A DNA stretch of 64,000 nucleotides from Escherichia coli (lineage in GTDB: Bacteria; Pseudomonadota; Gammaproteobacteria; Enterobacterales; Enterobacteriaceae): the NCBI RefSeq assembly GCF_051903065.1, contig NZ_CP178438.1; one strand, 5' to 3'. The translations under genes were made by a program, and so were the position numbers. Below, piece by piece: positions 1-64,000 of this stretch. How positions within the stretch are numbered: the first letter of the stretch is position 1; the number at the start of each line of letters is the position of its first letter. The notes under the pieces were generated by a model. The model made no database searches and was not told where the DNA came from. It worked only from the letters and a program-made list of their open reading frames with translations.

Positions 1-1
1 C

Positions 2-883
2 AATGATTTTGTTCGCGCCGCCAATATCATCCTGCACTGCGAAGGCAAAGTGGTGGTTTCGGGAATTGGCAAATCGGGCCACATTGGTAAGAAAATCGCC
101 GCAACGCTTGCCAGTACTGGCACACCGGCTTTTTTTGTCCATCCGGCAGAAGCACTACACGGCGATCTGGGGATGATCGAAAGCCGCGATGTGATGCTGT
201 TTATTTCTTACTCCGGTGGCGCGAAGGAACTGGATCTGATTATTCCGCGTCTGGAAGATAAATCTATCGCGCTGCTGGCGATGACCGGCAAACCGACGTC
301 ACCGCTGGGCCTGGCGGCGAAAGCGGTGCTGGATATCTCCGTAGAACGCGAAGCCTGCCCGATGCACCTTGCGCCGACCTCCAGCACCGTCAATACCCTG
401 ATGATGGGTGACGCGCTGGCGATGGCGGTCATGCAGGCGCGCGGATTTAATGAAGAAGATTTTGCCCGCTCCCACCCAGCCGGGGCACTGGGCGCTCGCT
501 TGCTGAATAAAGTGCATCATCTGATGCGCCGTGATGACGCTATCCCGCAGGTAGCGTTAACCGCCAGCGTGATGGATGCGATGCTGGAACTCAGCCGCAC
601 CGGTCTGGGGCTGGTGGCGGTATGTGACGCTCAACAACAGGTACAAGGCGTCTTTACCGACGGCGATTTACGTCGCTGGCTGGTTGGCGGCGGCGCACTC
701 ACCACGCCAGTTAATGAAGCGATGACGGTCGGCGGCACCACGTTGCAATCGCAAAGTCGCGCCATCGACGCCAAAGAGATCCTGATGAAGCGCAAAATCA
801 CTGCCGCACCGGTGGTAGATGAAAACGGCAAACTCGTCGGCGCAATTAACCTGCAGGATTTCTATCAGGCCGGGATTATTTAA
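2..883 (+). CDS. gutQ: D-arabinose 5-phosphate isomerase GutQ (SIS + CBS domains); 5' end lies outside the window
   Basis: Frame is open from position 2 ([26 protein letters not shown]...); SIS-domain motif VVSGIGKSG and C-terminal CBS pair; stop TAA 881-883; ORF track 50..883 is the internal-Met version. Confidence 0.85.
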
Positions 884-2394
884 TCCTTCAATCCCAGACG
901 TTTCGCCAGCCGATGCAGGTTGGCGACGTCGGTTTCCAGCATTCGCGCGCAGGCTGCCCAGTTGTGATGATTTTGTGCCAGTGCCTGACGAATAGTTTCA
1001 CGCTGGAACGCTTCTGTCGCTTCACGCAGGTTTTGCTTAACAACGGGCACCGCCGCCGCTTCTGGCGGCGGTAACGTCACCTCAGGAAAAGCAAAATGTT
1101 GCGCCTCAAGAATCACTTCATCGCCGCTGCGGGTGGCTCTCGCCAGCACTACCGCCCGATGAATAGCATGTTCCAGTTCGCGCACGTTCCCCGGAAAACG
1201 ATAGTGTTGCAGTAAATTTCGCGCTCCGGCACTTAATACCACGCGGGAGAGCCCCTGCCGCAAACGACACTGCTCGCAGAAATACCCCGCCAGCAGAATG
1301 ACATCATCGCCCCGCTCACGCAGCGGCGGCACCGAAAGTGGAAACACGCTCAGGCGGTGGAACAAGTCAGCGCGAAATCGCCCTGCCAGCACCTCTTCGC
1401 GTAAATCGCGGTTAGTCGCCGCCAGCACGCGCACATCGACCCGCAAACTACGGTCATCGCCAACGCGCTGAATATCGCCATACTGCAACACCCTCAGCAG
1501 CTTGGCCTGCAATGCCAACGACAACTCGCCGATCTCATCCAGAAACAGCGTGCCGTTATCCGCCATTTCAAACTTCCCACTGCGGTTACTGATTGCGCCA
1601 GTAAACGCTCCTTTCACATGCCCGAACAACTCACTTTCCGCCACACTTTCCGGCAGTGCGGCACAGTTGAGATAGACCAGCGGATTCACCGCCCGTGGCG
1701 AGGCCTCATGAATCGCTTTCGCCACCAGCTCCTTACCGGTTCCCGTCTCACCGCTGATCAGGACGTTGAGATCGGACGCCGCCACAATCTCAATCTCTTT
1801 TTTCAGTTGCGTCATGCCTGGCGACAGACCGATCATCTGCGTCTGTTTCACCGCTTCAAATGGAGCGGCATCGCCCGGCAGCATATTCTGGCTTTCCAGT
1901 TGCTCAATCAGCAACGCATTGCTTAACGCTCCCGCCGCCAGCGCGGCAATCAGGCGTAACTCTTCGTCACTGAAAACATCGAACTGATCGGGCTGCATTC
2001 CGTCGAGCGTCAATGCGCCGATCAGGTTTTGTCCGGCAAACAACGGCAGACCAACGCAGGCGTGGACCTTCAGACTCTCCTGTCCGGGAATCAAACCATC
2101 ATAGGGATCGGGCAATTCGCTGTCTGCGGGAAAGCGCACCACGTCCCCGGCGCGGGCAATCGCTTCCAGCCGTGGATGCCCTTCCAGCGCAAAGCGTCTA
2201 CCGAGTACATCCTTTGCCAGACCGTCGATGGCAAGCGGAATAAACTGCCGCGAATCGTAACGTAGCAACGCAGACGCATCGCACTCCAGCACCTGACGCA
2301 GCGTGGTGATCAGGCGCTGAAAACGATCCTGATGACCAATCCCACGCTGCAATTCGATGGCGATATTCGCCAGCACATCAACGGAAAAACTCAT
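880..2394 (-). CDS. norR: Sigma54-dependent NO-responsive transcriptional activator NorR (GAF + AAA+ + HTH)
   Basis: ORF 880..2469; start placed at [18 protein letters not shown] (ATG 2394); AAA+ motifs GETGTGKE and GAFTGA; divergent from norVW. Confidence 0.9.
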
Positions 2395-2406
2395 CTTTGC
2401 CTCACT

Positions 2407-2462
2407 GTCAATTTGACTATAGATATTGTCATATTGACCATTTGATTGATAGTCATTTTGAC
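2407..2462. promoter_or_regulatory. Three NorR enhancer sites of GT-N7-AC type
   Basis: GTCAATTTGAC (2407-2417), GTCATATTGAC (2428-2438), GTCATTTTGAC (2452-2462), upstream of the sigma54 promoter. Confidence 0.6.
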
Positions 2463-2517
2463 TACTCATTAATGAGCATAATTCTATTTATATAGTAAAA
2501 ACAATCAGATAAAAAAC

Positions 2518-2533
2518 TGGCACGCAATCTGCA
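2518..2533 (+). promoter_or_regulatory. Sigma54 (-24/-12) promoter of norVW
   Basis: TGGCAC-GCAAT-CTGCA, 48 nt upstream of norV ATG; AT-rich tract between it and the NorR sites. Confidence 0.65.
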
Positions 2534-2580
2534 ATTAGCAAGACATCTTTTTAGAACACGCTGAATAAATTGAGGTTGCT

Positions 2581-4020
2581 ATGTCTATTGTGGTGAAAAA
2601 TAACATTCATTGGGTGGGTCAACGTGACTGGGAAGTGCGTGATTTTCACGGTACAGAATATAAAACGCTGCGCGGCAGCAGCTACAACAGCTACCTCATC
2701 CGCGAAGAAAAAAACGTGCTGATCGACACCGTCGACCATAAATTCAGCCGCGAATTTGTGCAGAACCTGCGTAATGAAATCGATCTGGCGGATATCGATT
2801 ACATCGTGATTAACCATGCAGAAGAGGACCACGCCGGGGCGCTGACCGAACTGATGGCACAAATTCCCGATACGCCGATCTACTGTACAGCCAACGCTAT
2901 CGACTCGATAAATGGTCATCACCATCATCCGGAGTGGAATTTTAATGTGGTGAAAACTGGCGACACGCTGGATATCGGCAACGGCAAACAGCTCATTTTT
3001 GTCGAAACACCAATGCTGCACTGGCCGGACAGCATGATGACTTACCTGACAGGCGACGCGGTGCTGTTCAGTAACGATGCTTTCGGTCAGCACTACTGCG
3101 ACGAGCATCTGTTCAACGATGAAGTGGATCAGACGGAGCTTTTTGAGCAGTGCCAGCGTTACTACGCCAATATCCTTACGCCGTTCAGCCGCCTGGTAAC
3201 GCCGAAAATTACCGAGATCCTCGGCTTTAACTTACCAGTCGATATGATAGCGACCTCTCACGGCGTGGTATGGCGCGATAACCCGACGCAAATTGTCGAG
3301 CTGTACCTGAAATGGGCGGCTGATTATCAGGAAGACAGAATCACCATTTTCTACGACACCATGTCGAATAACACCCGCATGATGGCTGACGCTATCGCCC
3401 AGGGAATTGCGGAAACCGACCCACGCGTGGCGGTGAAAATTTTCAACGTCGCCCGAAGCGATAAAAACGAAATCCTGACCAATGTCTTCCGCTCAAAAGG
3501 CGTGCTGGTCGGCACTTCGACGATGAATAACGTGATGATGCCGAAAATCGCCGGGCTGGTGGAGGAGATGACCGGATTACGCTTCCGTAACAAACGCGCC
3601 AGTGCTTTCGGCTCTCACGGCTGGAGCGGCGGTGCGGTGGATCGTCTTTCCACGCGCCTGCAGGATGCGGGTTTCGAAATGTCGCTTAGCCTGAAAGCGA
3701 AATGGCGACCAGACCAGGACGCTCTGGAGTTATGCCGTGAACACGGTCGCGAAATCGCCCGTCAGTGGGCGCTCGCGCCGCTGCCGCAGAGCACGGTGAA
3801 TGCGGTAGTTAAAGAAGAAACCTCTGCCACCACGACGGCTGACCTCGGCCCACGGATGCAGTGCAGCGTCTGCCAGTGGATTTACGATCCGGCAAAAGGC
3901 GAGCCAATGCAGGACGTTGCGCCAGGAACGCCGTGGAGTGAAGTCCCGGATAACTTCCTCTGCCCAGAATGCTCCCTCGGCAAAGACGTCTTTGAAGAAC
4001 TGGCATCGGAGGCAAAATGA
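2581..4020 (+). CDS. norV: Anaerobic nitric oxide reductase flavorubredoxin NorV
   Basis: 479 aa; metallo-beta-lactamase-like N-terminus, flavodoxin-like middle, C-terminal rubredoxin CxxC...CxxC (CSVCQW...CPEC). Confidence 0.95.
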
Positions 4021-5150
4021 GTAACGGCATTGTGATCATCGGTTCGGGCTTCGCCGCCCGCCAACTGGTGAAAAATATTCGCAAACAGGACGCAACTATT
4101 CCATTAACCCTGATTGCCGCCGACAGCATGGATGAGTACAACAAACCTGACCTCAGCCATGTTATCAGTCAGGGGCAACGTGCCGATGACCTTACCCGCC
4201 AGACGGCGGGTGAATTTGCCGAGCAGTTTACTCTGCGCCTGTTTCCGCAAACCTGGGTGACGGATATCGATGCCGAAGCCCATGTGGTGAAAAGCCAGAA
4301 TAATCAGTGGCAATACGACAAGTTAGTGCTGGCAACCGGTGCCAGCGCCTTTGTCCCGCCTGTGCCTGGGCGTGAGTTAATGCTGACGTTAAATAGTCAG
4401 CAAGAGTATCGCGCCTGTGAAACGCAACTGCGGGATGCCCGACGCGTGTTGATTGTTGGCGGTGGTTTGATTGGTAGCGAACTGGCGATGGATTTTTGTC
4501 GTGCAGGCAAAGCGGTCACGCTCATCGACAACGCTGCCAGTATTCTGGCGTCGTTAATGCCACCGGAAGTAAGCAGCCGCTTGCAGCATCGGTTGACGGA
4601 GATGGGCGTTCATCTGCTGTTGAAATCTCAGTTGCAGGGGCTGGAAAAAACGGATTCTGGCATTCTGGCAACGCTGGACCGCCAGCGTAGTATCGAAGTG
4701 GATGCGGTAATTGCCGCCACCGGACTGCGCCCGGAAACCGCCCTGGCACGACGCGCCGGGCTGACGATTAATCGCGGCGTTTGCGTCGATAGTTATCTGC
4801 AAACCAGTAATGCCGATATTTACGCGCTGGGCGATTGCGCGGAAATTAACGGTCAGGTATTGCCGTTCCTCCAGCCGATTCAACTTAGCGCGATGGTGCT
4901 GGCAAAAAATCTTCTCGGCAATAACACGCCGCTGAAACTACCGGCGATGCTGGTGAAAATCAAAACGCCGGAATTACCGCTGCATCTGGCAGGCGAAACC
5001 CAGCGTCAGGATTTACGTTGGCAGATTAATACCGAACGCCAGGGAATGGTGGCGCGCGGCGTTGACGATGCTGACCAGCTTCGCGCCTTTGTGGTAAGTG
5101 AGGATCGGATGAAAGAGGCATTTGGATTGTTGAAAACGTTGCCGGTGTAG
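4017..5150 (+). CDS. norW: NADH:flavorubredoxin reductase NorW
   Basis: 377 aa; ATGA overlap with norV stop; FAD/NAD Rossmann motifs GSGFAA and GGGLIG. Confidence 0.93.
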
Positions 5151-5154
5151 GTGG

Positions 5155-5560
<406 letters not shown>

Positions 5561-5569
5561 CAACACGTT

Positions 5570-7822
5570 TTATCCGTTCTGGACTTCACCCGCTAACCAA
5601 CGCGCCGCAGCAATAACCCCCTGCCCCAGAGACAAACCGCCATCACCCGCCGGTAAACTCTGTGGAAAGAGCAATGTGAAATCAGCGAGATAATGCGCCA
5701 GACGTGCACGCAGCAAACGGTTATGAATAACCCCGCCGCTAAATACCAGCGTAGTGATACCACGCATCGTGGCCTGCTCACGCATCAACGCGGCAAAACC
5801 CTGCGCCAGCGCATCATGAAACGCCCACGCGCGTTGATTAACCGGTGCCTGCCAGTTCAGCCACTGCTGCCAGAAAGTGGCGAGATCCAGTTGATTGTCC
5901 ACCAGCGGCATTGTCACCGGATGCGTCACTCCGTGGCATGAGGCTGCGAGCGCCTCCAGAGCACAAGCCGCTTCACCTTCATAACTTAACGTGGCTGGCG
6001 CACAGCCCAGTGCCGCCGCCACTGCATCGAACACCCGCCCACACGATGACGCCAGCGGCGCGTTAATTCCACGCTCAATGGCCCGCGCCAGTACGCTCCA
6101 GTTTTGCTGTTGCACACTTGCCGTTTCAGGGTAATTCTGCCACTCCGGCACAAAGCGCAGGCACTGCGCCAGCAGGTTACGCCACGGCTGCTTCGCCGCC
6201 AAATCGCCACCCGGAAGCGCCACTGCAGGCAAGCCGCCCAGGTGCTCACATTCGCGATAGTTCACCCGCAGGCACTCGCCGCCCCACAAAGCGCCGTTCT
6301 CCCCCATACCGATACCGTCGAGCGTCAAAGCAATGACATCACCGCCATCCAGCGGCCAGTGATGTTCTGCCAGACACGCCGCTGCATGGGCATGATGATG
6401 CAGTACCGTTTGCGTCGGCAGATTCATTTCGCGCGCCCACTGGCTGGAGACATAGCCAGGATGTGCGTCATGCACAACGTATTGCGGGGTGAAATCGTAG
6501 ATGTTTTGCATCAGGCGTAACGCTTCGCGCCACTGCATCTGGATGCCATCGTCACTTAAATCGCCCAGATGCTGGCTCAACACCGCTTGTTCACCGCGCA
6601 CCAGGCAGAAGGTATTTTTCAGATCCGCGCCGAGACACAGCACAGGCGGAACATTTTTAAAGCCCGGAGGCAAAGACAGCGCGTCCGGTACATACCCTCG
6701 CGAACGGCGCAGCATTTCGCCGCTTTCGCGCACCACTGAATCATCCATCCGCTGCACGATGTCGCGGTTATGTAGCAAGAATCCGTCGGCAATGCCCTGC
6801 AAATCCGCCAGCGCCTGTTCGTTGCTGATAGCCGGTGGTTTACCGCTCAGGTTGCCAGAGGTCATCACCAGCGGGCATTGCAGTTCCTGTAACAGCAAAT
6901 GCTGGAGCGGGTTCGCAGGCAACATTACCCCGACTTCGTTAAGGCCAGGGGCGATATCATCACAAAGCTCAGGAACGTATTTTTTATCCACCAGCACAAT
7001 CGGCGCGGCGGGCGTGGTAAGCAACTGGCGCGCAGCGTCTGGTAAACCGTCAGCCACTGGCAACATGACCGCCAGCGGTTTCGCCGGGCGATGTTTGCGC
7101 GCCCGAAGTGTCGCCACCGCGTTACTGTTACGTGCATCGCAGGCAAGATGAAATCCGCCAATCCCTTTGATGGCGACAATGTTGCCCATTTTTAACTGTG
7201 CGATAGCCGCCTGTAATGCCGCCTCTTGTTCCGCATGTTCACCATGACTTACCCATTCAAGATGTGGGCCACACTCCGGGCAGGCCACCGGCTGGGCGTG
7301 GAAGCGACGATCGAGCGGGTCGCGGTACTCTTTATCACAGGCTGGACACAGAGGAAACGCCGCCATTACGGTAAACGGGCGGTCGTAAGGCATGGCGCGA
7401 ATAATGGTGAAACGCGGGCCGCAGTGGGTACAGTTGATAAACGGATAACGATAACGCCGTTCGCCTGGGGTATTCATTTCGGCAAGGCAAGCAGGGCAAG
7501 TGGCGGCATCGGGAACAATTTGCGTATTCATGGTGCCGCCTGTGCTCTGGCGGATGGTGAACTCGGTGGGCGGCTGTGACCAGATAAACGGCTCACGCTC
7601 GACGCTATCAATACGCGCCAGTGGCGGACAGTGCTGATGCAATTGAACAAGAAACGTTTCCGGGTCTTCCAGCAGCCGGACTTCTACGCCATCGCCGTCA
7701 TTACAGACATCGCCGTGAAGATTTAATTGCTGTGCCAGTTGCCAGACAAACGGACGAAAACCGACGCCCTGCACTTTGCCACGAATACGCAGTTGGACAC
7801 CGCAAGATGTGTTTTTTGCCAT
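5570..7822 (-). CDS. hypF: [NiFe]-hydrogenase maturation carbamoyltransferase HypF
   Basis: ORF 5570..7894; start placed at [25 protein letters not shown] (750 aa); acylphosphatase domain, two zinc-finger CxxC pairs, YrdC and Kae1-like domains. Confidence 0.9.
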
Positions 7823-7974
7823 TGAGTTATTCCCGCCATCATGAATTGCGTAACCCGCCCAGCCGGACATGACAGCGTCGTATCCGGCAGTCACAGGTCG
7901 GCGATACCGCCCGCTCCGTATTCTACGAATATTTCCGGGAATTCCTTTGATGCCAGAACAGTTCTGTAAGATTT

Positions 7975-8502
7975 TTAGAACATCAGCGCCGTACGGCGGC
8001 GTTTTTCTGCGCTCAGTTGTTCAAGTTTATTACGATCGACACAAATCAGCGCATGAGTTGGGCAAGCCGCCATACACGCCGGGCCGTCTTCACGATGGTT
8101 GCACAGGTCGCATTTATTTGCTTCGGCTTTGTCAGCCCGTACGTTAAGCCCTGCGCCGCTGTTGCGAATCACCGGACGTACCACCACTTCCATCGCACCA
8201 TACGGGCAAGCCACAACGCAGGTTTTGCAACCAATGCAACGTTCCTGCATCACATGAACAAACCCTTTATCACGGCTGATAGCACCATTCGGGCAGACGT
8301 TAGCGCACGGTGCATCTTCACACTGACGGCAAACTGTCGCCGTGGAAATGTTCACACCTTTAATGACATGGATACGCGGTAGAAATGTTTCCGGGGTCAG
8401 CGATGCACAGTCCTGATTTTCCTGATGAGAAACCACGCACGCCACTTCACAGGTACGGCAACCAATACATTTACTCGCGTCAGCAATGATGAAACGGTTC
8501 AT
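7975..8502 (-). CDS. hydN: Ferredoxin-like electron transport protein HydN (4Fe-4S clusters)
   Basis: ORF 7975..8517; start at [22 protein letters not shown] (ATG 8502); multiple CxxCxxCxxxCP motifs; upstream of hypF. Confidence 0.88.
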
Positions 8503-8651
8503 CAAATTCTCCAGCAATGACAGTTAATGCGCCGATACATTCACAAATCATGCCAGTTTTTAATTCACTGTTATTTAAGGAAATTAATTTCTGTAATGCA
8601 GGAAAAAAAGATGTCATCGACACTAGTGACGATGACATGTGATGACAATGT

Positions 8652-9662
8652 TTATCGCGAAAGAGCAATGAGTGAGTCGCGGCGGATCAGTTTTCCGCTG
8701 AAGGTTTTCGGCGGTGAGAAATCCCCACCATCGAGCATAAAAATCAGCCGTCCAATAATTTCCTGAATCATCTCAGTCACCGGAATTTTTACGCTGGAGA
8801 GCGCCGGAACGGTGTAGGGGGCAATAGCGATATCATCGAATCCGATAACTGACACCTGCTCTGGCACCGCTACGCCGCGCTCGTGTAACGCTTTCATCGC
8901 ACCTATCGCCATATCGTCGTTACTGGCAACTAACGCGCTAAATTTAGCCCCACGTTCGAGCAACGTTTCTACCCCTTCGGCCCCGCTGGCGGGCGTCCAT
9001 TTACCGTTAGCGATAAGTTTTTCATTGAGCGCAATACCATGCTGCACCAGCGCGTCTTTATACCCGGCAAGACGTTCAATGCTGGTGGGGGAATCCATCG
9101 AGCCGGTAAGGAAAGCAATCTCCTGATGCCCGGCGTTTATCAACTCTGCCACGGCGTTAAAGCTGGTCTGTTTATGATCGCACCAGACGCTATGGCTGCT
9201 ATTTTTGCGCAGGCGGCGATTAAGCACCATTATCGGCTGACTGTGCGCGTCAATAATGTCATCGATCTCATCCACGCTTAAAAAACGCGGGTAAATCATA
9301 ATGGCGTCGCAGCGCAAATCCAGCAGATACTGAATCGCCTGGCGCTCTTCTTCGGCGCTGTGTTTACCATCTGCCAATAGCAACTGCCGCCCTTTCTCTT
9401 CCGCCATTCGCGCGGCATGAAACAGTAATTCACTAAAATAAATGCCGTGGTAAAGCGTGTTGGTCACTACCAGCCCCAGCGTCTGAGTACTCTTCGCCGA
9501 CAGATTGCGCGCCAGCAAGTTTGGGCGGTAACCGCTCTCTTCTACCGCCTGAAACACGCGATCTTTAGTCTCCTGGCTGACGTAGCCATTACCTGAAAGC
9601 ACGCGGGAAACGGTCGCTTTTGAAACCCCGGCGCGCTTCGCCACTTCCAGCATCGTCGTCAT
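8652..9662 (-). CDS. ascG: LacI/GalR-family repressor of the asc operon
   Basis: ORF 8652..9728; start at MTTMLEVAKRAGVSKATVSRVL (HTH); periplasmic-binding-like effector domain; divergent from ascFB. Confidence 0.88.
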   Translation of the reverse strand: MTTMLEVAKRAGVSKATVSRVLSGNGYVSQETKDRVFQAVEESGYRPNLLARNLSAKSTQTLGLVVTNTLYHGIYFSELLFHAARMAEEKGRQLLLADGKHSAEEERQAIQYLLDLRCDAIMIYPRFLSVDEIDDIIDAHSQPIMVLNRRLRKNSSHSVWCDHKQTSFNAVAELINAGHQEIAFLTGSMDSPTSIERLAGYKDALVQHGIALNEKLIANGKWTPASGAEGVETLLERGAKFSALVASNDDMAIGAMKALHERGVAVPEQVSVIGFDDIAIAPYTVPALSSVKIPVTEMIQEIIGRLIFMLDGGDFSPPKTFSGKLIRRDSLIALSR

Positions 9663-9747
9663 CATTTTCATCCCTTTACACGCAATCAACGCAGTGTACT
9701 GCACCGTTTGCCGATTGTCCTTGCGCAATCGGCGGGAAAAATATTCA

Positions 9748-9837
9748 GGTGACCGGTTTCACAAATATAAAAAATGAACAATTCACTCTCTTGCTTATTC
9801 AGTGACAACTATTCATGATTTTGTGAAACCGGTTTCT
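9748..9837. promoter_or_regulatory. Paired operator-like palindromes in the ascG<>ascF intergenic region
   Basis: GTGACCGGTTTCACA (9748-9763) and TGTGAAACCGGTTTC (9823-9837), both centred on AAACCGGTTT; typical LacI-family operator geometry. Confidence 0.4.
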
Positions 9838-9921
9838 TAATTCCGTTTCAGCATCGGCATTTTTCCGTCACGTCGACTGATAACAACCACATCTACCCTA
9901 CTGATAACAGGATAAACTCCG

Positions 9922-12812
<2,891 letters not shown>

Positions 12813-12820
12813 GCAACCGT

Positions 12821-12900
12821 GCCGGATGCGGCGTGAACGCCTTATCCGGCCTACATAGTTCGTGCGACATGTAGGCCCGATAAGCGCAGCGCATCGGGCA
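12821..12900. repeat. REP/BIME pair between convergent ascB and hycI
   Basis: GCCGGATGCGGCGTGAACGCCTTATCCGGCCTACA followed by an inverted copy TGTAGGCCCGATAAGCGCAGCGCATCGGGCA. Confidence 0.75.
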
Positions 12901-12970
12901 ATTTAGCATTTGGCATCAGAGCTGGTTCACCCCATCAAGAACATCCCTGTCCTGATTCCTTATTGAAAAA

Positions 12971-13441
12971 CTACTCTTCTTCCACCGCTAACTGCGCGAA
13001 GCCGCCGTTCCCTTCCCAGCCTTCCAGTCGTTGATAAACGGTTTCTACCGCATCTTTAATCGGCTGAGTCATCGGGTAGTAAAAGCCGACGATATCCGGC
13101 TGGATGCCGAGGAAAATCACTTCGCCAATGTCTTCTTTTAACTGGTCGATAAGGTAGTTCAACGGCATGTTATGGGTAGTCATCATAAACATCTCGGCGA
13201 TATCATCCGGGTCGATGATGCGGATTTCGCCGGGGTTTAGCCCCATATCCGTGGCGTCGACAATCAGCAGTCGTGTCGGGCGCAGTTCACGGATAGCGAC
13301 GATGTCGTTTTCCGGTGCGCTACCGCCGTCAATCACCACCCAGTTACCTTTCGGCGCGGCGGCGCACTTTTCCGCCAGCAGCGGACCTGCGCCATCATCG
13401 CCCATCATGCTATTGCCAACACAGAGTAAAACGTCAGTCAC
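12971..13441 (-). CDS. hycI: Hydrogenase 3 large-subunit maturation endopeptidase HycI
   Basis: 156 aa; position at distal end of hyc operon; family recognised from translation. Confidence 0.92.
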   Translation of the reverse strand: MTDVLLCVGNSMMGDDGAGPLLAEKCAAAPKGNWVVIDGGSAPENDIVAIRELRPTRLLIVDATDMGLNPGEIRIIDPDDIAEMFMMTTHNMPLNYLIDQLKEDIGEVIFLGIQPDIVGFYYPMTQPIKDAVETVYQRLEGWEGNGGFAQLAVEEE

Positions 13442-13844
13442 GCAGTCTCCTCACCATCAAATAGATGGCGTTTTCCTGATGAATATCATGCAGCATACTT
13501 AACAGCATTGTACTCCATTCCTGCTGCTGCGAAGTTTGCGCTGCCCGGGCTTTATCGAATGCATTGGCCAGCATCGGCACATGGTTAATGTCGATGACGA
13601 TCTCACCATATTTCGGCACACCTTCCATTTTGCGGCGGGCTTCGCTGCCCGCCTCCAGAGTGGCAATCCATGCCAGATATTCATCCCACGGGCAGGTGAG
13701 CGCCGCTTCCAGGCAATCGATAACCCCAAGGTGGTGACCAATCGCCAGGCTGTAATAGACCACCTGCTGCGCCTCGGCGGGCGTGGCATCGTTCTCATCA
13801 ATAAATTTACGGCTCAGTTGACTCAACACCACCTTTTCACTCAT
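13434..13844 (-). CDS. hycH: Formate hydrogenlyase maturation protein HycH
   Basis: 136 aa; 8-nt overlap with hycI. Confidence 0.9.
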
Positions 13845-14608
13845 CGGATACGCGCCTCTTCTACAACATGATTCAGATGGCTGACAATCTCGTTCAGACG
13901 CGGATCGTTTTCCGCTTCCAGCCAGCGTGCAACCTGTTCTTCGCCCTGCCCTAACTGTGTAAGGTAATCATCGGCAATCTGACGACCGTAACGATAACCC
14001 GCCAGTCGACGTGCTTCGCGATCCACTTTCACACGCAGCGGCTGCACCATATCGCCATGCAGAATTTCTGCCGGTTGTTCATCCTGCTCACCCGGCCCAC
14101 GGGCGTGAATTTTCTGCTCCAGCAGGCCGAGCGCCATTGCAAAGCCGTACAGCGTGGCGGCAGGCGTTGGCGGGCAGCCAGGGATATAAACATCCACCGG
14201 GACGATTTTATCCGTACCGCCCCACACGCAGTAGAGATCGTGGAAGATCCCGCCGCTGTTACCGCAGGCACCGTAGGAGATACAAATTTTCGGGTCCGGC
14301 GCGGACTGCCACGCACGCAGCGCAGGGGATCGCATTGCACGGGTGACCGCGCCGGTAAACAGTAAAATATCCGCATGACGCGGTGAAGGAACGACTTTAA
14401 TGCCGAAGCGTTCTGCATCAAACAGCGGCGAAAGCGTGGCGAAAATTTCGATTTCGCAGCCGTTGCAGCCGCCGCAGTCCACGCGGTAAACGTAGGCAGA
14501 GCGTTTGATTTTTTTCAGTAACGACGCCTTCATACTGGCGATGGATTCATCCACCGTCATCGGGACCGGAATGCCGTTGGCGTCACGGGGGCCTAATAAA
14601 TTGCTCAT
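13841..14608 (-). CDS. hycG: Formate hydrogenlyase (hydrogenase 3) small subunit HycG
   Basis: 255 aa; NuoB-like cysteine motifs ([12 protein letters not shown]). Confidence 0.93.
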
Positions 14609-15150
14609 CAGATGGCCTCTTTCATATGGCGAGTCAGTTCAATACGGTCGGACGGCACCAGGCATTTCTGGCGCTTACATTCCGGGCAAGTCTCAAAGCT
14701 TTCGCGGTGGTTTTCCGCGCGGCTGTCGCCGTTGTGCTTAAGCAGCGCAATGGCGTAGTCGATCTCTTTCTGGACGGCGAAAGGACGATTGCAGACGCGA
14801 CAGTTGCACAGCGCGAAGCGGGACTGTTGCAGGAAGTCTTCTTTCTTCCACACCGCCAGTTCGTACTCTTGCGACAGCTTAATCGCCGCCGTCGGGCAAA
14901 CTTCTTCGCAGCGTCCACAGAAGATGCAACGCCCGAGATTAAACTCCCACGCAAGCTCTCCTGTGGCGAGGTCAGTTTCAACCGTTAAGGCGTTTGACGG
15001 GCAGGCATTGACGCAGGCCGCGCAGCCGATGCACTGCTGCGGGTTCTGCTCTGGCTTACCACGGAAGTTTTTATCAACCGCAATCGGCTCCAGCGGATAA
15101 GACGAGGTCGCCGTGCCGGTTTTGATGACTTTTTTGATAAAGGTAAACAT
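14608..15150 (-). CDS. hycF: Formate hydrogenlyase iron-sulfur subunit HycF
   Basis: 180 aa; two CxxCxxCxxxCP ferredoxin motifs. Confidence 0.93.
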
Positions 15151-15159
15151 GGCGATTCC

Positions 15160-16869
15160 TTATTTCAGCGGCGAGTTTTTACGCTCAATGCTGTAACGCT
15201 CGAGTTCTTTGTACGGCACCACTTTGCTCTTCTTCTTACGCACATCGACCACGGTCATGCGGTCGGTACAGGAGTAGCAAGGGTCGAGGCTACCGATAAT
15301 CAGCGGCGCATCGGAAACGGTATTGCCACGCAGCATGTAGCGCAGGGTCGGCCAGTTCGCGTAAGTCGCGGCACGGCAGCGCCAGCGGTACAGCTTCTGG
15401 TTGTCGCCGGTCATGCTCCAGTGGATATCATCGCCGCGCGGCGCTTCGGCAAAGCCCAGCGCAAAGCGGTGCGGAATGTAGGTAAAGCCTTCCACCATCA
15501 GTGGGCCACCCGGCAGGTTATCCAGACCGTAGTCGATCATGTTCAGCGCGGTATAGACTTCGTTGATACGCACTTTCAGACGGGAAATAACGTCGCAGCC
15601 CTGCTCGCTGTGGACTTCCATTGGCAGCAGGCCATAACCAACAAACGGGTGATCGGCGCGAGTATCGCGAGCGTGACCGCTGGCACGGACCATCGGGCCG
15701 ACGTTACTGAAGTCGCGAGCGATTTCCGGGTCCAGACGACCAATGCCGACAGTGCGTTGTTCCATGTTCGGTGTGCTCAACAGCACATCCACCAGCTCCT
15801 GCACTTCACGACGCATCTGTTGCGCCAGTTGGCGGGTCTGGATCATGTCATCTTTCAGCAGATCGCGACGAATCCCGCCGATCAGGTTCAGGCCGTAGGT
15901 TTTACGCGCACCGGTAAGGATCTCTGCCATTTTCATGGAGGTTTCACGCACGCGGAAGAACTGCATAAAGCCGGAGTCAAAGCCGGTAAAGTGGCAGGCA
16001 AGACCGAGGTTGAGCAGATGCGAGTGCAGGCGTTCCACCTCCAGCAGAATGGCGCGGATCATCTGCGCACGTTCTGGCACCTGAATACCCATCGCGTTTT
16101 CCACCGACGTGGTGTAGGCGGTGCTGTGAGCAAAGCCGCAGATCCCGCACACACGGTCAGAGAGGAAGGTCACTTCGTTGTAACCCATGCGGGTTTCCGC
16201 CAGTTTTTCCATGCCGCGATGGACGTAGAACAGACGGTAGTCGGCGTCGATAATGTTTTCGCCATCGACGAACAGACGGAAGTGACCCGGTTCGTCGGAA
16301 GTGACGTGCAACGGACCAATCGGCACGACGTTGTTTTTCTTGTCGCCCAGTTCGTTGATGAACTCGTAGGTTTCAGCATCAGTAGTTGGTGCCGGACGCT
16401 GACGGTAATCCATGCTGTCTTTACGCAGCGGATAAAGTTCATCCGGCCAGTCATCCGGCAGCACCAGACGACGTTCATCCGGCAGACCAACCGGAATCAA
16501 ACCGTACATATCGCGCACTTCGCGCTCGCCCCACACCGCCGCCGGAACGCGCGGCGTCACGGACGGATACTCCGGTTTGTTGGCATCAACTTCGACGCGC
16601 ACCGTAATCCAGCACTTGGTACCCTTCTCCATCGACAGCACGTAATAAACGGCGTAATGACCATTCAGTTTGCGTTCGTCGTTACCAAAAAGCACCGACA
16701 GCCAGCCCCCCTGCTTGTAGTAGAGAAACTCCACCACTTCCGGCAGATAGTTCACCTTTACGGTAACAGTCAGCTGATCTTTGGTCTGCCAGGCGTGGTC
16801 CAGCACGACGCCCGGAAATGCCTCATTCAGCGCGGCGAGATAATGTTGACCTAATTTTTCTTCAGACAT
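15160..16869 (-). CDS. hycE: Hydrogenase 3 [NiFe] large subunit HycE
   Basis: ORF 15160..16890; start at MSEEKLGQHYLAALNEAF (ATG 16869, 569 aa); N-terminal RVCGICG and C-terminal DPCYSCTDR Ni-binding motifs. Confidence 0.93.
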   Translation of the reverse strand: MSEEKLGQHYLAALNEAFPGVVLDHAWQTKDQLTVTVKVNYLPEVVEFLYYKQGGWLSVLFGNDERKLNGHYAVYYVLSMEKGTKCWITVRVEVDANKPEYPSVTPRVPAAVWGEREVRDMYGLIPVGLPDERRLVLPDDWPDELYPLRKDSMDYRQRPAPTTDAETYEFINELGDKKNNVVPIGPLHVTSDEPGHFRLFVDGENIIDADYRLFYVHRGMEKLAETRMGYNEVTFLSDRVCGICGFAHSTAYTTSVENAMGIQVPERAQMIRAILLEVERLHSHLLNLGLACHFTGFDSGFMQFFRVRETSMKMAEILTGARKTYGLNLIGGIRRDLLKDDMIQTRQLAQQMRREVQELVDVLLSTPNMEQRTVGIGRLDPEIARDFSNVGPMVRASGHARDTRADHPFVGYGLLPMEVHSEQGCDVISRLKVRINEVYTALNMIDYGLDNLPGGPLMVEGFTYIPHRFALGFAEAPRGDDIHWSMTGDNQKLYRWRCRAATYANWPTLRYMLRGNTVSDAPLIIGSLDPCYSCTDRMTVVDVRKKKSKVVPYKELERYSIERKNSPLK

Positions 16870-16886
16870 GCTCAAACTCTCTTTAA

Positions 16887-17810
16887 TCACGCCGCCAGCA
16901 AGGAGACGAACGCTAAAAATGCAAAGCCAAACCCAGCCCAGGTAATGCGCGGAGTAATATCAAGACGCAGACGGGCCATGCTGTTTTCGAACAGCGCGAT
17001 AACCAGGACGCCGACGACCAGTTTGACGATGGCAATCACCAGCGCCAGCAGCAGCCCACCGACGGTGAAGGTTTCCATTTGTCCCCACGGAATAAACACC
17101 CCGACGAACATCTGCAGCACCACCAGCTGTTTCAGGCTGATACCCCATTTCATGACGCCAAAGCCGCTGCCGCTATACTCAGAGAGCGGACCTTCCTGCA
17201 ACTCCTGCTCGGCTTCCGCCAGGTCGAACGGCAGTTTGCCCATTTCGATAAAAGTGGCGAACGCACAGGCACAAAGCGCCAGCACCAGCGGGATGCTCTG
17301 GCTCAGCGGCCAGTGATAAACGGTGTCGGTGATGTTGCTGATGTTGGTGGAACCGGCAACCTGTGCGGCAACCCACAGACCAAGCAGCAGCATCGGTTCG
17401 ACCAGCACGCCAAGCATCGCTTCACGGCTCGCGCCGATAGCGGTAAACGGGCTACCGGTATCCAGACCAGAAATGGCAAAGAAGAAACGCGCGATGGCAA
17501 AGAGATACAGTAAGGTGATCAAATCACCCAGTTGCGGCAGCGGAGAACCGACGGTCACCACCGGCAGCGCAGTAGCGATAGTCAGCATGACGCCCACCAT
17601 CACATACGGCGTCAGGCGGAACACCCAGCCGGAGGCATCCGGGCCAACGCTCTGGCGGCCCAGCAGTTTGAAAATGTCACGATACTCCTGCAACACACCC
17701 GGCCCACGACGGTTATGCAGACGGGCGCGCGCCACGCGGGTAATACCGGAGAGCAGCGGCGCAACGGCAAATAACACCAGCGCCTGAATTAACGGATATA
17801 AAACACTCAT
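16887..17810 (-). CDS. hycD: Formate hydrogenlyase membrane subunit HycD (NuoH-like)
   Basis: 307 aa, polytopic membrane protein. Confidence 0.92.
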   Translation of the reverse strand: MSVLYPLIQALVLFAVAPLLSGITRVARARLHNRRGPGVLQEYRDIFKLLGRQSVGPDASGWVFRLTPYVMVGVMLTIATALPVVTVGSPLPQLGDLITLLYLFAIARFFFAISGLDTGSPFTAIGASREAMLGVLVEPMLLLGLWVAAQVAGSTNISNITDTVYHWPLSQSIPLVLALCACAFATFIEMGKLPFDLAEAEQELQEGPLSEYSGSGFGVMKWGISLKQLVVLQMFVGVFIPWGQMETFTVGGLLLALVIAIVKLVVGVLVIALFENSMARLRLDITPRITWAGFGFAFLAFVSLLAA

Positions 17811-17812
17811 TC

Positions 17813-19639
17813 TCAGGCTCCTCGTGAAACAATAATCACCACCAGTACCGCCAGTTCAACCAGCGCCATCCGGCGGAACAGCAACGCACTCCCCTCGCAC
17901 TGCCAGCCCGGCACCAGAGACACCGGATTCAGCCATTTGCGTAGTTTCAGCACCGGCGCAAACGCCTGTTTCACCGGCATGGCAAAACCGTGAGCGGTAA
18001 TCACCATTGATTTTTCGTGGTCGTAGCCGCACACCCAGGCCGCGCCGCGGGAACGCGATGGCAAACGATCGCCTTTGCAAATCGCCATAATGATGAATGG
18101 CAGCAGCGGGCAGGCAATCAGCAGCAACGTGATCATCGGTTGAGAAACGGTGGTGTTAGCAGGCTCCAGCGGCAGAGGTACAGCAGCAGACAGCATCGGC
18201 AGCAGCCACGGCGCAGCAACACCGCCAATTACGCAGCAAATCGCCAGTGCCACTACGCTTACGCTCATCAGGAGCGGCGCACAGGTGGCGTTTTCGGCTT
18301 CTTTGGTACGCGGCGCGCCGAGGAACGTGACGCCATAGACTTTCGCCATACACATCACCGCCAGCGCACCGGTAATTGCCAGACCCACAGCGAGCAGCGG
18401 CCCCAGCAGACGGGCAATAAACGCGCCACTATTGCTCAGTTTGAAGAAGGATTGATAGATAACCCATTCCCCGGCAAAACCGTTCAGCGGCGGCAGTGCA
18501 GCCATTGCCATCAGCCCGACTAACATAGCGATGGAGATAACCGGCATTTTCTTGCCAATACCACCGAGTTTTTCGATATCGCGATGACCGGTACGGAACC
18601 AGACGCTCCCCGCCCCGAGGAACAGTACGCTTTTGAACAGGCTATGGTTAAGCAGATGGTACAGACCACCGACCAGGCCAAGAGCAATCAGCGCCGGTTG
18701 TTCGAGCGCGATACCCGTTACGCCAGCGCCCAGCCCCAGCAGGATAATGCCGATATTTTCCAGGGTGTGGTAAGCCAGTAGACGCTGGATGTTATGCTCC
18801 ATCAGCGCATACAGACCACCGACGAACGCGGTGATCATACCGAGCACCAGCAGCGCGATCCCCCACCACAGCGGTGCATTACCGCCCAGCAGTGACAGGG
18901 TTAAAATGCCCAGCAGGCCAATTTTCATGACTACCGTAGAAAACAACGCGGCAGCTGGCGCAGAGGCGTTCGCATGTGCCTGCGGCACCCAGCCGTGCAG
19001 CGGAATAATCCCGGCCAGCAGGCCAAAGCCAATCACACCGAGCAGCCAGATATCGGAACCGAGCGGCAGCTGTTGCATACGCATATCCAGCAGGCGCAGA
19101 TCCAGCGTGCCGTAACGCTGCCACAGCAGCCAGCAAGCAATCGCCAGCAGCAGAGTGCCAAGACGCCCCAGCGCAAACCACAGTTTGCCCTCTTTGCTGT
19201 TGTTGGTGAGGAACACCGCACACAAGGCCATGACTTCAGCCATTACCACGAACATGCCGAGGTTGCTGGCGATGACGGCGCAGACGGCGGCAGCCATCAA
19301 CATATTGATCTGCAAGCCGTTGCACTTCACCTGCGCGTGGCGATGCCAGTCAATGTTGTAGAGGCTGACAAACAGACCGCACAGACCGAGCGTAATCAGC
19401 CAAATCGCGTTAAGCGGAGAGATTTGCACATCGTAGCTTACCAGCGACAGCGCACCGCTCACGCCAACCGCGCCAGTCAGTACAGTGAAGCCCGCGGCTG
19501 CCGTATACAGACTACCAACAACGCCGCCAATTCCGGCTATCCAGCCGCTTAGCGCCTTTTGAAAAGAAAAGAGAAATGCCAGAACAGCGGCGGCGACAAA
19601 CCACGCCACGCCGCTATTGATCAGGGAAATTGCGCTCAT
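17813..19639 (-). CDS. hycC: Formate hydrogenlyase membrane subunit HycC (NuoL/antiporter-like)
   Basis: 608 aa, polytopic membrane protein. Confidence 0.92.
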   Translation of the reverse strand: MSAISLINSGVAWFVAAAVLAFLFSFQKALSGWIAGIGGVVGSLYTAAAGFTVLTGAVGVSGALSLVSYDVQISPLNAIWLITLGLCGLFVSLYNIDWHRHAQVKCNGLQINMLMAAAVCAVIASNLGMFVVMAEVMALCAVFLTNNSKEGKLWFALGRLGTLLLAIACWLLWQRYGTLDLRLLDMRMQQLPLGSDIWLLGVIGFGLLAGIIPLHGWVPQAHANASAPAAALFSTVVMKIGLLGILTLSLLGGNAPLWWGIALLVLGMITAFVGGLYALMEHNIQRLLAYHTLENIGIILLGLGAGVTGIALEQPALIALGLVGGLYHLLNHSLFKSVLFLGAGSVWFRTGHRDIEKLGGIGKKMPVISIAMLVGLMAMAALPPLNGFAGEWVIYQSFFKLSNSGAFIARLLGPLLAVGLAITGALAVMCMAKVYGVTFLGAPRTKEAENATCAPLLMSVSVVALAICCVIGGVAAPWLLPMLSAAVPLPLEPANTTVSQPMITLLLIACPLLPFIIMAICKGDRLPSRSRGAAWVCGYDHEKSMVITAHGFAMPVKQAFAPVLKLRKWLNPVSLVPGWQCEGSALLFRRMALVELAVLVVIIVSRGA

Positions 19640-20247
19640 TTAACCTCTCCACTTTGAGCCTGCTGAAACAAGGTGAGATCGCCAAAGTCCGTGTTAAAGG
19701 TCAGCTCACGCTTACGTTTGCTGACGCGGGCGATATCGGTGTTATCCACCAGATGCAGGGCTTTAGTCGGGCACATCCGCACGCAGGCCGGACCTTGTTC
19801 ATCAAAGCTACAAAGGTCACATTTGACGGCGATCGCGCGAATACCTGGCACCCAGTCAAGCAATGTGCTGACACGCGCCGGAGCAGGCGGTGCCGGTGGC
19901 GCTTTCGGGGTATTGGCGTTTGCCGGAATATCCAGCGGACGGCTGCCGGAAAATTCAATTGCGCCAAACGGGCAGGCGATGCCGCACAGTTTGCAGCTTA
20001 CGCACAGGCTTTCATTCAACTGCACGGCCCCATCAACGCGGGTGATGGCGTTAACCGGGCAGACCACCGCGCAGGGTGCATCTTCACAGTGGTGACAGAG
20101 CTGCGGCGCAGATTCTTTTTCATTTAGCATCACTCTCAGGCGCGGCATTGATTGCAGGCCGTGCTGGCGATGCGTCTCTGAACAGGCGGCCTCACAAGTG
20201 TGGCAGCCGATACAGAGCGTGGAGTCAGCAATTACAAAACGATTCAC
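19636..20247 (-). CDS. hycB: Formate hydrogenlyase iron-sulfur subunit HycB
   Basis: 203 aa; four ferredoxin-type Cys clusters. Confidence 0.92.
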   Translation of the reverse strand: MNRFVIADSTLCIGCHTCEAACSETHRQHGLQSMPRLRVMLNEKESAPQLCHHCEDAPCAVVCPVNAITRVDGAVQLNESLCVSCKLCGIACPFGAIEFSGSRPLDIPANANTPKAPPAPPAPARVSTLLDWVPGIRAIAVKCDLCSFDEQGPACVRMCPTKALHLVDNTDIARVSKRKRELTFNTDFGDLTLFQQAQSGEVK

Positions 20248-20371
20248 CAGGCATTCCTCAGGTGATTGTCATTTTTGACGAAAACATGCCGATGAAATGT
20301 CATTTTCGACACTCATCGACACGCCCATCCCCAAACAGGCGTAACGCCTGCAAAACGGGCAAAGCCTCAGC

Positions 20372-20833
20372 TCATGCTGCCGGGCTTTGTCCCTTTACCA
20401 GTTGGCTTAAATTCACCGGCACATTGTTTTCAATAGCGGTGTATAAGCTGTCGTAAACGCCAGCGATTTTTTCGAGATAGTGTTCCAGAACCTGTTCGCG
20501 ATCGCGGATGTTGACCTTGCCATCAATCATGCCGTCAATGCTCAGTTGTGCCTGCGCAATCCGCTGTTTGTCTTCGCCATCTTTTGTTTCGACGTAATAC
20601 TCGATGGTGTGGCTGTTAAAGCCATCCGCCAGGGTGACGTAAATACGAAAATGTTCAAAAAGGACGAAACAGAGTTCTTTGTCCGGCGCGCAGCTCATGG
20701 CGTGATGCAGGCGAGCTTTCGATAACGTGATCCCCTGAACCAGCGAATTGCAGTAGATGTGCCACTGGTCCTGTAGGCGACGATGCCGCTGTGCGATGTA
20801 ATCGGCTTTCTCGCTTATTTCCCAAATAGTCAT
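20372..20833 (-). CDS. hycA: Formate hydrogenlyase regulatory protein HycA
   Basis: 153 aa; first gene of hyc operon, divergent from hypA. Confidence 0.9.
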   Translation of the reverse strand: MTIWEISEKADYIAQRHRRLQDQWHIYCNSLVQGITLSKARLHHAMSCAPDKELCFVLFEHFRIYVTLADGFNSHTIEYYVETKDGEDKQRIAQAQLSIDGMIDGKVNIRDREQVLEHYLEKIAGVYDSLYTAIENNVPVNLSQLVKGQSPAA

Positions 20834-20870
20834 TGTCAGGTTACCCGTTTAACAGAGATGCCAGCTTTAA

Positions 20871-20886
20871 GCATTTTTTGTGCCAA
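20871..20886 (-). promoter_or_regulatory. Candidate sigma54 promoter of the hyc operon
   Basis: Minus strand reads TTGGCAC-AAAAA-ATGC with GG-N10-GC spacing, about 35 nt upstream of hycA ATG. Confidence 0.5.
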
Positions 20887-20940
20887 CTTTTAATTTATTG
20901 TTATTAAAGCGATTTTTAAGATTTTGGTGAATTTCGTCGC

Positions 20941-20975
20941 CGTGTCGACGTGTCATTTCGACATCATCGACATTA
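20941..20975. promoter_or_regulatory. Cluster of TCGAC(A) motifs, candidate FhlA enhancer between hycA and hypA
   Basis: GTCGAC (20944-20949), TTCGACA (20957-20963), TCGACA (20967-20972) lying between the two divergent sigma54 promoters; assignment to FhlA is inference. Confidence 0.3.
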
Positions 20976-20998
20976 TTCACTGCAGGGATAATCAACAC

Positions 20999-21013
20999 TG
21001 GCACAATTATTGC
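20999..21013 (+). promoter_or_regulatory. Candidate sigma54 promoter of the hyp operon
   Basis: TGGCAC-AATTA-TTGC, 32 nt upstream of hypA ATG. Confidence 0.55.
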
Positions 21014-21044
21014 CTGTAGCTGGCAATAGTTAATGGGAGGCGAT

Positions 21045-21395
21045 ATGCACGAAATAACCCTCTGCCAACGGGCACTGGAATTGATCGAACAGCAGGCCGC
21101 AAAACACGGCGCAAAACGCGTAACTGGGGTCTGGCTCAAAATTGGCGCATTTTCTTGTGTCGAAACCAGCTCTCTTGCCTTTTGTTTTGATCTGGTTTGC
21201 CGCGGCAGCGTGGCGGAAGGTTGTAAACTGCACCTCGAAGAACAAGAGGCCGAATGCTGGTGTGAAACATGCCAACAGTATGTGACGCTACTGACCCAGC
21301 GCGTCCGCCGCTGTCCACAGTGTCATGGTGACATGCTACAGATTGTGGCAGACGACGGTTTACAGATTCGGCGGATAGAAATAGACCAGGAGTGA
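21045..21395 (+). CDS. hypA: Hydrogenase nickel incorporation protein HypA
   Basis: ORF 21033..21395; start at MHEITLCQRA with GGGAGG RBS; zinc motifs CWCETC and CPQC. Confidence 0.92.
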   Translation: MHEITLCQRALELIEQQAAKHGAKRVTGVWLKIGAFSCVETSSLAFCFDLVCRGSVAEGCKLHLEEQEAECWCETCQQYVTLLTQRVRRCPQCHGDMLQIVADDGLQIRRIEIDQE

Positions 21396-21398
21396 GCG

Positions 21399-22271
21399 AT
21401 GTGTACAACATGCGGTTGCGGTGAAGGCAACCTGTATATCGAGGGTGATGAACATAACCCTCATTCCGCGTTTCGTAGCGCGCCATTTGCCCCGGCGGCA
21501 CGCCCGAAGATGAAAATCACCGGCATTAAAGCGCCTGAATTTACCCCCAGCCAGACTGAAGAAGGCGACCTGCATTACGGTCATGGCGAAGCGGGCACTC
21601 ACGCACCGGGCATGAGCCAGCGCCGGATGCTGGAAGTCGAAATTGACGTGCTGGACAAAAACAACCGTCTGGCTGAACGCAACCGCGCGCGCTTTGCTGC
21701 CCGCAAGCAACTGGTGCTCAACCTGGTTTCCAGCCCTGGTTCCGGTAAAACCACCCTGCTGACGGAAACCTTAATGCGCCTGAAAGACAGCGTTCCGTGC
21801 GCGGTTATTGAAGGCGATCAGCAAACCGTGAACGATGCCGCACGCATTCGCGCTACCGGCACACCAGCGATTCAGGTGAATACCGGTAAAGGCTGCCATC
21901 TTGACGCACAGATGATTGCTGACGCCGCACCGCGCCTGCCACTGGACGATAACGGTATTCTGTTTATCGAAAACGTTGGCAACCTCGTATGCCCGGCCAG
22001 CTTCGATCTCGGTGAAAAACACAAAGTGGCGGTGCTTTCCGTTACCGAAGGTGAAGACAAACCGCTGAAATATCCGCATATGTTTGCCGCCGCCTCGCTG
22101 ATGCTGCTCAACAAAGTTGACCTGTTGCCGTATCTCAACTTTGACGTTGAGAAGTGCATCGCCTGCGCCCGCGAAGTCAATCCAGAAATTGAAATCATCC
22201 TTATTTCCGCCACCAGCGGCGAAGGGATGGACCAGTGGCTGAACTGGCTGGAGACACAGCGATGTGCATAG
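21399..22271 (+). CDS. hypB: Hydrogenase nickel-binding GTPase HypB
   Basis: 290 aa; N-terminal [10 protein letters not shown] metal-binding motif and GSPGSGKT P-loop. Confidence 0.93.
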
Positions 22272-22534
22272 GCGTTCCCGGCCAGATCCGCACCATTGAC
22301 GGCAACCAGGCGAAAGTCGACGTCTGCGGCATTCAGCGCGATGTCGATTTAACGTTAGTCGGCAGCTGCGATGAAAACGGTCAGCCGCGCGTGGGCCAGT
22401 GGGTACTGGTACACGTTGGCTTTGCCATGAGCGTAATTAATGAAGCCGAAGCACGCGACACTCTCGACGCCTTACAAAACATGTTTGACGTTGAGCCGGA
22501 TGTCGGCGCGCTGTTGTATGGCGAGGAAAAATAA
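22262..22534 (+). CDS. hypC: Hydrogenase maturation chaperone HypC
   Basis: ORF 22235..22534; start at MCIGVPGQI (90 aa), overlapping hypB stop. Confidence 0.9.
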
Positions 22535-23655
22535 TGCGTTTTGTTGATGAATATCGCGCGCCGGAACAGGTGATGCAGTTAATTGAGCATCTGCGCGAAC
22601 GTGCTTCACATCTCTCTTACACCGCCGAACGCCCTCTGCGGATTATGGAAGTGTGCGGTGGTCATACCCACGCCATTTTTAAATTCGGCCTCGACCAGTT
22701 ACTGCCTGAAAACGTTGAGTTTATCCACGGTCCGGGTTGCCCGGTGTGCGTACTGCCGATGGGCAGAATCGACACCTGCGTGGAGATTGCCAGCCATCCG
22801 GAAGTCATCTTCTGTACCTTTGGCGACGCCATGCGCGTGCCGGGGAAACAGGGATCGCTGTTGCAGGCAAAAGCACGCGGTGCCGATGTGCGCATCGTCT
22901 ATTCGCCGATGGATGCGTTGAAACTGGCGCAGGAGAATCCAACCCGCAAAGTGGTGTTCTTCGGCTTAGGTTTTGAAACCACCATGCCGACCACCGCCAT
23001 CACTCTGCAACAGGCGAAAGCGCGTGATGTGCAGAATTTTTACTTCTTCTGCCAGCACATTACGCTTATCCCGACGCTTCGCAGTTTGCTGGAACAGCCG
23101 GATAACGGTATCGACGCGTTCCTCGCGCCGGGCCACGTTAGTATGGTTATCGGCACTGATGCCTATAATTTTATCGCCAGCGATTTTCAGCGTCCGCTGG
23201 TGGTCGCTGGTTTCGAACCCCTTGATCTACTGCAAGGCGTGGTGATGCTGGTGGAGCAGAAAATAGCGGCCCACAGCAAGGTAGAGAATCAGTATCGTCG
23301 GGTGGTACCGGATGCCGGTAACCTGTTGGCGCAACAGGCGATTGCCGATGTGTTCTGTGTCAACGGCGACAGCGAATGGCGCGGCTTAGGCGTGATTGAA
23401 TCTTCTGGCGTGCACCTGACGCCGGATTATCAACGATTCGATGCCGAAGCACATTTCCGCCCGGCACCGCAGCAGGTCTGCGATGACCCGCGCGCGCGTT
23501 GTGGCGAAGTCTTGACGGGCAAATGTAAGCCGCATCAATGCCCGCTGTTTGGTAACACCTGTAATCCTCAAACCGCGTTTGGTGCGCTGATGGTTTCCTC
23601 CGAAGGAGCGTGCGCCGCGTGGTATCAGTATCGTCAGCAGGAGAGTGAAGCGTGA
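22534..23655 (+). CDS. hypD: Hydrogenase maturation Fe-S protein HypD
   Basis: 373 aa; conserved CGGHTH and GPGCPVC motifs. Confidence 0.93.
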   Translation: MRFVDEYRAPEQVMQLIEHLRERASHLSYTAERPLRIMEVCGGHTHAIFKFGLDQLLPENVEFIHGPGCPVCVLPMGRIDTCVEIASHPEVIFCTFGDAMRVPGKQGSLLQAKARGADVRIVYSPMDALKLAQENPTRKVVFFGLGFETTMPTTAITLQQAKARDVQNFYFFCQHITLIPTLRSLLEQPDNGIDAFLAPGHVSMVIGTDAYNFIASDFQRPLVVAGFEPLDLLQGVVMLVEQKIAAHSKVENQYRRVVPDAGNLLAQQAIADVFCVNGDSEWRGLGVIESSGVHLTPDYQRFDAEAHFRPAPQQVCDDPRARCGEVLTGKCKPHQCPLFGNTCNPQTAFGALMVSSEGACAAWYQYRQQESEA

Positions 23656-24662
23656 ATAATATCCAACTCGCCCACGGTAGCGGCGGCCAGGCGATGCAGC
23701 AATTAATCAACAGCCTGTTTATGGAAGCCTTTGCCAACCCGTGGCTGGCAGAGCAGGAAGATCAGGCACGTCTTGATCTGGCGCAGCTGGTAGCGGAAGG
23801 CGACCGTCTGGCGTTCTCCACCGACAGTTACGTTATTGACCCGCTGTTCTTCCCTGGCGGTAATATCGGCAAGCTGGCGATTTGCGGCACCGCCAATGAC
23901 GTTGCGGTCAGTGGCGCTATTCCGCGCTATCTCTCCTGTGGCTTTATCCTCGAAGAAGGATTGCCGATGGAGACACTGAAAGCCGTAGTGACCAGCATGG
24001 CAGAAACCGCCCGCACGGCAGGCATTGCCATCGTTACTGGCGATACTAAAGTGGTGCAGCGCGGCGCGGCAGATAAACTGTTTATCAACACCGCGGGCAT
24101 GGGCGCAATTCCGGCGAATATTCACTGGGGCGCACAGACGCTAACCGCAGGCGATGTATTGCTGGTTAGCGGTACACTCGGCGACCACGGGGCGACTATC
24201 CTTAACCTGCGTGAGCAGCTGGGGCTGGATGGCGAACTGGTCAGCGACTGCGCGGTGCTGACGCCGCTTATTCAGACGCTGCGTGACATTCCCGGCGTGA
24301 AAGCGCTGCGTGATGCCACCCGTGGTGGTGTAAACGCGGTGGTTCATGAGTTCGCGGCAGCCTGCGGTTGCGGTATTGAAATTTCTGAATCAGCGCTGCC
24401 GGTTAAACCTGCCGTGCGCGGCGTTTGCGAATTGCTGGGACTGGACGCCCTGAACTTTGCCAACGAAGGCAAACTGGTGATCGCCGTTGAACGCAACGCG
24501 GCAGAGCAAGTGCTGGCAGCGTTACATTCCCATCCACTGGGGAAAGACGCGGCGCTGATTGGTGAAGTGGTGGAACGTAAAGGTGTTCGTCTTGCCGGTC
24601 TGTATGGCGTGAAACGAACCCTCGATTTACCACACGCCGAACCGCTTCCGCGTATATGCTAA
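23652..24662 (+). CDS. hypE: Hydrogenase maturation carbamoyl dehydratase HypE
   Basis: 336 aa; PurM-like fold; C-terminal ...PRIC. Confidence 0.93.
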   Translation: MNNIQLAHGSGGQAMQQLINSLFMEAFANPWLAEQEDQARLDLAQLVAEGDRLAFSTDSYVIDPLFFPGGNIGKLAICGTANDVAVSGAIPRYLSCGFILEEGLPMETLKAVVTSMAETARTAGIAIVTGDTKVVQRGAADKLFINTAGMGAIPANIHWGAQTLTAGDVLLVSGTLGDHGATILNLREQLGLDGELVSDCAVLTPLIQTLRDIPGVKALRDATRGGVNAVVHEFAAACGCGIEISESALPVKPAVRGVCELLGLDALNFANEGKLVIAVERNAAEQVLAALHSHPLGKDAALIGEVVERKGVRLAGLYGVKRTLDLPHAEPLPRIC

Positions 24663-24735
24663 TAAAATTCTAAATCTCCTATAGTTAGTCAATGACCTTT
24701 TGCACCGCTTTGCGGTGCTTTCCTGGAAGAACAAA

Positions 24736-26814
24736 ATGTCATATACACCGATGAGTGATCTCGGACAGCAAGGGTTGTTCGACATCACTCGGACACTATT
24801 GCAGCAGCCCGATCTGGCCTCGCTGTGTGAGGCTCTTTCGCAACTGGTAAAGCGTTCTGCGCTCGCCGACAACGCGGCTATTGTGTTGTGGCAAGCGCAG
24901 ACTCAACGTGCGTCTTATTACGCATCGCGTGAAAAAGACACCCCCATTAAATATGAAGACGAAACTGTTCTGGCACACGGTCCGGTACGCAGCATTTTGT
25001 CGCGCCCTGATACGCTGCATTGCAGTTACGAAGAATTTTGTGAAACCTGGCCGCAGCTGGCCGCAGGTGGGCTATACCCAAAATTTGGTCACTATTGCCT
25101 GATGCCACTGGCGGCGGAAGGGCATATTTTTGGTGGCTGTGAATTTATTCGTTATGACGATCGCCCCTGGAGCGAAAAAGAGTTCAATCGTCTGCAAACA
25201 TTTACGCAGATCGTTTCTGTCGTCACCGAACAAATCCAGAGTCGCGTCGTTAACAATGTCGACTATGAGTTGTTATGCCGGGAACGAGATAACTTCCGCA
25301 TCCTGGTCGCCATCACCAACGCGGTGCTTTCCCGCCTGGATATGGACGAACTGGTCAGCGAAGTCGCCAAAGAAATCCATTACTATTTCGATATTGACGA
25401 TATCAGTATCGTCTTACGCAGCCACCGTAAAAACAAACTCAACATCTACTCCACTCACTATCTTGATAAACAGCATCCCGCCCACGAACAGAGCGAAGTC
25501 GATGAAGCCGGAACCCTCACCGAACGCGTGTTCAAAAGTAAAGAGATGCTGCTGATTAATCTCCACGAGCGGGATGATTTAGCCCCCTATGAACGCATGT
25601 TGTTCGACACCTGGGGCAACCAGATTCAAACCTTGTGCCTGTTACCGCTGATGTCTGGCGACACCATGCTGGGCGTGCTGAAACTGGCGCAATGTGAAGA
25701 GAAAGTGTTTACCACTACCAATCTGAATTTACTGCGCCAGATTGCCGAACGTGTGGCAATCGCTGTCGATAACGCCCTCGCCTATCAGGAAATCCATCGT
25801 CTGAAAGAACGGCTGGTTGATGAAAACCTCGCCCTGACCGAGCAGCTCAACAATGTTGATAGTGAATTTGGCGAGATTATTGGCCGCAGCGAAGCCATGT
25901 ACAGCGTGCTTAAACAAGTTGAAATGGTGGCGCAAAGTGACAGTACCGTGCTGATCCTCGGTGAAACTGGCACGGGTAAAGAGCTGATTGCCCGTGCTAT
26001 CCATAATCTCAGTGGGCGTAATAATCGCCGCATGGTCAAAATGAACTGCGCGGCGATGCCTGCCGGATTGCTGGAGAGCGATCTGTTTGGTCATGAGCGT
26101 GGGGCTTTTACTGGTGCCAGCGCCCAGCGCATTGGTCGTTTTGAACTGGCGGATAAAAGCTCCCTGTTCCTCGACGAAGTGGGCGATATGCCACTGGAGT
26201 TACAGCCGAAGTTGCTGCGTGTATTGCAGGAACAGGAGTTTGAACGCCTCGGCAGCAACAAAATCATTCAGACGGACGTGCGTCTAATCGCCGCGACTAA
26301 CCGCGATCTGAAAAAAATGGTCGCCGACCGTGAGTTCCGTAGCGATCTCTATTACCGCCTGAACGTATTCCCGATTCACCTTCCGCCACTACGCGAGCGT
26401 CCGGAAGATATTCCGCTGCTGGCGAAAGCCTTTACCTTCAAAATTGCCCGTCGTCTGGGGCGCAATATCGACAGCATTCCTGCCGAGACGTTGCGCACCT
26501 TGAGTAATATGGAGTGGCCGGGTAACGTACGCGAACTGGAAAACGTCATTGAGCGCGCGGTATTGCTAACACGCGGCAACGTGCTGCAGCTGTCATTGCC
26601 AGATATTGCTTTACCGGAGCCTGAAACGCCGCCTGCCGCAACGGTTGTCGCCCAGGAGGGCGAAGATGAATATCAGTTGATTGTTCGCGTGCTGAAAGAA
26701 ACTAACGGCGTGGTTGCCGGGCCTAAAGGCGCTGCGCAACGTCTGGGGCTGAAACGCACGACCCTGCTGTCACGGATGAAGCGACTGGGAATTGATAAAT
26801 CGGCATTGATTTAA
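24736..26814 (+). CDS. fhlA: Sigma54-dependent formate hydrogenlyase transcriptional activator FhlA
   Basis: ORF 24700..26814; start at MSYTPMSDLGQQ (692 aa); two GAF-like domains, AAA+ ([14 protein letters not shown]), C-terminal HTH. Confidence 0.93.
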   Translation: MSYTPMSDLGQQGLFDITRTLLQQPDLASLCEALSQLVKRSALADNAAIVLWQAQTQRASYYASREKDTPIKYEDETVLAHGPVRSILSRPDTLHCSYEEFCETWPQLAAGGLYPKFGHYCLMPLAAEGHIFGGCEFIRYDDRPWSEKEFNRLQTFTQIVSVVTEQIQSRVVNNVDYELLCRERDNFRILVAITNAVLSRLDMDELVSEVAKEIHYYFDIDDISIVLRSHRKNKLNIYSTHYLDKQHPAHEQSEVDEAGTLTERVFKSKEMLLINLHERDDLAPYERMLFDTWGNQIQTLCLLPLMSGDTMLGVLKLAQCEEKVFTTTNLNLLRQIAERVAIAVDNALAYQEIHRLKERLVDENLALTEQLNNVDSEFGEIIGRSEAMYSVLKQVEMVAQSDSTVLILGETGTGKELIARAIHNLSGRNNRRMVKMNCAAMPAGLLESDLFGHERGAFTGASAQRIGRFELADKSSLFLDEVGDMPLELQPKLLRVLQEQEFERLGSNKIIQTDVRLIAATNRDLKKMVADREFRSDLYYRLNVFPIHLPPLRERPEDIPLLAKAFTFKIARRLGRNIDSIPAETLRTLSNMEWPGNVRELENVIERAVLLTRGNVLQLSLPDIALPEPETPPAATVVAQEGEDEYQLIVRVLKETNGVVAGPKGAAQRLGLKRTTLLSRMKRLGIDKSALI

Positions 26815-26858
26815 CAGATGTGGTTATACTCGATCAACATTCAATGAAAGGAGGCAGT

Positions 26859-27287
26859 ATGGCAGTTTCAGCAAGAAATCAATTAACCGGAACAGTTAGC
26901 GCAGTAGCAATGGGCGCGGTGAATGACGAAGTAGAACTGACGCTGGCAGGTGGTGCAAAGCTGGTGGCAATTGTGACTCACAGCAGCCAGCAGGCTCTGG
27001 GTCTGGCGAAAGGGAAAGAAGCGATTGCCCTGATTAAAGCCCCGTGGGTAACGCTGGCAACGGAAGACTGTGGACTGAAATTCTCTGCTCGCAACCAGTT
27101 TGCTGGCAGCGTGTCGACAATCACCGAAGGCGCAGTGAACGCCACTGTCCATATCAAAACGGATGCGGGTTTTGAAATTGTGGCAGTGGTAACAAATGAA
27201 AGTCAGGATGAAATGAAACTCACCACTGGCTCACGCGTTATTGCATTGATCAAAGCATCAGCCATCCTGATTGCCACCAAAGCGTAA
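26859..27287 (+). CDS. Tandem Mop/TOBE-domain molybdate-binding protein (two ~70-aa repeats)
   Basis: ORF 26820..27287; start chosen at ATG 26859 after AGGAGG RBS (MAVSARNQLTGTV...); internal duplication SARNQLTGTVSAV / SARNQFAGSVSTI typical of Mop repeats; 45 nt downstream of fhlA stop. Confidence 0.75.
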   Translation: MAVSARNQLTGTVSAVAMGAVNDEVELTLAGGAKLVAIVTHSSQQALGLAKGKEAIALIKAPWVTLATEDCGLKFSARNQFAGSVSTITEGAVNATVHIKTDAGFEIVAVVTNESQDEMKLTTGSRVIALIKASAILIATKA

Positions 27288-27298
27288 ACGCCTTATTT

Positions 27299-27321
27299 GC
27301 CGGAGAGTATGGCTCTCCGGC
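27299..27321 (+). terminator. Stem-loop terminator after the Mop gene
   Basis: GCCGGAGAG-tatgg-CTCTCCGGC, perfect 9-bp stem followed by a T-rich tract on the + strand. Confidence 0.6.
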
Positions 27322-27325
27322 AGAT

Positions 27326-27670
27326 TTATTTCTTTGGACGATATTTTTCTGGCAACTCCGGCACCGGACGCTTGTCATCGATGAGATGACGCACGGTTAA
27401 GATCGGATGACGCCACAGCATTCTCGGCCCGGCCCAACGCATAATCTGTTTCATCTCTTCACGCTTTGCAGGCTGGTAACAGTGCACCGGACACTGCTTA
27501 CAGGCTGGTTTCTCTTCGCCGAACACACATTTATCCAGCCGCTTTTGCGCGTAAGCAAACAACGCCTCGTAATGCTCCGGCTCCGCTGACGCCTGCGGGC
27601 ATTTCGCTTGATAAAGATCGATCATTTTTTTAATCGTCAGTTTTTCACGAGAGATACGCTTGCCGGACAT
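27326..27670 (-). CDS. ygbA: Cys-rich protein YgbA (function unknown; nitrosative-stress regulon member)
   Basis: 114 aa with conserved cysteines (CPQ...CKQCPVHC); divergent from mutS; upstream inverted repeat TTAAGATGCATTT...ATCTTAA at 27686-27718 resembles an NsrR-type operator. Confidence 0.8.
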   Translation of the reverse strand: MSGKRISREKLTIKKMIDLYQAKCPQASAEPEHYEALFAYAQKRLDKCVFGEEKPACKQCPVHCYQPAKREEMKQIMRWAGPRMLWRHPILTVRHLIDDKRPVPELPEKYRPKK

Positions 27671-27956
27671 GCTGCCTCCATCTCATTAAGATGCATTTAT
27701 ATTACAACTTAATCTTAAAGGGCACTATGACTCTAAAGAAGAAGGGTTCGCCAACCGATACAATTTTGCGTACTTGCTTCATAAGCATCACGCAAAAGCT
27801 GCAAAACAGCATCTTTCCCGGAACCAGCATCAAGAACTCGCCGTTCGCTTCTTCCCCTGAAATGATTAACTCCGGTATCATGTGCGCCTTATGTGATTAC
27901 AACGAAAATAAAAACCATCACACCCCATTTAATATCAGGGAACCGGACATAACCCC

Positions 27957-30518
27957 ATGAGTGCAATAGAAAATTTCGACGCCCATACGCCCATGATGCA
28001 GCAGTATCTCAAGCTGAAAGCCCAGCATCCCGAGATCCTGCTGTTTTACCGGATGGGTGATTTTTATGAACTGTTTTATGACGACGCAAAACGCGCGTCG
28101 CAACTGCTGGATATTTCACTGACCAAACGAGGTGCTTCAGCGGGAGAGCCGATCCCGATGGCGGGGATCCCCTACCATGCGGTGGAAAACTACCTCGCCA
28201 AACTGGTGAATCAGGGCGAGTCCGTTGCCATCTGCGAACAAATTGGCGATCCGGCGACCAGCAAAGGTCCGGTTGAGCGCAAAGTTGTGCGTATCGTTAC
28301 GCCAGGCACCATCAGCGATGAAGCCCTGTTGCAGGAGCGTCAGGACAACCTGCTGGCGGCTATCTGGCAGGACAGCAAAGGTTTCGGCTACGCGACGCTG
28401 GATATCAGTTCCGGGCGTTTTCGCCTGAGCGAACCGGCTGACCGGGAAACGATGGCGGCAGAACTGCAACGCACTAATCCTGCGGAACTGCTGTATGCAG
28501 AAGATTTTGCTGAAATGTCGTTAATTGAAGGCCGTCGCGGCCTGCGCCGTCGCCCGCTGTGGGAGTTTGAAATCGACACCGCGCGCCAGCAGTTGAATCT
28601 GCAATTTGGCACTCGCGATCTGGTCGGTTTTGGCGTCGAGAACGCGCCGCGCGGACTTTGTGCTGCCGGTTGTCTGTTGCAGTATGCGAAAGATACCCAA
28701 CGTACGACTCTGCCGCATATTCGTTCCATCACCATGGAACGTGAGCAGGACAGCATCATTATGGATGCCGCGACGCGTCGTAATCTGGAAATCACCCAGA
28801 ACCTGGCGGGTGGTGCGGAAAATACGCTGGCTTCTGTGCTCGACTGCACCGTCACGCCGATGGGCAGCCGTATGCTGAAACGCTGGCTGCATATGCCAGT
28901 GCGCGATACCCGCGTGTTGCTTGAGCGCCAGCAAACTATTGGCGCATTGCAGGATTTCACCGCCGGGCTACAGCCGGTACTGCGTCAGGTCGGCGACCTG
29001 GAACGTATTCTGGCACGTCTGGCTTTACGAACTGCTCGCCCACGCGATCTGGCCCGTATGCGCCACGCTTTCCAGCAACTGCCGGAGCTGCGTGCGCAGT
29101 TAGAAACTGTCGATAGTGCACCGGTACAGGCGCTACGTGAGAAGATGGGCGAGTTTGCCGAGCTGCGCGATCTGCTGGAGCGAGCAATCATCGACACACC
29201 GCCGGTGCTGGTACGCGACGGTGGTGTTATCGCATCGGGCTATAACGAAGAGCTGGATGAGTGGCGCGCGCTGGCTGACGGCGCGACCGATTATCTGGAG
29301 CGTCTGGAAGTCCGCGAGCGTGAACGTACCGGCCTGGACACGCTGAAAGTTGGCTTTAATGCGGTGCACGGCTACTACATTCAAATCAGCCGTGGGCAAA
29401 GCCATCTGGCACCCATCAACTACATGCGTCGCCAGACGCTGAAAAACGCCGAGCGCTACATCATTCCAGAGCTAAAAGAGTACGAAGATAAAGTTCTCAC
29501 CTCAAAAGGCAAAGCACTGGCACTGGAAAAACAGCTTTATGAAGAGTTGTTCGACCTGCTGTTGCCGCATCTGGAAGCGTTGCAACAGAGCGCGAGCGCG
29601 CTGGCGGAACTCGACGTGCTGGTGAACCTGGCGGAACGGGCCTATACCCTGAACTACACCTGCCCGACCTTTATTGATAAACCGGGCATTCGCATTACCG
29701 AAGGCCGCCATCCGGTGGTTGAACAGGTGCTGAACGAGCCATTTATCGCCAACCCGCTGAACCTGTCGCCACAGCGTCGCATGTTGATCATTACCGGTCC
29801 GAATATGGGCGGTAAAAGTACCTATATGCGCCAGACCGCACTGATTGCGCTGATGGCCTACATCGGCAGCTATGTACCGGCACAAAAAGTTGAGATTGGA
29901 CCTATCGATCGCATCTTTACCCGCGTAGGGGCAGCGGATGATCTGGCATCCGGGCGTTCAACCTTTATGGTGGAAATGACCGAAACCGCCAATATTTTAC
30001 ATAACGCCACCGAGTACAGTCTGGTACTGATGGATGAGATTGGGCGCGGAACTTCCACTTACGATGGTCTGTCGCTGGCGTGGGCGTGCGCGGAAAATCT
30101 GGCGAATAAGATTAAAGCATTGACGTTGTTTGCTACCCACTATTTCGAGCTGACCCAGTTACCGGAGAAAATGGAAGGCGTCGCCAACGTGCATCTCGAT
30201 GCACTGGAGCACGGCGACACCATTGCCTTTATGCATAGCGTGCAGAATGGCGCGGCGAGCAAAAGCTACGGCCTCGCGGTTGCAGCTCTGGCCGGCGTGC
30301 CAAAAGAGGTTATTAAGCGCGCACGGCAAAAACTGCGTGAGCTGGAAAGCATTTCGCCGAACGCCGCCGCTACGCAAGTGGATGGTACACAAATGTCTTT
30401 GCTGTCCGTACCGGAAGAAACCTCGCCTGCGGTCGAGGCACTGGAAAACCTCGATCCAGATTCACTCACCCCGCGTCAGGCGCTGGAATGGATTTATCGC
30501 CTGAAGAGTCTGGTGTAA
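27957..30518 (+). CDS. mutS: DNA mismatch repair protein MutS
   Basis: 853 aa; Walker [10 protein letters not shown]; full length and intact. Confidence 0.96.
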
Positions 30519-30623
30519 TAATAATTCCCGATAGTCTTTTGCTATCGGGAATATTAACGATAACTGACGAATCAAATAAAAATACCCTGTATAATAGGAA
30601 AGCTTATTTTACAGGGTAAAACC

Positions 30624-31280
30624 ATGCCATCTACACGCTATCAAAAAATCAATGCCCATCACTATCGCCATATATGGGTCGTTGGTGATATTCATGGTGA
30701 ATATCAGTTATTACAATCCCGCTTAAATCAACTCTCTTTTTTCCCCGAAACCGACTTACTTATTTCTGTCGGTGATAATATTGATCGTGGGCCGGAGAGT
30801 CTTAACGTCCTGCGCCTGCTAAACCAGCCCTGGTTTATCTCCGTTAAAGGCAACCACGAAGCAATGGCGCTGGATGCGTTCGCGACCGGCGATGGCAATA
30901 TGTGGCGTGCCAGCGGTGGTGACTGGTTTTTCGATTTAAATGATTCAGAGCAACAAGAGGCAATAGATCTGTTGCTGAAATTCCATCACCTTCCACATAT
31001 TATTGAAATCACTAACGACAACATAAAATATGTCATCGCACATGCAGATTATCCGGGGAGTGAATATCTCTTTGGTAAAGAAATAGCGGAGAGCGAATTA
31101 CTCTGGCCTGTTGATCGTGTGCAGAAATCACTTAATGGCGAGTTACAACAAATAAACGGCGCTGATTATTTTATATTTGGACATATGATGTTTGATAACA
31201 TTCAGACGTTCGCTAACCAGATTTATATTGATACCGGATCGCCGAAAAGCGGGCGGCTGTCATTTTATAAAATAAAGTAA
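30624..31280 (+). CDS. pphB: Serine/threonine protein phosphatase 2 (PP2B-like metallophosphatase)
   Basis: 218 aa; metallophosphatase motifs GDIHG, GDNIDRG, GNHE. Confidence 0.9.
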   Translation: MPSTRYQKINAHHYRHIWVVGDIHGEYQLLQSRLNQLSFFPETDLLISVGDNIDRGPESLNVLRLLNQPWFISVKGNHEAMALDAFATGDGNMWRASGGDWFFDLNDSEQQEAIDLLLKFHHLPHIIEITNDNIKYVIAHADYPGSEYLFGKEIAESELLWPVDRVQKSLNGELQQINGADYFIFGHMMFDNIQTFANQIYIDTGSPKSGRLSFYKIK

Positions 31281-31284
31281 TGAG

Positions 31285-31319
31285 GCCGGGTAAAGCAAAG
31301 CCACTACCCGGCACTTTTT
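31285..31319 (+). terminator. Rho-independent terminator after pphB
   Basis: GCCGGGTA-(12 nt loop)-TACCCGGC followed by ACTTTTTA. Confidence 0.6.
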
Positions 31320-31320
31320 A

Positions 31321-31557
31321 TTAGCGCTTACCTTCCGCCAGCAGCGGCGGGATGCTCGGCACCATTGGCGCGTCATCAATATCTTTCTGCGTCATGCGGA
31401 ACGCTTCGGGATAATGTTCGCGGCTGGTACGGCGCAGCGGTTCGGTATCGCGCCAGGTATAAAGGCAATGCTGGCACTGATATACCGTCCAGACATCTTT
31501 CACCGGCGATTTCGCCATCACTTCAATCTGTTCATCGGCACAACGTGGACAAATCAT
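31321..31557 (-). CDS. ecdD: Small zinc-ribbon subunit D of a UbiX/UbiD-type aromatic acid decarboxylase (BsdD/VdcD/KpdD family)
   Basis: 78 aa with CxxC...CxxC (MICPRCADEQ...CQHC); immediately downstream of the UbiD-like gene; symbol follows my recollection of E. coli O157 naming and needs confirmation. Confidence 0.7.
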   Translation of the reverse strand: MICPRCADEQIEVMAKSPVKDVWTVYQCQHCLYTWRDTEPLRRTSREHYPEAFRMTQKDIDDAPMVPSIPPLLAEGKR

Positions 31558-31567
31558 CTTGTTCTCC

Positions 31568-32995
31568 TTATTTACGTGCAGCCAGCATAGCGGTCAGTTT
31601 TTCAGCCCAGGCTTTGGTTTCCGGCAAATCCACCACCGGCTGGCTGTAGTGACCACGGTTGTCCGGGGCGACAGGCGTGGTGGCGTCGATAATCAGCTTG
31701 TCGGTGATCCCCGCCGGGCTTGAGCCAGGGTCGAGTTCCAGCACGGACATATTCGGCAACTGCACCAAATCCCCTGCCGGATTTACTTTCGAGGAGAGCG
31801 CCCACATCACCTGCGGCAGGTTGAACGGGTCAACGTCTTCATCGACCATAATCACCATCTTTACGTAGCCCAGACCGTGCGGCGTGGTCATCGCACGCAG
31901 GCCCACCGCGCGGGCAAAGCCGCCGTAGCGTTTTTTGGTGGAGATAATCGCCAGCAGGCCGTGGGTGTACATGGCGTTTACCGCCTGCACTTCCGGGAAC
32001 TCGGCTTTCAGTTGTTGATACAGCGGTACGCAGGTGGCTGGCCCCATCAGGTAGTCGATTTCGGTCCACGGCATGCCGAGGTACAGCGATTCGAAAATCG
32101 GCCTGGTGCGGTAAGAGACTTTATCGATGCGCACCACGGTCATGTTACGCCCGCCGGAGTAGTGTCCGGTAAACTCACCGAACGGCCCCTCGATTTCGCG
32201 TTTACGGCTTTCGATGACCCCTTCGAGGATCACTTCTGAACCCCACGGCACATCAAAACCGGTCAGCGGGGCGGTGGCGATCGGGTACGAGCTTTCACGC
32301 AGCGCGCCTGCCATTTCATACTCAGACTGATCGTATTTCAGCGGCGTGGCCCCCATCAGCGTGATGATCGGATCGTTACCGAGCGTGATGGCAATCGGCA
32401 GATCTTCACCGCGCTCTTCTGCTTTATGCAGATGCAGGGCGATATCGTGCATCGGCACCGGTTGCAGGCCGAGCTTACGCTTGCCCTTCACTTCCATGCG
32501 GTAGATGCCGACGTTCTGCTTGCCGAAGTTATCTGGGTCGAGCGGATCGCGGGAAACCACGCACGCTTTGTCGAGATAGAAACCGCCATCACCGTCGTTT
32601 AAACGAAACAGCGGCAGGATATCGAACAGATTAATCTCGTCACCATCGACGGTGTTCTGCGCCCAGGCTGGATTGGCGCGGCGCTCCGGGGCGATCGGGA
32701 AGTTATCCCAGCGGCGGATAAACTCATCAATCTGTTTTTTAACCGGGGTGTTTGGCGGCAGGCCCAAGGAAATCGCGTGGTTCTGCCAGGAACCGATGGT
32801 ATTCATCGCCACGCGGGCATCGGTAAAACCGCGAATATTATCAAACCACAGCGCCGGTGCACCATCGCCGATACGCCCGGTGGCGTTGGCAGCGGCAGCC
32901 AGATCCGGTTCCGCGTTCACCTCTTCGCTGATTTTCAGTAACTGGCCGTGGTCATCAAGCGCCTGTAAAAAGCTGCGTAAATCATCAAATGCCAT
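31568..32995 (-). CDS. ecdC: UbiD-family (prFMN-dependent) aromatic acid decarboxylase, subunit C
   Basis: 475 aa UbiD-like translation; operon order B-C-D on minus strand. Confidence 0.8.
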   Translation of the reverse strand: MAFDDLRSFLQALDDHGQLLKISEEVNAEPDLAAAANATGRIGDGAPALWFDNIRGFTDARVAMNTIGSWQNHAISLGLPPNTPVKKQIDEFIRRWDNFPIAPERRANPAWAQNTVDGDEINLFDILPLFRLNDGDGGFYLDKACVVSRDPLDPDNFGKQNVGIYRMEVKGKRKLGLQPVPMHDIALHLHKAEERGEDLPIAITLGNDPIITLMGATPLKYDQSEYEMAGALRESSYPIATAPLTGFDVPWGSEVILEGVIESRKREIEGPFGEFTGHYSGGRNMTVVRIDKVSYRTRPIFESLYLGMPWTEIDYLMGPATCVPLYQQLKAEFPEVQAVNAMYTHGLLAIISTKKRYGGFARAVGLRAMTTPHGLGYVKMVIMVDEDVDPFNLPQVMWALSSKVNPAGDLVQLPNMSVLELDPGSSPAGITDKLIIDATTPVAPDNRGHYSQPVVDLPETKAWAEKLTAMLAARK

Positions 32996-33588
32996 TATTC
33001 ATTCTCCTGAGAAAAATTCCGGGCCTGCGGCAATCCTTGCCAGCGCCTGGCGTGGGGATGTTCGAGGCCAAATTGATCCAGCACGCGGGCTACTACATGG
33101 TGGACAATGTCATCTACCGTTTCGGGATGGTTATAAAAGGCAGGCATCGGCGGCACCATCGCCACGCCCATGCGTGAAAGTGCGAGCATATTTTCGAGAT
33201 GGATGGTGCTAAGCGGCATTTCACGCGGCACCAGCACCAGTTTGCGGCCTTCTTTGAGCACGACGTCCGCCGCGCGCCCTACCAGGCCATCAGCGTAACC
33301 AGCGCGGATACCGGCGAGCGTTTTCATACTGCACGGAATAACGATCATGCCGTCGGTACGAAAGGAACCTGAGGAGATGGTCGCCGCCTGATCCGCCGGG
33401 TTATGGCTGAAGTCAGCGAGGGCAGCAACATCGCGGGCGCTGTAAGGCGTTTCCAGTTCAATGGTGGTTTTCGCCCACTTCGACATCACCAGATGAGTCT
33501 CGACATTCGGCATCTCCCGCAGCGCTTGCAGTAATGCCACACCAAGAGGCGCACCGGTAGCCCCTGTCATCCCGACGATCAGTTTCAT
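32995..33588 (-). CDS. ecdB: UbiX/Pad1-family flavin prenyltransferase, subunit B
   Basis: 197 aa; N-terminal MKLIVGMTGATGA flavoprotein motif typical of UbiX. Confidence 0.8.
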   Translation of the reverse strand: MKLIVGMTGATGAPLGVALLQALREMPNVETHLVMSKWAKTTIELETPYSARDVAALADFSHNPADQAATISSGSFRTDGMIVIPCSMKTLAGIRAGYADGLVGRAADVVLKEGRKLVLVPREMPLSTIHLENMLALSRMGVAMVPPMPAFYNHPETVDDIVHHVVARVLDQFGLEHPHARRWQGLPQARNFSQENE

Positions 33589-33605
33589 TGCTTATTCTCT
33601 TAATT

Positions 33606-33619
33606 GTTCGTATACGAAC
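33606..33619. promoter_or_regulatory. Perfect 14-bp palindrome, candidate MarR-type operator
   Basis: GTTCGTATACGAAC, 18 nt upstream of the ecdB start codon in the divergent intergenic region. Confidence 0.35.
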
Positions 33620-33734
33620 GTTATTATTAAAATACGCCTCTGTTCTCATCGCGGCAAGCACTGAAAAGTAACAACATCCCCTTCGTCACTGAAAAACCGC
33701 TATGATAGCGGCAGAGAATTAGCCCGGAGTTTAC

Positions 33735-34142
33735 ATGGCGTTACGAAATAAAGCGTTCCATCAGTTACGACAGCTTTTTCAGCAGCACACATCTCGCTGG
33801 CAGCATGAGCTACCTGGCCTGACCAAACCGCAGTACGCGGTGATGCGCGCCATTGCTGATAAGCCTGGTATCGAACAGGTTGCGCTGATGGAAGCAGCAG
33901 TCAGCACCAAAGCAACGCTGGCAGAAATGCTGGCAAGAATGGAGAATCGTGGCTTAGTCAGACGTGATCATGATGCCGCTGACAAGCGGCGTCGCTTTGT
34001 CTGGCTGACTGCCGAAGGAGAAAAGATACTTGCTGCGGCGATACCGATTGGTGACAGCGTGGATGAGGAATTTTTGGGGCGTTTGAGTGCAGAAGAGCAG
34101 GAGCTGTTTGTGCAGCTGGTGCGCAAGATGATGAACACATAG
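33735..34142 (+). CDS. MarR/SlyA-family winged-helix transcriptional regulator
   Basis: 135 aa; MarR-type wHTH (LTKPQYAVMRAI...GLVRR); divergent from the decarboxylase cassette. Confidence 0.8.
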   Translation: MALRNKAFHQLRQLFQQHTSRWQHELPGLTKPQYAVMRAIADKPGIEQVALMEAAVSTKATLAEMLARMENRGLVRRDHDAADKRRRFVWLTAEGEKILAAAIPIGDSVDEEFLGRLSAEEQELFVQLVRKMMNT

Positions 34143-34204
34143 GATGCAAATTGCCGGGTAGGACGCTGACGTGTCTTATCCAGGCGACAAAAACACAAGC
34201 TTCC

Positions 34205-34250
34205 CAAACAAAAGAAAAAGGCCAGCCTCGCTTGAGACTGGCCTTTCTGA
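34205..34250 (-). terminator. rpoS terminator (also serves the convergent MarR gene)
   Basis: GGCCAGCCTCGCTTGAGACTGGCC hairpin flanked by an A-run on + and a T-run on the minus strand. Confidence 0.65.
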
Positions 34251-34261
34251 CAGATGCTTAC

Positions 34262-35254
34262 TTACTCGCGGAACAGCGCTTCGATATTCAGCCCCTGCGT
34301 TTGCAGGATTTCGCGCAAACGGCGCAGGCCTTCAACCTGAATCTGGCGAACACGTTCACGGGTGAGGCCAATTTCACGACCTACATCTTCCAGTGTTGCC
34401 GCTTCGTACCCCAGCAAACCGAATCGACGTGCCAGTACTTCACGCTGTTTGGCGTTCAGCTCGAACAGCCATTTGACGATGCTCTGCTTCATATCGTCAT
34501 CTTGCGTGGTATCTTCCGGACCGTTCTCTTTTTCATCGGCCAGGATGTCCAGCAACGCTTTTTCGGAATCACCACCCAGCGGGGTGTCTACCGAGGTAAT
34601 GCGCTCGTTAAGACGAAGCATACGGCTGACGTCATCAACTGGCTTATCCAGTTGCTCTGCGATCTCTTCCGCACTTGGTTCATGGTCCAGCTTATGGGAC
34701 AACTCACGTGCGGTTCGCAGGTAAACGTTCAGCTCCTTTACGATGTGAATCGGCAAACGAATAGTACGGGTTTGGTTCATAATCGCCCGTTCAATCGTCT
34801 GGCGAATCCACCAGGTTGCGTATGTTGAGAAGCGGAAACCACGTTCCGGGTCAAACTTCTCTACCGCGCGGATCAGCCCCAGGTTGCCCTCTTCGATAAG
34901 GTCCAGCAACGCCAGACCACGATTGCCATAACGGCGGGCAATTTTTACCACCAGACGCAAGTTACTCTCGATCATCCGGCGGCGAGAGGCGACATCTCCA
35001 CGCAGTGCGCGACGCGCAAAATAAACTTCTTCTTCGGCCGTTAACAGTGGTGAATAACCAATCTCACCAAGGTAAAGCTGAGTCGCGTCCAACACACGCT
35101 GTGTGGCTCCCTGCGATAACAGTTCCTCTTCGGCCAAATCGTTATCACTGGGTTCCTCTTCTACTAAGGCCTTTTCGTCAAAAACCTCAACTCCGTTCTC
35201 ATCAAATTCCGCATCTTCATTTAAATCATGAACTTTCAGCGTATTCTGACTCAT
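34262..35254 (-). CDS. rpoS: Stationary-phase sigma factor RpoS (sigma-38)
   Basis: ORF 34262..35290; start at [21 protein letters not shown] (330 aa); intact with no premature stop; codon 33 is GAG. Confidence 0.96.
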
Positions 35255-35316
35255 AAGGTGGCTCCTACCCGTGATCCCTTGACGGAACATTCAAGCAAAA
35301 GCCTGGTTCCGCCGAT

Positions 35317-36456
35317 TTATCGCTGCGGCAAATAACGCAGCGGGTTTACGGATTTCCCCTTGTAACGAATTTCAAAATGCAAGCGTGTTGAACTGGTTCC
35401 GGTGCTACCCATGGTTGCTATTTTTTGCCCCGCCTTCACTTCTTGTTGTTCCCGGACCAGCATTGTGTCGTTATGGGCGTAGGCACTCAGGTAATCATCA
35501 TTATGTTTGATGATAATCAGATTACCGTAGCCGCGCAGCGCGTTACCGGCATAAACAACGCGGCCATCTGCGGTCGCGATAATTGCCTGTCCTTTGCTGC
35601 CTGCGATATCAATCCCCTTGTTGCCCCCCTCAGAAGCGCCAAAGGTTTCGATCACTTTGCCCTCAGTCGGCCAGCGCCAGGTGGAGATAGGCGTACTGGT
35701 TGATGTACTGCTGACAGTCGGCTCGGTTGTGCTTGCTGTTGGTACCGTTACAGGCGCTGTGACCGTGGTCGCAGTTGGCTTGTTGTTCGGCAACATTTTG
35801 TTAGCACTCTGTTCACCCGAAGACTCAGAATACGTAATTGTCGGTTGCGACGCAACAGCAACGGTGGAATTTTGTGCAGGCTTGATCACAACTCCTTGCT
35901 CTGCTGCGTCGGCCTGGGTAATGGCATTTCCGCCAGTGATTGGCGTACCGGAAGCATTCCCCACCTGTAAGGTCTGACCAACGTTCAGCGCGTATGGTGC
36001 CTGAATATTGTTGCGCTGAGCAAGGTCACGGAAATCGTTGCCAGTAATCCAGGCGATATAGAAAAGTGTGTCGCCTTTTTTCACGGTGTATGTACTGCCG
36101 CTATAACTGCCTTTCGGAATGTTCCCATACTGACGGTTATAGACGATGCGTCCGTTTTCCATCTGTACCGGCTGCTGAGCTACTGGCTGCACTGGCTGGA
36201 TTTGCGGTTGTTGAGTAGCCTGAATTTGTGGCTGCTGTACCGGCTGAATTTGCGGTTGCTGCGCTGTAGACGTCGTCCCCATTTTCGGCGGCGGCGTAAT
36301 CAACATACCAGAATTGGTATTTGCAGGCGCATTGCCATTGACGGAACTGACCGGTGCCGGTGGATTTGAAGTGTCAGAACAGCCTGCCAGCCATAGCGAA
36401 ACCAGTGACAAAGCCGCAATGCGGCGAACGGTGAATTTTGGGCTTCCCGCGCTCAT
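35317..36456 (-). CDS. nlpD: Lipoprotein NlpD (LysM + M23 peptidase-like; amidase activator)
   Basis: 379 aa; lipobox LAGCS; proline/glutamine-rich repeat ([13 protein letters not shown]...). Confidence 0.93.
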
Positions 36457-36595
36457 TTATCCCCCAGGAAAAATTGGTTAATAACCAGTGACATAATTAC
36501 CGTGCAAGGCACCATACTGAACACTGGAAAAGATGTTCACGATACGCTGACCTGCGGCAAAATAACCAGGAAAAATCCAGGTATTTCCTCACGTT

Positions 36596-37957
<1,362 letters not shown>

Positions 37958-37977
<20 letters not shown>

Positions 37978-39007
37978 AATCACCTGTTGTGTTGATAAGT
38001 TCCCTGACAACGCTGGTTGCAAAACTACCCGCCGGAAGCCAGAAACGGATCTCTACGGTGACGTCATCCCACCAGTTCCAGCTTAATTGTTGCGGATACA
38101 GCAGCATCGCTCTGCGCGCGGCTTCAACTTTTTCGCGCACCAGTAAGGTTTGTAATTCAGTTTCTGCGGCGACCGCTGCTTGTTCGAATGCCAACGCTTC
38201 ACGCTGAGTTCCCCATTCGCCACTGCCCGGCAATGCGGCGGTTATCATCAGCTCTTTATCGTTGACGCGACGCTGTAATTCCGCCAGTTCTTCGGTGGTT
38301 GCTACAAACCAGCTACCACGTCCGGCTAATTGTAGCGCATCGCCGTCAACAACTTGATTAACGTCTGCTTTTTTGAGGCGCTCAGCAACAATCTGATTAA
38401 ACAACGCACTGCGGGCTGCCGACAACCAAAAACTCCGTTTATTGCGATCGCGCACCGGAGTATTGGTTTGCGCCCAGCGCAGCGCGCCCTGCAAGTTGCT
38501 ACCGCCAATCCCAAAACGTTGGGCACCGAAGTAGTTCGGTACACCTTTTACGCAAATATCGATCAGACGTTGTTCAACGTCATCGCGATTGCTCACTTCG
38601 CGCAGAACCAGGGTAAAGGCGTTACCTTTCAGCGCCCCTAAACGCAGCTTGCGCTTGTGCCGCGCATACTCCAGCACTTGGCAGCCTTCCAATTGAAAGG
38701 CGCTCAGATCGGGCATTTCCTTGCCCGGCACGCGAGCACATAACCACTGTTCCGTTACAGCATGTTTGTCTTTTTGCCCAGCGAAGCTGACTTCACGGGC
38801 ATGAATTTTCAGGAATTTCGCCAGTGCATCCGCCACAAAACGGGTATTGCAGCCGTTTTTGAGGATTCTAACCAGAATATGCTCACCTTCACCATCAGGC
38901 TCAAAGCCCAAATCTTCCACCACCACAAAGTCTTCCGGATTGGCTTTCAGCAGCCCGGTGCCTTGCGGTTTACCGTGGAGGTAAGTGAGATTATCAAACT
39001 CAATCAT
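37958..39007 (-). CDS. truD: tRNA pseudouridine(13) synthase TruD
   Basis: 349 aa; position between ispF and surE. Confidence 0.9.
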
Positions 39008-39483
39008 TTTGTTGCCTTAATGAGTAGCGCCACCGCTTCACAGGCTATCCCTTCCCCACGTCCGGTAAATCCAAGTTTTTCCGTAGTAGTGGCTTTCACG
39101 TTAACATCATCCATATGGCAGCCGAGATCTTCGGCAATAAACACGCGCATTTGTGGAATGTGCGGCAACATCTTCGGTGCCTGAGCGATGATAGTGACAT
39201 CGACGTTGCCAAGGGTATAACCCTTCGCCTGAATACGACGCCAGGCTTCGCGTAGCAGCTCGCGGCTATCGGCACCTTTAAATGCCGGATCGGTATCCGG
39301 GAACAGCTTGCCGATATCCCCCAGCGCCGCCGCGCCAAGCAATGCATCGGTCAACGCATGGAGCGCCACGTCGCCATCAGAATGCGCCAGCAATCCTTTT
39401 TCGTAAGGAATGCGTACGCCACCAATGATAATTGGGCCTTCACCGCCAAAGGCGTGTACGTCAAAACCGTGTCCAATTCGCAT
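39004..39483 (-). CDS. ispF: 2-C-methyl-D-erythritol 2,4-cyclodiphosphate synthase
   Basis: 159 aa; [15 protein letters not shown]-terminus. Confidence 0.95.
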
Positions 39484-40193
39484 TATGTATTCTCCTGATG
39501 GATGGTTCGGGTGAGGTAAAACTCGGCCAGTGCCAAATCCTCCGGGCGCGTGACTTTAATGTTATCCGCACGGCCTTCGACCAACTGAGGATGGAATCCG
39601 CAATATTCCAGCGCCGAGGCTTCGTCGGTAATAGTCGCGCCTTCATTTAGAGCGCGCGTCAGACAGTCATGTAACAGCTCACGAGGGAAAAATTGCGGCG
39701 TCAGCGCGTGCCATAAGCCGTTGCGATCAACGGTATGAGCAATGGCATTTTTGCCCGGTTCGGCACGTTTCATAGTATCGCGCACTGGTGCTGCTAGGAT
39801 CCCTCCCGTGCGGCTGGTTTCGCTCAACGCCAACAATCGCGCGAGGTCATCCTGATGCAGACAAGGACGAGCGGCGTCATGCACCAATACCCACTGCGCG
39901 TCGCCAGCGGCTTTCAAACCTGCCAGCACGGAATCGGCACGCTCATCACCGCCATCTACAACGGTGATTTGCGGATGATTCGCCAGAGGAAGTTGTGCAA
40001 AACGGCTATCGCCAGGACTTATGGCAATGACGACACGTTTCACCCGGGGATGCGCCAGCAGCGCATGCACCGAGTGTTCAAGAATGGTTTGATTACCGAT
40101 TGAGAGATATTGCTTAGGACATTCCGTTTGCATTCGACGGCCAAATCCGGCCGCCGGAACCACGGCGCAAACATCCAAATGAGTGGTTGCCAT
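39483..40193 (-). CDS. ispD: 2-C-methyl-D-erythritol 4-phosphate cytidylyltransferase
   Basis: 236 aa; [11 protein letters not shown] motif. Confidence 0.95.
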
Positions 40194-40211
40194 GTTAATT
40201 CCCGGGCTGAT

Positions 40212-40523
40212 TTATCGATTGTTTTGCCCCGCAGACTGTGCGCGCTTCGACGCGTCAGGTACCAGACGATAAAAAGTTTCGCCCGGCCTGGTCATGCTGA
40301 GTTCATTACGCGCACGCTCTTCGAGCGCCTCCTGGCCGCCATTGAGATCGTCAATTTCGGCAAAAAGTTGATCGTTTCGCGCTTTAAGTTTCGCGTTTGT
40401 AGCTTGCTGTGCCGCCACATCATCATTGACGCGGGTATAGTCATGTATACCGTTCTTACCGAACCACAGCGAATACTGTAGCCAGACCAGAATAGCCAGC
40501 AACAGCAGCGTTAGTTTACCCAT
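40212..40523 (-). CDS. ftsB: Cell division protein FtsB
   Basis: 103 aa; N-terminal transmembrane segment then coiled coil. Confidence 0.92.
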
Positions 40524-40716
40524 CCTGCCCCCTGAAAAACGGCATCATCATCCCATGCATCCGAAGACGACTCTACATCCTCTGTTGGGGATACCGCGAC
40601 AACGCGGGCAAATGTACCACATTTGTCCATTGTTACGTATACCCAGGGCGTGCAGAACATAATCTCATTATTAGTTACGGTTTGAATTATGAACAGAGGA
40701 GACGAGAAAGTACAAA

Positions 40717-41040
40717 TTAGCCCAGTAGCCACATAAACAGTGCGCCAAACATAATGCCTACTGTCACCAGGGTGAAAACAATACTGTAGCGTAGCTTTCC
40801 GTCCATCAATGAATGCAGCGCAATCCCCACCACTACCGCGACGGGCATCAGCGCCAGAAAGAAAGGCCAGGTGTAGATAAAGAAGAACAGCGTGTTAGAG
40901 CCATAAATCAACATCGGCATCGCCAGCGCAAATAACCAGGAGATAAAACCGACCACGGCACCAGGCAGTGACCATGTGGTTTCTTCATCCTCAGTAAGGC
41001 TGTCGTTATTTGTTAGTGTAATGTTATGGCTATTACGCAT
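40717..41040 (-). CDS. ygbE: Small inner-membrane protein YgbE
   Basis: 107 aa, predicted multi-pass hydrophobic protein. Confidence 0.8.
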   Translation of the reverse strand: MRNSHNITLTNNDSLTEDEETTWSLPGAVVGFISWLFALAMPMLIYGSNTLFFFIYTWPFFLALMPVAVVVGIALHSLMDGKLRYSIVFTLVTVGIMFGALFMWLLG

Positions 41041-41089
41041 ATTTGATCCTGTTACTTTGACGAACCGGGCATGGAAACCCGGTGGTGTC

Positions 41090-41695
41090 TCAGGATCTGA
41101 TAATATCGTTCTGTCTCAACAGATCTAATAATTGCTGTACCAAATTTGTTACTAATTGTTCACCATTGAGATGAATTTCTGCCGATTCAGGCGCTTCGTA
41201 AACGGAATCTATTCCCGTAAAGTTGCGCAGTTCACCGGCACGCGCTTTCTTATATAAGCCTTTGGGATCGCGGGCTTCGCAAATCGCCAGCGGCGTATCG
41301 ACAAACACTTCGATAAAGCGCCCTTCTCCTACGCGTTCGCGAACCATCTGGCGTTCGGCGCGGTGTGGCGAGATAAATGCGGTCAGCACCACCAGTCCGG
41401 CTTCAACCATCAAATTCGCCACTTCACCGACGCGACGGATATTCTCTTTACGATCGGCATCGCTAAAACCGAGATCGCTGCATAATCCGTGGCGAACATT
41501 ATCGCCATCCAGCAGATACGTACTGACGCCGAGTTTATGTAACGCCTCCTCCAGCGCCCCGGCAACCGTTGATTTACCGGACCCGGAGAGGCCGGTAAAC
41601 CACAGCACTACACCACGATGACCGTGGTGTAGCTCGCGTTGTTGCACAGTGACCGGATGGCTATGCCAGACGACGTTTTCGTCATGCAGCGCCAT
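41090..41695 (-). CDS. cysC: Adenylyl-sulfate (APS) kinase
   Basis: 201 aa; P-loop GLSGSGKST. Confidence 0.95.
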
Positions 41696-43122
41696 TATTT
41701 ATCCCCCAGCAAATCGCGCGCGCCCCAGTGTGGAAAGTGGCGGCGAACCAGGGCATTCAATTCCAGTTCGAATGCACTAAATTCAGATGGCGCAGCAGTT
41801 GCCTGGCTAACTGGCTCCTGCACCATACCGGCACCTACGGTCACATTGCTCAGGCGATCGATAAAAATCAGCCCACCGGTAACCGGGTTTTGCTGATAAC
41901 GATCTAACACCAGTGGCTCGTCAAAAGTGAGATCCACCAGGCCGATGCCGTTCAGCGGCAGGTTTTCAACTTCGCGTTGGGTAAGGTTATTAATATCAAC
42001 CTGATAACGAATGCCATCAACACGAGCACGCGTCTTCTTACCGGCAATTTTGATGTCATAACTCTGGCCCGGGGAAAGCGGCTGTTCCGCCATCCATACC
42101 ACATCCACCGACGCGCTCTGCACAGCTGGTAACGCTTCGTCTGCCGCCAGCAGCAGATCGCCACGGCTGATGTCGATCTCATCCGTCAGCACCAGGGTGA
42201 TCGCTTCTCCGGCAAAGGCTTCTTCGCGATCACCATCAAAAGTCACGATCCGCGCGACGTTTGATTCCACACCAGAGGGCAGCACTTTTACACGTTGCCC
42301 GACTTCCACGCGACCGGATGCCAGCGTTCCGGCGTAGCCACGAAAATCGAGATTTGGGCGGTTAACGTACTGCACCGGGAAGCGCATTGGCTGGGCATCC
42401 ACCACTCGCTGGATCTCCACGGTTTCCAGCACTTCGAGCAGTGTCGGACCGCTGTACCACGGCATACTTTCACTTTGCGAAGCCACGTTGTCACCTTCCA
42501 GTGCGGAGAGCGGCACAAAGCGGATATCCAGATTACCCGGCAGCTGCCCGGCAAAGGTCAGATAATCTTCACGAATACGGGTGAACGTCTCTTCACTGTA
42601 ATCCACCAGATCCATTTTGTTGATCGCCACGACCAGATGTTTGATCCCCAGCAGCGTGGAGATAAAACTGTGACGACGGGTTTGATCGAGTACGCCTTTA
42701 CGGGCATCGATCAGTAAGATCGCTAGTTCGCATGTCGATGCGCCAGTCGCCATATTGCGGGTGTACTGCTCGTGCCCTGGGGTGTCGGCGATAATAAATT
42801 TACGCTTCTCGGTAGAGAAATAGCGGTAGGCCACATCAATAGTGATGCCCTGTTCGCGCTCAGCTTGCAGGCCGTCCACCAGCAGAGCCAGATCCAGCTT
42901 TTCGCCCTGGGTGCCGTGACGCTTACTGTCGTTATGCAGCGATGAGAGCTGATCTTCATAGATTTGGCGGGTATCGTGCAGCAGACGACCAATCAGGGTA
43001 CTTTTGCCGTCATCGACGCTACCACAGGTCAGAAAACGCAGCAGGCTTTTATGTTGTTGCGCAATCATCCAGGCTTCGACGCCGCCTTCATTGGCGATTT
43101 GTTGTGCAAGTGCGGTGTTCAT
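41695..43122 (-). CDS. cysN: Sulfate adenylyltransferase subunit 1 (GTPase)
   Basis: 475 aa; GTPase motifs GSVDDGKST and DTPGH. Confidence 0.95.
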
Positions 43123-43123
43123 C

Positions 43124-44032
43124 TTAAAAATACCCCTGACGTTTTTTCAGCTCCATGGATCCCGCCTGGTCGCGGTCAATCACGCGGCCCTGACGTTCAC
43201 TGGTGGTGGAAACCAGCATCTCTTCGATGATTTCCGGCAGTGTTTGTGCATTTGACTCCACCGCACCGGTCAGCGGCCAGCAGCCCAGCGTACGGAAACG
43301 CACCATCCGTTTTTTGATCACTTCGCCCGGTTGCAGGTCGATACGGTTGTCATCAATCATCATCAACATACCGTCGCGTTCCAGAACCGGACGTTCCGCA
43401 GCGAGATACAGCGGCACAATGTCGATATTTTCCAGCCAGATGTATTGCCAGATATCCTGCTCGGTCCAGTTAGAGAGCGGGAAGACGCGGATGCTTTCGC
43501 CTTTGTTAATTTGCCCGTTGTAGTTGTGCCACAGCTCCGGGCGCTGATTTTTCGGATCCCAGCGATGGAAGCGGTCACGGAAAGAATAGATTCGCTCTTT
43601 AGCACGGGATTTCTCTTCGTCACGGCGCGCACCACCGAAGGCGGCATCAAAACCGTATTTGTTCAGTGCCTGTTTCAGACCTTCAGTTTTCATAATATCG
43701 GTATGTTTCGCGCTGCCGTGCACGAATGGATTAATCCCCATCGCCACGCCTTCCGGGTTTTTATGCACCAGCAGCTCGCAGCCGTAGGCTTTCGCCGTAC
43801 GATCGCGGAACTCATACATCTCGCGGAATTTCCAGCCGGTATCAACATGCAGCAACGGGAAAGGCAGCGTACCTGGATAAAACGCCTTGCGCGCCAGATG
43901 CAGCATGACGCTGGAATCTTTACCGATAGAGTAGAGCATCACCGGATTTGAAAATTCTGCCGCCACCTCGCGAATAATGTGGATGCTTTCCGCCTCCAGT
44001 TGCCGCAGGTGAGTAAGTCGTTTTTGATCCAT
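43124..44032 (-). CDS. cysD: Sulfate adenylyltransferase subunit 2
   Basis: 302 aa; PAPS-reductase-like fold. Confidence 0.95.
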
Positions 44033-44283
44033 AACCGTTCCTTTGCAATACCGCTATTTTCTTGCCATCAGATGTTTCGACTATAGGGAGCGTAAGAGAA
44101 CGAATGAAATTACCAATTAGAATGAGTAGTTCCTTAACGGAATAACGATTTGGCAAAGCTAATATCAAAAAGTGCTTAAGGCACCGGATTTCGGGCGTTT
44201 AGGAAGATTTGAAATTGTTTTAGCGCAGCGGCAGTTTCATACTATGGCGGTAAAAAAATTTGCATGGTATTTAAGGACTCACT

Positions 44284-45321
44284 ATGTTTTCCGCATTGCG
44301 CCACCGTACCGCTGCCTTGGCGCTCGGCGTATGCTTTATTCTCCCCGTACACGCCTCGTCACCTAAACCTGGCGATTTTGCTAATACTCAGGCACGACAT
44401 ATTGCTACTTTCTTTCCGGGACGCATGACCGGAACTCCTGCAGAAATGTTATCTGCCGATTATATTCGCCAACAGTTTCAGCAAATGGGTTATCGCAGTG
44501 ATATTCGGACATTTAATAGTCGGTATATTTATACCGCCCGCGATAATCGTAAGAGCTGGCATAACGTGACGGGAAGTACGGTGATTGCCGCTCATGAAGG
44601 CAAAGCCCCGCAGCAGATCATCATTATGGCGCATCTGGATACTTACGCCCCGCTGAGCGATGCTGACGCCGATGCCAATCTCGGCGGGCTGACGTTACAA
44701 GGAATGGATGATAACGCCGCAGGTTTAGGTGTCATGCTGGAATTGGCAGAACGCCTGAAAAATACGCCTACCGAGTATGGTATTCGATTTGTGGCGACCA
44801 GCGGCGAAGAGGAAGGGAAATTAGGCGCTGAGAATTTACTCAAGCGGATGAGTGACACCGAAAAGAAAAATACGCTGCTGGTGATTAATCTCGATAACTT
44901 AATTGTTGGCGATAAATTGTATTTCAACAGCGGTGTAAAAACCCCTGAAGCAGTAAGGAAATTAACGCGCGACAGGGCGCTGGCAATTGCGCGTAGTCAT
45001 GGAATTGCCGCAACGACCAATCCGGGTTTGAATAAAAATTATCCGAAAGGCACTGGGTGTTGTAATGACGCAGAAATATTCGACAAAGCGGGCATTGCTG
45101 TACTTTCGGTGGAAGCGACTAACTGGAATCTTGGGAATAAGGATGGTTATCAGCAACGCGCAAAAACACCTGCCTTCCCGGCGGGAAATAGCTGGCATGA
45201 CGTAAGACTGGATAATCAACAACATATTGATAAGGCACTTCCTGGAAGAATAGAACGTCGCTGCCGTGATGTTATGCGGATAATGCTACCGTTGGTGAAG
45301 GAGCTGGCGAAGGCGTCTTGA
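44284..45321 (+). CDS. iap: Alkaline phosphatase isozyme conversion aminopeptidase
   Basis: 345 aa; signal peptide then M28-type peptidase domain; stop TGA 45319-45321 directly precedes the CRISPR array. Confidence 0.92.
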   Translation: MFSALRHRTAALALGVCFILPVHASSPKPGDFANTQARHIATFFPGRMTGTPAEMLSADYIRQQFQQMGYRSDIRTFNSRYIYTARDNRKSWHNVTGSTVIAAHEGKAPQQIIIMAHLDTYAPLSDADADANLGGLTLQGMDDNAAGLGVMLELAERLKNTPTEYGIRFVATSGEEEGKLGAENLLKRMSDTEKKNTLLVINLDNLIVGDKLYFNSGVKTPEAVRKLTRDRALAIARSHGIAATTNPGLNKNYPKGTGCCNDAEIFDKAGIAVLSVEATNWNLGNKDGYQQRAKTPAFPAGNSWHDVRLDNQQHIDKALPGRIERRCRDVMRIMLPLVKELAKAS

Positions 45322-45341
45322 TGGGTTGGAAAATGGGAGCT

Positions 45342-45858
45342 GGGTGTTCTACCGCAGGGGCGGGGAATTCTCAGTGATATCCATCATCGCATCCAGTGCG
45401 CCCGGTTTATCCCCGCTGGCGCGGGGAACACGTGTGGCACTCTGCGTCTGGTATTAAATCATTCGGTTTATCCCCGCTGGCGCGGGGAACACCCGCCACG
45501 CCGTGCGCATCAACAGATATACGCAGGTTTATCCCCGCTGGCGCGGGGAACACAAACCGAAACACACGATCAATCCGAATATGAGCGGTTTATCCCCGCT
45601 GGCGCGGGGAACACCGAAAAGGCACCGTGCCGGTGACGTTCAATTCCGGTTTATCCCCGCTGGCGCGGGGAACACCGTTTTCACTCACTGGCAATCTCCG
45701 AGCAGAGCGGTTTATCCCCGCTGGCGCGGGGAACACGTGCGAATACCGTGTAAAAAATTAGTGTTATTCGGTTTATCCCCGCTGGCGCGGGGAACACTCA
45801 CGGTAGCGCCACTGCGCGTCGGTGACGGGCGGTTTATCCCCGCTGGCGCGGGGAACAC
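45342..45858 (-). CRISPR. Type I-E CRISPR array: 8 canonical 29-bp repeats plus one degenerate terminal repeat, 8 spacers
   Basis: Repeat on + strand CGGTTTATCCCCGCTGGCGCGGGGAACAC at 45403, 45464, 45525 (first base A), 45586, 45647, 45708, 45769, 45830; 61-bp period; degenerate iap-proximal repeat 45342-45370 matches 19/29; spacers 32 bp; leader at the high-coordinate end, so crRNA is read from the minus strand. Confidence 0.97.
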
Positions 45859-45954
45859 ACTAAGCATACATATCTGTTTTTAAACAAATTTATTCCACAT
45901 CAACAATCTACCAACTAAATTCAAACATTTCCTTATTTTTAAAGAACACATAAC
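45859..45954 (-). promoter_or_regulatory. CRISPR leader (AT-rich, carries the array promoter)
   Basis: 96-bp AT-rich segment between cas2 stop and the leader-proximal repeat. Confidence 0.8.
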
Positions 45955-47164
<1,210 letters not shown>

Positions 47165-47168
<4 letters not shown>

Positions 47169-47815
47169 ACCTCTGCTCCGGGTTTGATCAGCATCAGACC
47201 ACAGCCGAACGCGCGGCTTTTGCCATACCCCTGACTGAGACGTTGCAGAAATAACCCGGGATCGGTGACCGTAAGCATCCCCGTATAATCCACGCTACTG
47301 AACTGGATCAGTTGCCGGGAGTTTTCCCGCCGCAGTTGCTGTTGTCGGTAGGCATCAACCGAGGTATCCAGCAGTGTAAAACCGCTTCTCTCCCCCTGCG
47401 CTGCCAGCCAGTCCAGCGCCGCCTGTTGTTGATGCAACCAGACATCACGCCCTTCCGCCTGTCCCCTCACCTGCCGTTTCGCCTCCATCAGCAGATCGTG
47501 GCGCTTGCCCGCTTTACAAATTGTGGGATTCGCCCGCAGGTTGAAACAAAGGGATTGTCCGGTACGCAGCTCCGGAGCAAATGACCGGCATTCGATAGTG
47601 AAAGTTTCACTTTCCGCCGGGCGTTCCTGCGAGAGGACAAAAAAGCGAAACGCACCCTGAAGTTCCTCCCGACGATAAAGAAATTGCCTTTCTTTGCCGC
47701 CAGGGAAGAGATCCCACAGCCACTGATGCATCACATATTCACCGCGATCCACCAGATGCAGCAACTGCGCAGGCAAAAGCTGAGCGGTATGTAAGGTTAT
47801 TCTTGAGAGGTACAT
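47165..47815 (-). CDS. casE: Cas6e (CasE) crRNA endoribonuclease
   Basis: ORF 47165..47953; start placed at MYLSRITL (ATG 47815, AGGAGG RBS), 216 aa; C-terminal glycine-rich segment GYGKSRAFGCGLM. Confidence 0.88.
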
Positions 47816-48543
47816 GGTTCCTCCTTGCTGAGCCACGGCCCCTGATTGACGGTGCGTTCCCCAAACAGCCACTGCTGGCGATTTAAAGGAACATCCCGGC
47901 GGCGTAATATTTTGCTCACGACCAGGCCGTCGTGCTCCCCTTCCCACCAGCATTCATCCTGAAGTTTCGGGAGTGAGACTTTCAGGTCGTGGAAATGATC
48001 CTGATACTGTTGGTATGCGTTACGTAAAACATCAGACGCGTTGCCTTCGAGCAGTAACGGCGCAAGTGGTAATGCCAGCGGATGACTTTTTCGCCCCAGA
48101 TAAAGAGGAAAAACTGGATGGCGTAAACCGCCCTGCAACTGTTCGAGGCTGTAAGGCGCATCGGCTGTTGTTGCCACCGCCACCATCCACCAGGCGTCGG
48201 TGTAGTAGTCGCGCCGGGAGATAATCGCGCTCAGAAGATCAGAGTCGCTCAACTCTTCGCGACGGCTGAAATAACGCGCTTTGCGCACCTCTTTTGGCAT
48301 CTGGATCGTGTGATAATCCCGTGCCCAGCGCGGGTTACGGCTGGCGCAAACCACCAGTGAATAGTGGCGATTAAACGCGTTTAAGCGTTCGGTATCATCA
48401 CGCCGAATCCCTACCCCGGCAGCCAGCAGACCCAGCAATGCTGAGCGCGAAGGCAGTTCATGGGTATGACGCACTTCGCCGGGGGCATCGACGCCCCAGG
48501 ATGCCATTGGCCCATGAAGCTGAAAAATCAGATATTGGCTCAT
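47797..48543 (-). CDS. casD: Cas5e (CasD) Cascade subunit
   Basis: 248 aa; N-terminus MSQYLIFQLHGPMASWG. Confidence 0.88.
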   Translation of the reverse strand: MSQYLIFQLHGPMASWGVDAPGEVRHTHELPSRSALLGLLAAGVGIRRDDTERLNAFNRHYSLVVCASRNPRWARDYHTIQMPKEVRKARYFSRREELSDSDLLSAIISRRDYYTDAWWMVAVATTADAPYSLEQLQGGLRHPVFPLYLGRKSHPLALPLAPLLLEGNASDVLRNAYQQYQDHFHDLKVSLPKLQDECWWEGEHDGLVVSKILRRRDVPLNRQQWLFGERTVNQGPWLSKEEPCTSQE

Positions 48544-48553
48544 AAGCCGCCCC

Positions 48554-49609
48554 TTACGCGCAGATAAAGTCCAGTACGTCCTTCATGCTTCCCTGTTTGT
48601 TCATCACGTCAAAACTTGCGCATTCAGTCTTCTGTTCGTAGACCGTATTCATGTTTTCGCGAAGCGTTGTAATACGCTGCACCGCCACATCTAACTGACG
48701 GGTACCATTAATGGGTTCATAGAAAGCCGCCGCCAGAGAACGCGGTTGATCAGTGCCTTTTTCCGCCAGCGCCCAGGAGGCGTAGGCACGGCTGGCAAAG
48801 CTATTTTGTTTACCGGTTGGGGAAACTTTAAGCGCGGCTTCCGTAAAAGCGCGTATGGTCTGATTAGCTAACGCTTCGTCACCGCCGAGGTTTTCTACCA
48901 GCAGATCTTTATCAATGCAGATATAGGTGTAGAAAAGTGCTGAACCGAATCCGGTTTCTCCGAGATGCCCGGCACCGGCATCTTCAGAGGCCTGGCGCAA
49001 ATCATCAACGGCGGTGAAAAAATCATCTTCGACAATCGTTTCACTGACACCAAACGCATGCGCGACCTGGCAGGCGGCTTCAACATTAAACTCAGGTTTA
49101 TTCGCCAGCATACGACCAAACATAGCGATATCTACCGCTATACGGTCTTTACGTAACAACGCGAGATCTTCCTCTTTTGGCGCGCGCTTTTCTTCTGCCA
49201 GTTGATGGGCCAGCGCTTTTACGGCGTCAAATTCTGCCGGGCTGATATGAACTAATTGTTCAGTTTCGGCGTTAGTGAGCGGATCTTTTGGTTTTTTGTC
49301 GTTTTTAGCTTTCCCAAGATAATCTGCAATTTTTGCCGCCCATTCGATGGCTTTTTTCTCTTCGATTCCTTTCTCAATCAGGATAGTTGCCGCCTCACGC
49401 GCAATTCGCCCACTGCGAATACCAATATGGCCCGCCAGTGCCTGTTCAAAAAGTGCAGAAGTGCGCCACGCACGTTTCAGACTTTGTGAGGAAACGCGCA
49501 GACGCGTTGCACCACCCAGTACCACAGTTTTTGGCGCACCAGTATCATCACGGTTAAGGTTGGCAGCAGGGTAAGCGGTTAACAAATGAAGCTGAATAAA
49601 TGTTGTCAT
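48554..49609 (-). CDS. casC: Cas7e (CasC) Cascade backbone subunit
   Basis: 351 aa; N-terminus MTTFIQLHLLTAYPAANLNRDD. Confidence 0.9.
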   Translation of the reverse strand: MTTFIQLHLLTAYPAANLNRDDTGAPKTVVLGGATRLRVSSQSLKRAWRTSALFEQALAGHIGIRSGRIAREAATILIEKGIEEKKAIEWAAKIADYLGKAKNDKKPKDPLTNAETEQLVHISPAEFDAVKALAHQLAEEKRAPKEEDLALLRKDRIAVDIAMFGRMLANKPEFNVEAACQVAHAFGVSETIVEDDFFTAVDDLRQASEDAGAGHLGETGFGSALFYTYICIDKDLLVENLGGDEALANQTIRAFTEAALKVSPTGKQNSFASRAYASWALAEKGTDQPRSLAAAFYEPINGTRQLDVAVQRITTLRENMNTVYEQKTECASFDVMNKQGSMKDVLDFICA

Positions 49610-49620
49610 GAGATAGTCCT

Positions 49621-50160
49621 TTATTGATTTTGTTCGTTATCGGCGTCGCCAGCCTGGTAATATTCCAGCGCCCAGCGGATACGGATAAATTCGGTTGGCC
49701 GCTGCTGGCGGCGGTGATGATTGAGCAGGTCGTCGCTCTCCTGACACCAGCGGAAAATATCGTCTGCCAAAGAGATAAGATTGACGGAACCGTTTAATAA
49801 TTTGACTGCGCGTCGTAACTGGCGCAGTAATTCATCCGGCGTTTTTACTGCCGACAGGCAAGTAAAACGCCCCTCTGACATTACCGCCGCCAGCTGTGCG
49901 GCAAAAGGCTGCCGTTCATCAATGGCTTTAACATTGGCGGCAACGGCGGCGACCAGTGCCAGTGCGGTAAAACGCCACTCTTGTGCTTCAATTTTCCACA
50001 AAGTGTGGGTCTGCATCAGCAGAGAACGAAACCCTTCTGACAAGCAAACATCATTAACCGTTGTGCTACGCCGCAGACTGGCACGATTGCCGCGTTTAGC
50101 CTGCAACTCTTCGTGCCATTTACGCAGCGTGGCTTTGTGCCCGTCTTTTACAATACTCAT
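49621..50160 (-). CDS. casB: Cse2 (CasB) Cascade small subunit
   Basis: 179 aa; position between cse1 and cas7; 4-nt overlap with cse1 stop. Confidence 0.85.
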   Translation of the reverse strand: MSIVKDGHKATLRKWHEELQAKRGNRASLRRSTTVNDVCLSEGFRSLLMQTHTLWKIEAQEWRFTALALVAAVAANVKAIDERQPFAAQLAAVMSEGRFTCLSAVKTPDELLRQLRRAVKLLNGSVNLISLADDIFRWCQESDDLLNHHRRQQRPTEFIRIRWALEYYQAGDADNEQNQ

Positions 50161-51719
50161 TCAGCAGCCTCCTGCTTTTTCTCCCTGGCGGCTTTAGCAC
50201 TTTGCTTCTCCGCCGATGTTGTAAAATATTTTTTGCGCGCGGTCATGACGCGTTTTAAATCAACGGGCTCATAAGGATTGGTGAATACACGCTCGTCAAA
50301 ATCCTGACGCGAGAATAACCAAATCTCCTTATTCCATTTGCTGAGTAATTCATCCGCATCCTGACCTTCTTCAATTTGGCGCACTAACCTCAGGAAGCGA
50401 TGCTGAGTTTTGTTCCAGAAGTCGATATCCACAAAACTGAAATCACCCCGTGCACCTTTTGGATCGGAGAACCATGCTTCTTTCAATGCACTCCGTAACA
50501 GACTTAGAATGCGTGAAGCCGTTTGCGCAGCCAGCCGCAGTTTCGGTATCTGGCCTTCTTTTTTATTGAGCAGCAGCGGGAAACGGTGTTCGTACCAACA
50601 GCGGGCTTTCATGTTGTCGAAATCATAGCCAAATCCCCATAGGCCTACTTTTGCCTGCTTGAGACTGCTGGCATTAAAGAGTTTCACCACCAGAGCGGGA
50701 AGTTCCGTATTGTTTTCTGACTTACCCGTTTCGATAAGGCCTAACCAGTCGCGCCAAATTAAACCGCCTGGTTGTGGTTTAACTGAGTAAAACTCGCCAC
50801 CCTCTTTAAGTGGTACACGGTAAGGCGTTAATGGATGCTGCCACATGGCATAATTCGCACCGTAATTTTTGGTCGTCATCAGGCTCAGAAGCGCGTCGTC
50901 CTGCTCACCGCAAATATCGCAGTTGCCGACTGTCGTGGTATTAAAATCAATACGAATACGCCGCGGCATTCCCCAGTACGCCTGGAGTTTATTGACCTGA
51001 TCATCGGTTACCACCGCACCGGCCAGTTCGCTGGTACGCGTCGGGCCAAGCCAGGGGAAAACCAGATCGTCAAATTTTTTGGGTAGCGGTAAGTCGGCTT
51101 CATCCTGCGGCATCACGTTGAGCCACAGTTTGCGCCACAAGGGGGCTTGTTGATTGCCCTGATACTCCTGCAATTCAATCAGAGTCGTCATCGGCCCACC
51201 GCCGCGTAAACCGGTTCGGTAGCCTTTGCCGCCTGACGGTGCATTTAACTGTAGGGAGAACAGAGCTAACGCGGAACAATGAGGGCATACGTGTTCAGTC
51301 ACGCCACGCTTAATAAAGTGGTCTTTATTAAACTTCGTTGTTTGAGCGCCGGGAATCTCAGGCAGTAATGAAGCAACCTGAACTTTATCTCCCGTGAGCG
51401 CCTCGAAATCCTGCATAAATGAAGGGGAATCTGGCCCAAACTGGAAAGCATGTTCTAAAGACAGCAATGCTTCCCGTAGCTTTTCGGCTTCCAGTCCGTC
51501 TTGCCAGATATCATCCCAACGACCATGATTTTTGGGCGCGAAACTGGTTTGTAGTAGCCCCAGTAAAAACTGCCATGCTGCTCCCTGGAGATCTGCTCGT
51601 GGCGCAGCGATATCGACAACATTTTCATCAGCCAGATCGACTGGCGCCAGTTTGCCTGTCGTTCCGTCTTTAAAACGAACGGGCAACCACGGGGTTGTCA
51701 GAAGTGAAAACGAGTTCAT
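50157..51719 (-). CDS. casA: Cse1 (CasA) Cascade large subunit
   Basis: ORF 50157..51725; start preferred at MNSFSLLTTPWLPV (ATG 51719, 6-nt spacing from GAGAGG); 520 aa. Confidence 0.88.
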   Translation of the reverse strand: MNSFSLLTTPWLPVRFKDGTTGKLAPVDLADENVVDIAAPRADLQGAAWQFLLGLLQTSFAPKNHGRWDDIWQDGLEAEKLREALLSLEHAFQFGPDSPSFMQDFEALTGDKVQVASLLPEIPGAQTTKFNKDHFIKRGVTEHVCPHCSALALFSLQLNAPSGGKGYRTGLRGGGPMTTLIELQEYQGNQQAPLWRKLWLNVMPQDEADLPLPKKFDDLVFPWLGPTRTSELAGAVVTDDQVNKLQAYWGMPRRIRIDFNTTTVGNCDICGEQDDALLSLMTTKNYGANYAMWQHPLTPYRVPLKEGGEFYSVKPQPGGLIWRDWLGLIETGKSENNTELPALVVKLFNASSLKQAKVGLWGFGYDFDNMKARCWYEHRFPLLLNKKEGQIPKLRLAAQTASRILSLLRSALKEAWFSDPKGARGDFSFVDIDFWNKTQHRFLRLVRQIEEGQDADELLSKWNKEIWLFSRQDFDERVFTNPYEPVDLKRVMTARKKYFTTSAEKQSAKAAREKKQEAAE

Positions 51720-52115
51720 ACGCATCCTCTCGTAGAAAAGACCATCCCTGGTCGGTTGTCCATCACCATATTTTCAGATTTAGTTGGAGACTTAATCTGA
51801 GTCGGATAAAAGAAAAGACGTTGAATGTGATACGAAAATCGAACTTAGTTTGTCGTTTTGAAAGCAGACTTAGCACAAGTTGAAGCAAAAAAATCGACAA
51901 CATCGTAGTCCTCTTCACCGCAGCTTTTCACCGGTCACGAAAATACGCCTTGTAACGGTGTGACTCAACTCCGGATCCGGACATTATTTAAAATCTTTGT
52001 TTCTCATTAACTCATAGCAATTACCCATCTATCATAATCACAATAGCATTGATAAAATAAATCCATTCCCTGATTCTAGGGATTAACCAAGTTAGTGAGA
52101 TACAAAAATTGGTTC

Positions 52116-52144
52116 CTGTTCCCCGCGTCAGCGGGGATAAGCCC
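52116..52144 (+). repeat. Solitary CRISPR-repeat-like element in the cas3-cse1 intergenic region
   Basis: + strand CTGTTCCCCGCGTCAGCGGGGATAAGCCC matches the crRNA-sense repeat GTGTTCCCCGCGCCAGCGGGGATAAACCG at 25/29 with the stem intact; orientation is opposite to the array; followed by a perfect 10-bp hairpin at 52142-52165 that abuts the cas3 stop. Confidence 0.8.
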
Positions 52145-52169
52145 TGGCGTCATCCGACGCCAGGGCATC

Positions 52170-54869
52170 TCAATCAACCTTGCCAATCAATCCTTCCGTA
52201 GCCGAATACCCGCAGCTTTCGTCATCGGTGACTAAAATCACGTTTGCCATCTCCGGATCTTGCCGTTGTTCAATGCACCACTGCCTGAACGCTTCCCCTT
52301 CCAGTAAAGAAAATTCATCCCGATGTTTTTTCCACCAGCTTCGACGCACTCTGGCAACGCTCATTTCCCATGCGTGAGCACCGCTGGCATAAGGCTTCAC
52401 CACACCGTCAATACAGGTAGCCAGCCACAGGGAAACAGACTCTTCAGCCAGACGTGTCGACAGCTTTTCCGGGAGGTAATCGTTGATATTGGCGGCATAG
52501 CCGGGCCTGAAGTTCAGCATAAACTTTTTAGCCATTGCGCGATCGCAGTAATATTTGCCCACTTGCTCCTGCTCGCTGCGGGCAAATCCTTCCGGCATTA
52601 CCACGTCCTCACCGTAGACGGATTCAATAAGAAGCCGGGCTGCGTGTGGCATCTGAATAGCGCCTTGCTCACGCAATACTCGCTGCGTCAGCCAGATTCG
52701 CCCATGATCGGGGTAGACATATGCGCTGTTACGCATCGCACTACCAAACCATTCGTCACCCGGAGAGTCGTCCCAGACGGGGGCCAGAATCAGCAATTCA
52801 GGAGGGGAACGCTCGTCTTTTCCATCACGTTTTAACTGACCATTAATATCACGAATATGCCGTTGTAATCGCCCCGCTCGCTGGATCAGCAAATCAATGG
52901 GGGCCAGGTCGGAGATCATTTCGTCCAGGTCAATATCCACACTTTGCTCAATTACTTGTGTACAAACAATGACTTGAGATGATCTTTTTAAACTACAATT
53001 TTTACCAAAGCGTGCCAGCGTTTCCGTTTCAATTCGCTGGCGATCGCTAAAAGCAAAGCGGCTATGAAAAAGTGAAAGGCTGGAAGCAGGAATGACGCCG
53101 CGGGCAAGTAACTGACGATAAACCTTAATAGCGTCATCGACAGAATTCCGGATCCAGGCGATGCATTTCCCCTGACTTACCGCTGATTCGATACGCGCAA
53201 TACATTCTTGTTCGCTATGAAGCCAACCCACGCTCACGCTACGCTCAACGTCTTTGCGCGTCGCTACCCGGTGCGAATGCACATCGGATTTCGTGACATG
53301 CGTCAGCCAGGGGTAATCATCCTTTTCTAGGAACGGAGCTTCTTGCTGGCCCTCTGTGCCACGCGCAAAGGCGGCGACAAGTTTGTCGCGCTGCTGTTGA
53401 GATAACGTAGCAGAAAGCAAAATGACGCTGTTTCCGCCACGCACCTGTCGCTCAATCAACCCTTCAAGAATGTACGACATGTAAGCGTCACAGGCGTGGA
53501 TCTCATCAGCCAGCAGGATTTTGTTACTCAACCCCAGAAGCCGCAGATTATTATGTTTAAACGGCATCACTGCCATCATCGCCTGATCCAGCGTGCCGAC
53601 GCCAATTTCAGCCAGTAAAGCCTTCTTGTTACTGTCGGCAAACCAGGCTGCACATCCTTGACTGAACGCTTGTTCATCCGGTTCTTCTGACCCGACTAAA
53701 TCACCGGACCAGAGTGATTCATTAAAGCGTTCCATTAATGTACGGGCGCTGTGTGCCAGCACCAGGCTGGGGCGGGATTCTGGCGAAAAGAAAGCAAGCC
53801 AGGTTTTGACCAGCCGATCGTACATGGCATTGGCCGTTGCCATTGTTGGCAGGCCAAAAAACAAACCCTGAGCTTTATTCTCAGCCATCAACCTGTGCGC
53901 CAGGATAAGCGCCGCTTCTGTTTTACCTGCGCCAGTCACATCTTCCAGAATAAATAACTGTGGCCCTGGCTGGCTGATATCCAGATCCAGTACCTTTTGC
54001 TGTAATGGTGTCGGGTGCTCAATAAAAGGAAACAGCGTATTAATTCCGGTGAAAGGTGCGGTTTCTGCTTTTGGAGGAAAGACGGTTAAGGCGTTTTGAG
54101 CCTGAACTAAAGTTTTCTGCCAGTAATCTTTAATATTCATTGTCTGTGCGACGCGTGGAAAAAATCGCGTTGACGAACCCGTCCAGTCTGCGAGTACGAC
54201 TGTTGCAGAGATATACCAGGAAAGTTGTTTTAAAAGTTCAACGCCCTCGTCATCATCCCAGAATGTGGGAATCTCTATGAGCGGAAACAGTGACTTGATT
54301 TCAAGGAGAAAATCTCGTGCGGCAGCTTTGTCTTCAGGCAGGAAATTATCCAGTTCATCAATACGGTCAGGGGGCCGACCATGATGCCCGGTAGTCATGG
54401 GCATCCACATCGCTATTACACGTTTAAGTTTGCGAGTAGAGAGTGAAGAGGCAGGAAGCAATTCTTCGCATTCACTTAAATAATGATGCCACAACCAGTA
54501 GCCCAGCGTTGAATGAGAGATCTTTTCGTAATTCTTTCTTGCGCCTTCCGGAACCTTGAGTTGTGGGTGCAGGTAAAGTTGCTGAAATGAGCGGGCAAAT
54601 TTTCCAATATCGTGCCAGCACAACAACCAGGCGAAAAATTGAGCCGCCTGTTCCTTGTCAGAAATCCCTAATTGACGAAAATAATCAGCCAGCCCGAAGC
54701 AATTTCTTTTAACCATTAAATAGCCCATCGCGGCCACATCCAGCGAATGCCAGCAAAGAAGGTGATAGTCGTCACCCCCTTCTTTCTCGTCGCGTCGGGT
54801 TTTTCCCCAGAAATCAAAGAAAGTCACAATATTTTTATCCTTCAGTAAACTTAAAGGATATTTACGCAT
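52170..54869 (-). CDS. cas3: Cas3 HD nuclease / SF2 helicase (type I-E)
   Basis: 899 aa; N-terminal HD motifs (LLCWHSLDV, WHDIGKF), helicase Walker A GAGKTEAAL and DEIHA box; highly AT-rich upstream region. Confidence 0.92.
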   Translation of the reverse strand: MRKYPLSLLKDKNIVTFFDFWGKTRRDEKEGGDDYHLLCWHSLDVAAMGYLMVKRNCFGLADYFRQLGISDKEQAAQFFAWLLCWHDIGKFARSFQQLYLHPQLKVPEGARKNYEKISHSTLGYWLWHHYLSECEELLPASSLSTRKLKRVIAMWMPMTTGHHGRPPDRIDELDNFLPEDKAAARDFLLEIKSLFPLIEIPTFWDDDEGVELLKQLSWYISATVVLADWTGSSTRFFPRVAQTMNIKDYWQKTLVQAQNALTVFPPKAETAPFTGINTLFPFIEHPTPLQQKVLDLDISQPGPQLFILEDVTGAGKTEAALILAHRLMAENKAQGLFFGLPTMATANAMYDRLVKTWLAFFSPESRPSLVLAHSARTLMERFNESLWSGDLVGSEEPDEQAFSQGCAAWFADSNKKALLAEIGVGTLDQAMMAVMPFKHNNLRLLGLSNKILLADEIHACDAYMSYILEGLIERQVRGGNSVILLSATLSQQQRDKLVAAFARGTEGQQEAPFLEKDDYPWLTHVTKSDVHSHRVATRKDVERSVSVGWLHSEQECIARIESAVSQGKCIAWIRNSVDDAIKVYRQLLARGVIPASSLSLFHSRFAFSDRQRIETETLARFGKNCSLKRSSQVIVCTQVIEQSVDIDLDEMISDLAPIDLLIQRAGRLQRHIRDINGQLKRDGKDERSPPELLILAPVWDDSPGDEWFGSAMRNSAYVYPDHGRIWLTQRVLREQGAIQMPHAARLLIESVYGEDVVMPEGFARSEQEQVGKYYCDRAMAKKFMLNFRPGYAANINDYLPEKLSTRLAEESVSLWLATCIDGVVKPYASGAHAWEMSVARVRRSWWKKHRDEFSLLEGEAFRQWCIEQRQDPEMANVILVTDDESCGYSATEGLIGKVD

Positions 54870-55061
54870 ATTTTAAAAATTATCTGTGATATATATCAGC
54901 CAATAAAACATTTATATTGTGAATAAATTTATGATTTTCATTTGAAATTCATAATAATAAATAGAGACAATATATTCACATAAAAAATATAAATTTAAAA
55001 AAGGGTGCAGGAGACCAAACCATCACAATTCAATACGCGGGGTTTTACCCCCGCGTGGTGG

Positions 55062-55214
55062 CTACTTCTTCGATTCGTAAGCGAGAACAGCCTTAAACTC
55101 CATACCACGTTCTCTGATACTCAACTCACACAACGAGTCACCTACCATCAGCGTGAATCCCAGTACTGTACAACACAGTACGATGATTGCCACAAGGGCA
55201 TATTTTGTCAGCAT
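55062..55214 (-). CDS. Hok/Gef-family type I toxin (50 aa), HokE-like
   Basis: Not in ORF track (too short). ATG 55214 after GGGAGG; translation [50 protein letters not shown] with the Hok signature SLCE..R.G.E..A.LAYES.K; stem-loop GCGGGGGTAAAACCCCGC just downstream (55036-55055). Confidence 0.7.
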
Positions 55215-55478
55215 GTCTTGCCTCCCTGCAAAGAAGAGACTAACATTCGAATTGCTTAGGTTCGAACGCTGGCCTCAGGTTGATAGAAATATCGCCTGGG
55301 GCTTTTGTCCATCTGGAACCTCGCGAATGCTTAACGCCAGACAGCCTCAAGCACCCAACACCATTCTATACCTGTTAATTCTTCCAGCGGCGTTCACGTT
55401 TAAAATCAGGAATGCTGCTCGCAAAATAAAAACGCCCCCATCATTTCTGACAGAGGCGTTTAATTTATCCGGCAATAT

Positions 55479-56213
55479 TTACCCTTCGTGTAACCCACAT
55501 TCCCTTTTTAAGCCAAAGAAACGCGTTTCTTCTTCAGCCATGCCGGGTTCCCATTTACGGGTTGTATGGGTATCACCAACCGATAAATATCCTTCATCCC
55601 ATAATGGGTGATATTTAAGGCCATGTTTTTGCAGGTACTGATAAATAGTTCGGTTATCCCAGTCGATAATCGGCAGCACTTTAAATACGCCACGCTGAAT
55701 TGCCAGCACCGGTAAATTGGCGCGGCTGCCGGATTGTTCGCGGCGCAGGCCAGCAAACCACGTTTGCGCGTTAAGTTCTTTCAGCGCCCGGTTCATCGGT
55801 TCGACTTTGTTGATGTCATTGTACTTTTCAATGCCTTCAACGCCCTGTTCCCACAGTTTTCCGTAGCGTGCTTCCTGCCAGGCTGCGCTTTCGGTAGCAC
55901 GGTACACTTTCAGGTTGAGCTTGAGTTTGTCCGTTAACTCGTCAATAAAGCGGTAGGTTTCCGGGAACAAGTAACCGGTATCGGTGAGGATCACTGGAAT
56001 ATCCGGGCGAATCTGATTCACCAGATGCAGGCTCACCGCCGCCTGAATGCCGAAGCTGGAAGAAAGCACATATTCACCGGGCAGATTATCCAGCGCCCAG
56101 GCTACGCGGCCTTCAGCGTCCAGTTTTTCCAGTTGGGCGTTAGTTTCTGCCAGCGCCAGAATGCGATCTACCTTCGGCAGTTCGTTCAGGGCGTTTAGAT
56201 CGAGTTTGGGCAT
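55479..56213 (-). CDS. cysH: Phosphoadenosine phosphosulfate (PAPS) reductase
   Basis: ORF 55479..56366; start at [14 protein letters not shown] (ATG 56213, 244 aa); C-terminal ECGLH motif. Confidence 0.93.
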
Positions 56214-56234
56214 AGATTCCTCACTGTTTGCCTT

Positions 56235-56272
56235 GCCTGATGCGACGCTCACGCGTCTTATCAGGCCTACAA
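56235..56272. repeat. REP element between cysI and cysH
   Basis: GCCTGATGCGACGCTCACGCGTCTTATCAGGCCTACAAG. Confidence 0.7.
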
Positions 56273-56286
56273 GACCGGGCTGATGG

Positions 56287-57999
56287 TTAATCCCACAAAT
56301 CGCGCGCCGGATCGAGCACCGGGCGAATGATGCCCGCACGCACCGTAAAGTCGCCGAAGCCTTCACCCGCTTCGCGCTCTTTCGCCCAGCGCCCTATCAG
56401 TTCATCAAGCGACGCCAGGATTTCCGGCTCGGTGATGTTTTCTTTATACATCCGTGGGATACGTGTCCCAATACGGTTGCCGCCAAGATGCAGGTTGTAG
56501 CGACCCGGCGCTTTACCCACCAGGCCCACTTCCGCCAGCATCGCGCGACCACAACCGTTCGGGCAGCCTGTTACACGCATCACGATATGCTCATCGCTAA
56601 CACCATGTTTCGCCATTAAATTATCGATGTTGTCGATAAAAGACGGTAGGAAACGCTCCGCTTCCGCCATCGCCAGCGGGCAAGTCGGGAACGAGACGCA
56701 GGCCATTGAGTTTTCACGCTGCGGCGTGACGGCATTCATTAACCCGCTCTCTTTGGCGATCTTCTCGATCTTCGCTTTCTCGCTTTCCGGCACACCGGCG
56801 ATGATCAGATTCTGGTTCGCCGTAATGCGGAAATCACCTTTGTGGATCTTCGCGATCTCCAGCAGGCCGGTTTTCAGCGGACGCCCCGGATAATCAAGGA
56901 TGCGACCATTTTCGATAAACAGCGTCAGGTGCCAGTTATCATCAATGCCCTTAACCCAGCCAATACGATCTCCGCGTCCGGTGAACTCATACGGACGGAT
57001 CGGTTCAAATTTGATCCCCGCGCGACGCTCCACTTCCGCTTTAAACGTCTCAACCCCCACGCGCTCCAGCGTGTATTTGGTTTTGGCATTTTTACGATCG
57101 GTTCGGTTACCCCAGTCACGCTGAGTTGTCACGACGGCTTCCGCCACCGCTAGCGTATGCTCTAGCGGCAGATAGCCAAACTCACTCGCGGTGCGGGCGT
57201 AGGTTTTCTTGTTGCCGTGTTCGATGGAAAGCCCACCGCCCACCAACAGGTTAAAGCCCACCAGCTTGCCGTTTTCGGCGATCGCCACGAAGTTCATGTC
57301 GTTGGCGTGCAGATCGATATCGTTCTGTGGCGGGATCACTACCGTGGTTTTGAATTTACGCGGCAGGTAGGTCTGGCCGAGGATCGGTTCTTCATCAGTG
57401 GTGGCGACTTTTTCCTGATCGAGCCAGATCTCCGCATACGCGCGGGTACGCGGCAGCAGATGTTCAGAGATTTTCTTCGCCCATTCATACGCTTCCGCGT
57501 GTAGCTGCGACTCGTAAGGGTTCGAGGTGCAGAGTACGTTACGGTTCATGTCGTTAGCGGTCGCCAGCGCATCAAGACCAACCGAGTGCAGCATCTGGTG
57601 CACCGGTTTGACGTTCTTTTTCAGAATGCCGTGGAACTGAAACGTCTGGCGGTTGGTCAGGCGAATGCTGCCATAGATGGTGTTTTCACCGGCAAATTTG
57701 TCTATCGCCTGCCACTGTTTAGTGGTAATCACCCCACCCGGCAGACGGCAGCGCAACAGCATCGCGTGGCGCGGCTCCAGCTTCTGTTCAGCACGTTCGG
57801 CGCGGATGTCGCGGTCATCCTGCTGATACATGCCGTGGAAGCGGATCAGCAGGAAGTTGTCGCCCTTAAAGCCGCCGGTCAGACCGTCGTTTAAATCTTC
57901 CGCAATGGTGCCGCGCAGGTAGTTGCTTTCAAGCTTCATGCGCTCGGCGTCTGTCAGTTTTCCTTCGACCACTAAAGGCCCTGGATGTTTTTCGCTCAT
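56287..57999 (-). CDS. cysI: Sulfite reductase hemoprotein subunit
   Basis: 570 aa; siroheme/Fe-S motifs CPNGCGR and CVSFPTC. Confidence 0.95.
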
Positions 58000-59798
58000 T
58001 AGTAGACATCTCGCTGATAACGGCGCTCTACGCGCAGCTCACTTAAAAATTCATCCGCCGCTTCGGTGTCCATACCACCAAATTCGGCAATCACTTCCAG
58101 AAGTGCCTGCTCAACGTCTTTCGCCATGCGATTAGCGTCGCCGCAGACATAAATGTGGGCACCGTCATTGATCCAGCGCCACAGCTCCGCGCCCTGTTCG
58201 CGTAGTTTGTCTTGTACGTAAACTTTTTCTTTTTGATCGCGCGACCAGGCGAGATCGATACGTGTCAGCACACCCTCTTTGACGTAGCGCTGCCACTCCA
58301 CCTGGTAGAGGAAATCTTCCGTAAAATGCGGGTTGCCAAAGAACAGCCAGTTTTTACCCGGTGCTTCATCGGCAGCACGTTGCTGCATAAAGGCGCGGAA
58401 CGGCGCGATACCGGTGCCTGGGCCAATCATAATCACCGGGGTTTCTGGATTGGCTGGTAGGCGGAAGTTATCGTTATGTTCGATAAATACGCGGAGTTCG
58501 CCCTCTTCTTCCACGCGGTCCGCAAGGAAGCTGGAGGCCCCCCCGGCACGGGCGCGGCCTTCCACGTCGTAACGCACCACACCAACGGTGACGTGTACTT
58601 CGTTCTCGACTTCCGCCTGCGAGGAGGCAATGGAATAGAGACGCGGCGTCAGCGGGCGCAGCAGATTAATTAGCGCTTCGGCATCAAGCTGTGCCGGGGA
58701 GAAACGCACCATGTCAACAATCGGCGTCGTCGCGGCGTAATGCTGTAACTTCGCTTTATCGCCCACCAGCGGCAGCAGTGTTTCACTGCGGGTAAGCGTG
58801 GCGTAATTCTCAACAATGTTGGCGGTGTTGACGGTCAGTTCGAAGTGCCACTGTAGCGCTTCGTTCAGAGGCAACGTTTTGCCCTCGACGGTGACAGGTT
58901 CATCGCCTTTCAGCCACAGCAGTTCGACAAGTTCTTTCACCAGTGCCGGATCGTTCTGATACCAGACACCCAGCGCGTCACCCGGCTGGTAACGCAGGCC
59001 CGAGTCACCTAAGTCAATTTCGATATGGCGAACGTCTTTTTCAGAGTTACGCCCGGTAATTTTCTGGTTAACAGAGAGGCTCGCCACCAGCGGCGAGTCT
59101 TTGCTGTACGGGCTGGTGTGGATTTCATTTACCGCGCCAGTAGCGACGGATTGCGAAGGTGCCGCGACAGGCGCACGCGATTTAAGCGCATCAACCACGC
59201 GAGCGCGCCACTCGCTGGCAGCGGTCTGGTATTCAACGTCGGCATCGACACGGTCGAGCAGGCGTTCACCGCCCAGTTCCGCCAGCTTGCTGTCAAAATC
59301 TTTCCCGGACTGGCAGAAAAATTCATAAGAGCTATCGCCGAGGCTAAACACGGCAAATGCGGTGTTTTCCAGCTTCGGCGCTTTTTTGGAGAACAGGAAC
59401 TTATGCAGCGCGACGGCTTCTTCCGGCGGTTCCCCTTCTCCTTGCGTTGACGTCACCACGATAAGCAGTTTTTCGCTGGCGATTTGTTTGAATTTATAGT
59501 CGCCCGCGTTCACCAGCTTAACGTTCAGTTTTGCCGTCAATAAATCATCGCGTAATGCTTCAGCAACCCGGCGCGCATTGCCGGTTTGCGAGGCGGAGAT
59601 AATAGTTATACCCGGCATTTCTGCGGCTGGCGCTGGCGTTGCTGCAAGCGCAGCAGGCTGCTGATTGAGCACGCCCCAGAAATAGCCAGAAACCCAGGCA
59701 AGCTGGGTGGGAGTTAAATCGGTCGTGGCCGCCTGAAGGCGTGCCAGTTGCTCCGGGTTCAACGGAAGCAACGCGGAAGGTGGGACCTGTGTCGTCAT
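57999..59798 (-). CDS. cysJ: Sulfite reductase flavoprotein subunit
   Basis: 599 aa; flavodoxin-like then FAD/NADPH-binding domains. Confidence 0.95.
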
Positions 59799-60113
59799 GC
59801 GTCGTTATGTTCCAGTAAGCAAAGCTGTTTCTGCGCCCTGTCAGCGCCCATAAAACAGAAGAAAAGGTAAGGTTAACGGGGTGAACGGTGTGGATTAAAG
59901 ACGGGATAGCGATAACTAATAACCAAATCGACTAACCTGTTTTAGCAATAGTCTTTAACAACAAAATAGATTAACCAACCTAATGAAAAACAAATGAATT
60001 TAGCCAATCATTAAGATAAATCAGCGATTTTGCGCAACAAAGTCGTTTTAGATAATGCGAAAAAACAGCCTTTCCGGTACTCTACGGCGGTTTTATCGTC
60101 CTGTAGAGAAATT

Positions 60114-60479
60114 ATGATGTCCACCACGTTATTTAAAGATTTCACCTTCGAAGCCGCTCACCGCTTACCACACGTCCCGGAAGGGCATAAATGTGGTCGC
60201 CTGCACGGGCATTCCTTTATGGTGCGACTGGAAATTACCGGGGAAGTCGATCCGCATACGGGCTGGATTATCGATTTCGCTGAACTGAAAGCGGCGTTTA
60301 AGCCAACTTATGAGCGCCTCGATCACCATTATCTCAATGATATTCCAGGTCTGGAAAACCCGACCAGCGAAGTTTTAGCAAAATGGATTTGGGATCAGGT
60401 TAAACCCGTTGTGCCGCTGTTAAGTGCGGTGATGGTAAAAGAAACCTGCACCGCTGGTTGTATCTATCGCGGCGAATGA
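60114..60479 (+). CDS. queD: 6-carboxy-5,6,7,8-tetrahydropterin synthase (queuosine biosynthesis)
   Basis: ORF 60030..60479 begins with TTG; start placed at ATG 60114 ([18 protein letters not shown]), 121 aa; zinc motif HGH. Confidence 0.9.
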
Positions 60480-60556
60480 TAAGAGTGTGTCGGCGGTCAA
60501 TTTCCCTTAAGTAACGCTATGTTAGGGTGTTGTGTTCAGGATATCTGGGGCATGAC

Positions 60557-61828
60557 ATGGAAGACGACTGCGACATTATTATTATTGGTGCCGGTATTGC
60601 AGGCACCGCTTGCGCGTTACGCTGCGCGCGAGCGGGTTTATCCGTTTTGTTACTGGAACGCGCTGAAATCCCCGGCAGCAAAAATCTTTCCGGCGGGCGG
60701 TTATATACCCATGCACTCGCGGAACTCCTCCCTCAGTTTCATCTGACCGCGCCTCTTGAACGACGCATCACTCACGAAAGCCTTTCCCTGTTAACGCCGG
60801 ATGGCGCAACGACGTTTTCCAGCTTACAGCCCGGCGGTGAATCCTGGAGTGTATTACGTGCACGGTTCGATCCGTGGCTGGTTGCCGAAGCCGAAAAAGA
60901 AGGTGTCGAATGTATCCCCGGAGCGACGGTGGATGCACTGTATGAAGAAAACGGCAGAGTGTGTGGTGTCATTTGTGGTGACGATATTCTCCGCGCCCGT
61001 TATGTGGTGCTGGCAGAAGGTGCCAACAGCGTCCTGGCTGAACGTCACGGATTAGTGACTCGTCCTGCTGGCGAAGCGATGGCGTTGGGGATCAAAGAAG
61101 TGCTGTCGCTGGAAACATCCGCTATTGAAGAACGTTTTCATCTGGAGAATAACGAAGGCGCAGCGTTGCTGTTCAGCGGCGGAATCTGTGATGACTTACC
61201 CGGCGGCGCATTTCTTTATACTAATCAACAAACGCTCTCGTTAGGGATTGTTTGCCCGCTCTCTTCCCTTACGCAAAGTCGTGTTCCGGCAAGCGAGCTG
61301 CTGGCTCGCTTTAAAACGCATCCGGCAGTTCGCCCGCTTATCAAAAACACGGAATCACTGGAGTATGGTGCGCATCTGGTGCCAGAAGGTGGCTTGCACA
61401 GTATGCCGGTGCAATACGCCGGTAACGGCTGGCTGCTGGTGGGCGATGCGTTGCGCAGTTGCGTCAATACCGGAATTTCTGTGCGCGGCATGGATACGGC
61501 GCTAACTGGCGCGCAGGCGGCGGCACAAACACTGATAAGCGCCTGCCAGCACTGCGAGCCGCAAAATCTGTTTCCGCTTTATCATCACAACGTAGAGCGC
61601 AGCCTGCTGTGGGATGTTCTACAGCGTTATCAGCATGTTCCGGCGCTTTTGCAACGCCCGGGATGGTACCGTACGTGGCCTGCGTTAATGCAGGATATTT
61701 CCCGCGATTTATGGGATCAGGGTGATAAACCTGTTCCACCGCTGCGCCAGTTACTCTGGCGTCATTTACGTCGTCATGGCTTGTGGCATCTGGCGGGCGA
61801 TGTTATCAGGAGTCTGCGATGTCTGTAG
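60557..61828 (+). CDS. ygcN: FAD-dependent oxidoreductase, FixC/ETF-QO-like
   Basis: ORF 60527..61828; start at MEDDCDIIIIGAGIAG (Rossmann GxGxxG), 423 aa. Confidence 0.82.
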   Translation: MEDDCDIIIIGAGIAGTACALRCARAGLSVLLLERAEIPGSKNLSGGRLYTHALAELLPQFHLTAPLERRITHESLSLLTPDGATTFSSLQPGGESWSVLRARFDPWLVAEAEKEGVECIPGATVDALYEENGRVCGVICGDDILRARYVVLAEGANSVLAERHGLVTRPAGEAMALGIKEVLSLETSAIEERFHLENNEGAALLFSGGICDDLPGGAFLYTNQQTLSLGIVCPLSSLTQSRVPASELLARFKTHPAVRPLIKNTESLEYGAHLVPEGGLHSMPVQYAGNGWLLVGDALRSCVNTGISVRGMDTALTGAQAAAQTLISACQHCEPQNLFPLYHHNVERSLLWDVLQRYQHVPALLQRPGWYRTWPALMQDISRDLWDQGDKPVPPLRQLLWRHLRRHGLWHLAGDVIRSLRCL

Positions 61829-62079
61829 CCCGTAATCTCTGGCGCGCTGCTGATGCGCCGCACATTGTTCCGGCTGACTCCGTTGAGCGCCAGACGGTAC
61901 AACGGTTGATTAACGCTTGTCCGGCTGGTCTTTTTTCGCTCACACCGGGAGGTGACTTACGCGTTGATTATCACGGCTGCCTGGAGTGTGGCACCTGCCG
62001 TTTGCTGTGCGACGAATCAACACTACAACAGTGGCGCTATCCGCCTTCCGGATTCGGCATCACCTACCGTTTTGGATAA
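61819..62079 (+). CDS. ygcO: FixX-like ferredoxin
   Basis: ORF 61783..62079; start at MSVARNL (86 aa); Cys motif CLECGTCRLLC; overlaps ygcN end. Confidence 0.78.
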   Translation: MSVARNLWRAADAPHIVPADSVERQTVQRLINACPAGLFSLTPGGDLRVDYHGCLECGTCRLLCDESTLQQWRYPPSGFGITYRFG

Positions 62080-62095
62080 ATAATAAGGATAATTT

Positions 62096-62671
62096 ATGCC
62101 CCTCTTACACCTGCTCCGCCAGAATCCGGTGATTGCTGCCGTTAAAGATAATGCCAGCCTGCAACTGGCAATCGATTCTGAATGCCAATTTATTTCCGTG
62201 TTGTACGGCAATATCTGCACCATCAGTAATATCGTTAAAAAGATTAAGAACGCCGGGAAATATGCTTTTATTCATGTTGATTTGCTGGAAGGCGCGTCAA
62301 ATAAAGAAGTCGTTATTCAGTTTTTGAAACTGGTGACCGAGGCGGACGGCATTATCAGTACCAAAGCCTCAATGTTGAAAGCGGCAAGAGCGGAAGGTTT
62401 TTTCTGTATTCATCGCCTGTTTATTGTTGATTCGATTTCGTTTCACAACATTGATAAGCAAGTTGCGCAATCGAATCCGGATTGTATTGAGATCCTGCCA
62501 GGCTGCATGCCCAAAGTGCTGGGCTGGGTGACGGAAAAAATCCGCCAACCGCTGATTGCTGGCGGGCTGGTATGCGATGAAGAAGATGCGCGTAATGCGA
62601 TTAACGCGGGTGTCGTGGCGCTTTCCACCACGAATACTGGGGTCTGGACGTTAGCGAAAAAATTGCTTTGA
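62096..62671 (+). CDS. ygcP: GlpP-like antiterminator-family protein
   Basis: 191 aa; position downstream of ygcO. Confidence 0.75.
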   Translation: MPLLHLLRQNPVIAAVKDNASLQLAIDSECQFISVLYGNICTISNIVKKIKNAGKYAFIHVDLLEGASNKEVVIQFLKLVTEADGIISTKASMLKAARAEGFFCIHRLFIVDSISFHNIDKQVAQSNPDCIEILPGCMPKVLGWVTEKIRQPLIAGGLVCDEEDARNAINAGVVALSTTNTGVWTLAKKLL

Positions 62672-62706
62672 CGGAATAATCGTAACGAATTGAATTTGTG
62701 TCATTT

Positions 62707-62790
62707 GTAGGCTGCACGCCACATCCGACATTCAGCGCCTGATGCGACGCTTGACGCGTCTTATCAGGCCTACAAGTCCCCAGGCCAGAA
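62707..62790. repeat. REP/BIME elements between convergent ygcP and ygcQ
   Basis: GCCTGATGCGACGCTTGACGCGTCTTATCAGGCCTACAAG plus flanking partial copies. Confidence 0.7.
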
Positions 62791-62817
62791 CCGTAGGCAG
62801 GATCATCCGGCAACACG

Positions 62818-63678
62818 TTATTGGCAATCTGCGTGAATGTTTGTCACCAGTGCCTCCAGCACCACTTTCCAGTCATCAACCACGCCAACATCTGCCTGTG
62901 AAAATACCGCTGCGCTGGCGTCATGATTAATCGCCACCACAAACTTGCTATTGCATACGCCCGCCATTAACGCTGCTGCGCCAGAAGCGCCAACAACAAT
63001 ACACACCTCAGGTGCCAGCAGATGTCCGGAAATACCAATCACTTTTTCAGCATCAACGCCACCGTTCATCACTCGCGCCCGACTGTAGCCCACTTCGGCT
63101 CCCAGCTTTTCTGCCAGCATAGCGATTTCCTGGTTATCTGCCACTCCGCCCTGCCCCACCACCAGCACCCATCTGGCCTCAGCTAATGGGTCGCGAGTAA
63201 CATTTTTCAGATCCTCTGTGCTAACCAGCCAGTCGGGAAGCGCACCTGGGACTATGTTCAGTTGCTGCATACCAGAGGGCAACGTGGCATTTTTATCTGT
63301 TCCCGCCTGGCGCGCCAGGGAAAGACATAGCGGGCGTTTTTCTGTTTGCAGCGTCGCCGTTAGCGCATTTCCCCAGTGGGATTTGCGCACGCTTACGGTT
63401 GGAATATCTAACGAAGTCACCTGGCAGATGCTTGCACCATGTAAACGCCAGGCCAGCCGGGTCGACAGTTCATCGCCAAACGTTCCCGGCGGAAAGAGAA
63501 CAACGTTCGCAGGCGTTCGCTGCCACTGTTCCACCAGCGCATCCAGCACCTGTTCCACCACTACGGGCTGTGGTTCTATTTGCCAGTGCGCCAGGGTACA
63601 ACCGCTGAAATCCTGCGCCGCCAGCCAGCCCGCTAATGCGGCATTATCCTGATTTATTGTCACAATTGCGATATTCAT
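62818..63678 (-). CDS. ygcQ: Electron transfer flavoprotein alpha-subunit-like (FixB-like)
   Basis: ORF 62818..63711; start at MNIAIVTINQ (286 aa). Confidence 0.8.
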   Translation of the reverse strand: MNIAIVTINQDNAALAGWLAAQDFSGCTLAHWQIEPQPVVVEQVLDALVEQWQRTPANVVLFPPGTFGDELSTRLAWRLHGASICQVTSLDIPTVSVRKSHWGNALTATLQTEKRPLCLSLARQAGTDKNATLPSGMQQLNIVPGALPDWLVSTEDLKNVTRDPLAEARWVLVVGQGGVADNQEIAMLAEKLGAEVGYSRARVMNGGVDAEKVIGISGHLLAPEVCIVVGASGAAALMAGVCNSKFVVAINHDASAAVFSQADVGVVDDWKVVLEALVTNIHADCQ

Positions 63679-64000
63679 GGCTGCATCCTTTGGCGTAAAT
63701 AGTCCTGCCATAGCTTTTGCGCTTTTTCTGCTACCGTTTGCCCATCAATCAGCGTCGCTCCGCGTCGTTGCTCTGCTCTTGCCAGTTGCAGACACTGCAT
63801 CGCTGGCAATTCGGCAGCAACAGTTTTACGGATAATTTCCGCTTTCCCCGCAGCCATTCGCTGGCGCATTCCCGGTACTGGCAAGGCCACTTCACCGCAC
63901 TGGCGCACGGCAATCACCGCAGGCAAGCGAATCCGACAACAGCGCAGCCCATGTTCAGTACGCTGTTCGAGGGTGATAAACGGCGCGTCGAGAGTGAAAC
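63675..64000 (-). CDS. ygcR: Electron transfer flavoprotein beta-subunit-like (FixA-like); C-terminal part only, start outside window
   Basis: Stop at 63675 overlaps ygcQ start; ORF-track start at 63926 is a TTG, so the real N-terminus is beyond position 64000. Confidence 0.7.
   Translation of the reverse strand, partial: FTLDAPFITLEQRTEHGLRCCRIRLPAVIAVRQCGEVALPVPGMRQRMAAGKAEIIRKTVAAELPAMQCLQLARAEQRRGATLIDGQTVAEKAQKLWQDYLRQRMQP

Follow-up and report, generated by a model that had tools for sequence, protein, structure and literature searches.

The divergent norR–norVW control region in an Escherichia coli chromosomal segment: an intact natural variant of the system characterized in K-12

The window analyzed here, a stretch of 64,000 nucleotides of E. 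coli DNA, carries the gene order srlR-gutQ-norR<>norVW-hypF, which is that of the E. coli chromosome. The features of the norR–norVW locus are collected in Table 1. Alignment with K-12 MG1655 placed the complement of the norR start codon at positions 2392-2394 and the ATG of norV at 2581, and the interval 2395-2580, which a preliminary description had singled out as the norR-norV regulatory region, runs exactly from the one start codon to the other.

Table 1. Features of the norR–norVW locus, in window coordinates
Feature	Position	Strand	Sequence	Remarks
norR	880-2394	-		NO-sensing sigma-54 enhancer-binding protein, 504 aa, GAF + AAA+ + HTH
norR–norV spacer	2395-2580			186 bp, norR start-codon complement to norV ATG
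NorR enhancer site 3 (promoter-distal)	2407-2417		GTCAATTTGAC	12 bp from norR start codon
NorR enhancer site 2	2428-2438		GTCATATTGAC	K-12 form GTCATATCGAC; T2435 makes the palindrome perfect
NorR enhancer site 1 (promoter-proximal)	2452-2462		GTCATTTTGAC	
A+T-rich spacer	2463-2517	+		55 bp, 79% A+T, from site 1 to TGGCAC; reported IHF-binding region
norVW sigma-54 promoter	2518-2533	+	TGGCACGCAATCTGCA	TGGCAC-N5-CTGCA
norV transcription start (+1), putative	2544	+		from footprint limits -137/-84 on G2407/G2460
norV ribosome-binding site and start codon	2571-2583	+	TGAGG + ATG	block TTGAGGTTGCTATG kept in relatives
norV	2581-4020	+		flavorubredoxin, 479 aa, intact, without deletion
norW	4017-5150	+		NADH:flavorubredoxin reductase, 377 aa

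The three proteins were each recognized by a family model. NorR matched the NCBIfam equivalog NF003451 over residues 2-503 (823.7 bits against a cut-off of 476), and Pfam assigned GAF, Sigma54_activat and AAA_lid domains to it. Full-length matches were obtained for NorV with NF003954 (1046.5 bits, cut-off 711) and for NorW with NF003437 (683.2 bits, cut-off 392); norV and norW are annotated in the same way in K-12 and in strain ECNB21-M121. Compared with K-12 NorR, 499 of 504 residues are identical, the GAFTGA motif is intact at residues 262-267 and the C-terminal HTH is unchanged. A 529-aa version of norR, starting at an upstream ATG at 2469 in a mechanical list of open reading frames, was rejected; it would run across all three NorR sites. 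The 504-aa form starting at 2394 is annotated in K-12 and in an identical strain, and the family model matches it from residue 2. Between norW and hypF, four tandem 97-bp units of REP/BIME type occupy 5155-5542, ∼290 bp more than in K-12, where a single 97-bp REP-type unit follows norW.

The preliminary description had placed three GT-N7-AC sites about 21-24 bp apart in the spacer. Measured from start to start, their spacing is 21 and 24 bp, and sites 1, 2 and 3 each fit the stricter inverted repeat GTCA-N3-TGAC as well. With no more than 4 bases specified, GT-N7-AC is very weak as a pattern, and the motifs might in principle be chance matches in A+T-rich intergenic DNA with no regulatory role. 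Against such an origin, the stricter repeat occurs 6 times in the 64-kb window, for which 0.84 occurrences are expected (0 of 100 shuffles reached 6), and three of these 6 matches lie within 56 bp. A fourth match to GTCA-N3-TGAC, GTCAACGTGAC at 2618-2628, which speaks for chance, lies in norV (codons 13-16) and was considered as an extra NorR site, but seems to be a coding by-product of the conserved peptide WVGQRDWEV. This motif is kept in only 9 of 31 relatives. The Gly codon that it includes changes freely at its third position among those sequences, and the motif is best explained by the coding constraint. The fragment used in the published functional fusion truncates the same motif (PMC2831303).

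Comparison with published mutagenesis identified the sites with those validated experimentally in K-12. Tucker et al. 2010 mutated each NorR site from GT-N7-AC to GG-N7-CC (PMC2831303). When the primers from that work were restored to wild type, those for site 1 and site 3 were found to equal window positions 2444-2471 and 2395-2424 exactly, and the wild-type form of primer Site2+ equals 2422-2447 with C/T at 2435 as the sole mismatch. The Site3+ primer, CTTTGCCTCACTG[T>G]CAATTTG[A>C]CTATAGAT, thus matches site 3 in its wild-type form, and site 1 is matched both by primer Site1+ and by the 21-bp site-1 oligonucleotide GATAGTCATTTTGACTACTCA (PMC2831303). With any one site disrupted, norV-lacZ was no longer induced, DNA no longer stimulated the ATPase of NorR and open complexes did not form (PMC2831303). 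In genomic SELEX with NorR, the single major peak falls in the norR/norV spacer (PMC8249747).

Dimethyl sulfate footprints of NorR, seen as protected or enhanced G residues, extend from -137 to -84 (PMC2831303). The distance from G2407, the first base of site 3, to G2460, the G of TGAC in site 1, is 53 bp and is the same as that between the two footprint limits. Given this coincidence, the norV transcription start would lie at 2544, or at 2546 if the residues numbered were G residues of the bottom strand. The published footprints therefore map onto the three sites proposed and not elsewhere. Taken together with the retention of the sites in register across genera, alongside norR and a sigma-54 element, these data leave a chance origin with a negligible probability; the published mutagenesis and footprints had already refuted it (PMC2831303).

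Downstream of the three sites, the TGGCAC-N5-CTGCA element that had been described was found at 2518-2533. It matches 10 of the 11 specified positions of the sigma-54 consensus TGGCAC-N5-TTGCW, and TGGCACNNNNNYTGCW is matched twice in the window, where 0.27 matches would be expected. With a start at 2544, TGGCAC spans -26 to -21 and CTGCA spans -15 to -11; the GG pair lies at 2519-2520 and the GC pair at 2531-2532, such that G2520 is -24 and C2532 is -12, the canonical sigma-54 geometry. The conservation profile of relatives includes a block, ACATCTTTTT, that spans the putative start. An RpoN holoenzyme peak is present in the norR/norV spacer in genomic SELEX (PMC8743547). All elements claimed for the spacer were thus recovered at the positions originally given, base for base. 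A search for structured RNA in the spacer and leader gave no Rfam match at E-values up to 1.

Two further sigma-54-type elements occur in the window, at 20749-20764 and 20870-20885, both on the minus strand. TGGCACATCTACTGCA, the second match to TGGCACNNNNNYTGCW, lies inside a 153-aa open reading frame at 20372-20833 (hycA) and is a possible intragenic sigma-54 site; TGGCACAAAAAATGCT, found with a looser pattern, lies upstream of this frame in the hycA/hypA spacer. Both hycA and the hycA/hypA spacer were assigned by gene order only. The hycA/hypA spacer is also marked by RpoN in genomic SELEX in K-12 (PMC8743547).

The suggestion that the A+T-rich tract between the enhancers and the promoter could bind IHF is reasonable and has backing in the literature. 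In K-12, IHF is reported to bind the stretch that separates the enhancers from the start site (PMC2831303, citing Tucker 2004), and the conserved consensus found in relatives agrees with this location. On the other side, no match to the IHF consensus WATCARNNNNTTR with ≤1 mismatch was found within 2463-2517, where the best matches, at 2499-2511 and 2503-2515, carry 2 mismatches. Since the tract lacks such a match, the IHF site is not placeable from the window sequence alone. In 20 of 39 norR-adjacent sequences from relatives, a match to WATCARNNNNTTR with ≤1 mismatch begins 18-19 bp upstream of TGGCAC, and TTAAAATCAATAAAATAAAAAG forms a conserved block just upstream of TGGCAC, while the segment corresponding to 2467-2494 is variable. 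Relatives carry WATCAANNNNTTR where the window has 2499-2515; the E. coli sequence at the homologous position is AAACAATCAGATAAAAAAC, which has 2 mismatches whichever register is taken. From this alignment, the IHF core of the window is likely to be situated at about 2499-2515. Two 1-mismatch IHF matches on the minus strand at 2435-2451, between NorR sites 2 and 1, were set aside as unremarkable, there being 111 such matches in the window.

The interval 2395-2580 is thus almost certainly the divergent norR–norVW control region, at which NorR, bound to three sites, activates norVW from a sigma-54 promoter, probably with the aid of IHF; no observation was found to contradict this reading. Induction of norV that depends on NO, NorR and RpoN has been demonstrated for K-12 (PMC2831303 and works cited there). 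NorR binding, the need for all three sites and NO sensing are likewise taken from the literature. The present analysis shows that the sequence elements are there and coincide with the sites mapped experimentally in K-12, that the genes are intact and that the arrangement is conserved. In the mechanism proposed, NorR dimers would fill the three GTCA-N3-TGAC sites, whose centers lie about 87, 111 and 132 bp upstream of the putative norV start, and occupation of all three would allow NorR to form an active higher-order AAA+ oligomer. Binding of NO at the iron center of the GAF domain would lift the repression of ATPase activity. The oligomer would then touch the closed complex of sigma-54 RNA polymerase at the promoter, a contact probably aided by an IHF-induced bend in the 55-bp A+T-rich DNA. 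ATP hydrolysis would open the promoter, and norVW, encoding the NO reductase and its own reductase, would be transcribed from about 2544.

The three enhancer sites, with which the norR promoter and 5' leader would overlap, may additionally serve as operators for repression of the divergent norR gene by its product. Such a role would supplement norVW activation and not compete with it as an explanation, and its probability is judged to be evenly balanced. Given that no more than 12 bp separate site 3 from the norR start codon, the norR promoter must be situated within or beyond the site cluster, and the same sites may mediate autoregulation. Negative autoregulation of norR was reportedly described by Hutchings et al. 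2002. NorR is annotated as a 'dual regulator' in K-12 and regulates both norR and norVW (PMC8249747). Weighing against this role, a sigma-70 scan of the spacer found no promoter-like site for norR on the minus strand; the scan gave one plus-strand candidate (2426-2453), which scored no better than shuffled sequences.

The closest known system is the K-12 region studied by Tucker et al. 2004 and 2010 and by Gardner et al. 2003. The K-12 norR–norVW region has the same length of 186 bp, and 182 of the 186 bases (98%) are identical to those of the window; site positions and spacing, the -24/-12 element, the leader and the flanking genes are all the same. The architecture expected for NO-responsive norVW activation, earlier said to be well preserved, is upheld by this identity together with the intact genes and the published sites. 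The control region is therefore one already known and well characterized in K-12, of which the copy in the window is an intact natural variant. It is a textbook example of a sigma-54 enhancer system, with its biochemistry worked out in K-12, and carries little weight as a discovery. Its value is that of a correct annotation anchor, which identifies the window as E. coli chromosome and norVW as intact and presumably NO-inducible.

The four substitutions that separate the window from K-12 comprise C to T at 2435, in site 2, and three changes within the A+T-rich tract, at positions 2475, 2484 and 2493. The 501-bp region is present in 5,425 of 5,426 complete E. coli genomes. The 71-bp enhancer cluster of the window is identical in 313 of 5,426 genomes and the others differ from it by 1-2 bases; the enhancer-cluster allele of the window is a minority allele in E. 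coli. By comparison, 3,511 genomes share the promoter and leader segment of the window (2500-2580) without change. In a sample of 8 sequences spread across E. coli, the GT/AC cores, the GG at -24 and the GC at -12 never vary, site 3 is invariant and the A+T-rich tract varies most.

Since each site is essential in K-12 (PMC2831303), site quality could matter, and a minority allele with one change in site 2 and three in the IHF tract might measurably alter the NO response relative to K-12. Such an effect is considered improbable. T2435 lies in the interior of N7, outside the GT/AC core, and T is the majority state at this position among Enterobacterales relatives with the same architecture, so both alleles are evidently functional; in E. 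coli as in relatives, no part of the spacer varies more than the A+T-rich tract. The more specific proposal that the window allele, with its three perfect palindromes and altered A+T-rich tract, tightens NorR assembly or cooperativity, or alters IHF bending, and so shifts the NO threshold relative to K-12-type alleles, is rated as slightly less probable still.

Further changes were seen in two other E. coli strains. In AHM8C212RI (locus L007, 136-355), the core of the norV -24/-12 element has undergone a 14-bp tandem duplication, CACGCAATCTGCAA, with the upstream copy intact. In ETEC4079 (locus L006, 134-339), TGGCGC replaces TGGCAC and several changes are present in the A+T-rich tract. Natural variation of this kind, namely C or T in site 2, the variable IHF tract and the 14-bp duplication of the promoter core, could be used to probe enhancer-site quality and tolerance of spacing.

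The distribution of the triple site was assessed by scanning one genome per species for 100,044 species with the pattern GTCANNNTGAC-N8-14-GTCANNNNGAC-N10-16-GTCANNNTGAC. At least 120 loci were found, against a random expectation that we estimate at ∼0.4. Because the pattern itself demands three sites, their conservation in this set is partly by construction, while the links to norR, to a sigma-54 element and to NO genes are independent of it. A norR or norV homologue is encoded at 43 of the 120 loci listed, with the triple site ≤450 bp from the norR start in 41. Among the matches listed, an element of the form TGGCA(C/T)-N5-(C/T)TG(C/A) lies 41-64 bp past site 1 in all 39 norR-adjacent loci with enough sequence, and the target genes beside norR are norV or flavohaemoglobin genes. 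The loci rejected as unrelated to NorR consist of 43 plain tandem direct-repeat arrays and 21 other, mostly imperfect arrays from Bacteroidales and other groups (both of the 120 listed).

A further 13 of the 120 loci listed combine the triple site with a TGGCAC-type element 41-43 bp away, with no norR in the DNA fetched. These loci, from Pseudomonas and Pantoea (L012, L032, L046, L053, L062, L065, L066, L077, L083, L085, L086, L092 and L101), are likely to be remote members of the NorR regulon. Among the genes downstream are ones for a flavohaemoglobin, an NnrS protein, an 82-aa membrane protein without a Pfam match and a 116-aa Gly-zipper lipoprotein.

Relatives within the Enterobacterales resemble the window most closely. 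Citrobacter, Enterobacter, Lelliottia, Kluyvera, Pseudescherichia, Morganella and E. albertii share the triple GTCA-N3-(T/N)GAC at offsets of 0/21/45 bp. As in the window, norR and norV(W) are divergent in Enterobacterales relatives, and the gap from site 1 to TGGCAC is fixed at 53-56 bp in 26 Enterobacterales loci. Two differences were observed. In many relatives a clean IHF consensus, such as AATCAATAAATTA, is found 18-19 bp upstream of TGGCAC, whereas the E. coli version is degenerate; and in many the -12 element reads TTGAT instead of CTGCA, such that the canonical GC is absent, with all other spacing kept. The TTGAT loci include L019, L037, L038, L050, L106, L107, L113 and others, from Enterobacter, Lelliottia, Pseudescherichia and other Enterobacterales.

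Beyond this order, the same arrangement of three GT-N7-AC sites and a sigma-54 -24/-12 element is found at the NorR/FhpR-controlled hmp/fhp promoters of Pseudomonas, Stenotrophomonas and Diaphorobacter and in the NorR-norA system of R. eutropha. The hmp/fhp-type loci of Pseudomonas, Stenotrophomonas, Diaphorobacter and others also have a divergent norR homologue, with 46-50% identity. By contrast with the flavorubredoxin of the window, their target is a flavohaemoglobin of 392-398 aa (Globin, FAD_binding_6 and NAD_binding_1 domains). The gap between enhancers and promoter, at 41-43 bp, is shorter than that of the window, and an IHF-like consensus lies on the opposite strand, at -30 in six sequences of this group.

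Follow-up and report, generated by a model that had tools for sequence, protein, structure and literature searches.

Two operons which leave the same short intergenic region in opposite directions raise the question of how each of their promoters is activated, and from which enhancer. We have followed this question for hyc and hyp in a window of 64,000 nucleotides of Escherichia coli DNA (the whole stretch that was analysed, called "the window" below). The region can be regarded, with high confidence, as a control region of the formate regulon, in which two divergent sigma-54 promoters have an FhlA enhancer between them and a second FhlA module is located in the gap between hycA and hycB. It is a known region, described between 1990 and 2000, and nothing in it is new in kind; the original description (Lutz et al. 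1990 Mol Microbiol 4:13) is on "divergent NtrA-dependent promoters". Compared with an earlier note made from the same DNA, an IHF-like site, the distal enhancer and a map of conservation and spacing have been added here.

The role of the region is to set the amounts of hydrogenase 3, of the maturation machinery and of FhlA when formate builds up in fermenting enteric bacteria, and it is a standard target for engineered biohydrogen strains. The main value of the analysis is correct annotation, and the accepted picture of hyc-hyp control is left unchanged.

The hycA-hypA locus and its divergent promoters

Several E. coli chromosomes carry the stretch 20300-21500 with 100% identity, and the region was found in 5,425 of the 5,426 complete E. 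coli genomes. In this stretch the RefSeq annotation has hycA on the minus strand and hypA and hypB on the plus strand, and the intergenic region of hycA and hypA is exactly 20834-21044, that is, 211 bp of E. coli chromosome. The gene neighbourhood is the canonical hydrogenase cluster of 58-59 min, with hydN-hypF, ascGFB, hycIHGFEDCBA and hypABCDE-fhlA, then mutS. The first gene of the hyc operon, hycA (20372-20833, minus strand), codes for the FhlA anti-activator and was recognized by its open reading frame, by the annotation and by the Pfam family HycA_repressor (E=1.3e-90). The first gene of hypABCDE-fhlA is hypA (21045-21395, plus strand; open reading frame and annotation), and this transcription unit ends with the activator gene fhlA (24736-26814, plus strand; annotation and open reading frame), the product of which contains GAF, Sigma54_activat and HTH_8 domains. 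The identities that the earlier note had given to hycA and hypA are thus confirmed by the RefSeq annotation and, in the case of hycA, by the protein family as well. An Rfam scan of 20000-21600 returned a sub-threshold microRNA match alone, which is noise, and the search for FNR-like sites in the intergenic region and in hypA gave nothing convincing.

Sigma-54 type elements had been proposed on both strands of this spacer, TTGGCACAAAAAATGC at 20871-20886 on the minus strand for hyc and TGGCACAATTATTGC at 20999-21013 on the plus strand for hyp, and both were found at these positions. The hyc promoter TTGGCACAAAAAATGCT (20870-20886, minus strand) has its GG at 20884/20883 and its GC at 20872/20871, while in the hyp promoter CTGGCACAATTATTGCC (20998-21014, plus strand) the GG stands at 21000/21001 and the GC at 21012/21013. 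In both cases, hyc with TGGCACAAAAAATGCT and hyp with TGGCACAATTATTGCC, the GG and the GC are exactly 10 bp apart, in a motif of the TGGCAC-N5-TTGCW type. The related pattern TGGCAC-N5-WTGC has exactly two matches in the 64 kb, 20871-20885 (minus) and 20999-21013 (plus), where 0.61 would be expected according to shuffled sequences; that both of them lie within one 211-bp spacer and each is directed toward its gene is far past chance, with an estimate of about 1e-6. Scored with the RpoN matrix, which was derived from 186 promoters and is reproduced in PMC7658346, the hyc promoter reached 15.35 bits and the hyp promoter 14.82 bits, ranking second and fourth among the approximately 128,000 positions of the window. 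Each motif points to its own gene, and the predicted starts precede the start codons of hycA and hypA by 26 and 20 nt. These starts, ~20859 for hyc and ~21025 for hyp, are the predictions of the ChIP-seq paper discussed below and lie 19 bp downstream of the motif centre.

Both promoters are listed in Table 1 of the sigma-54 ChIP-seq study of Bonocora et al. (PMC4591121), as OS27 (TTGGCACAAAAAATGCT, minus strand, hycA, FAT occupancy 91) and as OS28 (CTGGCACAATTATTGCT, plus strand, hypA, FAT occupancy 201), and both carry the flag 'C', which stands for experimentally confirmed in EcoCyc. The hyc promoter of the window is identical to the 17-mer of OS27, and the hyp promoter agrees with that of OS28 in 16 of 17 positions, the last base being different. 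Furthermore, genomic SELEX gave an RpoN-holoenzyme peak in the hycA/hypA spacer in vitro, the Salmonella orthologues of both promoters are sigma-54-bound and rpoN-dependent, and the FhlA-dependence of hypA is stated in the published literature. The in vivo sigma-54 occupancy and the rpoN dependence are taken from the literature and refer to K-12 and Salmonella, not to this strain.

The conservation of the region was followed in an alignment of 80 hycA loci from different Enterobacteriaceae species, which together with the window made 81 sequences; the genera sampled include Escherichia, Salmonella, Citrobacter, Enterobacter, Klebsiella, Raoultella, Kluyvera, Lelliottia and Kosakonia. The divergent arrangement of hycA and hypA is present in all 80 loci, with a spacer of 188-223 bp. 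The -24 TGGCA and the -12 TGC are invariant in both promoters across the 81 species, and so is T.TTGC of the hyp promoter; the neighbouring spacer bases drift while the promoters and the core of the upstream activating sequence (UAS) between them stay fixed. The earlier note's proposal of divergent sigma-54 promoters for hyc and hyp is therefore borne out by the pattern, by the RpoN matrix, by OS27 and OS28 and by the conservation.

The promoters are also the arms of a 27-nt inverted repeat (20859-20885 / 20999-21025, 78% complementary), which continues beyond the -12 elements as far as a CTGGCA at either predicted start; this extension is only moderately conserved outside Escherichia. As a functional unit joining the two promoters the repeat was rejected, since it is only partly conserved outside Escherichia. 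Elsewhere in the window, the top RpoN-matrix match is TGGCACGCAATCTGCA (2518-2533, plus strand, 16.32 bits), the published motif of the norV promoter, which is a NorR-dependent sigma-54 promoter. The sigma-54 promoter of hydN-hypF, TGGCATGATTTGTGAA (8540-8555, minus strand), is a formate-regulon promoter within the window and scores only 11.05 bits; before it, at ~8610-8651 on the minus strand, there is a TGTCAT/ATGACA-rich FhlA-type enhancer which overlaps the end of ascG.

The 5' untranslated leader of hyc (20834-20859, minus strand), 26 nt counted from the predicted start ~20859, is unusually well conserved. Across genera its plus-strand sequence TGTCAGGTTACCCGTTTAACAGAGA (20834-20858) varies far less than the hyp leader or the -12/+1 region, and the mRNA strand carries GTTA-N6-TAAC; translation signals or the site of another regulator are possible reasons for this conservation. 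The hyp leader (21025-21044, plus strand), 20 nt from the predicted start, has the ribosome-binding site GGGAGG, of which GGAG is invariant.

Compared with MG1655, 8 of the 211 intergenic bases differ in the window. No difference from K-12 falls in the hyc promoter, in the IHF-like core or in the UAS over 20929-20980. Six of the eight are crowded into 20910-20927, a non-conserved A+T-rich stretch of spacer which separates the IHF core from the UAS, and the other two are at 20981 and 21014. As an example from the A+T-rich tract, the window has GATTTTGG where K-12 has GCTAAAGA. Within E. coli the intergenic identity to the window extends from ~92% to 100%. Position 21014, directly after the GC of the hyp -12 element, is T in K-12 (TTGCT) and C in the window (TTGCC), while the other 80 species all have A or T there; the exact 50-mer around it is shared by only 11 of the 5,426 E. 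coli genomes. In the RpoN matrix no base is rarer than C at this position, and the hyp score falls with it from 19.07 to 14.82 bits (~4.2 bits lost). The same C improves a 10-nt inverted repeat (21005-21014 / 21022-31) across the -12 element and the predicted start.

Two FhlA modules and an IHF-like site

Between the two promoters a cluster of TCGAC(A) motifs had been described and connected with FhlA. The cluster is present: the plus strand carries TCGAC at 20945, 20958 and 20967, the minus strand at 20944, and nowhere else in the 64-kb window do four such motifs occur within 30 bp. Nevertheless, at least four TCGAC/GTCGA within 30 bp were also obtained in 31 of 300 first-order Markov simulations, because the palindrome GTCGAC is counted twice, and therefore the TCGAC cluster alone is weak evidence. 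Its significance rests on the FhlA-matrix score and on the conservation across species. The connection with FhlA holds, as TCGACA is the reverse complement of TGTCGA and TGTC/GACA is the core of the FhlA matrix, and it was right to leave the exact assignment of the FhlA site open.

The FhlA enhancer consensus CATTTCGTACGAAATG (Leonhartsberger et al. 2000, as quoted in PMC4987338), in its idealised 16-bp form, had no match with three or fewer mismatches anywhere in the window, and according to the counts the ATTTCG half-sites showed no overall enrichment in the window. Natural FhlA sites are degenerate, and the 14-bp FhlA matrix (PMC7658346), which reads approximately TGWC-N6-GWCA and was made from 13 characterised sites, was informative where the 16-bp consensus was not. 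Scanning of the window with this matrix gave 17.51 bits at 20298-20311 and 16.13 bits at 20959-20972 (the maximum being 17.69 bits), with the next match at 13.8; the 13 source sites probably include these very sequences, which makes the scores partly circular, and they still show which sequences the field takes as FhlA sites.

The second of these matches belongs to the proximal FhlA enhancer (UAS, 20927-20980). It is placed within an imperfect inverted repeat, GTGAATTTCGTCG / CGACATTATTCAC, with arms at 20927-20939 / 20968-20980, it contains short direct repeats, and its conserved core TGTCGACGTGTCATTTCGACATCATCGACAT extends over 20943-20973. The top intergenic site of the FhlA matrix, TGTCGATGATGTCG (20959-20972, minus strand), comes second in the window with 16.13 of 17.69 bits and is formed by the two TCGACA repeats of the earlier note, read on the opposite strand. 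In addition, the proximal UAS includes CATTTCG(A/T), a half-site of CATTTCGTACGAAATG. The centre of the UAS is at ~-95 to -100 for hyc and at ~-67 to -72 for hyp, which agrees with the 70-140 bp upstream expected of such an enhancer, and these distances are comparable to those of fdhF, hydN and hyfA. In all 81 sequences TGTC (20951-20954) and G.CA (20969-20972) are invariant, and the conserved core reads GAC(A/G)TGTCATTTCG(A/T)CA-N3-T(C/T)G(A/T)CAT. In most genera it has CATTTCGT, exactly half of the published FhlA consensus, and 54 of the 81 species retain an FhlA-matrix match at the corresponding alignment position. Physical binding of FhlA to the enhancer was reportedly observed by Schlensog et al. 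1994 and Leonhartsberger et al. 2000.

The best FhlA-matrix match of the window lies in a module that was missing from the earlier note. This distal FhlA enhancer, TGTCATTTTTGACGAAA ... TGTCATTTTCGACACTCATCGACAC (20267-20322), is situated in the hycA-hycB gap and contains the match at 20298-20311 (17.51 of 17.69 bits) and a further one at 20267-20280. Its GTCATTTTTGACG and TCGACACnnnTCGACAC are invariant across genera, so that conservation is stronger in the distal module than in the proximal one. The right half of the distal module could be aligned with the proximal core in 22 of 22 bases, with two single-base gaps, and this alignment score was matched by 0 of 2,950 random windows. Since the module abuts the start codon of hycB, it has no room to serve as a promoter element of hycB. 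Schlensog et al. 1994 reportedly saw FhlA bind at two places, in the hyc-hyp spacer and in the hycA-hycB gap, and assigned the second of them to hyp.

The earlier note also lacked the IHF-like site which we found between the hyc promoter and the UAS. The core TAACAATAAATTA (20891-20903, minus strand) matches WATCAANNNNTTR with 1 mismatch and is the only intergenic match to it at one mismatch or fewer, which makes it a candidate IHF site; in most other genera the exact YAANNNNTTGATW (plus strand) stands at the aligned position. By its sequence the site has what an IHF site at this place should have, a core between enhancer and promoter and an A+T-rich flank (20904-20925), variable among species. 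With the core at this place, an IHF bend would stand between the promoter and the enhancer at ~-95 on the hyc side, which is the classic layout. Between the proximal UAS and the hyp promoter the intergenic scan revealed no IHF-like site.

The spacings of these elements, measured between invariant columns of the alignment, fall into discrete classes: 45, 56-59 or 67-68 bp from the hyc -24 element to the UAS core, 47-49 or 58-60 bp from the UAS core to the hyp -24 element, and 94, 104-105 or 114-118 bp from promoter to promoter, while the half-modules of the distal UAS are 25-29 or 35-38 bp apart. In some lineages the spacer changes compensate each other and the promoter-to-promoter distance is held at 116-118 bp. 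The steps of ~10-11 bp, which appear on both sides of the UAS and in the distal UAS as well, would fit face-of-helix constraints, and the pattern suggests that the spacers may tolerate only whole-helical-turn changes. The classes reflect few independent indels, perhaps 3-4, and some of them are partly explained by UAS repeat units that were gained or lost on one or the other side.

Assignment of the enhancers to hyc and hyp

In the mechanism that we propose, sigma-54 RNA polymerase would be held in closed complexes on both divergent -24/-12 promoters, the leftward one driving hycABCDEFGHI from ~20859 and the rightward one hypABCDE-fhlA from ~21025. Formate-activated FhlA would bind to the TGTC/GACA-rich enhancer at 20927-20980, centred ~95-100 bp upstream of the hyc start, then a bend made by IHF at ~20890-20925 would bring FhlA to the hyc polymerase, and the ATPase of FhlA would open the hyc promoter. 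The nucleotide sequence points to 20891-20903 as the exact site that IHF may use. It is very probable that the proximal enhancer serves hyc. The distal copy (20267-20322), ~730 bp upstream of the hyp start, would most likely be the main hyp enhancer and act via looping, and the proximal site may add to the activation of hyp. By its gene order the circuit also has feedback: the hyc operon opens with hycA, the gene of the anti-activator, and fhlA closes the hyp unit.

The assignment of the distal enhancer to hyp, which we consider reasonably probable and hold with some reserve, draws partly on the one reported by Schlensog et al. 1994 and partly on parsimony: with two promoters and two modules, the proximal one being at the canonical distance from hyc, parsimony favours the distal one for hyp. 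A single bidirectional enhancer, shared by hyc and hyp and represented by the intergenic TCGAC cluster, as the earlier note implied, is possible, though we are doubtful about it; the distal module would then be auxiliary or would have another target. The UAS is indeed located between both promoters, the helical-turn indel steps on both of its sides are those expected from a face-of-helix constraint toward both promoters, and the divergent sigma-54 pair zraP/zraS has a similar layout (PMC4591121). However, the centre of the UAS is ~67-72 bp from the hyp start, which is short for looping when compared with the ~-95 to -135 found at hyc, fdhF, hydN and hyfA, the hyp side of the UAS is devoid of an IHF-like site, and the quantised spacings may go back to the few indels and repeat-unit changes mentioned above. 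A shared enhancer would also leave the second, invariant FhlA module in need of a function, and the reported assignment of hyp to the distal module likewise counts against it.

We consider it rather improbable that the proximal enhancer is bidirectional, in helical phase with both promoters, and that the distal one adds FhlA by looping, in which case the C at 21014 might shift the balance. If this were true, the locus would be a three-way enhancer-promoter hub, not two independent enhancer-promoter pairs.

It is very unlikely that the distal module does not serve hyp and acts toward hyc, as a downstream enhancer either of the hyc promoter or of a sigma-54 motif inside hycA, TGGCACATCTACTGCA (20749-20764, minus strand). 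Sigma-54 enhancers can work from either side of a promoter. The intragenic motif has the same sense as hyc and, as the third best RpoN match of the window with 15.06 bits, is level with true promoters; the hyc promoter peak is only ~120 bp away. Bonocora et al. (PMC4591121) describe many intragenic sigma-54 sites which are functional and sense-oriented, and if this one were a promoter, hycB-I could be expressed without full-length hycA. Nevertheless, the high-stringency ChIP-seq list (PMC4591121) lacks an entry for the motif, which arises from the conserved codons W-H-x-Y-C (W24-H-I-Y-C28 in hycA), scoring 5-10 bits in many species. For the Cys, 61 of 80 species use TGC, and the other 19 use TGT, which destroys the GC of the -12 element. 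Considering the codon pattern and the absence from the ChIP-seq list, we rejected TGGCACATCTACTGCA as a third promoter and judged it to be probably a by-product of coding.

The reading of the TCGAC cluster as a product of chance, or as a site for some other factor and not as an FhlA enhancer, which the frequency of such clusters in the simulations and the unmatched 16-bp consensus might suggest, is hardly credible when the second-best FhlA-matrix match of the 64 kb lies inside the cluster, its core is fixed in 81 species while the adjoining spacer drifts, its 22-base module recurs in the hycA-hycB gap with a score that the random windows did not reach, and TGTCG-type cores are also present upstream of fdhF, hydN and hyfA.

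The footprint of the 81 species offers a compact, base-resolved map of the constrained positions, which belong to the two promoters, to the IHF core and to both FhlA modules. Such a map could be of use in promoter engineering and in deciding which enhancer drives hyp.

Comparison with related sigma-54 systems

The hyc-hyp region of K-12 (Lutz 1990; Schlensog 1994; Hopper 1994; Leonhartsberger 2000) is the same locus, and the window differs from it by strain polymorphisms only. The promoters of fdhF, hydN-hypF and hyfA are built from similar elements, a sigma-54 promoter with a cluster of TGTC(G/A)/(C/T)GACA and TTTCG motifs ~75-115 bp upstream of the -24 element. However, each of these has a single promoter and one enhancer, whereas in hyc-hyp two promoters stand back to back and the two enhancer modules are ~650 bp apart, one of them lying beyond the whole hycA gene.

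The zraP/zraSR region, which is controlled by the activator ZraR, resembles hyc-hyp in its divergent sigma-54 promoters ~150 bp apart, OS38 and OS39 (PMC4591121). It differs in responding to another activator and to a zinc signal. Leonhartsberger et al. 2001 reportedly placed activator sites between the zraP and zraSR promoters, and we know of no second remote enhancer in that system.

In nifH, glnHp2, Pu and pspA a promoter, an IHF bend and an enhancer at ~-100 follow each other, and the hyc side shows these elements in the same order. Unlike in these IHF-assisted promoters, no IHF-like site separates the proximal UAS from the promoter on the hyp side, and the sole IHF-like site of hyc-hyp would fall between the distal UAS and the hyp promoter.

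Follow-up and report, generated by a model that had tools for sequence, protein, structure and literature searches.

A ModG-type molbindin gene next to fhlA, present in some Escherichia coli strains and deleted in K-12

The molbindin ModG of Azotobacter vinelandii forms a trimer that binds eight molybdate or tungstate ions. In the structure of the related protein Tub, the site on the threefold axis (type 1) is made by the backbone of A20-V21-N22, and the site at the interface (type 2) by S4, R6, S40, K60 and A61. These oxyanion sites resemble those of ModG, Mop and ModE, and the choice between molybdenum and tungsten is one that cannot be read from the sequence (PMC11980592). Molybdate also matters to formate hydrogenlyase, the synthesis of which depends on molybdate and on ModE (PMC3149613). 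That fdhF and hyc are expressed in a molybdate-dependent manner has been documented (PMC3149613 and papers cited there), and K-12 has an active formate hydrogenlyase (PMC3149613).

The locus described here lies in a window of 64,000 nucleotides of E. coli DNA (contig NZ_CP178438.1, assembly GCF_051903065.1), in which a gene for a standalone tandem Mop protein, here called mop, is found between fhlA and ygbA. The parts of the locus are the following:

24736..26814, + strand: fhlA, formate hydrogenlyase transcriptional activator, 692 aa (open reading frame; a 2,079-nt CDS in the RefSeq annotation of strain A16)
26815..26858, + strand: fhlA-mop spacer, 44 nt, with a conserved -10-like hexamer and the ribosome-binding site
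26825..26830, + strand: TATACT, a -10-like hexamer, 34 nt 5' of the mop ATG
26848..26854, + strand: ribosome-binding site AAGGAGG (direct reading of the sequence; graded strong)
26859..27287, + strand: mop (modG-like) CDS, 142 aa, standalone tandem Mop (TOBE) oxyanion-binding protein, RefSeq WP_000301062.1
27295..27335, + strand: intrinsic terminator, a hairpin with a T-rich tail, which also serves the convergent ygbA on the other strand
27326..27670, - strand: ygbA, 114 aa, nitrous oxide-stimulated promoter family (NCBIfam NF007713, 268.8 bits; annotation)

The mop gene, its product and its surroundings

The initial annotation had read from the DNA a 142-aa protein of two repeats with a ribosome-binding site of its own. 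The open reading frame matches exactly, running from an ATG at 26859 to 27287 on the + strand (MAVSARNQLTG...ILIATKA), and AAGGAGG does lie at 26848-26854. A pattern-dependent scan, with each bacterial species represented by one genome, found 49 orthologous loci. All of these share the identical ATG, the GGAG(G/A) core of the ribosome-binding site is kept across them, and 48 encode a product of 140-143 aa (the exception is one frameshifted copy); the 142-aa reading is therefore correct. A 155-aa version starting from a GTG at 26820, found in the mechanical list of open reading frames, was rejected because its upstream extension is unconserved, whereas the ribosome-binding site and the ATG are conserved. 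In Enterobacter sp. EA-1 (L045, 5001-5342) the mop frame stops after 113 aa and the flanking FhlA match is fragmentary; this interrupted copy is either a pseudogene or the product of a low-quality assembly.

That the protein is a tandem Mop/TOBE protein, as had been claimed, is borne out by profile, sequence-to-PDB and predicted-fold evidence, all of which agree on the molbindin ModG. The Pfam TOBE profile that had been proposed as a check (PF03459) matches residues 4-66 with an E value of 1.6e-17 and residues 76-137 with one of 6.2e-16, and the NCBIfam model TIGR00638, "molybdenum-pterin binding domain (Mop)", reaches 142 bits in two stretches, its cut-off being 55. The repeats are 43% identical to each other. 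Together the two TOBE domains cover the whole 142-aa protein, in which Pfam finds neither a helix-turn-helix nor an ABC ATPase. Among all PDB sequences, the best match is A. vinelandii ModG (1H9J/1H9K/1H9M; E 5e-33, residues 1-140), with 68 of 140 residues identical (49%). Second comes E. coli ModE, through its di-Mop domain (E 1.2e-15; 37% identical), ahead of single-domain Mop/Tub proteins. An AlphaFold2 model built from a 20-sequence alignment has a pLDDT of 95.4 and a pTM of 0.86, and Foldseek matches this predicted model to 1H9J with an E value of 9.5e-17, a TM score of 0.95 and an rmsd of 1.3 A. The evidence thus supports a ModG-type molbindin, that is, a standalone di-Mop protein of ~14 kDa. 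PADLOC gave no defence-system match for mop.

The repeats and their ligand positions, those of the second having been placed through a phmmer alignment of Tub chain residues 2-67 with query residues 74-139 (an offset of 72), are as follows:

26868..27056, + strand: Mop/TOBE repeat 1, residues 4-66; ligand positions S4, R6, A20-V21-N22, T40, K60 and A61
27084..27269, + strand: Mop/TOBE repeat 2, residues 76-137; ligand positions S76, R78, A92-V93-N94, T112, K132 and A133

Both repeats have the type-2 interface positions (equivalents of Ser4, Arg6, Ser/Thr40, Lys60 and Ala61) as well as a conserved type-1 Ala-Val-Asn, and the ligand positions of both are invariant or at least 90% conserved in the 20-sequence alignment (A2). 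The second Mop repeat of E. coli ModE, on the other hand, has lost its ligand motifs (NADN, NAD). By this measure the mop product is therefore ModG-like, not ModE-like. The linker between the repeats contains a cysteine, Cys71 (window 27069-27071; EDCG, EECG or ETCG), which is conserved in all enterobacterial orthologues of the alignment, from Escherichia to Edwardsiella, and is missing from A. vinelandii ModG (DSSG) and from the Burkholderiales and Fibrobacteres homologues.

The protein is not new to the databases. An identical sequence is in RefSeq as WP_000301062.1, "TOBE domain-containing protein", from strain A16, which is 100% identical over a 751-bp query made of the fhlA 3' end, mop and the ygbA 3' end. 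Other names are used within the 1,003-member 90% cluster ("molybdopterin-binding protein", "molybdenum-pterin-binding protein", "transporter", "molybdate transport system regulatory protein"), and in PMC7232297 the gene between fhlA and ygbA is named "modE". Could the product then be the transcriptional regulator ModE, or a fragment of a transporter or of ModC? Some of these names say so, and the ModE and ModC models do match in part, but only through their TOBE parts and far below their cut-offs. In the case of ModE, only positions 124-261 of the 263-position model match (88.1 bits against a cut-off of 369), and in the case of ModC/WtpC only the last ~65 model positions (47-49 bits against cut-offs of 285-440). 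With no helix-turn-helix, no ATPase domain and a length of 142 aa that is conserved among orthologues, the probability of such an identity is negligible, and the labels "ModE" and "transporter" are refuted by domain content. The "modE" of PMC7232297 is mop under a wrong name, and the label at the fhlA-ygbA locus is corrected accordingly. That paper is the sole mention of the gene in the literature searched on molbindins, the fhlA locus and molybdate/ModE, where no experimental study of the mop product was found: this is an annotated yet uncharacterised protein in a well-understood family.

How is mop placed with respect to its neighbours? The fhlA gene is immediately 5' on the same strand, its stop codon ending at 26814. 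The initial annotation put mop 45 nt after fhlA; the adjacency stands, but the spacer is really 44 nt, 45 being the offset. Spacers of 36-56 nt are found in 33 of 37 orthologous loci. In the window, a terminator scan found no terminator-like site in the spacer, which folds at the level of shuffled sequence (z = 0.42). The hairpin terminator said to follow mop is there: a 14-bp G+C-rich hairpin at 27295-27325, followed by TTATTTCTTT, folds at -25.4 kcal/mol (z = -4.9), equalled by none of 200 shuffles. Beyond it, ygbA is a convergent neighbour, outside the mop unit. Rfam at the gathering threshold found no structured RNA near 26.8-27.4 kb.

The spacer hexamer TATACT occurs at an equal distance from the mop ATG in Escherichia, Citrobacter and Pseudocitrobacter and at -46 in Kluyvera, while Pluralibacter-like taxa have TATAAA or TATAAC at -34. 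(The hexamer of Raoultella and Klebsiella was left out of the count because it overlaps the fhlA stop codon, GTATAA.) A sigma-70 scan found no -35 element and no full promoter in the spacer. The conservation of the hexamer suggests that it may be a candidate promoter element for mop itself, possibly a weak one. A ModE operator 5' of mop was considered but is not supported, and is no more than a lead. Compared by eye with CGTTATATTGTCGCCTACATAACG, which is found just upstream of modA in K-12 and is there presumably the ModE operator, the spacer sequence GGTTATACTCGATCAACAT matches in the left half only (6/8); the right half is degenerate, and it is unconserved in Kluyvera or Klebsiella.

Several other features were seen in the window. 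Between ygbA and mutS there is a 59-aa open reading frame (27702-27881, - strand), a hypothetical protein in RefSeq and without an NCBIfam match; at the corresponding position, the CDS of the K-12-like strain THB42-F3 is shorter (135 nt). In the variable segment that separates mutS/pphB from rpoS there is a VdcC/VdcB-like pair (UbiD/UbiX family) of hydroxyarylic acid decarboxylase genes (31568-33588, - strand), in place of which K-12 presumably has ygb genes. A CRISPR array of eight repeats (core GGTTTATCCCCGCTGGCGCGGGGAACAC) with 61-nt spacing lies at 45402-45869, with an iap-like gene on one side and, on the other, the cas genes of a type I-E CRISPR-Cas block (46245-54869, - strand). In this block Cas1e is matched by TIGR03638 with 379 bits, while Cas3, at 431 bits, falls short of the NF007248 cut-off of 569 and is therefore a diverged Cas3. 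Finally, a match to the sok antitoxin RNA (55199-55356, - strand; Rfam RF01794, 111.7 bits) indicates a chromosomal hok/sok locus.

Presence, loss and ancestry

The survey of presence and absence across E. coli that had been proposed at the outset found mop in 1,892 of 5,426 complete genomes, always as a single chromosomal copy and at full length in 1,889 copies. The remaining 3,534 genomes (65%) are without it. The carriers include NU14, E2348/69 and ATCC 25922 (presumably all phylogroup B2), ST648 (presumably phylogroup F) and an O166:H15 strain. The initial annotation had allowed that the gene might be present and merely obscure in K-12, the fhlA-mutS spacing appearing similar. Neither supposition survives: mop is deleted in MG1655, where fhlA ends at 2856416 and ygbA starts at 2856453, and the fhlA-mutS spacing there is 677 bp, as against 1,143 bp here.

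The mop-less allele is a clean 466-bp deletion that has brought fhlA up to a homologous terminator hairpin, with the fhlA stop codon 36 nt upstream of ygbA (GCCGGACAG...CTGTCCGGC at the junction, versus GCCGGAGAG...CTCTCCGGC in the window). The junction shows AAC microhomology only, and neither repeats nor mobile genes flank the mop segment. The same geometry is found in every sampled mop-less genome, O157:H7 and O111:H8 strains included, and the junction is identical between MG1655 and an unrelated record. To judge from these junctions, the data fit one 466-bp deletion allele in the E. coli lineages to which K-12, O157:H7 and O111:H8 belong. The mop+ and mop- alleles differ by a compensatory G/C exchange in the terminator hairpin (window 27295-27337 compared with L001 1616-1663 and with L052), and YgbA has 114 aa in the window (...RPKK*) versus 117 aa in K-12 (...RPKKPHE*); these differences suggest that the two haplotypes are old. 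Rare variant alleles also exist (hits H90, NZ_CP070152.1, and H30, NZ_CM177019.1). FDAARGOS_1285 matches mop over its first 126 nt only, and of the 751-nt query RMDEC465 matches no more than 122 nt on the ygbA side.

Was mop inserted in some lineages or deleted from others? Synteny was followed by tblastn with HypE, FhlA, YgbA and MutS of the window. In 37 loci, from at least 12 genera and about 37 species of Enterobacteriaceae, fhlA is directly 5' of mop, and hypE is upstream in nearly all of them. This arrangement is found in E. albertii, Escherichia sp. MOD1-EC7003, Citrobacter (8 species), Pseudocitrobacter, Raoultella, Klebsiella, Kluyvera, Enterobacter, Pluralibacter, Yokenella, Lelliottia and Kosakonia. 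Since the outgroups E. albertii and Escherichia sp. MOD1-EC7003 carry mop next to fhlA, the gene is ancestral for Escherichia, and the K-12-type state is a loss. [quoted passage not shown] Across the family, the pattern points to a gene that is ancestral in Enterobacteriaceae and was lost within E. coli. The polymorphism is thereby reinterpreted as a deletion from an ancestral state, not as an insertion. Recent horizontal acquisition was considered and rejected, because the GC content of mop (50.8%) is like that of its neighbours (52.1% for fhlA and 50.7% for ygbA), there are no flanking repeats or mobile genes, and the orthologues are syntenic in the outgroups. With dN/dS values of 0.03-0.11 against orthologues from E. 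albertii to Edwardsiella, mop is under strong purifying selection.

The association with fhlA is not absolute. In Raoultella sp. BIGb0138 and in Phytobacter/Kosakonia sp. S29, mop is kept while fhlA has been reduced to a 3'-end relic upstream, and Serratia, Cedecea and Edwardsiella have mop orthologues of 68-73% identity in unrelated contexts. Since mop is thus kept after the loss of fhlA or placed elsewhere, the protein is not tied to FhlA. No Salmonella locus was returned by the one-genome-per-species scan, which depends on sequence patterns, in agreement with the gene maps in PMC7232297. The same paper describes the fhlA-mutS interval as a hotspot of gene gain and loss (PMC7232297), and the 3-4 kb inserted between mop and ygbA in several genera (L011, L016, L018, L021 and L032) fit such a hotspot. 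In Raoultella sp. BIGb0138 (L014, 5687-9106), mop is followed by four open reading frames with the sizes of a sitABCD-like ABC transporter, the likeness being one of size alone.

A molybdate buffer and its alternatives

What might the mop product do? The most likely function, and one that is probable rather than assured, is that of a cytoplasmic molybdate (or tungstate) buffer, co-transcribed with fhlA and serving the molybdoenzyme FdhH. By homology, the protein would form a trimer, equivalent to a pseudo-hexamer of Mop domains, and would bind molybdate or tungstate at interface sites (Ser/Arg/Thr/Lys/Ala) and at threefold-axis sites (the Ala-Val-Asn backbone). The hyp promoters that drive the hyp-fhlA unit depend on formate/FhlA and on FNR, and a weak fhlA promoter drives it as well. 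The anatomy suggests that mop would be the last cistron of this unit, because its place is between fhlA and the terminator at which the unit stops in K-12, and as a last cistron it would be expressed under fermentative, formate-inducing conditions. It may also own a weak promoter, the conserved -10-like hexamer, which would leave room for independent transcription. Cytoplasmic molybdate that is buffered or stored in this way would keep molybdenum on hand for the insertion of molybdopterin cofactor into FdhH, and could also support the molybdate-dependent expression of fdhF and hyc.

A functional tie to formate hydrogenlyase is plausible on the evidence of gene order. In its favour are the conserved adjacency of fhlA and mop and the lack of a terminator between them; against it, 65% of complete E. 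coli genomes are without mop, and several taxa keep the gene after the loss of fhlA or elsewhere. At most, mop is accessory for formate hydrogenlyase and dispensable under laboratory conditions, since K-12 has an active enzyme without it. With two-thirds of complete E. coli genomes also without the gene, any contribution would have to be conditional, for example on molybdenum scarcity or exposure to tungstate.

Might the place after fhlA instead be a historical accident, at a locus prone to gain and loss, of a gene for general molybdate or tungstate homeostasis? The documented hotspot in the fhlA-mutS interval (PMC7232297) would allow it, as would the orthologues of Serratia, Cedecea and Edwardsiella in their unrelated neighbourhoods, the survival of mop beyond fhlA in Raoultella sp. 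BIGb0138 and Phytobacter, and the -10-like hexamer, through which the gene could be expressed independently. However, an accident sits poorly with an adjacency that has been kept, with a short and terminator-less spacer, in at least 12 genera despite highly plastic DNA downstream, and with an fhlA-unit terminator that is placed after mop, not before it. This explanation is accordingly rather unlikely, if worth keeping in mind. Less probable again, and distinctly doubtful, is that the mop product is a regulatory molybdate sensor and not a store, which once loaded would act with FhlA or with the ModE di-Mop domain to tune fdhF and hyc, and which would represent the ancestral route by which formate hydrogenlyase expression came to depend on molybdate. 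The tight and conserved adjacency is, after all, to a regulator gene and not to mod or moa genes; the 37% identity to the ModE di-Mop domain and the TM score of 0.88-0.90 (predicted model) make mixed oligomers conceivable; and formate hydrogenlyase gene expression does depend on molybdate (PMC3149613). Yet the protein has neither a DNA-binding nor any other effector domain, hyc expression in K-12 is molybdate-dependent without it, and mop persists where fhlA has been lost. The specific proposal that molybdate-loaded Mop acts on FhlA, or forms mixed oligomers with the ModE di-Mop domain, and so gates fdhF and hyc as an ancestral partner, is very unlikely. If it were true, K-12-type E. coli would have lost the Mop layer and would rely on ModE and MoeA alone, and the molybdate route to FhlA-dependent transcription, a long-standing question, would be testable with natural mop+ and mop- strains.

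The main value of mop is to show where K-12 is a blind spot for the physiology of molybdenum and formate hydrogenlyase. Nearly all studies of molybdenum homeostasis and of formate hydrogenlyase in E. coli have used K-12 or B strains, both of which are without mop, whereas about one-third of complete E. coli genomes and many other Enterobacteriaceae have an intact ModG-type protein at what would be the end of the hyp-fhlA unit. Tungstate is used experimentally to suppress enterobacterial molybdoenzymes. If the mop product buffers molybdenum or tungsten on behalf of FdhH, it could have an effect on tungstate tolerance and, in the gut, on the fermentative metabolism of hydrogen and formate, and would be a strain-dependent variable that K-12 models have missed.

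Comparison with known molbindins

Of the described systems, ModG of A. vinelandii is the closest. Like the mop product, it is a standalone protein of ~140 aa with two tandem Mop/TOBE repeats (cytoplasmic, in the case of ModG), and the two proteins share the SARN, T-x-x-S, KA and AVN motifs in both repeats. The genomic setting is different: the A. vinelandii modG gene presumably lies with mod genes, in a nitrogen fixer, whereas mop comes after fhlA in the hyp-fhlA unit, in enterobacteria that ferment. The linkers differ as well, DSSG in ModG corresponding to EDCG, with Cys71, in the mop product.

The C-terminal di-Mop domain of E. coli ModE (1H9R/1H9S, 1O7L, 1B9M) has the same fold as the predicted model (TM 0.88-0.90) and 37% identity, and its first repeat has the SARN, T-x-x-S and KAPWV motifs in common with the mop product. 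However, the N-terminal DNA-binding domain of ModE is absent from the mop product, and the ligand motifs lost from the second repeat of ModE are intact there.

MopII of C. pasteurianum (1GUG), Mop of S. ovata (1FR3) and Tub of E. limosum (9BEB) are storage proteins that share the same TOBE domain and the ligand positions of both types, 1 and 2, and the Tub positions S4, R6, A20-V21-N22, S40, K60 and A61 map onto both mop repeats. The Mop/Tub proteins, on the other hand, are single domains of ~70 aa that form hexamers, whereas the mop product fuses two such domains, so that a trimer would be the equivalent assembly. Tub has been shown to store tungstate physiologically.

Follow-up and report, generated by a model that had tools for sequence, protein, structure and literature searches.

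A hairpin at the reported 3' end of mutS mRNA that overlaps the probable promoter of pphB in Escherichia coli

In Escherichia coli, the gene for serine/threonine phosphatase 2 (pphB) follows mutS in the same orientation, and the short spacer between the two genes contains an inverted repeat together with a TATAAT hexamer just upstream of the pphB start codon. This arrangement raises the question of which of the two genes the inverted repeat serves, and whether it acts as DNA or as RNA. A previous sequence-only reading had offered two answers, namely a structured 5' leader of pphB that affects translation initiation, or a promoter -10 element within coincidental dyad symmetry. We investigated the question in a 64,000-nt stretch of an E. 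coli genome (assembly GCF_051903065.1, contig NZ_CP178438.1), which we call the window and whose positions are used below.

The hairpin in the mutS-pphB spacer

In the window, mutS (27957-30518, plus strand) and pphB (30624-31280, plus strand, with its ATG at 30624) are tandem genes separated by 105 nt, and the transcript of the upstream gene has been reported to stop at the inverted repeat, as described below. Coordinates of MG1655 (NC_000913.3) equal window positions plus 2,829,136. For coordinates given in U00096.2, an offset of 1978 nt to version 3 was used. This offset was checked on the rpoS promoter, with its known leader length of 567 nt: the version 3 rpoS start codon (2867551) plus 567 minus 1978 gives 2866140. 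This is the position of the corresponding entry in Romero et al.

The 9-bp arms of the repeat lie exactly where the sequence-only reading had placed them, with TACCCTGTA at 30583-30591 and TACAGGGTA at 30610-30618. The 18-nt loop that had been assigned to them does not hold, since pairing goes on past a single U.U mismatch (T.T in the DNA) into an inner stem of 6 bp, AAUAGG/CUUAUU, which includes one G-U pair. The plus-strand hairpin at 30583-30618 thus has 15 pairs in total and a loop of 4 nt (AAAG, 30599-30602). The TATAAT hexamer, which had been placed inside the loop, extends from the outer stem across the mismatch into the inner stem. The distance of 3 nt to the start codon that had been given is that from the end of the feature at 30620; the stem itself ends at 30618, which is 5 nt (AAACC) from the ATG. 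The hairpin is real, and it is larger and stronger than had been described.

We then compared the hairpin with chance expectation. RNA folding of the 36-mer gave a free energy of -17.5 kcal/mol with a z-score of -6.1, and none of 200 dinucleotide shuffles was equally good. Bare 9-bp perfect inverted repeats with loops of 3-20 nt are not rare, as 15 of them were found in the window against 4.0 +/- 2.1 in dinucleotide shuffles, and a repeat of this kind is unremarkable by itself. The full 15-pair structure, formed by a sequence of 33% G+C inside a 105-nt spacer, is well beyond chance. In terms of raw fold energy, the hairpin falls within the top 0.8% of 40-nt windows, a rank that is uninformative genome-wide because G+C-rich coding windows fold equally well.

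The hairpin occurs once in the window. Of 5426 complete E. coli genomes, 5209 contain it, at a median of one place per genome and with 95.7-100% identity over 70 nt. Being single-copy in the window and in the genomes, it is not a dispersed repeat (REP, MITE or similar). Scans against Rfam 15 yielded nothing relevant, either permissively over 30300-31500 or at gathering thresholds over the whole window; the sole permissive hit was mir-1991, which scored 22.9 bits where gathering requires 66 (E = 0.16).

The spacer contains another hairpin, which comes first on the plus strand. It lies 3' of the mutS stop codon at 30524-30552 and consists of an 11-bp perfect stem and a 7-nt loop. Its U-tract downstream on the plus strand is poor (AUAUUAACGA), its minus strand has a U-rich tail, and its reversed form scored as terminator-like in a terminator scan. 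Both spacer hairpins share this polarity, with no U-tract on the plus strand and U-rich tails on the minus strand. In E. albertii, the stem of the first hairpin is retained despite sequence changes.

Several other features were recorded in and beyond pphB. Inside pphB, the codons of the GDIHGE metallophosphatase motif are overlain by an inverted repeat at 30686-30706, whose 9-bp arms match perfectly around a 3-nt loop (TGATATTCA TGG TGAATATCA). Between pphB and a convergent gene for a 78-aa EcdD-like protein, a hairpin at 31283-31320 (GCCGGGTA...TACCCGGC) is followed by a U-tract on the plus strand (CACTTTTTATTA) and is likely to be the pphB terminator. At 31321-33588 (minus strand), a UbiX-like / UbiD-like / EcdD-like decarboxylase operon takes the place of the ygbI-ltnD genes found downstream of pphB in K-12, an exchange already known as a polymorphism of this mutS-rpoS region. 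In Klebsiella spallanzanii, this decarboxylase operon likewise lies beside pphB, with two flanking hok-family genes. Farther away, at 45403-45856, eight type I-E-like repeats (CGGTTTATCCCCGCTGGCGCGGGGAAC) at a spacing of 61 bp form a CRISPR array, which Tandem Repeats Finder missed; one degenerate solitary CRISPR repeat lies at 52118-52144 (minus strand), about 6 kb beyond the array. At 55199-55356 (minus strand), an Rfam hit covers the whole length of sok, the antitoxin RNA of a hok/sok locus (111.7 bits, E = 1.4e-24).

The end of mutS mRNA and the start of pphB

The first line of evidence concerning function comes from published transcript ends. SMRT-Cappable-seq, which sequences full-length primary transcripts and adds poly(A), lists for gene b2733 (mutS) a forward unit with a TSS at 2857024 and a TTS at 2859753, marked 'novelTTS' (PMC6131387, supplementary file 3). 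This unit comes from one dataset, and it is the single row with TSS 2857024 in the passage of the file consulted. The reported end corresponds to window position 30617. In K-12, the change T30583C removes the outermost pair, so that the K-12 hairpin pairs 30584-30617 and the reported end coincides with its last paired base. Because four A residues follow and the method poly(A)-tails the RNA, the end is ambiguous by up to 4 nt (30617-30621). According to these 3'-end data, in the portion of the single dataset consulted, the full hairpin is transcribed from mutS. Since mutS transcripts end at the hairpin, its symmetry is probably not coincidental; the dyad symmetry noted by the sequence-only reading stands, but coincidence is not its best description, because the published mutS 3' end falls at the hairpin's foot.

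The second line of evidence concerns Rho. Adams et al. (PMC7815308, supplementary file 2) called a Rho-termination region at 2859755(+), equivalent to window position 30619, a position that represents the best-scoring coordinate of a window-based statistic rather than a mapped end. In 800-nt windows, the counts were 71 upstream and 39 downstream in untreated cells, and 69 and 172, respectively, with bicyclomycin, giving a Rho score of 4.54 (p = 2.7e-10; PMC7815308). As downstream coverage exceeded upstream coverage in the presence of bicyclomycin, transcripts initiated in the spacer, at the pphB promoter, must account for part of the rise. The curated Term-seq 3' ends of the same study (PMC7815308, supplementary files 1 and 3) include no position 28596xx or 28597xx.

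These two lines can be compared with a pattern described by Dar & Sorek 2018 (PMC6061677), who reported that Rho-dependent transcripts of E. coli have precise steady-state 3' ends directly after stable stem-loops. Such stem-loops lack a U-tract and are followed by a mild bias of C over G; Rho terminates further downstream, after which PNPase and RNase II trim the RNA to the stem (PMC6061677). The sequence features of the present hairpin match this pattern. It has a stable stem, which is followed on the plus strand by AAAACC (AAAACCAUG) with no U-tract, and the terminator scan made no call. The adjoining 82 nt (30619-30700, plus strand) have a C/G ratio of 1.43 and constitute a candidate Rho loading region, and the bicyclomycin-sensitive call is 2 nt from the mutS end. 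That this end lies at the second rather than the first hairpin is expected of trimming from downstream, because an exonuclease reaches the distal hairpin first. We therefore propose, with a confidence somewhat better than even, that the hairpin is the protective 3' stem-loop of a Rho-terminated mutS mRNA, and that it overlaps the promoter and ribosome-binding site of pphB.

The overlap with the promoter depends on the TATAAT at 30590-30595 (plus strand). As far as can be judged from sequence comparison, this hexamer is very probably the -10 element of pphB, and the strongest evidence is that its position is conserved across genera with differing upstream DNA. Of 14 loci examined, 11 have a TATAAT at a distance of 28-33 nt before the pphB ATG, irrespective of the DNA further upstream; they include loci of E. 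coli, E. albertii, E. marmotae, Salmonella, Superficieibacter and three further lineages. The hexamer is unchanged in all E. coli-group sequences examined, and in five of the 11 loci it is preceded by TGn, which gives the extended -10 form. In addition, Shimada et al. reported a SELEX binding peak of RpoD holoenzyme, together with H-NS, in the mutS>pphB spacer. Both the conservation and the reported peak support the second proposal of the sequence-only reading, that of a -10 element. Shimada et al. themselves proposed, by sequence search, a pphB promoter further upstream (TTAACG-17-TAAAAA), from which transcription would start near 30589, within the 5' arm of the hairpin.

A plus-strand promoter scan found no -35 hexamer 16-18 bp upstream of TATAAT, and the best -35-like hexamer is cTGACg, with a 20-bp spacer. 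Given the usual distance between -10 and +1, transcription of pphB is predicted to start about 7 nt beyond TATAAT, at 30601-30603 (about 30602, plus strand), with a leader of about 21-23 nt. No forward pphB TSS is listed in the ROSE supplement, the Kim 2012 supplements or Romero 2014, and in the Shigella M90T tables pphB appears in the count table only, with no pphB TSS. The spacer also contains a sigma-32-like sequence, cTGAcgA-N14-CCCtgTAT, which we mention as a speculation.

pphB has no other Shine-Dalgarno-like element than AGGG at 30613-30616 (plus strand), on which the overlap with the ribosome-binding site depends. This element forms part of the 3' arm, at a distance of 7 nt from the ATG, and was paired in every fold that held both arms. 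These folds suggest that the hairpin would mask the pphB Shine-Dalgarno sequence only in RNA that reads in from mutS.

Taken together, a single 36-nt sequence may be read twice, as DNA in a promoter and as RNA at the end of the mutS transcript. As DNA, for which RNA polymerase binding in the spacer is published and conservation of the -10 across genera was found here, its 5' half would hold the TATAAT of a weak sigma-70-type pphB promoter without a good -35, and we infer that transcription begins near 30602. In that case, with a leader of about 22 nt that holds the 3' arm alone, pphB's own transcript would form no hairpin. As RNA, the complete hairpin would be made only by polymerase arriving from mutS; here the position of the mutS 3' end and the bicyclomycin effect there are published, and the structure and its restriction to one clade were obtained in our analysis. 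Polymerase would pass the first hairpin, which has no good U-tract on the plus strand, and the second hairpin (30583-30618) would fold but, also without a U-tract, would not by itself cause termination. Further on, at the beginning of pphB, where C is abundant and G scarce, Rho would halt the polymerase. We infer that 3'-to-5' exonucleases would then trim the tail to the foot of the hairpin, leaving the stable 3' end of mutS mRNA. In the read-through RNA, AGGG would presumably be paired, PphB would not be translated, and such ribosome-free RNA may favour the loading of Rho.

A more ambitious version of this proposal is that the sequence has been selected as an insulator with three duties. It would be the promoter of pphB; it would cap and stabilise mutS mRNA while hiding the pphB ribosome-binding site, so that leaked RNA recruits Rho and PphB is made from its own promoter only; and on the opposite strand it would stop antisense transcription before mutS. 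We hold this version only tentatively and consider it rather doubtful.

Distribution and variation of the hairpin among relatives

Next, we gathered pphB loci by DNA and protein similarity, and additionally sampled E. coli variants. The hairpin was present in all sampled E. coli lineages, E. albertii, the Escherichia cryptic-clade genome MOD1-EC7003, a Citrobacter-labelled MAG and Pseudocitrobacter vendiensis, and absent from E. marmotae and a related Escherichia genome, Salmonella, Superficieibacter and three further lineages. Of three further homologues, one had a nearly identical hairpin and two had none. From the sequences sampled, the hairpin appears to be confined to the E. coli / E. albertii group, which is a narrow clade. 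In other enterobacteria, mutS adjoins pphB without the hairpin. In Salmonella, pphB is instead found upstream of mutS, where SPI-1 ends, and the two are separated by an unrelated gene of 173 aa.

Between E. coli and E. marmotae, homology ends at the mutS stop codon and restarts 12 nt inside pphB, so that the entire spacer is a lineage-specific segment. E. marmotae has a 177-aa minus-strand gene between mutS and pphB, which is unrelated to the Salmonella gene at the analogous position. The E. coli spacer has no residual similarity to this E. marmotae gene, so that the idea of a deletion remnant was rejected. From these comparisons, pphB would seem to relocate as a small unit together with its own TATAAT. 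Two further observations were made on individual genomes. In E. coli KCTC 2571, an IS1 is inserted inside the hairpin, right after ...CCCTGTATAA, and most of pphB is gone, with a 3' fragment left. In Superficieibacter, the extended -10 and the ATG are separated by an unrelated hairpin of 7 bp (CTCACCT...AGGTGAG), situated within the 46 nt that precede pphB; it also pairs the Shine-Dalgarno sequence and may be an independent case of the same layout.

We then analyzed the variation of individual pairs in 10 distinct hairpin sequences. Ten of the 15 pairs never vary and three are broken in some lineages, these being the terminal pair, in K-12 and BL21, and loop-adjacent pairs. One-sided changes convert a G-C to a G-U pair in E. 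albertii and a G-U to an A-U pair in MOD1-EC7003, and no pair is altered on both sides among the 10 sequences. All four loop columns vary, compared with five of 30 stem columns (hypergeometric estimate, about 0.003), although such a concentration in the loop is also expected for an unconstrained stretch between -10 and +1. Likewise, a constraint on the promoter and the 5' UTR accounts for the conserved arms just as well. The two strands differ in fold stability, with -17.5 kcal/mol on the plus strand and -13.7 on the minus strand here, and -12.7 and -7.5, respectively, in E. albertii. The plus-strand fold was at least as stable as the minus-strand fold in every hairpin-bearing lineage, because G-U pairs exist on the plus strand only. 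This is weak evidence that plus-strand RNA may be the relevant form, rather than DNA or minus-strand RNA.

These comparisons bear on the simplest alternative, in which there is a promoter and nothing else: TATAAT is the -10, the 3' arm is the 5' UTR and ribosome-binding site of pphB, and their complementarity has no selected function. The mutS 3' end would then be a by-product, because any stable hairpin stops exonucleases. This explanation fits the finding that the -10 is conserved across genera and the hairpin is not, as well as the absence of covariation, the species in which mutS lies beside pphB with no hairpin, and the expectation of four 9-bp inverted repeats per 64 kb by chance. It does not readily account for a 15-pair structure with a z-score of about -6, nor for arms that have kept their complementarity in every sampled E. 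coli-group lineage, the one core change being from G-C to G-U. The concentration of variation in the loop also argues against it, as does the mutS 3' end, which is defined by the hairpin in the part of the published file consulted. For these reasons, we think it unlikely that the promoter is the whole explanation, and we continue to favor a protective stem-loop at the end of mutS mRNA.

Other explanations and comparison with known systems

We also considered the minus strand. Directly after the hairpin on this strand, an A-rich tract at 30570-30582 reads UUUUUAUUUGAUU, the stem being followed by UUUUUAUUU, which gives the shape of a leftward intrinsic terminator. Such a terminator would stop antisense transcription through pphB before mutS is reached, whether this transcription originates in the convergent genes downstream or at internal antisense promoters. 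The shape is right, both spacer hairpins have U-rich tails on this strand, and antisense transcription in pphB exists, as Adams et al. called a Rho region at 2860217(-) (PMC7815308). However, the minus-strand fold is weaker (-14.5 kcal/mol, z -3.65), and it loses most of its stability in E. albertii, with the -7.5 kcal/mol given above. A simple terminator scan made no call, and no minus-strand 3' end at 28597xx appears in the portions of the two datasets (PMC7815308 and PMC6131387) that were searched. This explanation is compatible with a protective 3' stem-loop on the plus strand, but we judge it, with its proposed antisense sources, to be quite improbable.

The structured pphB leader proposed by the sequence-only reading would need a start upstream of 30583, so that a hairpin in the 5' UTR hides the Shine-Dalgarno sequence and controls translation. 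The position of AGGG in the 3' arm, the promoter predicted further upstream by Shimada et al. and the presence of both arms in mutS read-through RNA are all consistent with such a leader. Nevertheless, even the Shimada promoter would start inside the 5' arm, and the conserved -10 predicts a start near 30602, which leaves the 5' arm outside pphB's own mRNA and makes a leader hairpin unlikely. No forward TSS upstream of the stem is present in the datasets searched. When the leader was folded, as had been suggested as a check, RNA of 30601-30660, from the predicted start onward, showed no significant structure (z +0.68). A structured leader is thus unsupported for pphB's own transcript, and we consider this explanation very unlikely.

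Finally, the symmetry could be read as DNA. The pattern TACCCTGTA-N18-TACAGGGTA might be bound by a putative dimeric regulator, but we know of no regulator with the half-site TACCCTGTA. The consensus spacing of the LexA box is CTG-N10-CAG, and a LexA box (CTGT...ACAG) is ruled out by its spacing, N20 here against N8. Alternatively, two opposed -10 elements, TGTATAAT on the plus strand and TGTAAAAT on the minus strand, might form interleaved divergent promoters. The minus strand has a mirror -10-like TAAAAT at 30611-30606, and Romero 2014 lists a class II reverse-strand site at U00096.2 2857758, which corresponds to window position 30600, in the hairpin loop and 5-6 nt downstream of TAAAAT. A leftward RNA from about 30600 would reach the reversed mutS hairpin (30552-30524, with tail UAUUAUUACA) after about 80 nt, and this RNA would overlap the mutS stop codon. 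The operator or divergent promoters are scarcely credible to us: the reverse-strand 5' end, the terminator-like score of the reversed first hairpin, at which the leftward promoter's short RNA could end, and the H-NS binding reported by Shimada et al. agree with them, but that 5' end was TAP-enriched only, with no leading edge of transcription in Romero 2014, the hairpin has no Rfam match, its 18-bp spacing is unlike that of a LexA box, and G-U pairs and the E. albertii change leave the dyad imperfect as DNA.

If the hairpin is a protective stem-loop of mutS mRNA, its weight is modest. It would give a concrete 3' end structure to the mRNA of mutS, whose level affects mutation rate, and it indicates that within a 105-nt spacer one transcription unit can end and the following one begin in the same 36 nt. 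If the step that combines masking with Rho is also true, the locus would be a tidy example of how bacteria prevent expression of a neighboring gene by read-through. The coordinate of the mutS 3' end was already published; its coincidence with the hairpin and the pphB promoter is apparently undescribed in the literature searched.

The locus can be compared with four known systems. The closest are the protective 3' stem-loops of Rho-dependent transcripts (PMC6061677), with which it shares a stable stem, a steady-state 3' end at the foot of the stem, the lack of a U-tract, a mild excess of C over G and a bicyclomycin-sensitive locus. It differs from them in the A-rich tract that precedes the stem, which was reported to be untypical of Rho-dependent ends, and in that the hairpin overlaps the -10 and Shine-Dalgarno sequences of the next gene. 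A canonical intrinsic terminator is similar in being a stem-loop at a gene end, and on the minus strand the full shape of hairpin plus U-tract is present; on the plus strand, where the end has been mapped, AAAACC takes the place of the U-tract and only about one-third of the stem is G+C. The promoter resembles sigma-70 promoters that have a consensus -10 and no recognisable -35, given its perfect, conserved TATAAT and the reported binding of RpoD holoenzyme, but its best -35-like cTGACg is 20 bp off, and in E. coli the TG is at -14/-13, which is not the extended -10 position seen in several orthologues. In leaders that sequester the Shine-Dalgarno sequence, such as translational operators and RNA thermometers, this sequence is paired, and so is AGGG in the 3' arm here, pphB's sole such element and 7 nt away from its ATG; the difference is that both arms here occur together in mutS read-through RNA only and not in the predicted pphB transcript. 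The parts, namely a -10 element, a protective 3' stem-loop and Rho termination, are all of known kinds, and their arrangement is ordinary.

Follow-up and report, generated by a model that had tools for sequence, protein, structure and literature searches.

The VdcBCD, ShdBCD, and BsdBCD decarboxylases of Sedimentibacter hydroxybenzoicus, Bacillus subtilis, and Streptomyces sp. D7 act on vanillate and 4-hydroxybenzoate and share a three-subunit logic that combines (i) a UbiX-type protein for making the cofactor, (ii) a catalytic protein of the UbiD type, and (iii) an activating zinc-ribbon protein. Glu-Arg-Glu are the catalytic residues of the UbiD family. These “ERE” residues are mentioned for a UbiD-type enzyme in PMC8379154, where VdcC without VdcD is inactive and the Zn ligands of ShVdcD are C3, C6, C28, and C31. 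In E. coli the corresponding operon is ecdBCD, and pad1-yclC-yclD, kpdBCD, and vdcBCD are alternative names of this operon type. For recombinant EcdCD of E. coli O157:H7, a review table in PMC6644310 (citing Lupa et al. 2005) gives 4-hydroxybenzoate as the best substrate and vanillate as another.

What sets the enterobacterial version apart from the Vdc/Shd/Bsd systems is a MarR repressor of the HosA type together with a chromosomal position fixed next to rpoS. The DNA site of HosA is a 14-bp palindrome, from which 4-hydroxybenzoate dissociates the protein with a ligand KD of 4.74 μM (PMC6261655), and the published work on HosA with its ligand and with DNA concerns the UMN026 and E2348/69 proteins. 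As relayed in bioRxiv 10.1101/2024.04.24.590444, Roy and Ranjan describe HosA as repressing both itself and the decarboxylase operon, which is induced by 4-hydroxybenzoate, and place the HosA site downstream of the transcription start. The mutS-rpoS region, in which the operon lies, occurs in four defined patterns (PMC4209514), with the “2.9-kb” O157:H7-type segment named pattern I in the literature (PMC4209514; PMC5491219).

The window analyzed here, a stretch of E. coli DNA 64,000 nucleotides in length, carries a four-gene cassette between pphB and rpoS. With a probability of roughly 0.93, this cassette is the E. coli ecdBCD operon with its repressor gene hosA, an inducible, reversible, non-oxidative 4-hydroxybenzoate/vanillate decarboxylase in the O157:H7-type layout. 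The identity and intactness of the genes, their packing as an operon, the sequence and conservation of the operator, and the genomic layout and distribution of the locus are all observed directly in the genomes compared.

Genomic Layout of the Cassette

The features of the interval are collected in Table 1. Positions 31,321 to 34,142 run exactly from the stop codon of D to that of hosA. B, C, and D all lie on the minus strand, with a 1-base overlap of B and C at 32995 and a gap of 10 nt between C and D, so that B-C-D are packed as one operon and would be expressed as a single transcript.

Table 1. Coordinates of genes and sequence elements in and around the mutS-rpoS interval of the window
Feature	Position	Strand	Basis or remark
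mutS	27957-30518	+	ORF list
pphB	30624-31280	+	ORF list
Variable segment	31280-34215		2,936 bp; replaces the 6,097-bp ygbI-ygbN block of K-12
REP-like hairpin between convergent pphB and D	31285-31312		Folding
ecdD (D)	31321-31557	-	78 aa
ecdC (C)	31568-32995	-	475 aa
ecdB (B)	32995-33588	-	197 aa
HosA operator O1, perfect 14-bp palindrome GTTCGTATACGAAC	33606-33619		17 nt upstream of ecdB start codon
Predicted ecdB promoter	33629-33657	-	-35 TTGCCG 33657-33652; -10 TATTTT 33634-33629; 17-nt spacer
Second palindrome CCGCTATGATAGCGG	33697-33711		23 nt upstream of hosA start codon
hosA (MarR gene)	33735-34142	+	135 aa; divergent from ecdBCD
Putative REP-like element between hosA and rpoS terminator	34152-34188		Resembles REP units of array 5155-5542
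Predicted rpoS intrinsic terminator	34215-34248	-	Terminator scan and junction alignment; K-12 homology resumes here
rpoS	34262-35254	-	ORF list

When the window is aligned by BLAST to the K-12 locus, homology ends at 31279 and returns at 34216. The pphB-rpoS interval of K-12 MG1655 has no cassette and holds ygbI-ltnD-otnK-ygbL-ygbM-ygbN, in line with the ygbI-ygbN that an earlier note on this DNA had placed there; 8 bp (GTGCACAG) separate the terminators of ygbN and rpoS. The same note had called the interval a known polymorphic region and likened its arrangement to that of O157:H7-type strains, and both statements agree with the comparison: the window lacks the o454 (ygbN) block and has a roughly 2.9-kb segment containing kpdD/C/B and slyA (hosA) between pphB and rpoS, as in pattern I of the four published patterns.

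In O157:H7 strain 2159 the genes are arranged as in the window, mutS-pphB-D-C-B-hosA-rpoS, and the D protein bears the same RefSeq accession. The cassette DNA of O157:H7 is 98.3% identical to that of the window, the differences being allelic only. The window itself is nearly identical to strain ECNB21-M121 and represents a rarer lineage, since no more than 4 of the 5,426 complete genomes reach 99% identity to it over the cassette. A TOBE-domain gene between fhlA and ygbA is present in the window and absent from K-12; EDL933 also lacks it, as Table 1 of PMC4209514 indicates. The EPEC-type pattern IV and the K-12-type pattern II share the flanks of the window, with mutS and pphB at one end of the interval, rpoS and nlpD at the other. 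The cassette of pattern IV is about 96% identical in DNA to that of the window, but a 6,077-bp ygbI-ygbN block separates its D gene from pphB, in contrast to the window's 29-bp spacer with the REP-like hairpin.

Decarboxylase Subunits and Their Substrates

All three subunits pass the cut-offs of their NCBIfam models, in agreement with the UbiX-like, UbiD-like, and zinc-ribbon products that the earlier note had read between pphB and rpoS. B scores 312.2 bits against the VdcB model (NF041206; cut-off 290) and 246 bits against the UbiX family model TIGR00421 (cut-off 108.9). The BagM/FevK model gives B more bits (342.3) than VdcB, yet this score lies under that model's own cut-off of 420. B is identical at 196 of 197 residues to PDB 1SBZ (“Probable aromatic acid decarboxylase”), the entry for Pad1 of E. 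coli O157:H7. From these matches, B (ecdB; pad1/kpdB/vdcB type) is a UbiX-family flavin prenyltransferase predicted to supply the prenylated FMN (prFMN) cofactor.

C reaches 787.8 bits with the VdcC model (NF041204; cut-off 650) and 418.5 bits with the UbiD family model TIGR00148 (cut-off 244.85). Its best solved relative is ShVdcC (PDB 7AE4), with 54% identity over 465 aligned residues (E = 8e-160), and R166 (in GIYRM) as well as E269 and E274 (in EGPFGEF) align with identical motifs in that protein. C (ecdC; yclC/kpdC/vdcC type) is, by homology, the prFMN-dependent UbiD-family catalytic subunit.

The small subunit D scores 121.2 bits against VdcD (NF041205; cut-off 30) and matches ShdD of PDB 7AE4 with E = 3e-11. 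Its cysteines are Cys3, Cys6, Cys28, and Cys31, the same numbering as the ShVdcD zinc ligands, and it shares with the Vdc/Shd type both this zinc site and a C-terminal proline-rich IPPL motif, while carrying a 6-residue insertion relative to ShdD. D (ecdD; vdcD/kpdD type) is accordingly classed by sequence as a four-cysteine zinc-ribbon activator subunit.

The substrates, the ligand, and the repression are those reported for orthologues 95-100% identical to the proteins of the window, and would carry over to it. The B protein would convert reduced FMN and dimethylallyl phosphate to prFMN, and C with bound prFMN would decarboxylate 4-hydroxybenzoate to phenol and CO2 and vanillate to guaiacol and CO2; D would bind tightly to C and be needed for its activity. 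The earlier note had considered the E. coli enzyme's substrate not firmly established, a view that is out of date given the review table of PMC6644310, in which 4-hydroxybenzoate and vanillate are entered for EcdCD. Since both these substrates and the ligand-released binding of HosA are already published, the experiments that the note proposed have largely been done.

A different function, either with another phenolic acid such as protocatechuate or gallate (as for AroY/LpdC) as the true substrate or as a spare UbiX/UbiD pair for making ubiquinone, is most improbable. Members of the UbiD family are hard to assign to a substrate from sequence alone, the related Klebsiella KpdBCD enzyme has a wider range of substrates in PMC6644310, and B-type proteins can feed prFMN to other UbiD enzymes, as with Enterobacter EcdB, which boosts AroY activity (PMC5779730). 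Against this, a D subunit is typical of Vdc enzymes, the ligand of the regulator is 4-hydroxybenzoate (PMC6261655), and the entry for the O157:H7 enzyme in the review table names 4-hydroxybenzoate and vanillate. A spare ubiquinone pair was rejected because C, at 174.6 bits against 788, falls far short of what the ubiquinone UbiD model requires, and an AroY-type protocatechuate decarboxylase because the solved protocatechuate decarboxylases are only distantly related to C (E = 1e-24 to 1e-26, versus 8e-160 for VdcC).

HosA and Its Operator

HosA is already in use in 4-hydroxybenzoate biosensors. The divergent MarR-family regulator that the earlier note had described is identified as HosA by its match to the protein of EPEC E2348/69 (PDB 8AGA/8PQ4), to which it is identical at 129 of 135 residues over the full length (E = 4e-82). 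The six differences from the crystallized protein are S20A, G28D, M52I, D78E, I98V, and V126M; Asp110, named in the literature as a ligand-contacting residue, is retained in the alignment. The protein does not reach the cut-off of any of the equivalog models for SlyA, MarR, and HpaR, so it is none of those three. By analogy with its characterized orthologues, the regulator is a MarR/SlyA-family repressor that would respond to 4-hydroxybenzoate.

The 14-bp palindrome to which the note had pointed occurs once in the window. It was found by direct pattern search, the inverted-repeat search of the intergenic region having given only an overlapping imperfect palindrome. Its sequence is identical to the published operator (HosA of EPEC E2348/69 and the UPEC UMN026 system), and the HosA-binding oligonucleotides of the PMC6261655 supplement contain it with flanks that match those of the window. 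That supplement was the only place where the operator sequence was found, the full texts of the papers searched not giving it. Several of its oligonucleotides have GTTTCGTATACGAAC (15 nt) and one has GTTCGTATACGAAC; because the main text states 14 bp, one of the two forms would be a misprint or a design variant. Each of the 76 related intergenic regions carries a start-proximal GTTCG-N4-CGAAC box (at most 1 mismatch), mostly 15-21 nt ahead of the first gene.

The predicted position of the ecdB promoter would put the operator at about +3 to +17, and this placement agrees with the published location of the HosA site, beyond the start of transcription. In the cross-genus alignment, the predicted promoter keeps its TTG and TA..TT positions. 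A consensus promoter scan returned none in the hosA-ecdB intergenic region, the predicted ecdB promoter being missed because only 8 of 12 consensus positions match. In the proposed mechanism, a HosA dimer bound at the operator, just downstream of the operon transcription start, would block RNA polymerase, and 4-hydroxybenzoate would take HosA off the DNA.

The second palindrome folds at -7.7 kcal/mol (z-score -3.1), has a core, CTAT(G/C)ATAG, that is conserved across Enterobacteriaceae, and includes a candidate hosA -10 element, TATGAT, at 33701-33706. A second, distal HosA box is present in half of the related species and lost in Escherichia, Citrobacter, and Salmonella, a loss that may change hosA autoregulation. 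The hairpin between pphB and D folds at -19.6 kcal/mol on the plus strand and -18.4 kcal/mol on the minus strand (z-scores -2.6 and -2.0), recurs in the D-pphB spacers of Escherichia sp. E1V33 and Pseudocitrobacter, and is probably a two-way terminator. No RNA family of Rfam matched the cassette or its surroundings.

HosA has also been connected with functions beyond the decarboxylase, in that flagellin expression and motility are affected in EPEC (Ferrandiz 2005, as relayed by PMC5491219 and by bioRxiv 10.1101/2024.04.24.590444), and it could be chiefly a global regulator of motility or virulence that merely sits beside the decarboxylase genes. This is unlikely, since the divergent hosA/decarboxylase pair and its operator are kept in 76 of 76 related loci, including genera with the module away from rpoS, a pattern that marks a regulator dedicated to its own neighbourhood. 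HosA is likewise without effect on type III secretion or attaching-effacing lesions (PMC5491219).

Distribution and Evolutionary Origin

The cassette is found in 2,417 of 5,426 complete E. coli genomes (44%), with pphB directly adjacent in 801 of them, and its carriers include water, food, and animal isolates. Outside E. coli, about 45 species from other genera of the Enterobacteriaceae retain the order rpoS-hosA-B-C-D-(pphB)-mutS, which is seen in Citrobacter, Pseudocitrobacter, Enterobacter, Klebsiella, Kluyvera, Leclercia, Atlantibacter, Kosakonia, Franconibacter, and Mangrovibacter. Because of this shared order, the position of the cassette beside rpoS looks ancestral in Enterobacteriaceae and the K-12 layout looks like a derived, deleted state. 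In such a history, K-12 would have gained ygbI-ygbN and lost the cassette afterwards. Loss of the cassette concerns B2 as well as K-12-like lineages.

Horizontal acquisition of the cassette is claimed in the title and Fig. 1 of bioRxiv 10.1101/2024.04.24.590444, and a pathogen-specific islet obtained by such transfer, for instance from Shigella as argued in one preprint, would fit a polymorphic interval among E. coli strains and the step in G+C content from 43-46% in the adjacent pphB to 55-58% in the cassette. C is also 88-89% identical in a Vibrio and a Shewanella species, which could mean transfer at a deeper level. This origin is nevertheless decidedly improbable. The G+C content of the nearby mutS and rpoS (52-59%) is similar to that of the cassette, the hairpin in the D-pphB spacer is common to Pseudocitrobacter, and the 44% of complete E. 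coli genomes with the cassette include water, food, and animal isolates. A match of 97.6% identity with a Shigella protein is uninformative about the direction of transfer, Shigella being part of E. coli. A mobile islet was rejected on the conserved synteny in the other genera and on flanks that carry neither mobility genes nor repeat boundaries.

Beside the ancestral layout stands the unusual conservation of the catalytic subunit, whose median identity to other genera is 96.4%, compared with 93.2% for MutS and 79.3% for NlpD. This strong constraint suggests a core enterobacterial role, which could be the production of phenol from 4-hydroxybenzoate in the gut; the candidate physiological roles there also include detoxification and carboxylation. 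The combined reading, in which the O157-type layout is close to ancestral and K-12 derived, the constraint on C reflects a core role, and loss of the distal HosA box may have changed autoregulation, is a tentative one, at slightly worse than even odds.

Implications

The operon, its regulator, and its layout are real and intact but ordinary and already known: the genes, two protein structures, the substrates, the regulator ligand, the operator, and the strain-to-strain polymorphism have all been published. K-12 has no cassette at this position and the proteins match the UbiX/UbiD profiles, as the earlier note had proposed. The locus is useful as a typing marker for the mutS-rpoS region, and it shows that K-12 is not the default, as the operon sits beside rpoS in almost one of every two complete E. 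coli genomes and in the majority of the Enterobacteriaceae genera sampled. The ancestral-layout reading, if true, would counter the “pathogen-specific, horizontally acquired” framing of recent papers.

Gene content and protein identities

The interval between pphB and rpoS contains a cassette that runs exactly from the stop codon of ecdD to that of hosA in the ORF list, where the earlier note had placed it. It comprises a minus-strand decarboxylase operon (ecdB, ecdC, and ecdD) and the divergent MarR-family gene hosA, and all four genes are intact and full length. The ecdC and ecdB genes share one base, ecdD and ecdC are 10 nt apart, and a 146 bp intergenic region separates ecdB from hosA. The G+C content of the cassette is 55–58% versus 43–46% for pphB.

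Positions of features in the window
Feature	Position	Strand	Product or remark	Source
97-bp tandem repeats	5155-5542		hypF/norW
TOBE-domain gene	26859-27287	+	within 26816-27328
mutS	27957-30518	+	853 aa	ORF list
pphB	30624-31280	+	218 aa	ORF list
REP-like hairpin	31285-31312		ecdD/pphB spacer
Cassette	31321-34142		ecdD to hosA
ecdD	31321-31557	-	78 aa	ORF list
ecdC	31568-32995	-	475 aa	ORF list
ecdB	32995-33588	-	197 aa	ORF list
HosA operator	33606-33619		GTTCGTATACGAAC	pattern search
TATTTT	33634-33629	-	proposed ecdB promoter
TTGCCG	33657-33652	-	proposed ecdB promoter
Place corresponding to the distal box of other species	about 33660-33690
Second palindrome	33697-33711		CCGCTATGATAGCGG
hosA	33735-34142	+	135 aa	ORF list
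Return of K-12 homology	34216		rpoS terminator
rpoS	34262-35254	-	330 aa	ORF list
Type I-E CRISPR array	45405-45856
cas3-casA intergenic region	51720-52169
Solitary CRISPR repeat	52118-52142	-	GCTTATCCCCGCTGACGCGGGGAAC
Overlap of alignment blocks	55040-55051		ECNB21-M121
hok/sok locus	55062-55356
sok	55199-55356	-	111.7 bits	Rfam

The identities of the genes are established by family models and protein matches. EcdD, EcdC, and EcdB exceed the cut-offs of the NCBI curated models for VdcD (121.2 bits, cut-off 30), VdcC (787.8 bits, cut-off 650), and VdcB (312.2 bits, cut-off 290), and EcdC and EcdB also surpass those of the UbiD (418.5 bits, cut-off 244.85) and UbiX (246 bits, cut-off 108.9) families, which confirms the UbiD-like and UbiX-like assignments. 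Assignment of EcdC as the UbiD of ubiquinone synthesis is ruled out by an equivalog score of 174.6 bits, far below the cut-off of 788. EcdC is 54% identical to Sedimentibacter hydroxybenzoicus VdcC (7AE4) over 465 aligned residues and retains R166, E269, and E274 within GIYRM and EGPFGEF motifs. EcdB is identical at 196 of 197 residues to PDB 1SBZ, which we take to be the dodecameric Pad1 of E. coli O157:H7. EcdD matches ShdD and has cysteines at positions 3, 6, 28, and 31, the positions also occupied by the four zinc ligands in ShVdcD (PMC8379154); with the VdcD score, these cysteines verify the proposed zinc ribbon. The protein encoded on the opposite strand to the operon is indeed a MarR-family regulator; a full-length alignment with "Transcriptional regulator HosA" (PDB 8AGA, 8PQ4, and others) shows identity at 129 of 135 residues.

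The mutS–rpoS polymorphism

Four patterns of the mutS–rpoS (o454–nlpD) region have been described (PMC4209514): pattern I, the O157:H7/EHEC 1 type without o454 (ygbN); pattern II, the K-12 type; pattern III, the B2/CFT073 type; and pattern IV, the EPEC type with ygbN as well as kpdD, kpdC, kpdB, and slyA. The polymorphic nature of the interval, mentioned in the earlier note, is thereby confirmed, and synteny comparison bears out its placement of both reference types. K-12 MG1655 carries ygbI, ltnD, otnK, ygbL, ygbM, and ygbN from pphB to rpoS and lacks the cassette. O157:H7 strain 2159 has exactly the gene order of the window, with an identical accession for the EcdD protein. Strain 98227 (pattern IV) is arranged as pphB-ygbI…ygbN-ecdD-ecdC-ecdB-hosA-rpoS.

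Homology with K-12 and pattern IV stops at the last base of the pphB stop codon, which is TAA in the window versus TAG in the other two. The ecdD stop codon is then reached across a 29-bp spacer, which contains a REP-like hairpin (-19.6 kcal/mol on one strand and -18.4 on the other). Pattern IV instead has a 6,077-bp ygbI–ygbN block at this junction, with a different hairpin at the block end. K-12 keeps the block, and 8 bp (GTGCACAG) separate its ygbN terminator from the rpoS terminator. The window-specific segment amounts to 2,936 bp, i.e., the published "2.9 kb".

Of the 5,426 complete genomes of E. coli, 2,417 have some match to the cassette and 2,380 cover at least 80% of it, always on the chromosome. 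It is joined directly to pphB (pattern I) in 801; by subtraction, about 1,580 carry it apart from pphB (pattern IV-like) and about 3,000 are without it. The window allele shares 98.3% identity with the O157:H7 allele and about 96% with pattern IV alleles, and only 4 genomes reach at least 99% identity. The closest genome, ECNB21-M121, differs by about 11 mismatches over the whole window.

Between fhlA and ygbA lies a TOBE-domain gene (molybdopterin-binding type), in place of which K-12 has 47 bp. The gene corresponds to the c3292 polymorphism, scored absent in EDL933 (PMC4209514 Table 1), and the window is therefore not simply an O157-type mosaic.

The 450-bp cas3-casA intergenic allele is rare (at least 80% coverage in only 6 of the 5,426 genomes), and the cas genes around it are the common allele (2,408 genomes at the same coverage). 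Just past a hairpin downstream of the cas3 stop codon, it holds a lone type I-E CRISPR repeat that is slightly degenerate. The corresponding K-12 spacer contains the cas operon promoter, so its replacement could alter cas expression. A type I-E array of eight identical repeats and seven spacers (61-bp period) adjoins cas2 and iap, as placed by the annotation of a near-identical genome. Between hypF and norW, a 97-bp unit occurs four times in tandem (90% alike, each with a REP-type palindrome) and looks like a BIME-like array. The hok/sok toxin-antitoxin locus includes a Hok/Gef gene; ECNB21-M121 has beside it an IS421 copy of about 1.3 kb that the window lacks, and two alignment blocks with that genome overlap there by 12 bp.

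Operator, proposed promoters, and chemistry

A perfect palindrome, GTTCGTATACGAAC, lies 17 nt 5′ of the ecdB start codon and occurs once in the window. HosA-binding oligonucleotides in the supplement of PMC6261655 carry the flanks CAGAGGCGTATTTTAATAATAAC ... AATTAAGAGAATAA, which agree with the window sequence at this site when it is read in reverse complement; one oligonucleotide contains the exact 14-mer, which establishes the operator. In several, the printed sequence has one T more (GTTTCG...), treated here as a misprint or design variant because the main text gives 14 bp. Gel shift, biolayer interferometry, and calorimetry in that study showed that HosA binds the 14-bp site and is released by 4-hydroxybenzoate (ligand KD 4.74 µM). 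Earlier work on UMN026, as summarized in the preprint 10.1101/2024.04.24.590444, has HosA repressing its own gene and the decarboxylase operon from a site downstream of the transcription start, with 4-hydroxybenzoate as inducer of the operon.

A GTTCG-N4-CGAAC box with at most one mismatch stands nearest the first structural gene in 76 of 76 hosA-operon intergenic regions, mostly at a distance of 15–21 nt from that gene's start codon. Half of these regions (38/76; loci L008-L085 from related genomes) have a second HosA-box-like palindrome about 55–70 bp further upstream. Within the 76 regions, this distal box was not found in Escherichia, Citrobacter, and Salmonella, which appear to have lost it. 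We infer promoter and terminator positions from sequence. In the stretch between the proximal and distal box positions, TTG and TA..TT motifs with a 17-nt spacing are conserved across genera, and the window versions, TTGCCG and TATTTT, are the proposed ecdB promoter, a pair that a consensus promoter scan did not call. This would put the operator at about +3 to +17, in keeping with the published roadblock model. TATGAT within the second palindrome, whose core CTAT(G/C)ATAG is conserved, is likely the hosA -10 element.

A review (PMC6644310) tabulates recombinant E. coli O157:H7 EcdCD under 4-hydroxybenzoate decarboxylases, with the family's name substrate marked best and, as second substrate, one taken by the Streptomyces vanillate decarboxylase. 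In view of this table, which cites Lupa et al. 2005, the statement that the substrate of the E. coli enzyme is not firmly established is out of date, and the decarboxylase and HosA-binding experiments suggested with it are in essence already published. VdcC is inactive without VdcD, with which it forms a tight complex, and the B-type protein supplies prFMN (PMC8379154). Carried over from the literature on near-identical orthologues, EcdB would provide prFMN, with which EcdC would reversibly decarboxylate 4-hydroxybenzoate to phenol and vanillate to guaiacol, and the zinc ribbon EcdD would bind and activate EcdC. HosA bound just downstream of the transcription start would repress, and 4-hydroxybenzoate would relieve this repression.

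Synteny, ancestry, and conservation

A scan of species-representative genomes with EcdC gave 80 loci at 88–99% identity, with neighbors placed by tblastn. The order rpoS-hosA-ecdB-ecdC-ecdD-mutS is established in Citrobacter, Enterobacter, Klebsiella, Kluyvera, Leclercia, Lelliottia, Atlantibacter, Kosakonia, Franconibacter, Mangrovibacter, and others. In Escherichia sp. E1V33, two genomes of Pseudocitrobacter, and a single Klebsiella, pphB separates ecdD from mutS. Salmonella enterica subsp. arizonae and Phytobacter have the cassette in inverted orientation between mutS and rpoS; diarizonae likewise has the inverted hosA-ecdBCD-rpoS order, in a stretch that did not extend to mutS. Intact hosA-ecdBCD away from rpoS occurs in Rahnella, Pantoea, Erwinia, Vibrio salinus, and Shewanella mangrovi.

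Escherichia sp. E1V33 and Pseudocitrobacter share the window's ecdD-pphB hairpin, which marks the pattern I junction as old. Together with the cross-genus synteny, this supports vertical inheritance of the cassette with lineage-specific loss. This history is already implied by a published title, "Gene conservation and loss..." (Herbelin 2000). Acquisition from Shigella, as argued in 10.1101/2024.04.24.590444, runs contrary to the gene order shared across genera and to the old pattern I junction.

In 11 species, hosA adjoins ecdC directly and tblastn of the neighbors detected no ecdB (L040, L054, L055, L063, L067, L068, L074, L075, L080, L082, and L084, including Superficieibacter, Pluralibacter, Cedecea, Chimaeribacter, Mangrovibacter phragmitis, Siccibacter, Rouxiella, two Rahnella, and Erwinia endophytica). 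These cassettes presumably obtain prFMN from the housekeeping UbiX.

Across species of other genera with rpoS in the same locus (42–50 per protein), median identities to the window are 99.1% for RpoS, 96.4% for EcdC, 93.2% for MutS, 91.0% for EcdD, 88.3% for EcdB, 79.3% for NlpD, and 73.0% for HosA. EcdC (loci L006-L085) is thus more conserved than MutS, and it retains 88–89% identity even in Vibrio salinus and Shewanella mangrovi, reflecting either unusually strong constraint or transfer between orders.

The finding of the earlier note is accurate and its interpretation supported, and almost everything that it raised about the system is already known. The additions are modest: the frequency among 5,426 genomes, the junctions placed to the base, cross-genus synteny supporting ancestry, a universally conserved proximal operator with apparent loss of the distal one in Escherichia, and unusually strong conservation of EcdC.

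Follow-up and report, generated by a model that had tools for sequence, protein, structure and literature searches.

The 14-bp palindrome between hosA and the hydroxyarylic acid decarboxylase operon of Escherichia coli is very probably the known HosA operator, and it is conserved across related species

In the 64,000-nucleotide stretch of Escherichia coli DNA analyzed here (contig NZ_CP178438.1; hereafter the window), a gene for a MarR-type regulator and the first gene of a decarboxylase operon are divergently oriented, and the 146-bp intergenic region that they share (33589–33734) contains a perfect 14-bp palindrome. Which protein, if any, recognizes this palindrome, and which of the flanking genes is controlled through it, is the question addressed in this study. 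The palindrome, GTTCGTATACGAAC (GTTCG-TATA-CGAAC; 33606–33619, without strand), is equal to its own reverse complement on inspection of the sequence and is referred to below as O1. There are 17 nt between it and the minus-strand ATG of the decarboxylase subunit-B gene (33588), which corresponds to a position difference of 18. The first-pass annotation had described a perfect 14-bp palindrome at these positions, 18 nt upstream of the ecdB start and in the divergent region common to ecdB and the MarR gene. Its coordinates and description were correct, with 17 intervening nt, and 33589–33734 is exactly the interval between the subunit-B gene and the start of the MarR gene (33735).

At the scale of the window, a 14-bp palindrome is by itself not exceptional. 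Six perfect 14-bp palindromes were observed, compared to 5.7 ± 2.5 expected from first-order Markov simulations, which is what a functionless palindrome arising by chance would predict; the number expected per 146-bp intergenic region is about 0.01. Because the count is at chance level, any argument for O1 must rest on its position and conservation. GTTCGTATACGAAC occurs only once in the window when two or fewer mismatches are allowed. The pattern GTTCGN4CGAAC with up to two arm mismatches had 33 matches in the 64 kb, but only the one at 33606 was perfect, and three others (11756, 16350, and 38182) had one arm mismatch. Scanning of 33589–33734 revealed no second HosA site at up to two arm mismatches. 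The degenerate CTTCGTCACTGAAA (33681–33694) was considered as a second HosA site and dropped, given its three arm mismatches and poor conservation. A terminator-like call on the plus strand at 33605–33620 corresponds to O1 itself.

The gene on one side of the region (33735–34142, plus strand) encodes a 135-aa repressor of the MarR/SlyA family, as judged from the open reading frame and the matches to MarR-family models. Its product is identical at 129 of 135 positions (96%, full length, E = 3.8e-82) to the protein deposited as "Transcriptional regulator HosA" (PDB 8aga), and it also matched six further entries of crystallized HosA (8pq4, 8wsv, 8xb7, 8xzu, 8ycv, and 9vrv). By these sequence comparisons, the adjacent divergent MarR gene is hosA. 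On the other side, all on the minus strand, are the genes for the three subunits of a non-oxidative hydroxyarylic acid decarboxylase: subunit B (ecdB; a UbiX-type flavin prenyltransferase; 32995–33588), a 197-aa open reading frame that is the first gene of the operon; subunit C (ecdC; a UbiD-type decarboxylase; 31568–32995); and subunit D (ecdD; 31321–31557). They scored above the cut-offs of the NCBIfam models VdcB (NF041206, 312 bits), VdcC (NF041204, 788 bits), and VdcD (NF041205, 121 bits), respectively, and the RefSeq annotation agrees that the regulated neighbor of O1 is the B/C/D operon. The locus is placed between mutS-pphB and rpoS, and the same annotation is found in the RefSeq genome of strain ECNB21-M121, which is identical at the locus. 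A 501-bp query across the intergenic region matched 2389 of 5426 complete E. coli genomes (44%), always on the chromosome.

In other strains of E. coli, a binding site for HosA has already been characterized. Cao et al. (2018; PMC6261655) combined purified HosA of E. coli UMN026 with a synthetic 43-bp DNA "containing 14-bp TFBS of HosA." As reported there with reference to Roy and Ranjan (2016), HosA bound the 14-bp site by electrophoretic mobility shift assay (EMSA) and biolayer interferometry (BLI), and 4-hydroxybenzoate (4-HBA) led to dissociation; binding in vitro was nanomolar and responsive to 4-HBA, and the Kd of HosA for 4-HBA, measured by ITC, was 4.7 μM (PMC6261655). The operator of UMN026 HosA goes back to Roy and Ranjan (2016; Biochemistry 55:1120; PMID 26818787; reused in PMC6261655 and PMC6694116). 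According to the summary of that work in a preprint (bioRxiv 10.1101/2024.04.24.590444), with which a second preprint agrees, HosA represses both its own gene and the hydroxyarylic acid decarboxylase (HAD) operon, and 4-HBA relieves the repression.

The published site is the same as O1. The oligonucleotides in Table S1 of PMC6261655 contain GTTCGTATACGAAC with native flanks. The 59-mer probe equals the window at 57 of 59 positions, the two differences being at 33584 and 33591, outside the palindrome. It should be noted that a T-run in the machine-read text of Table S1 was taken as inflated, and the palindrome was read as a 14-mer, because the same 15-mer appears on both complementary strands and the stated lengths fit the 14-mer only. 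Once the T-run is corrected, the 59-mer is found without any mismatch in a native E. coli genome (L078). Thus, the UMN026 operator and the window share the 14 bp, the flanks (57 of 59 positions), the divergent layout of hosA and the B-C-D genes and the mutS-rpoS interval. The window differs in coming from another E. coli lineage and in the two substitutions close to the ATG of subunit B, for which no functional difference is expected. The first-pass annotation had proposed, from the raw sequence and without tools, that the palindrome was a candidate operator through which the neighboring MarR regulator controls the divergent operon. This proposal is supported: the regulator is HosA, and the exact 14-mer is the HosA site for which EMSA and BLI experiments, of the kind that the annotation had suggested, have already been performed with other E. 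coli strains. We consider it very probable (approximately 0.93) that HosA, encoded by the divergent gene, has the palindrome as its operator. As such, O1 is an already known and characterized element and is not novel.

Conservation was determined in a species-level scan with one genome per species, which yielded 75 loci that encode a relative of HosA. The motif GTTCG-N4-CGAA(C/T) was found in 72 of them, upstream of the decarboxylase operon and nearly always 15–21 nt before the first ATG. In the alignment of these 72 intergenic sequences, O1 is the best-conserved 14-bp block: its ten arm positions are 99.7% identical and its central four 84%, compared to 49% for the other intergenic positions. 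The central tetranucleotide is TATA in 28 sequences, TGTA in 23, CATA in 9, TACA in 7, TATG in 4, and CACA in 1 (i.e., YRYR), while the arms are invariant except for the last base in Rahnella, so that the cross-species consensus is GTTCG-YRYR-CGAAC. From this pattern, the arms GTTCG and CGAAC are the probable recognition half-sites and the central YRYR is variable. The motif is absent from two of the 75 loci, those of Vibrio and a member of the Comamonadaceae, in which the MarR homolog has no adjacent decarboxylase genes; the third exception, the actinobacterium Fodinicola, has the near-copy ATTCGTACACGAAC.

These results bear on two of the alternatives. If the palindrome were a functionless product of chance, its arms and position would hardly be kept from Escherichia to Rahnella and Leminorella in otherwise poorly conserved intergenic DNA, with a near-copy in an actinobacterium. 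Together with the published binding, this conservation refutes the chance explanation despite the unexceptional number of palindromes in the window, and we regard it as the least probable of all. It could also be argued that O1 is the operator of, or is shared with, another transcription factor and that HosA is not its main ligand in vivo. The sequence alone is compatible with such an explanation, and cross-talk among SlyA-like proteins is conceivable given that fliC is also reported as a HosA target. However, the site co-occurs with a hosA homolog and the decarboxylase operon in 72 of the 75 loci, is missing from the two loci where no decarboxylase adjoins the MarR homolog, and is bound by HosA at nanomolar, 4-HBA-responsive affinity (PMC6261655), all of which make another main ligand very improbable.

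Several loci depart from the usual arrangement. In Enterobacteriaceae bacterium LSJC7 (L064), the perfect palindrome (1919–1932) is 16 nt from the subunit-B ATG, while hosA is about 570 bp away in an intergenic region of about 600 bp. The site thus stays near the subunit-B ATG despite the distant hosA, which indicates that the operator tracks the decarboxylase promoter and not hosA. In Superficieibacter and one Enterobacterales MAG (L055, L063, and L069), the subunit-B gene is missing beside hosA, and the operator is directly upstream of subunit C.

Within E. coli, O1 is invariant in seven intergenic haplotypes (94–100% identity), and the neighboring promoter spacer exists in two clearly different versions. 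The stretch from the operator to the -35 (33620–33662 of the window, compared with L079–L082) is either of the window type, AAAATACGCCTCTGTTCTCATCGCGGCAAGCAC, or of the 55989 type, AACATACTCCTTCATTTCCACAGCGGCAAGGAT; neither type alters the operator, the -35 TTG or the -10 TA..TT. The window sequence from 33400 to 33900 is 100% identical only to that of E. coli ECNB21-M121, which was from meat in China. Just five of the 2389 genomes are at least 99% identical over this stretch, the rest being 90–97% identical (94–97% for most strains), so the window derives from an uncommon lineage or has an uncommon allele of this polymorphic stretch between mutS and rpoS.

The position of O1 relative to the promoters is relevant to how it would act. 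A scan of 33500–33800 with the sigma-70 consensus returned no promoter at the threshold, and the -35 and -10 of the decarboxylase promoter were therefore assigned from conserved blocks. Two blocks between the operator and hosA are separated by 17 nt in every genus, namely a CAAG/CAAT block (33655–33658), at least 80–90% conserved with constant spacing, and a TA..TT block conserved across genera. We infer from these blocks, for the window strain, a predicted -35 of TTGCCG (33653–33658, minus strand), which reads TTGTCA in many other genera, and a predicted -10 of TATTTT (33629–33634, minus strand), which scored below the threshold of the consensus scan and is 9 nt upstream of O1. If TTGCCG-17-TATTTT is the decarboxylase promoter, transcription would start near 33621–33623, and O1 would occupy about +3 to +16. 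This predicted placement agrees with the preprint's summary of Roy and Ranjan (2016), in which the palindromic HosA site is downstream of the transcription start (bioRxiv 10.1101/2024.04.24.590444), and with the published description of its action as a transcriptional roadblock. The first-pass annotation had also noted that MarR dimers typically bind palindromes overlapping the promoter of the regulated operon. The operator role is supported, but O1 does not lie across the predicted -35 and -10; it is just downstream of the predicted -10 and start.

If transcription starts as predicted, the palindrome would also be transcribed and could form a stem of 5 bp with a loop of 4 nt, which raises the possibility that it works at the RNA level, as a hairpin in the untranslated 5′ leader of the decarboxylase transcript that affects stability or translation, and not through protein binding. 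Such a hairpin would be weak (-4.9 kcal/mol, z = -1.4), as 17 of 200 shuffled sequences folded equally well, and it excludes the ribosome-binding site, which is left free. The stem bases are invariant, with no covariation across the 72 loci. Invariant arms with a tolerant center are what would be expected of base-specific contacts made by two symmetry-related recognition helices and not of a covarying RNA stem, and the published binding of HosA is to the DNA duplex (PMC6261655). We therefore find a leader hairpin highly unlikely and retain the HosA operator as the explanation of O1.

On the hosA side, a second palindrome, CCGCTATgATAGCGG (33697–33711, without strand), is found 23 nt upstream of the hosA ATG, and its core CTAT[C/G]ATAG is kept across genera. 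It contains TATGAT (33701–33706), conserved as TAT[C/G]AT, which is the likely -10 of hosA. The conserved block GGAG (33726–33729, plus strand), 5 nt upstream of the ATG, is assigned as the hosA ribosome-binding site. A terminator-like score on the minus strand at 33712–33696 was rejected as a terminator; its T-run is found in Escherichia only.

Taken together, these features suggest how the switch would operate. One recognition helix of a HosA dimer would sit on the GTTCG half-site and the other on CGAAC, the centers of the two half-sites being 9 bp apart; these contacts are predicted from the conserved arms. Bound just downstream of the -10 and start, HosA would block promoter escape or early elongation of the B/C/D operon, and the position of O1 makes such a roadblock or promoter-escape block the more likely form of repression. 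When 4-HBA, the substrate of the enzyme, binds HosA, the protein would leave the DNA and the operon would be transcribed. The binding of the 14-mer, the release by 4-HBA and the repression of the operon and hosA are the work of others; the identities of the genes and the site and the conservation of the site and promoter blocks come from this analysis. O1 is approximately 80 bp from the likely hosA -10, and autorepression of hosA from this single site is thus not explained by simple occlusion.

In other genera, a second, imperfect operator-like site (O2) is found at a fixed distance of 56–57 bp from O1, just beyond the decarboxylase -35, in 33 of 71 related loci (L007, L012, L017, L020–L024, L029–L032, L036, L038–L050, L053–L054, L057–L060, and L074). 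Its consensus is GTTCGYRYRCGATC or a CGGCC variant, in which the left arm is intact and the right one degenerate; in Klebsiella or Enterobacter it reads GTTCGTACACGATC. The genera with O2 are Klebsiella, Enterobacter, Kluyvera, Pseudocitrobacter, Lelliottia, Leclercia, and Pluralibacter. O2 is absent from the corresponding positions of the window (33659–33680) and from all loci of Escherichia, Citrobacter, and Salmonella, the intergenic regions of which are shorter. A literature search on ecdB/kpdB regulation or a second HosA site found nothing relevant.

The same divergent cassette is found in the actinobacterium Fodinicola feengrottensis (L073), in which the B and C subunits are 72–74% identical to those of the window and the MarR protein 48%. 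Its short divergent region carries two tandem sites, the near-copy of O1 mentioned above and ATTCGTCTACGACC, which are 15 bp apart (L073:2447–2476). This arrangement suggests that the regulator, operator and operon were transferred together between phyla. We tentatively propose, while considering it somewhat short of an even chance, that the two-operator HosA architecture is ancestral and was simplified in Escherichia, Citrobacter, and Salmonella, and that the regulator, operator and decarboxylase genes are mobile as a unit across phyla. If this is true, O2 may make repression cooperative or dependent on looping, or may tighten autoregulation.

Classical operators of the MarR/SlyA/OhrR type are palindromes or pseudopalindromes of 12–20 bp in a divergent promoter region that are bound by a winged-helix dimer, which is released by its ligand. 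In contrast to many of these sites, which overlap the -35 or -10, O1 in the window is just downstream of the predicted start, and Escherichia has a single site rather than two. PcaV of Streptomyces coelicolor is, like HosA, a hydroxybenzoate-responsive MarR repressor; it senses protocatechuate and, through the pcaI-pcaV operators, regulates a divergent operon for aromatic acids. Among solved structures other than those of HosA, it is the closest relative (PDB 4fht, E = 1.5e-15); its ligand and regulated pathway differ from those of HosA, and the comparison was made at the protein level.

Reading of the raw sequence without tools thus correctly singled out a real, experimentally validated operator. 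What may be new in this study is confined to the comparative picture: the consensus sequence, the constant geometry, and the additional site in other genera. While the understanding of the system is unchanged, the GTTCG-YRYR-CGAAC consensus and the second site could guide comparative study of the regulon and engineering of biosensors, for which the HosA switch is already in use in vitro. 4-HBA arises when parabens and plant phenolics are broken down, and the HosA/4-HBA switch governs its conversion to phenol in close to half of complete E. coli genomes (~44%).

Follow-up and report, generated by a model that had tools for sequence, protein, structure and literature searches.

Glutamate at codon 33 of an intact rpoS gene adjoining an O157-type mutS-rpoS cassette in a non-K-12 Escherichia coli chromosome

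Introduction

The rpoS gene found in a 64,000-nucleotide stretch of an Escherichia coli chromosome (contig NZ_CP178438.1 of assembly GCF_051903065.1; hereafter the window) raises the question of how much a single codon may reveal about the state of a gene and the origin of the strain that carries it. A sequence-only reading of this window had proposed that rpoS was full length, that its codon 33 was GAG, and that this codon, together with the cassette lying between mutS and rpoS, pointed to a non-K-12 background.

The variability of this codon is well established in the literature. According to Dong et al. (2009), position 33 is an amber codon in some K-12 strains and Glu, Tyr or Gln in others, TAG, CAG, GAG and TAT having all been described at this position in K-12 stocks; the same authors found GAG to be common in natural non-K-12 isolates and to be present in all of their VTEC strains (PMC2700278). 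Ferenci et al. (2011) observed the corresponding substitution, C97G (Q33E), in the majority of the ECOR strains that they sequenced, and also tabulated G819A for several ECOR strains (PMC3074542). For the occurrence of Glu33 in some K-12 stocks, both papers cite Atlung 2002 (PMC2700278, PMC3074542). The polymorphism, its history in K-12 and the cassette types are thus all already published, and nothing in them is novel; the genome census given below provides current figures for an old observation, and its significance is otherwise that of bookkeeping.

Integrity of rpoS and Identity of Its Product

The rpoS coding sequence was located on the minus strand at 34262..35254 and comprised 993 nt, corresponding to 330 codons followed by TAA. 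The gene was intact, since the open reading frame, its translation and a three-gene alignment with the K-12 references all revealed a frame free of internal stop codons and frameshifts. The ATG start codon was found at 35254..35252, with an AGGAG Shine-Dalgarno (SD) sequence 7 nt upstream. A mechanical list of open reading frames also included a 342-aa ORF beginning at an upstream ATG at 35290, which was rejected as the real product; the start at 35254 was kept because it is supported by the SD sequence and used both in the PDB chains and in the annotations from K-12 and PGAP. Direct reading of the letters bore out both the full length of 330 aa and the exact place of codon 33, which is GAG (Glu) at 35158..35156 on the minus strand, corresponding to CTC at 35156..35158 on the plus strand.

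The predicted sigma-S product was identical to RefSeq WP_000081550.1. It matched the whole of NF004207, the NCBIfam equivalog model for RpoS (residues 1-329 of 329; 604.6 bits, cut-off 394), and also the narrower RpoS model TIGR02394, which matched residues 48-328 (480.7 bits, cut-off 378.7). Moreover, it was collinear with E. coli RpoS chains of solved structure, including 6KJ6 and 5IPL, over residues 1-330, and residue 33 was the sole difference in the 6KJ6 alignment, being E in the window and Q in the chain. The equivalog match, the full frame and the synteny with nlpD together identify the gene as RpoS (sigma-S), a group 2 member of the sigma-70 family. At the DNA level, the gene was identical to the annotated rpoS of strain 23CRST027 and of the O121 strain GTVSS-020, and copies with 100% identity were found in O121:H19 strains and in many other independent isolates.

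Damaged copies of the gene were observed in related genomes. The rpoS of O157:H7 PA11 was 977 nt long and annotated as frameshifted (positions 8983-9959 of locus L006), and an IS1 was found inside the rpoS of NCTC9064 and of CAVP879/880. These lesions illustrate the instability of rpoS to which the sequence-only reading had alluded.

Codon 33 in the K-12 References and among Complete Genomes

The rpoS regions of MG1655 (NC_000913.3) and W3110 (NC_007779.1) were aligned with that of the window. In this alignment of three genes, codon 33 was CAG (Gln) in MG1655, TAG (amber, the rpoSam allele) in W3110 and GAG in the window, and in the W3110 annotation rpoS is entered as a pseudogene carrying an internal stop. 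Relative to MG1655, the window gene presented C97G at codon 33 and the synonymous G819A at codon 273 (34436..34438, minus strand), which was GTA (Val) in the window and GTG in K-12, with no further differences. The earlier statement that K-12 carries CAG or TAG at this codon was therefore correct for these two sequenced references, and the GAG of the window was absent from both.

The frequency of each allele was determined with a 61-mer that had the first base of codon 33 at its centre, taken in three versions, across 5426 complete E. coli genomes; at such a length, the band of at least 99% identity amounts to an exact match. The GAG version was matched exactly in 4821 of the 5426 genomes, a share of 89% that is to be read as a lower bound, since about 299 genomes presented other changes (SNPs, deletions or other codons) within the 61-mer. 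Exact matches to the CAG version were found in 173/5426 genomes and to the TAG version in 121/5426, both together accounting for about 5% of the complete genomes. GAG is, consequently, the species norm and would be expected in an E. coli taken at random, in agreement with the earlier statement that many other isolates carry it.

Among the records listed, the two rarer alleles belonged overwhelmingly to K-12 laboratory derivatives. Among the 60 of 173 CAG matches listed, most were K-12 derivatives, such as MG1655 and its variants, BW25113, MC4100/BW2952, DH10B and RV308. The 60 of 121 TAG matches listed included W3110, EMG2, WG1, J53, NCM3722, HMS174, S17-1, ER strains and BLR(DE3); in this group, EMG2 and WG1, which are the earliest K-12 stocks, carry the amber codon. 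One clear non-K-12 chromosome was noticed among the 120 CAG/TAG matches listed, namely that of BLR(DE3) (NZ_CP020368.1), which belongs to the B lineage and harbors the K-12 rpoS amber allele. Approximately 85 kb of its chromosome, in the vicinity of recA and rpoS, were acquired from K-12 by transduction (PMC5454202).

A further query consisted of the MG1655 rpoS gene and its ygbN flank with codon 33 set to GAG. Exact matches to it were found in many isolates of natural or clinical origin, so that GAG also occurs in natural isolates presenting the K-12-type ygbN-rpoS arrangement; all of the 60 matches listed were isolates of this kind, and none was labelled as K-12. The existence of K-12 stocks with GAG therefore rests on the literature (PMC2700278, PMC3074542).

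On these grounds, GAG would be the ancestral state of codon 33. In the K-12 laboratory lineage it would have given way to TAG, from which MG1655 and some other descendants would then have pseudo-reverted to CAG (Gln). This order of mutations, from GAG to TAG to CAG, is likely, considering the distribution of the alleles and the cited literature. GAG would be ancestral even for the K-12-type allele, because the MG1655 sequence with GAG33 and the ygbN flank was exact in so many natural isolates. In practical terms, a "Q33E substitution" returned by pipelines based on MG1655 reflects an oddity of the reference and not of the strain under analysis.

The mutS-rpoS Cassette

The region between mutS and rpoS differed from that of K-12 in gene content. 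A cassette of 2936 bp, with genes on both strands, was found at 31280..34215, replacing the 6097-bp ygbI-ygbN block of MG1655; none of the ygb genes of that block was found in the window. BLAST placed the breakpoints relative to MG1655 at 31279/31280, at the end of pphB, and at 34215/34216, 46 nt past the rpoS stop codon. The conserved left flank (27957..31280, plus strand) comprised mutS and pphB, which were 97.7% and 96.8% identical to their MG1655 counterparts, respectively. The gene order was pphB, vdcDCB, marR and rpoS, with pphB ending at 31280 and vdcD beginning at 31321.

Three genes of the cassette lay on the minus strand, vdcD at 31321..31557, vdcC at 31568..32995 and the vdcB/UbiX-like gene at 32995..33588, and their products exceeded the cut-offs of the NCBIfam models VdcD, VdcC and VdcB, respectively, which describe subunits of a non-oxidative hydroxyarylic acid decarboxylase. 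The fourth gene, at 33735..34142 on the plus strand, encoded a MarR/SlyA-like regulator of 135 aa, which PGAP assigns to the MarR family in 23CRST027; against the models of that family, SlyA among them, the product scored weakly and below the equivalog cut-offs.

Ewers et al. (2014) defined as pattern I the arrangement in which o454/ygbN is absent and mutS-pphB is joined directly to yclC/kpdC (vdcC), and assigned K-12 to pattern II, in which the ygbI-ygbN block stands between pphB and rpoS (PMC4209514). The cassette of the window is of pattern I, the O157:H7/EHEC-1 type, as ygbN/o454 is absent and the slyA-like regulator adjoins rpoS. Its 2936 bp also agree in size with the insert of 2.9 kb described by LeClerc et al. 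(1999), as summarised in the same paper (PMC4209514). The arrangement itself was common, the cassette being present in 2417 of the 5426 genomes, most copies at about 96% identity; at 99% identity or more, it was found in 4/5426 genomes only. The segment from mutS to nlpD (27000..37000) was covered by at least 80% in one contiguous match in 809 genomes.

Other Features of the Window

Further features were observed outside the mutS-rpoS region. Between norW and hypF, a tandem array (5155-5542) contained four copies of a 97-nt unit with 90% matches, and BLAST suggests that MG1655 has fewer copies at this site. This unit presumably resembles the intergenic repeats of the REP/BIME type. A CRISPR array of 8 repeats and 7 spacers with a 61-nt period was found at 45402-45860, adjoining a complete type I-E cas operon at 45955-54869 (cas2, cas1, cas6e, cas5e, cas7e, casB, casA and cas3). 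The operon was about 70% identical to that of K-12 over cas2-cas1, with no alignment over the remainder, and was for this reason regarded as the alternative E. coli I-E variant. Between cas3 and cysH, a hok/sok type I toxin-antitoxin module was identified, in which sok was placed at 55199-55356 on the minus strand (Rfam, 111.7 bits) with the Hok/Gef coding sequence adjacent. At this site, only the sokX small RNA is annotated in MG1655, whereas the module of the window is intact.

Upstream of mutS, an insertion of 481 bp was found between fhlA and ygbA (26816-27296), harboring a gene on the plus strand (26859-27287) whose 142-aa product contained two Mop/TOBE molybdenum-pterin-binding domains. 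It was present in 1892 of the 5426 complete genomes and absent from MG1655 and O157:H7 PA11. Ewers et al. tied a long fhlA-mutS amplicon, with 465 bp extra, to B2 strains of pattern III (PMC4209514). The 481-bp insertion, close in size to this excess, would correspond to it, standing here beside a pattern I cassette.

Origin of the Chromosome

The sequence-only reading had made its argument depend on whether K-12 also carries GAG at codon 33. This holds for some stocks described in the literature, and does not hold for the sequenced MG1655 and W3110. With Glu33 on record for some K-12 stocks, a K-12 origin cannot be excluded from codon 33 alone, and GAG is not diagnostic. A K-12 derivative whose amber codon had reverted to GAG could thus be imagined behind the window, as stocks with GAG33 have been reported (PMC2700278, PMC3074542) and TAG differs from GAG by one base change. 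Nevertheless, in such a derivative the window would be about 100% identical to MG1655, and it was about 97-98% identical as a whole; vdcDCB-marR stood in place of the K-12 ygbI-ygbN block; the extra Mop/TOBE gene, the different cas operon and the intact hok/sok module set it further apart; and a natural human faecal isolate matched it with 1 mismatch in 49.8 kb. A reversion in K-12 is therefore exceedingly improbable, the cassette and the divergent flanks being enough to refute it.

In more precise terms, the aligned blocks of the window were 97.2-98.2% identical to MG1655, with overall values of 97-99% for the flanks, and none of the features tested for the K-12 lineage, namely a CAG/TAG codon, the ygbI-ygbN block and near-100% identity to MG1655, was found. 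The nearest genome was that of 23CRST027, a human faecal isolate from Ecuador, with 1 mismatch in 49,801 aligned bases. This single mismatch was located at position 48563, at the 3′ end of cas7e. The non-K-12 background proposed earlier is supported, mainly by the cassette, by flanks that diverge by 1-3% and by the remaining indels, and the proposal of the cassette as a non-K-12 marker stood as well, vdcDCB-marR being found where K-12 has ygbI-ygbN. The window belongs, in this way, to a natural non-K-12 isolate with an O157-type mutS-rpoS arrangement.

Mosaic Structure of the Locus

The segments that meet at this locus presented different nearest relatives. The rpoS gene and its terminator were 100% identical to the O121 allele, whereas the adjoining cassette was 95.7% identical to that of the O121 strains and 98.4% identical to that of O157:H7 PA11; mutS was 96-98% identical to all three references (MG1655, O121 and O157:H7 PA11). 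The terminator-like hairpin of rpoS, identified by a terminator scan at 34205..34248 on the minus strand, comprised a 15-pair stem followed by a T-rich tail, and both the BLAST breakpoints and the junction sequences revealed that homology with K-12 breaks at the base of this stem (34216/34215). Such a mosaic agrees with the propensity for recombination already known for the mutS-rpoS region; nothing else about the locus is even mildly unusual. Since an O121/B1-type rpoS, a rare cassette nearest to that of O157:H7 and the Mop/TOBE insertion were found in one chromosome, it could tentatively be suggested that the lineage arose by recent recombination among three sources at the mutS-rpoS hot spot, in which the terminator may act as a recurrent breakpoint, although we regard this as rather doubtful.

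The Leader Region and the Expected Activity of Sigma-S

The reading that we prefer, with a probability of about 0.93, is that the window harbors an ordinary functional rpoS allele of natural isolates (Glu33) in a non-K-12 E. coli chromosome. Under this reading, the gene would give rise to a full-length, active sigma-S under normal regulation. The full-length product is predicted, its activity is a probable consequence, and the word "intact" applies to the sequence of the gene.

Upstream of rpoS, nlpD was found immediately adjacent on the minus strand (35317..36456), and the nlpD-rpoS region was 99.4% identical to that of MG1655, with no gaps. The leader region (35255..35821, minus strand) took in the spacer between rpoS and nlpD as well as the 3′ portion of nlpD; counted from the main promoter, which lies within nlpD, the rpoS leader would be about 567 nt long. 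No consensus site was returned by a sigma-70 promoter scan of 34100..36600, a result that says nothing about the known rpoS promoter within nlpD. When the entire window was scanned against Rfam at the gathering cut-offs, no RNA family was found in or near rpoS, the sok of the toxin-antitoxin module (55199..55356) being the sole match.

An intact rpoS is no guarantee of a normal level of sigma-S, because RpoS levels vary among strains with identical rpoS; in the ECOR collection, the levels differed widely among strains sharing the same RpoS sequence (PMC3074542). The strain could accordingly be RpoS-low or RpoS-null through regulatory differences, such as SNPs in the leader or trans-acting factors. 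Three leader SNPs relative to MG1655 were in fact found, at -162, -183 and -294. They all lay in the distal leader and were synonymous in nlpD, leaving the NlpD protein identical to that of MG1655, while no difference from MG1655 was found in the spacer or in the 160 nt directly preceding the rpoS ATG. In addition, a decaying locus is not suggested by a gene that is 100% identical in many independent isolates, including O121:H19. An RpoS-low or RpoS-null state is, therefore, considered unlikely; the prediction is an RpoS-proficient strain, a point that bears on its stress, acid and stationary-phase phenotypes.

It could also be argued that Glu33 is functionally distinct and has been selected, altering the stability of sigma-S or its choice of promoters relative to Gln33. 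Residue 33 falls within the acidic N-terminal part of sigma-S, ahead of the conserved sigma-70 regions, and it is N-terminal to the span of TIGR02394. The Glu/Gln difference at this position has been reported to affect activity little, Ferenci et al. having described Q33E as of "similar functional activity" (PMC3074542). Furthermore, amber strains free of suppressors can produce a truncated sigma-S that starts from an internal initiation region and lacks residues 1-53, and this form keeps partial activity (PMC2763269); the glnX (supE) suppressor is also present in many K-12 amber strains (PMC3045373). Glu is, moreover, the majority state, and Gln the derived oddity. A selected role for Glu33 is thus held to be very improbable, and the allele is better regarded as the ordinary one of natural isolates.

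Comparison with Known Systems

When compared with K-12, the rpoS genes of MG1655 and W3110 had the same length as that of the window, and each was identical to it at 991/993 nt. The synteny of nlpD and rpoS and the terminator hairpin were also common to the window and both K-12 strains. The difference was found in the downstream neighbour of rpoS, which in K-12 is ygbN and in the window is the marR-like gene with vdcBCD.

Compared with the published pattern I, in which kpdD/C/B (the equivalents of vdcD/C/B) directly follow pphB and precede the slyA-like regulator and rpoS, the window presented the same arrangement. The cassette architecture of O157:H7 PA11 was likewise the same as that of the window, whereas the O121 strains, whose rpoS is identical, contain both blocks (pattern IV). 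Finally, in relation to the 33E allele of natural isolates, known from ECOR and VTEC/EHEC strains and represented by WP_000081550.1, the protein encoded in the window was identical, and no difference of substance was found between them.
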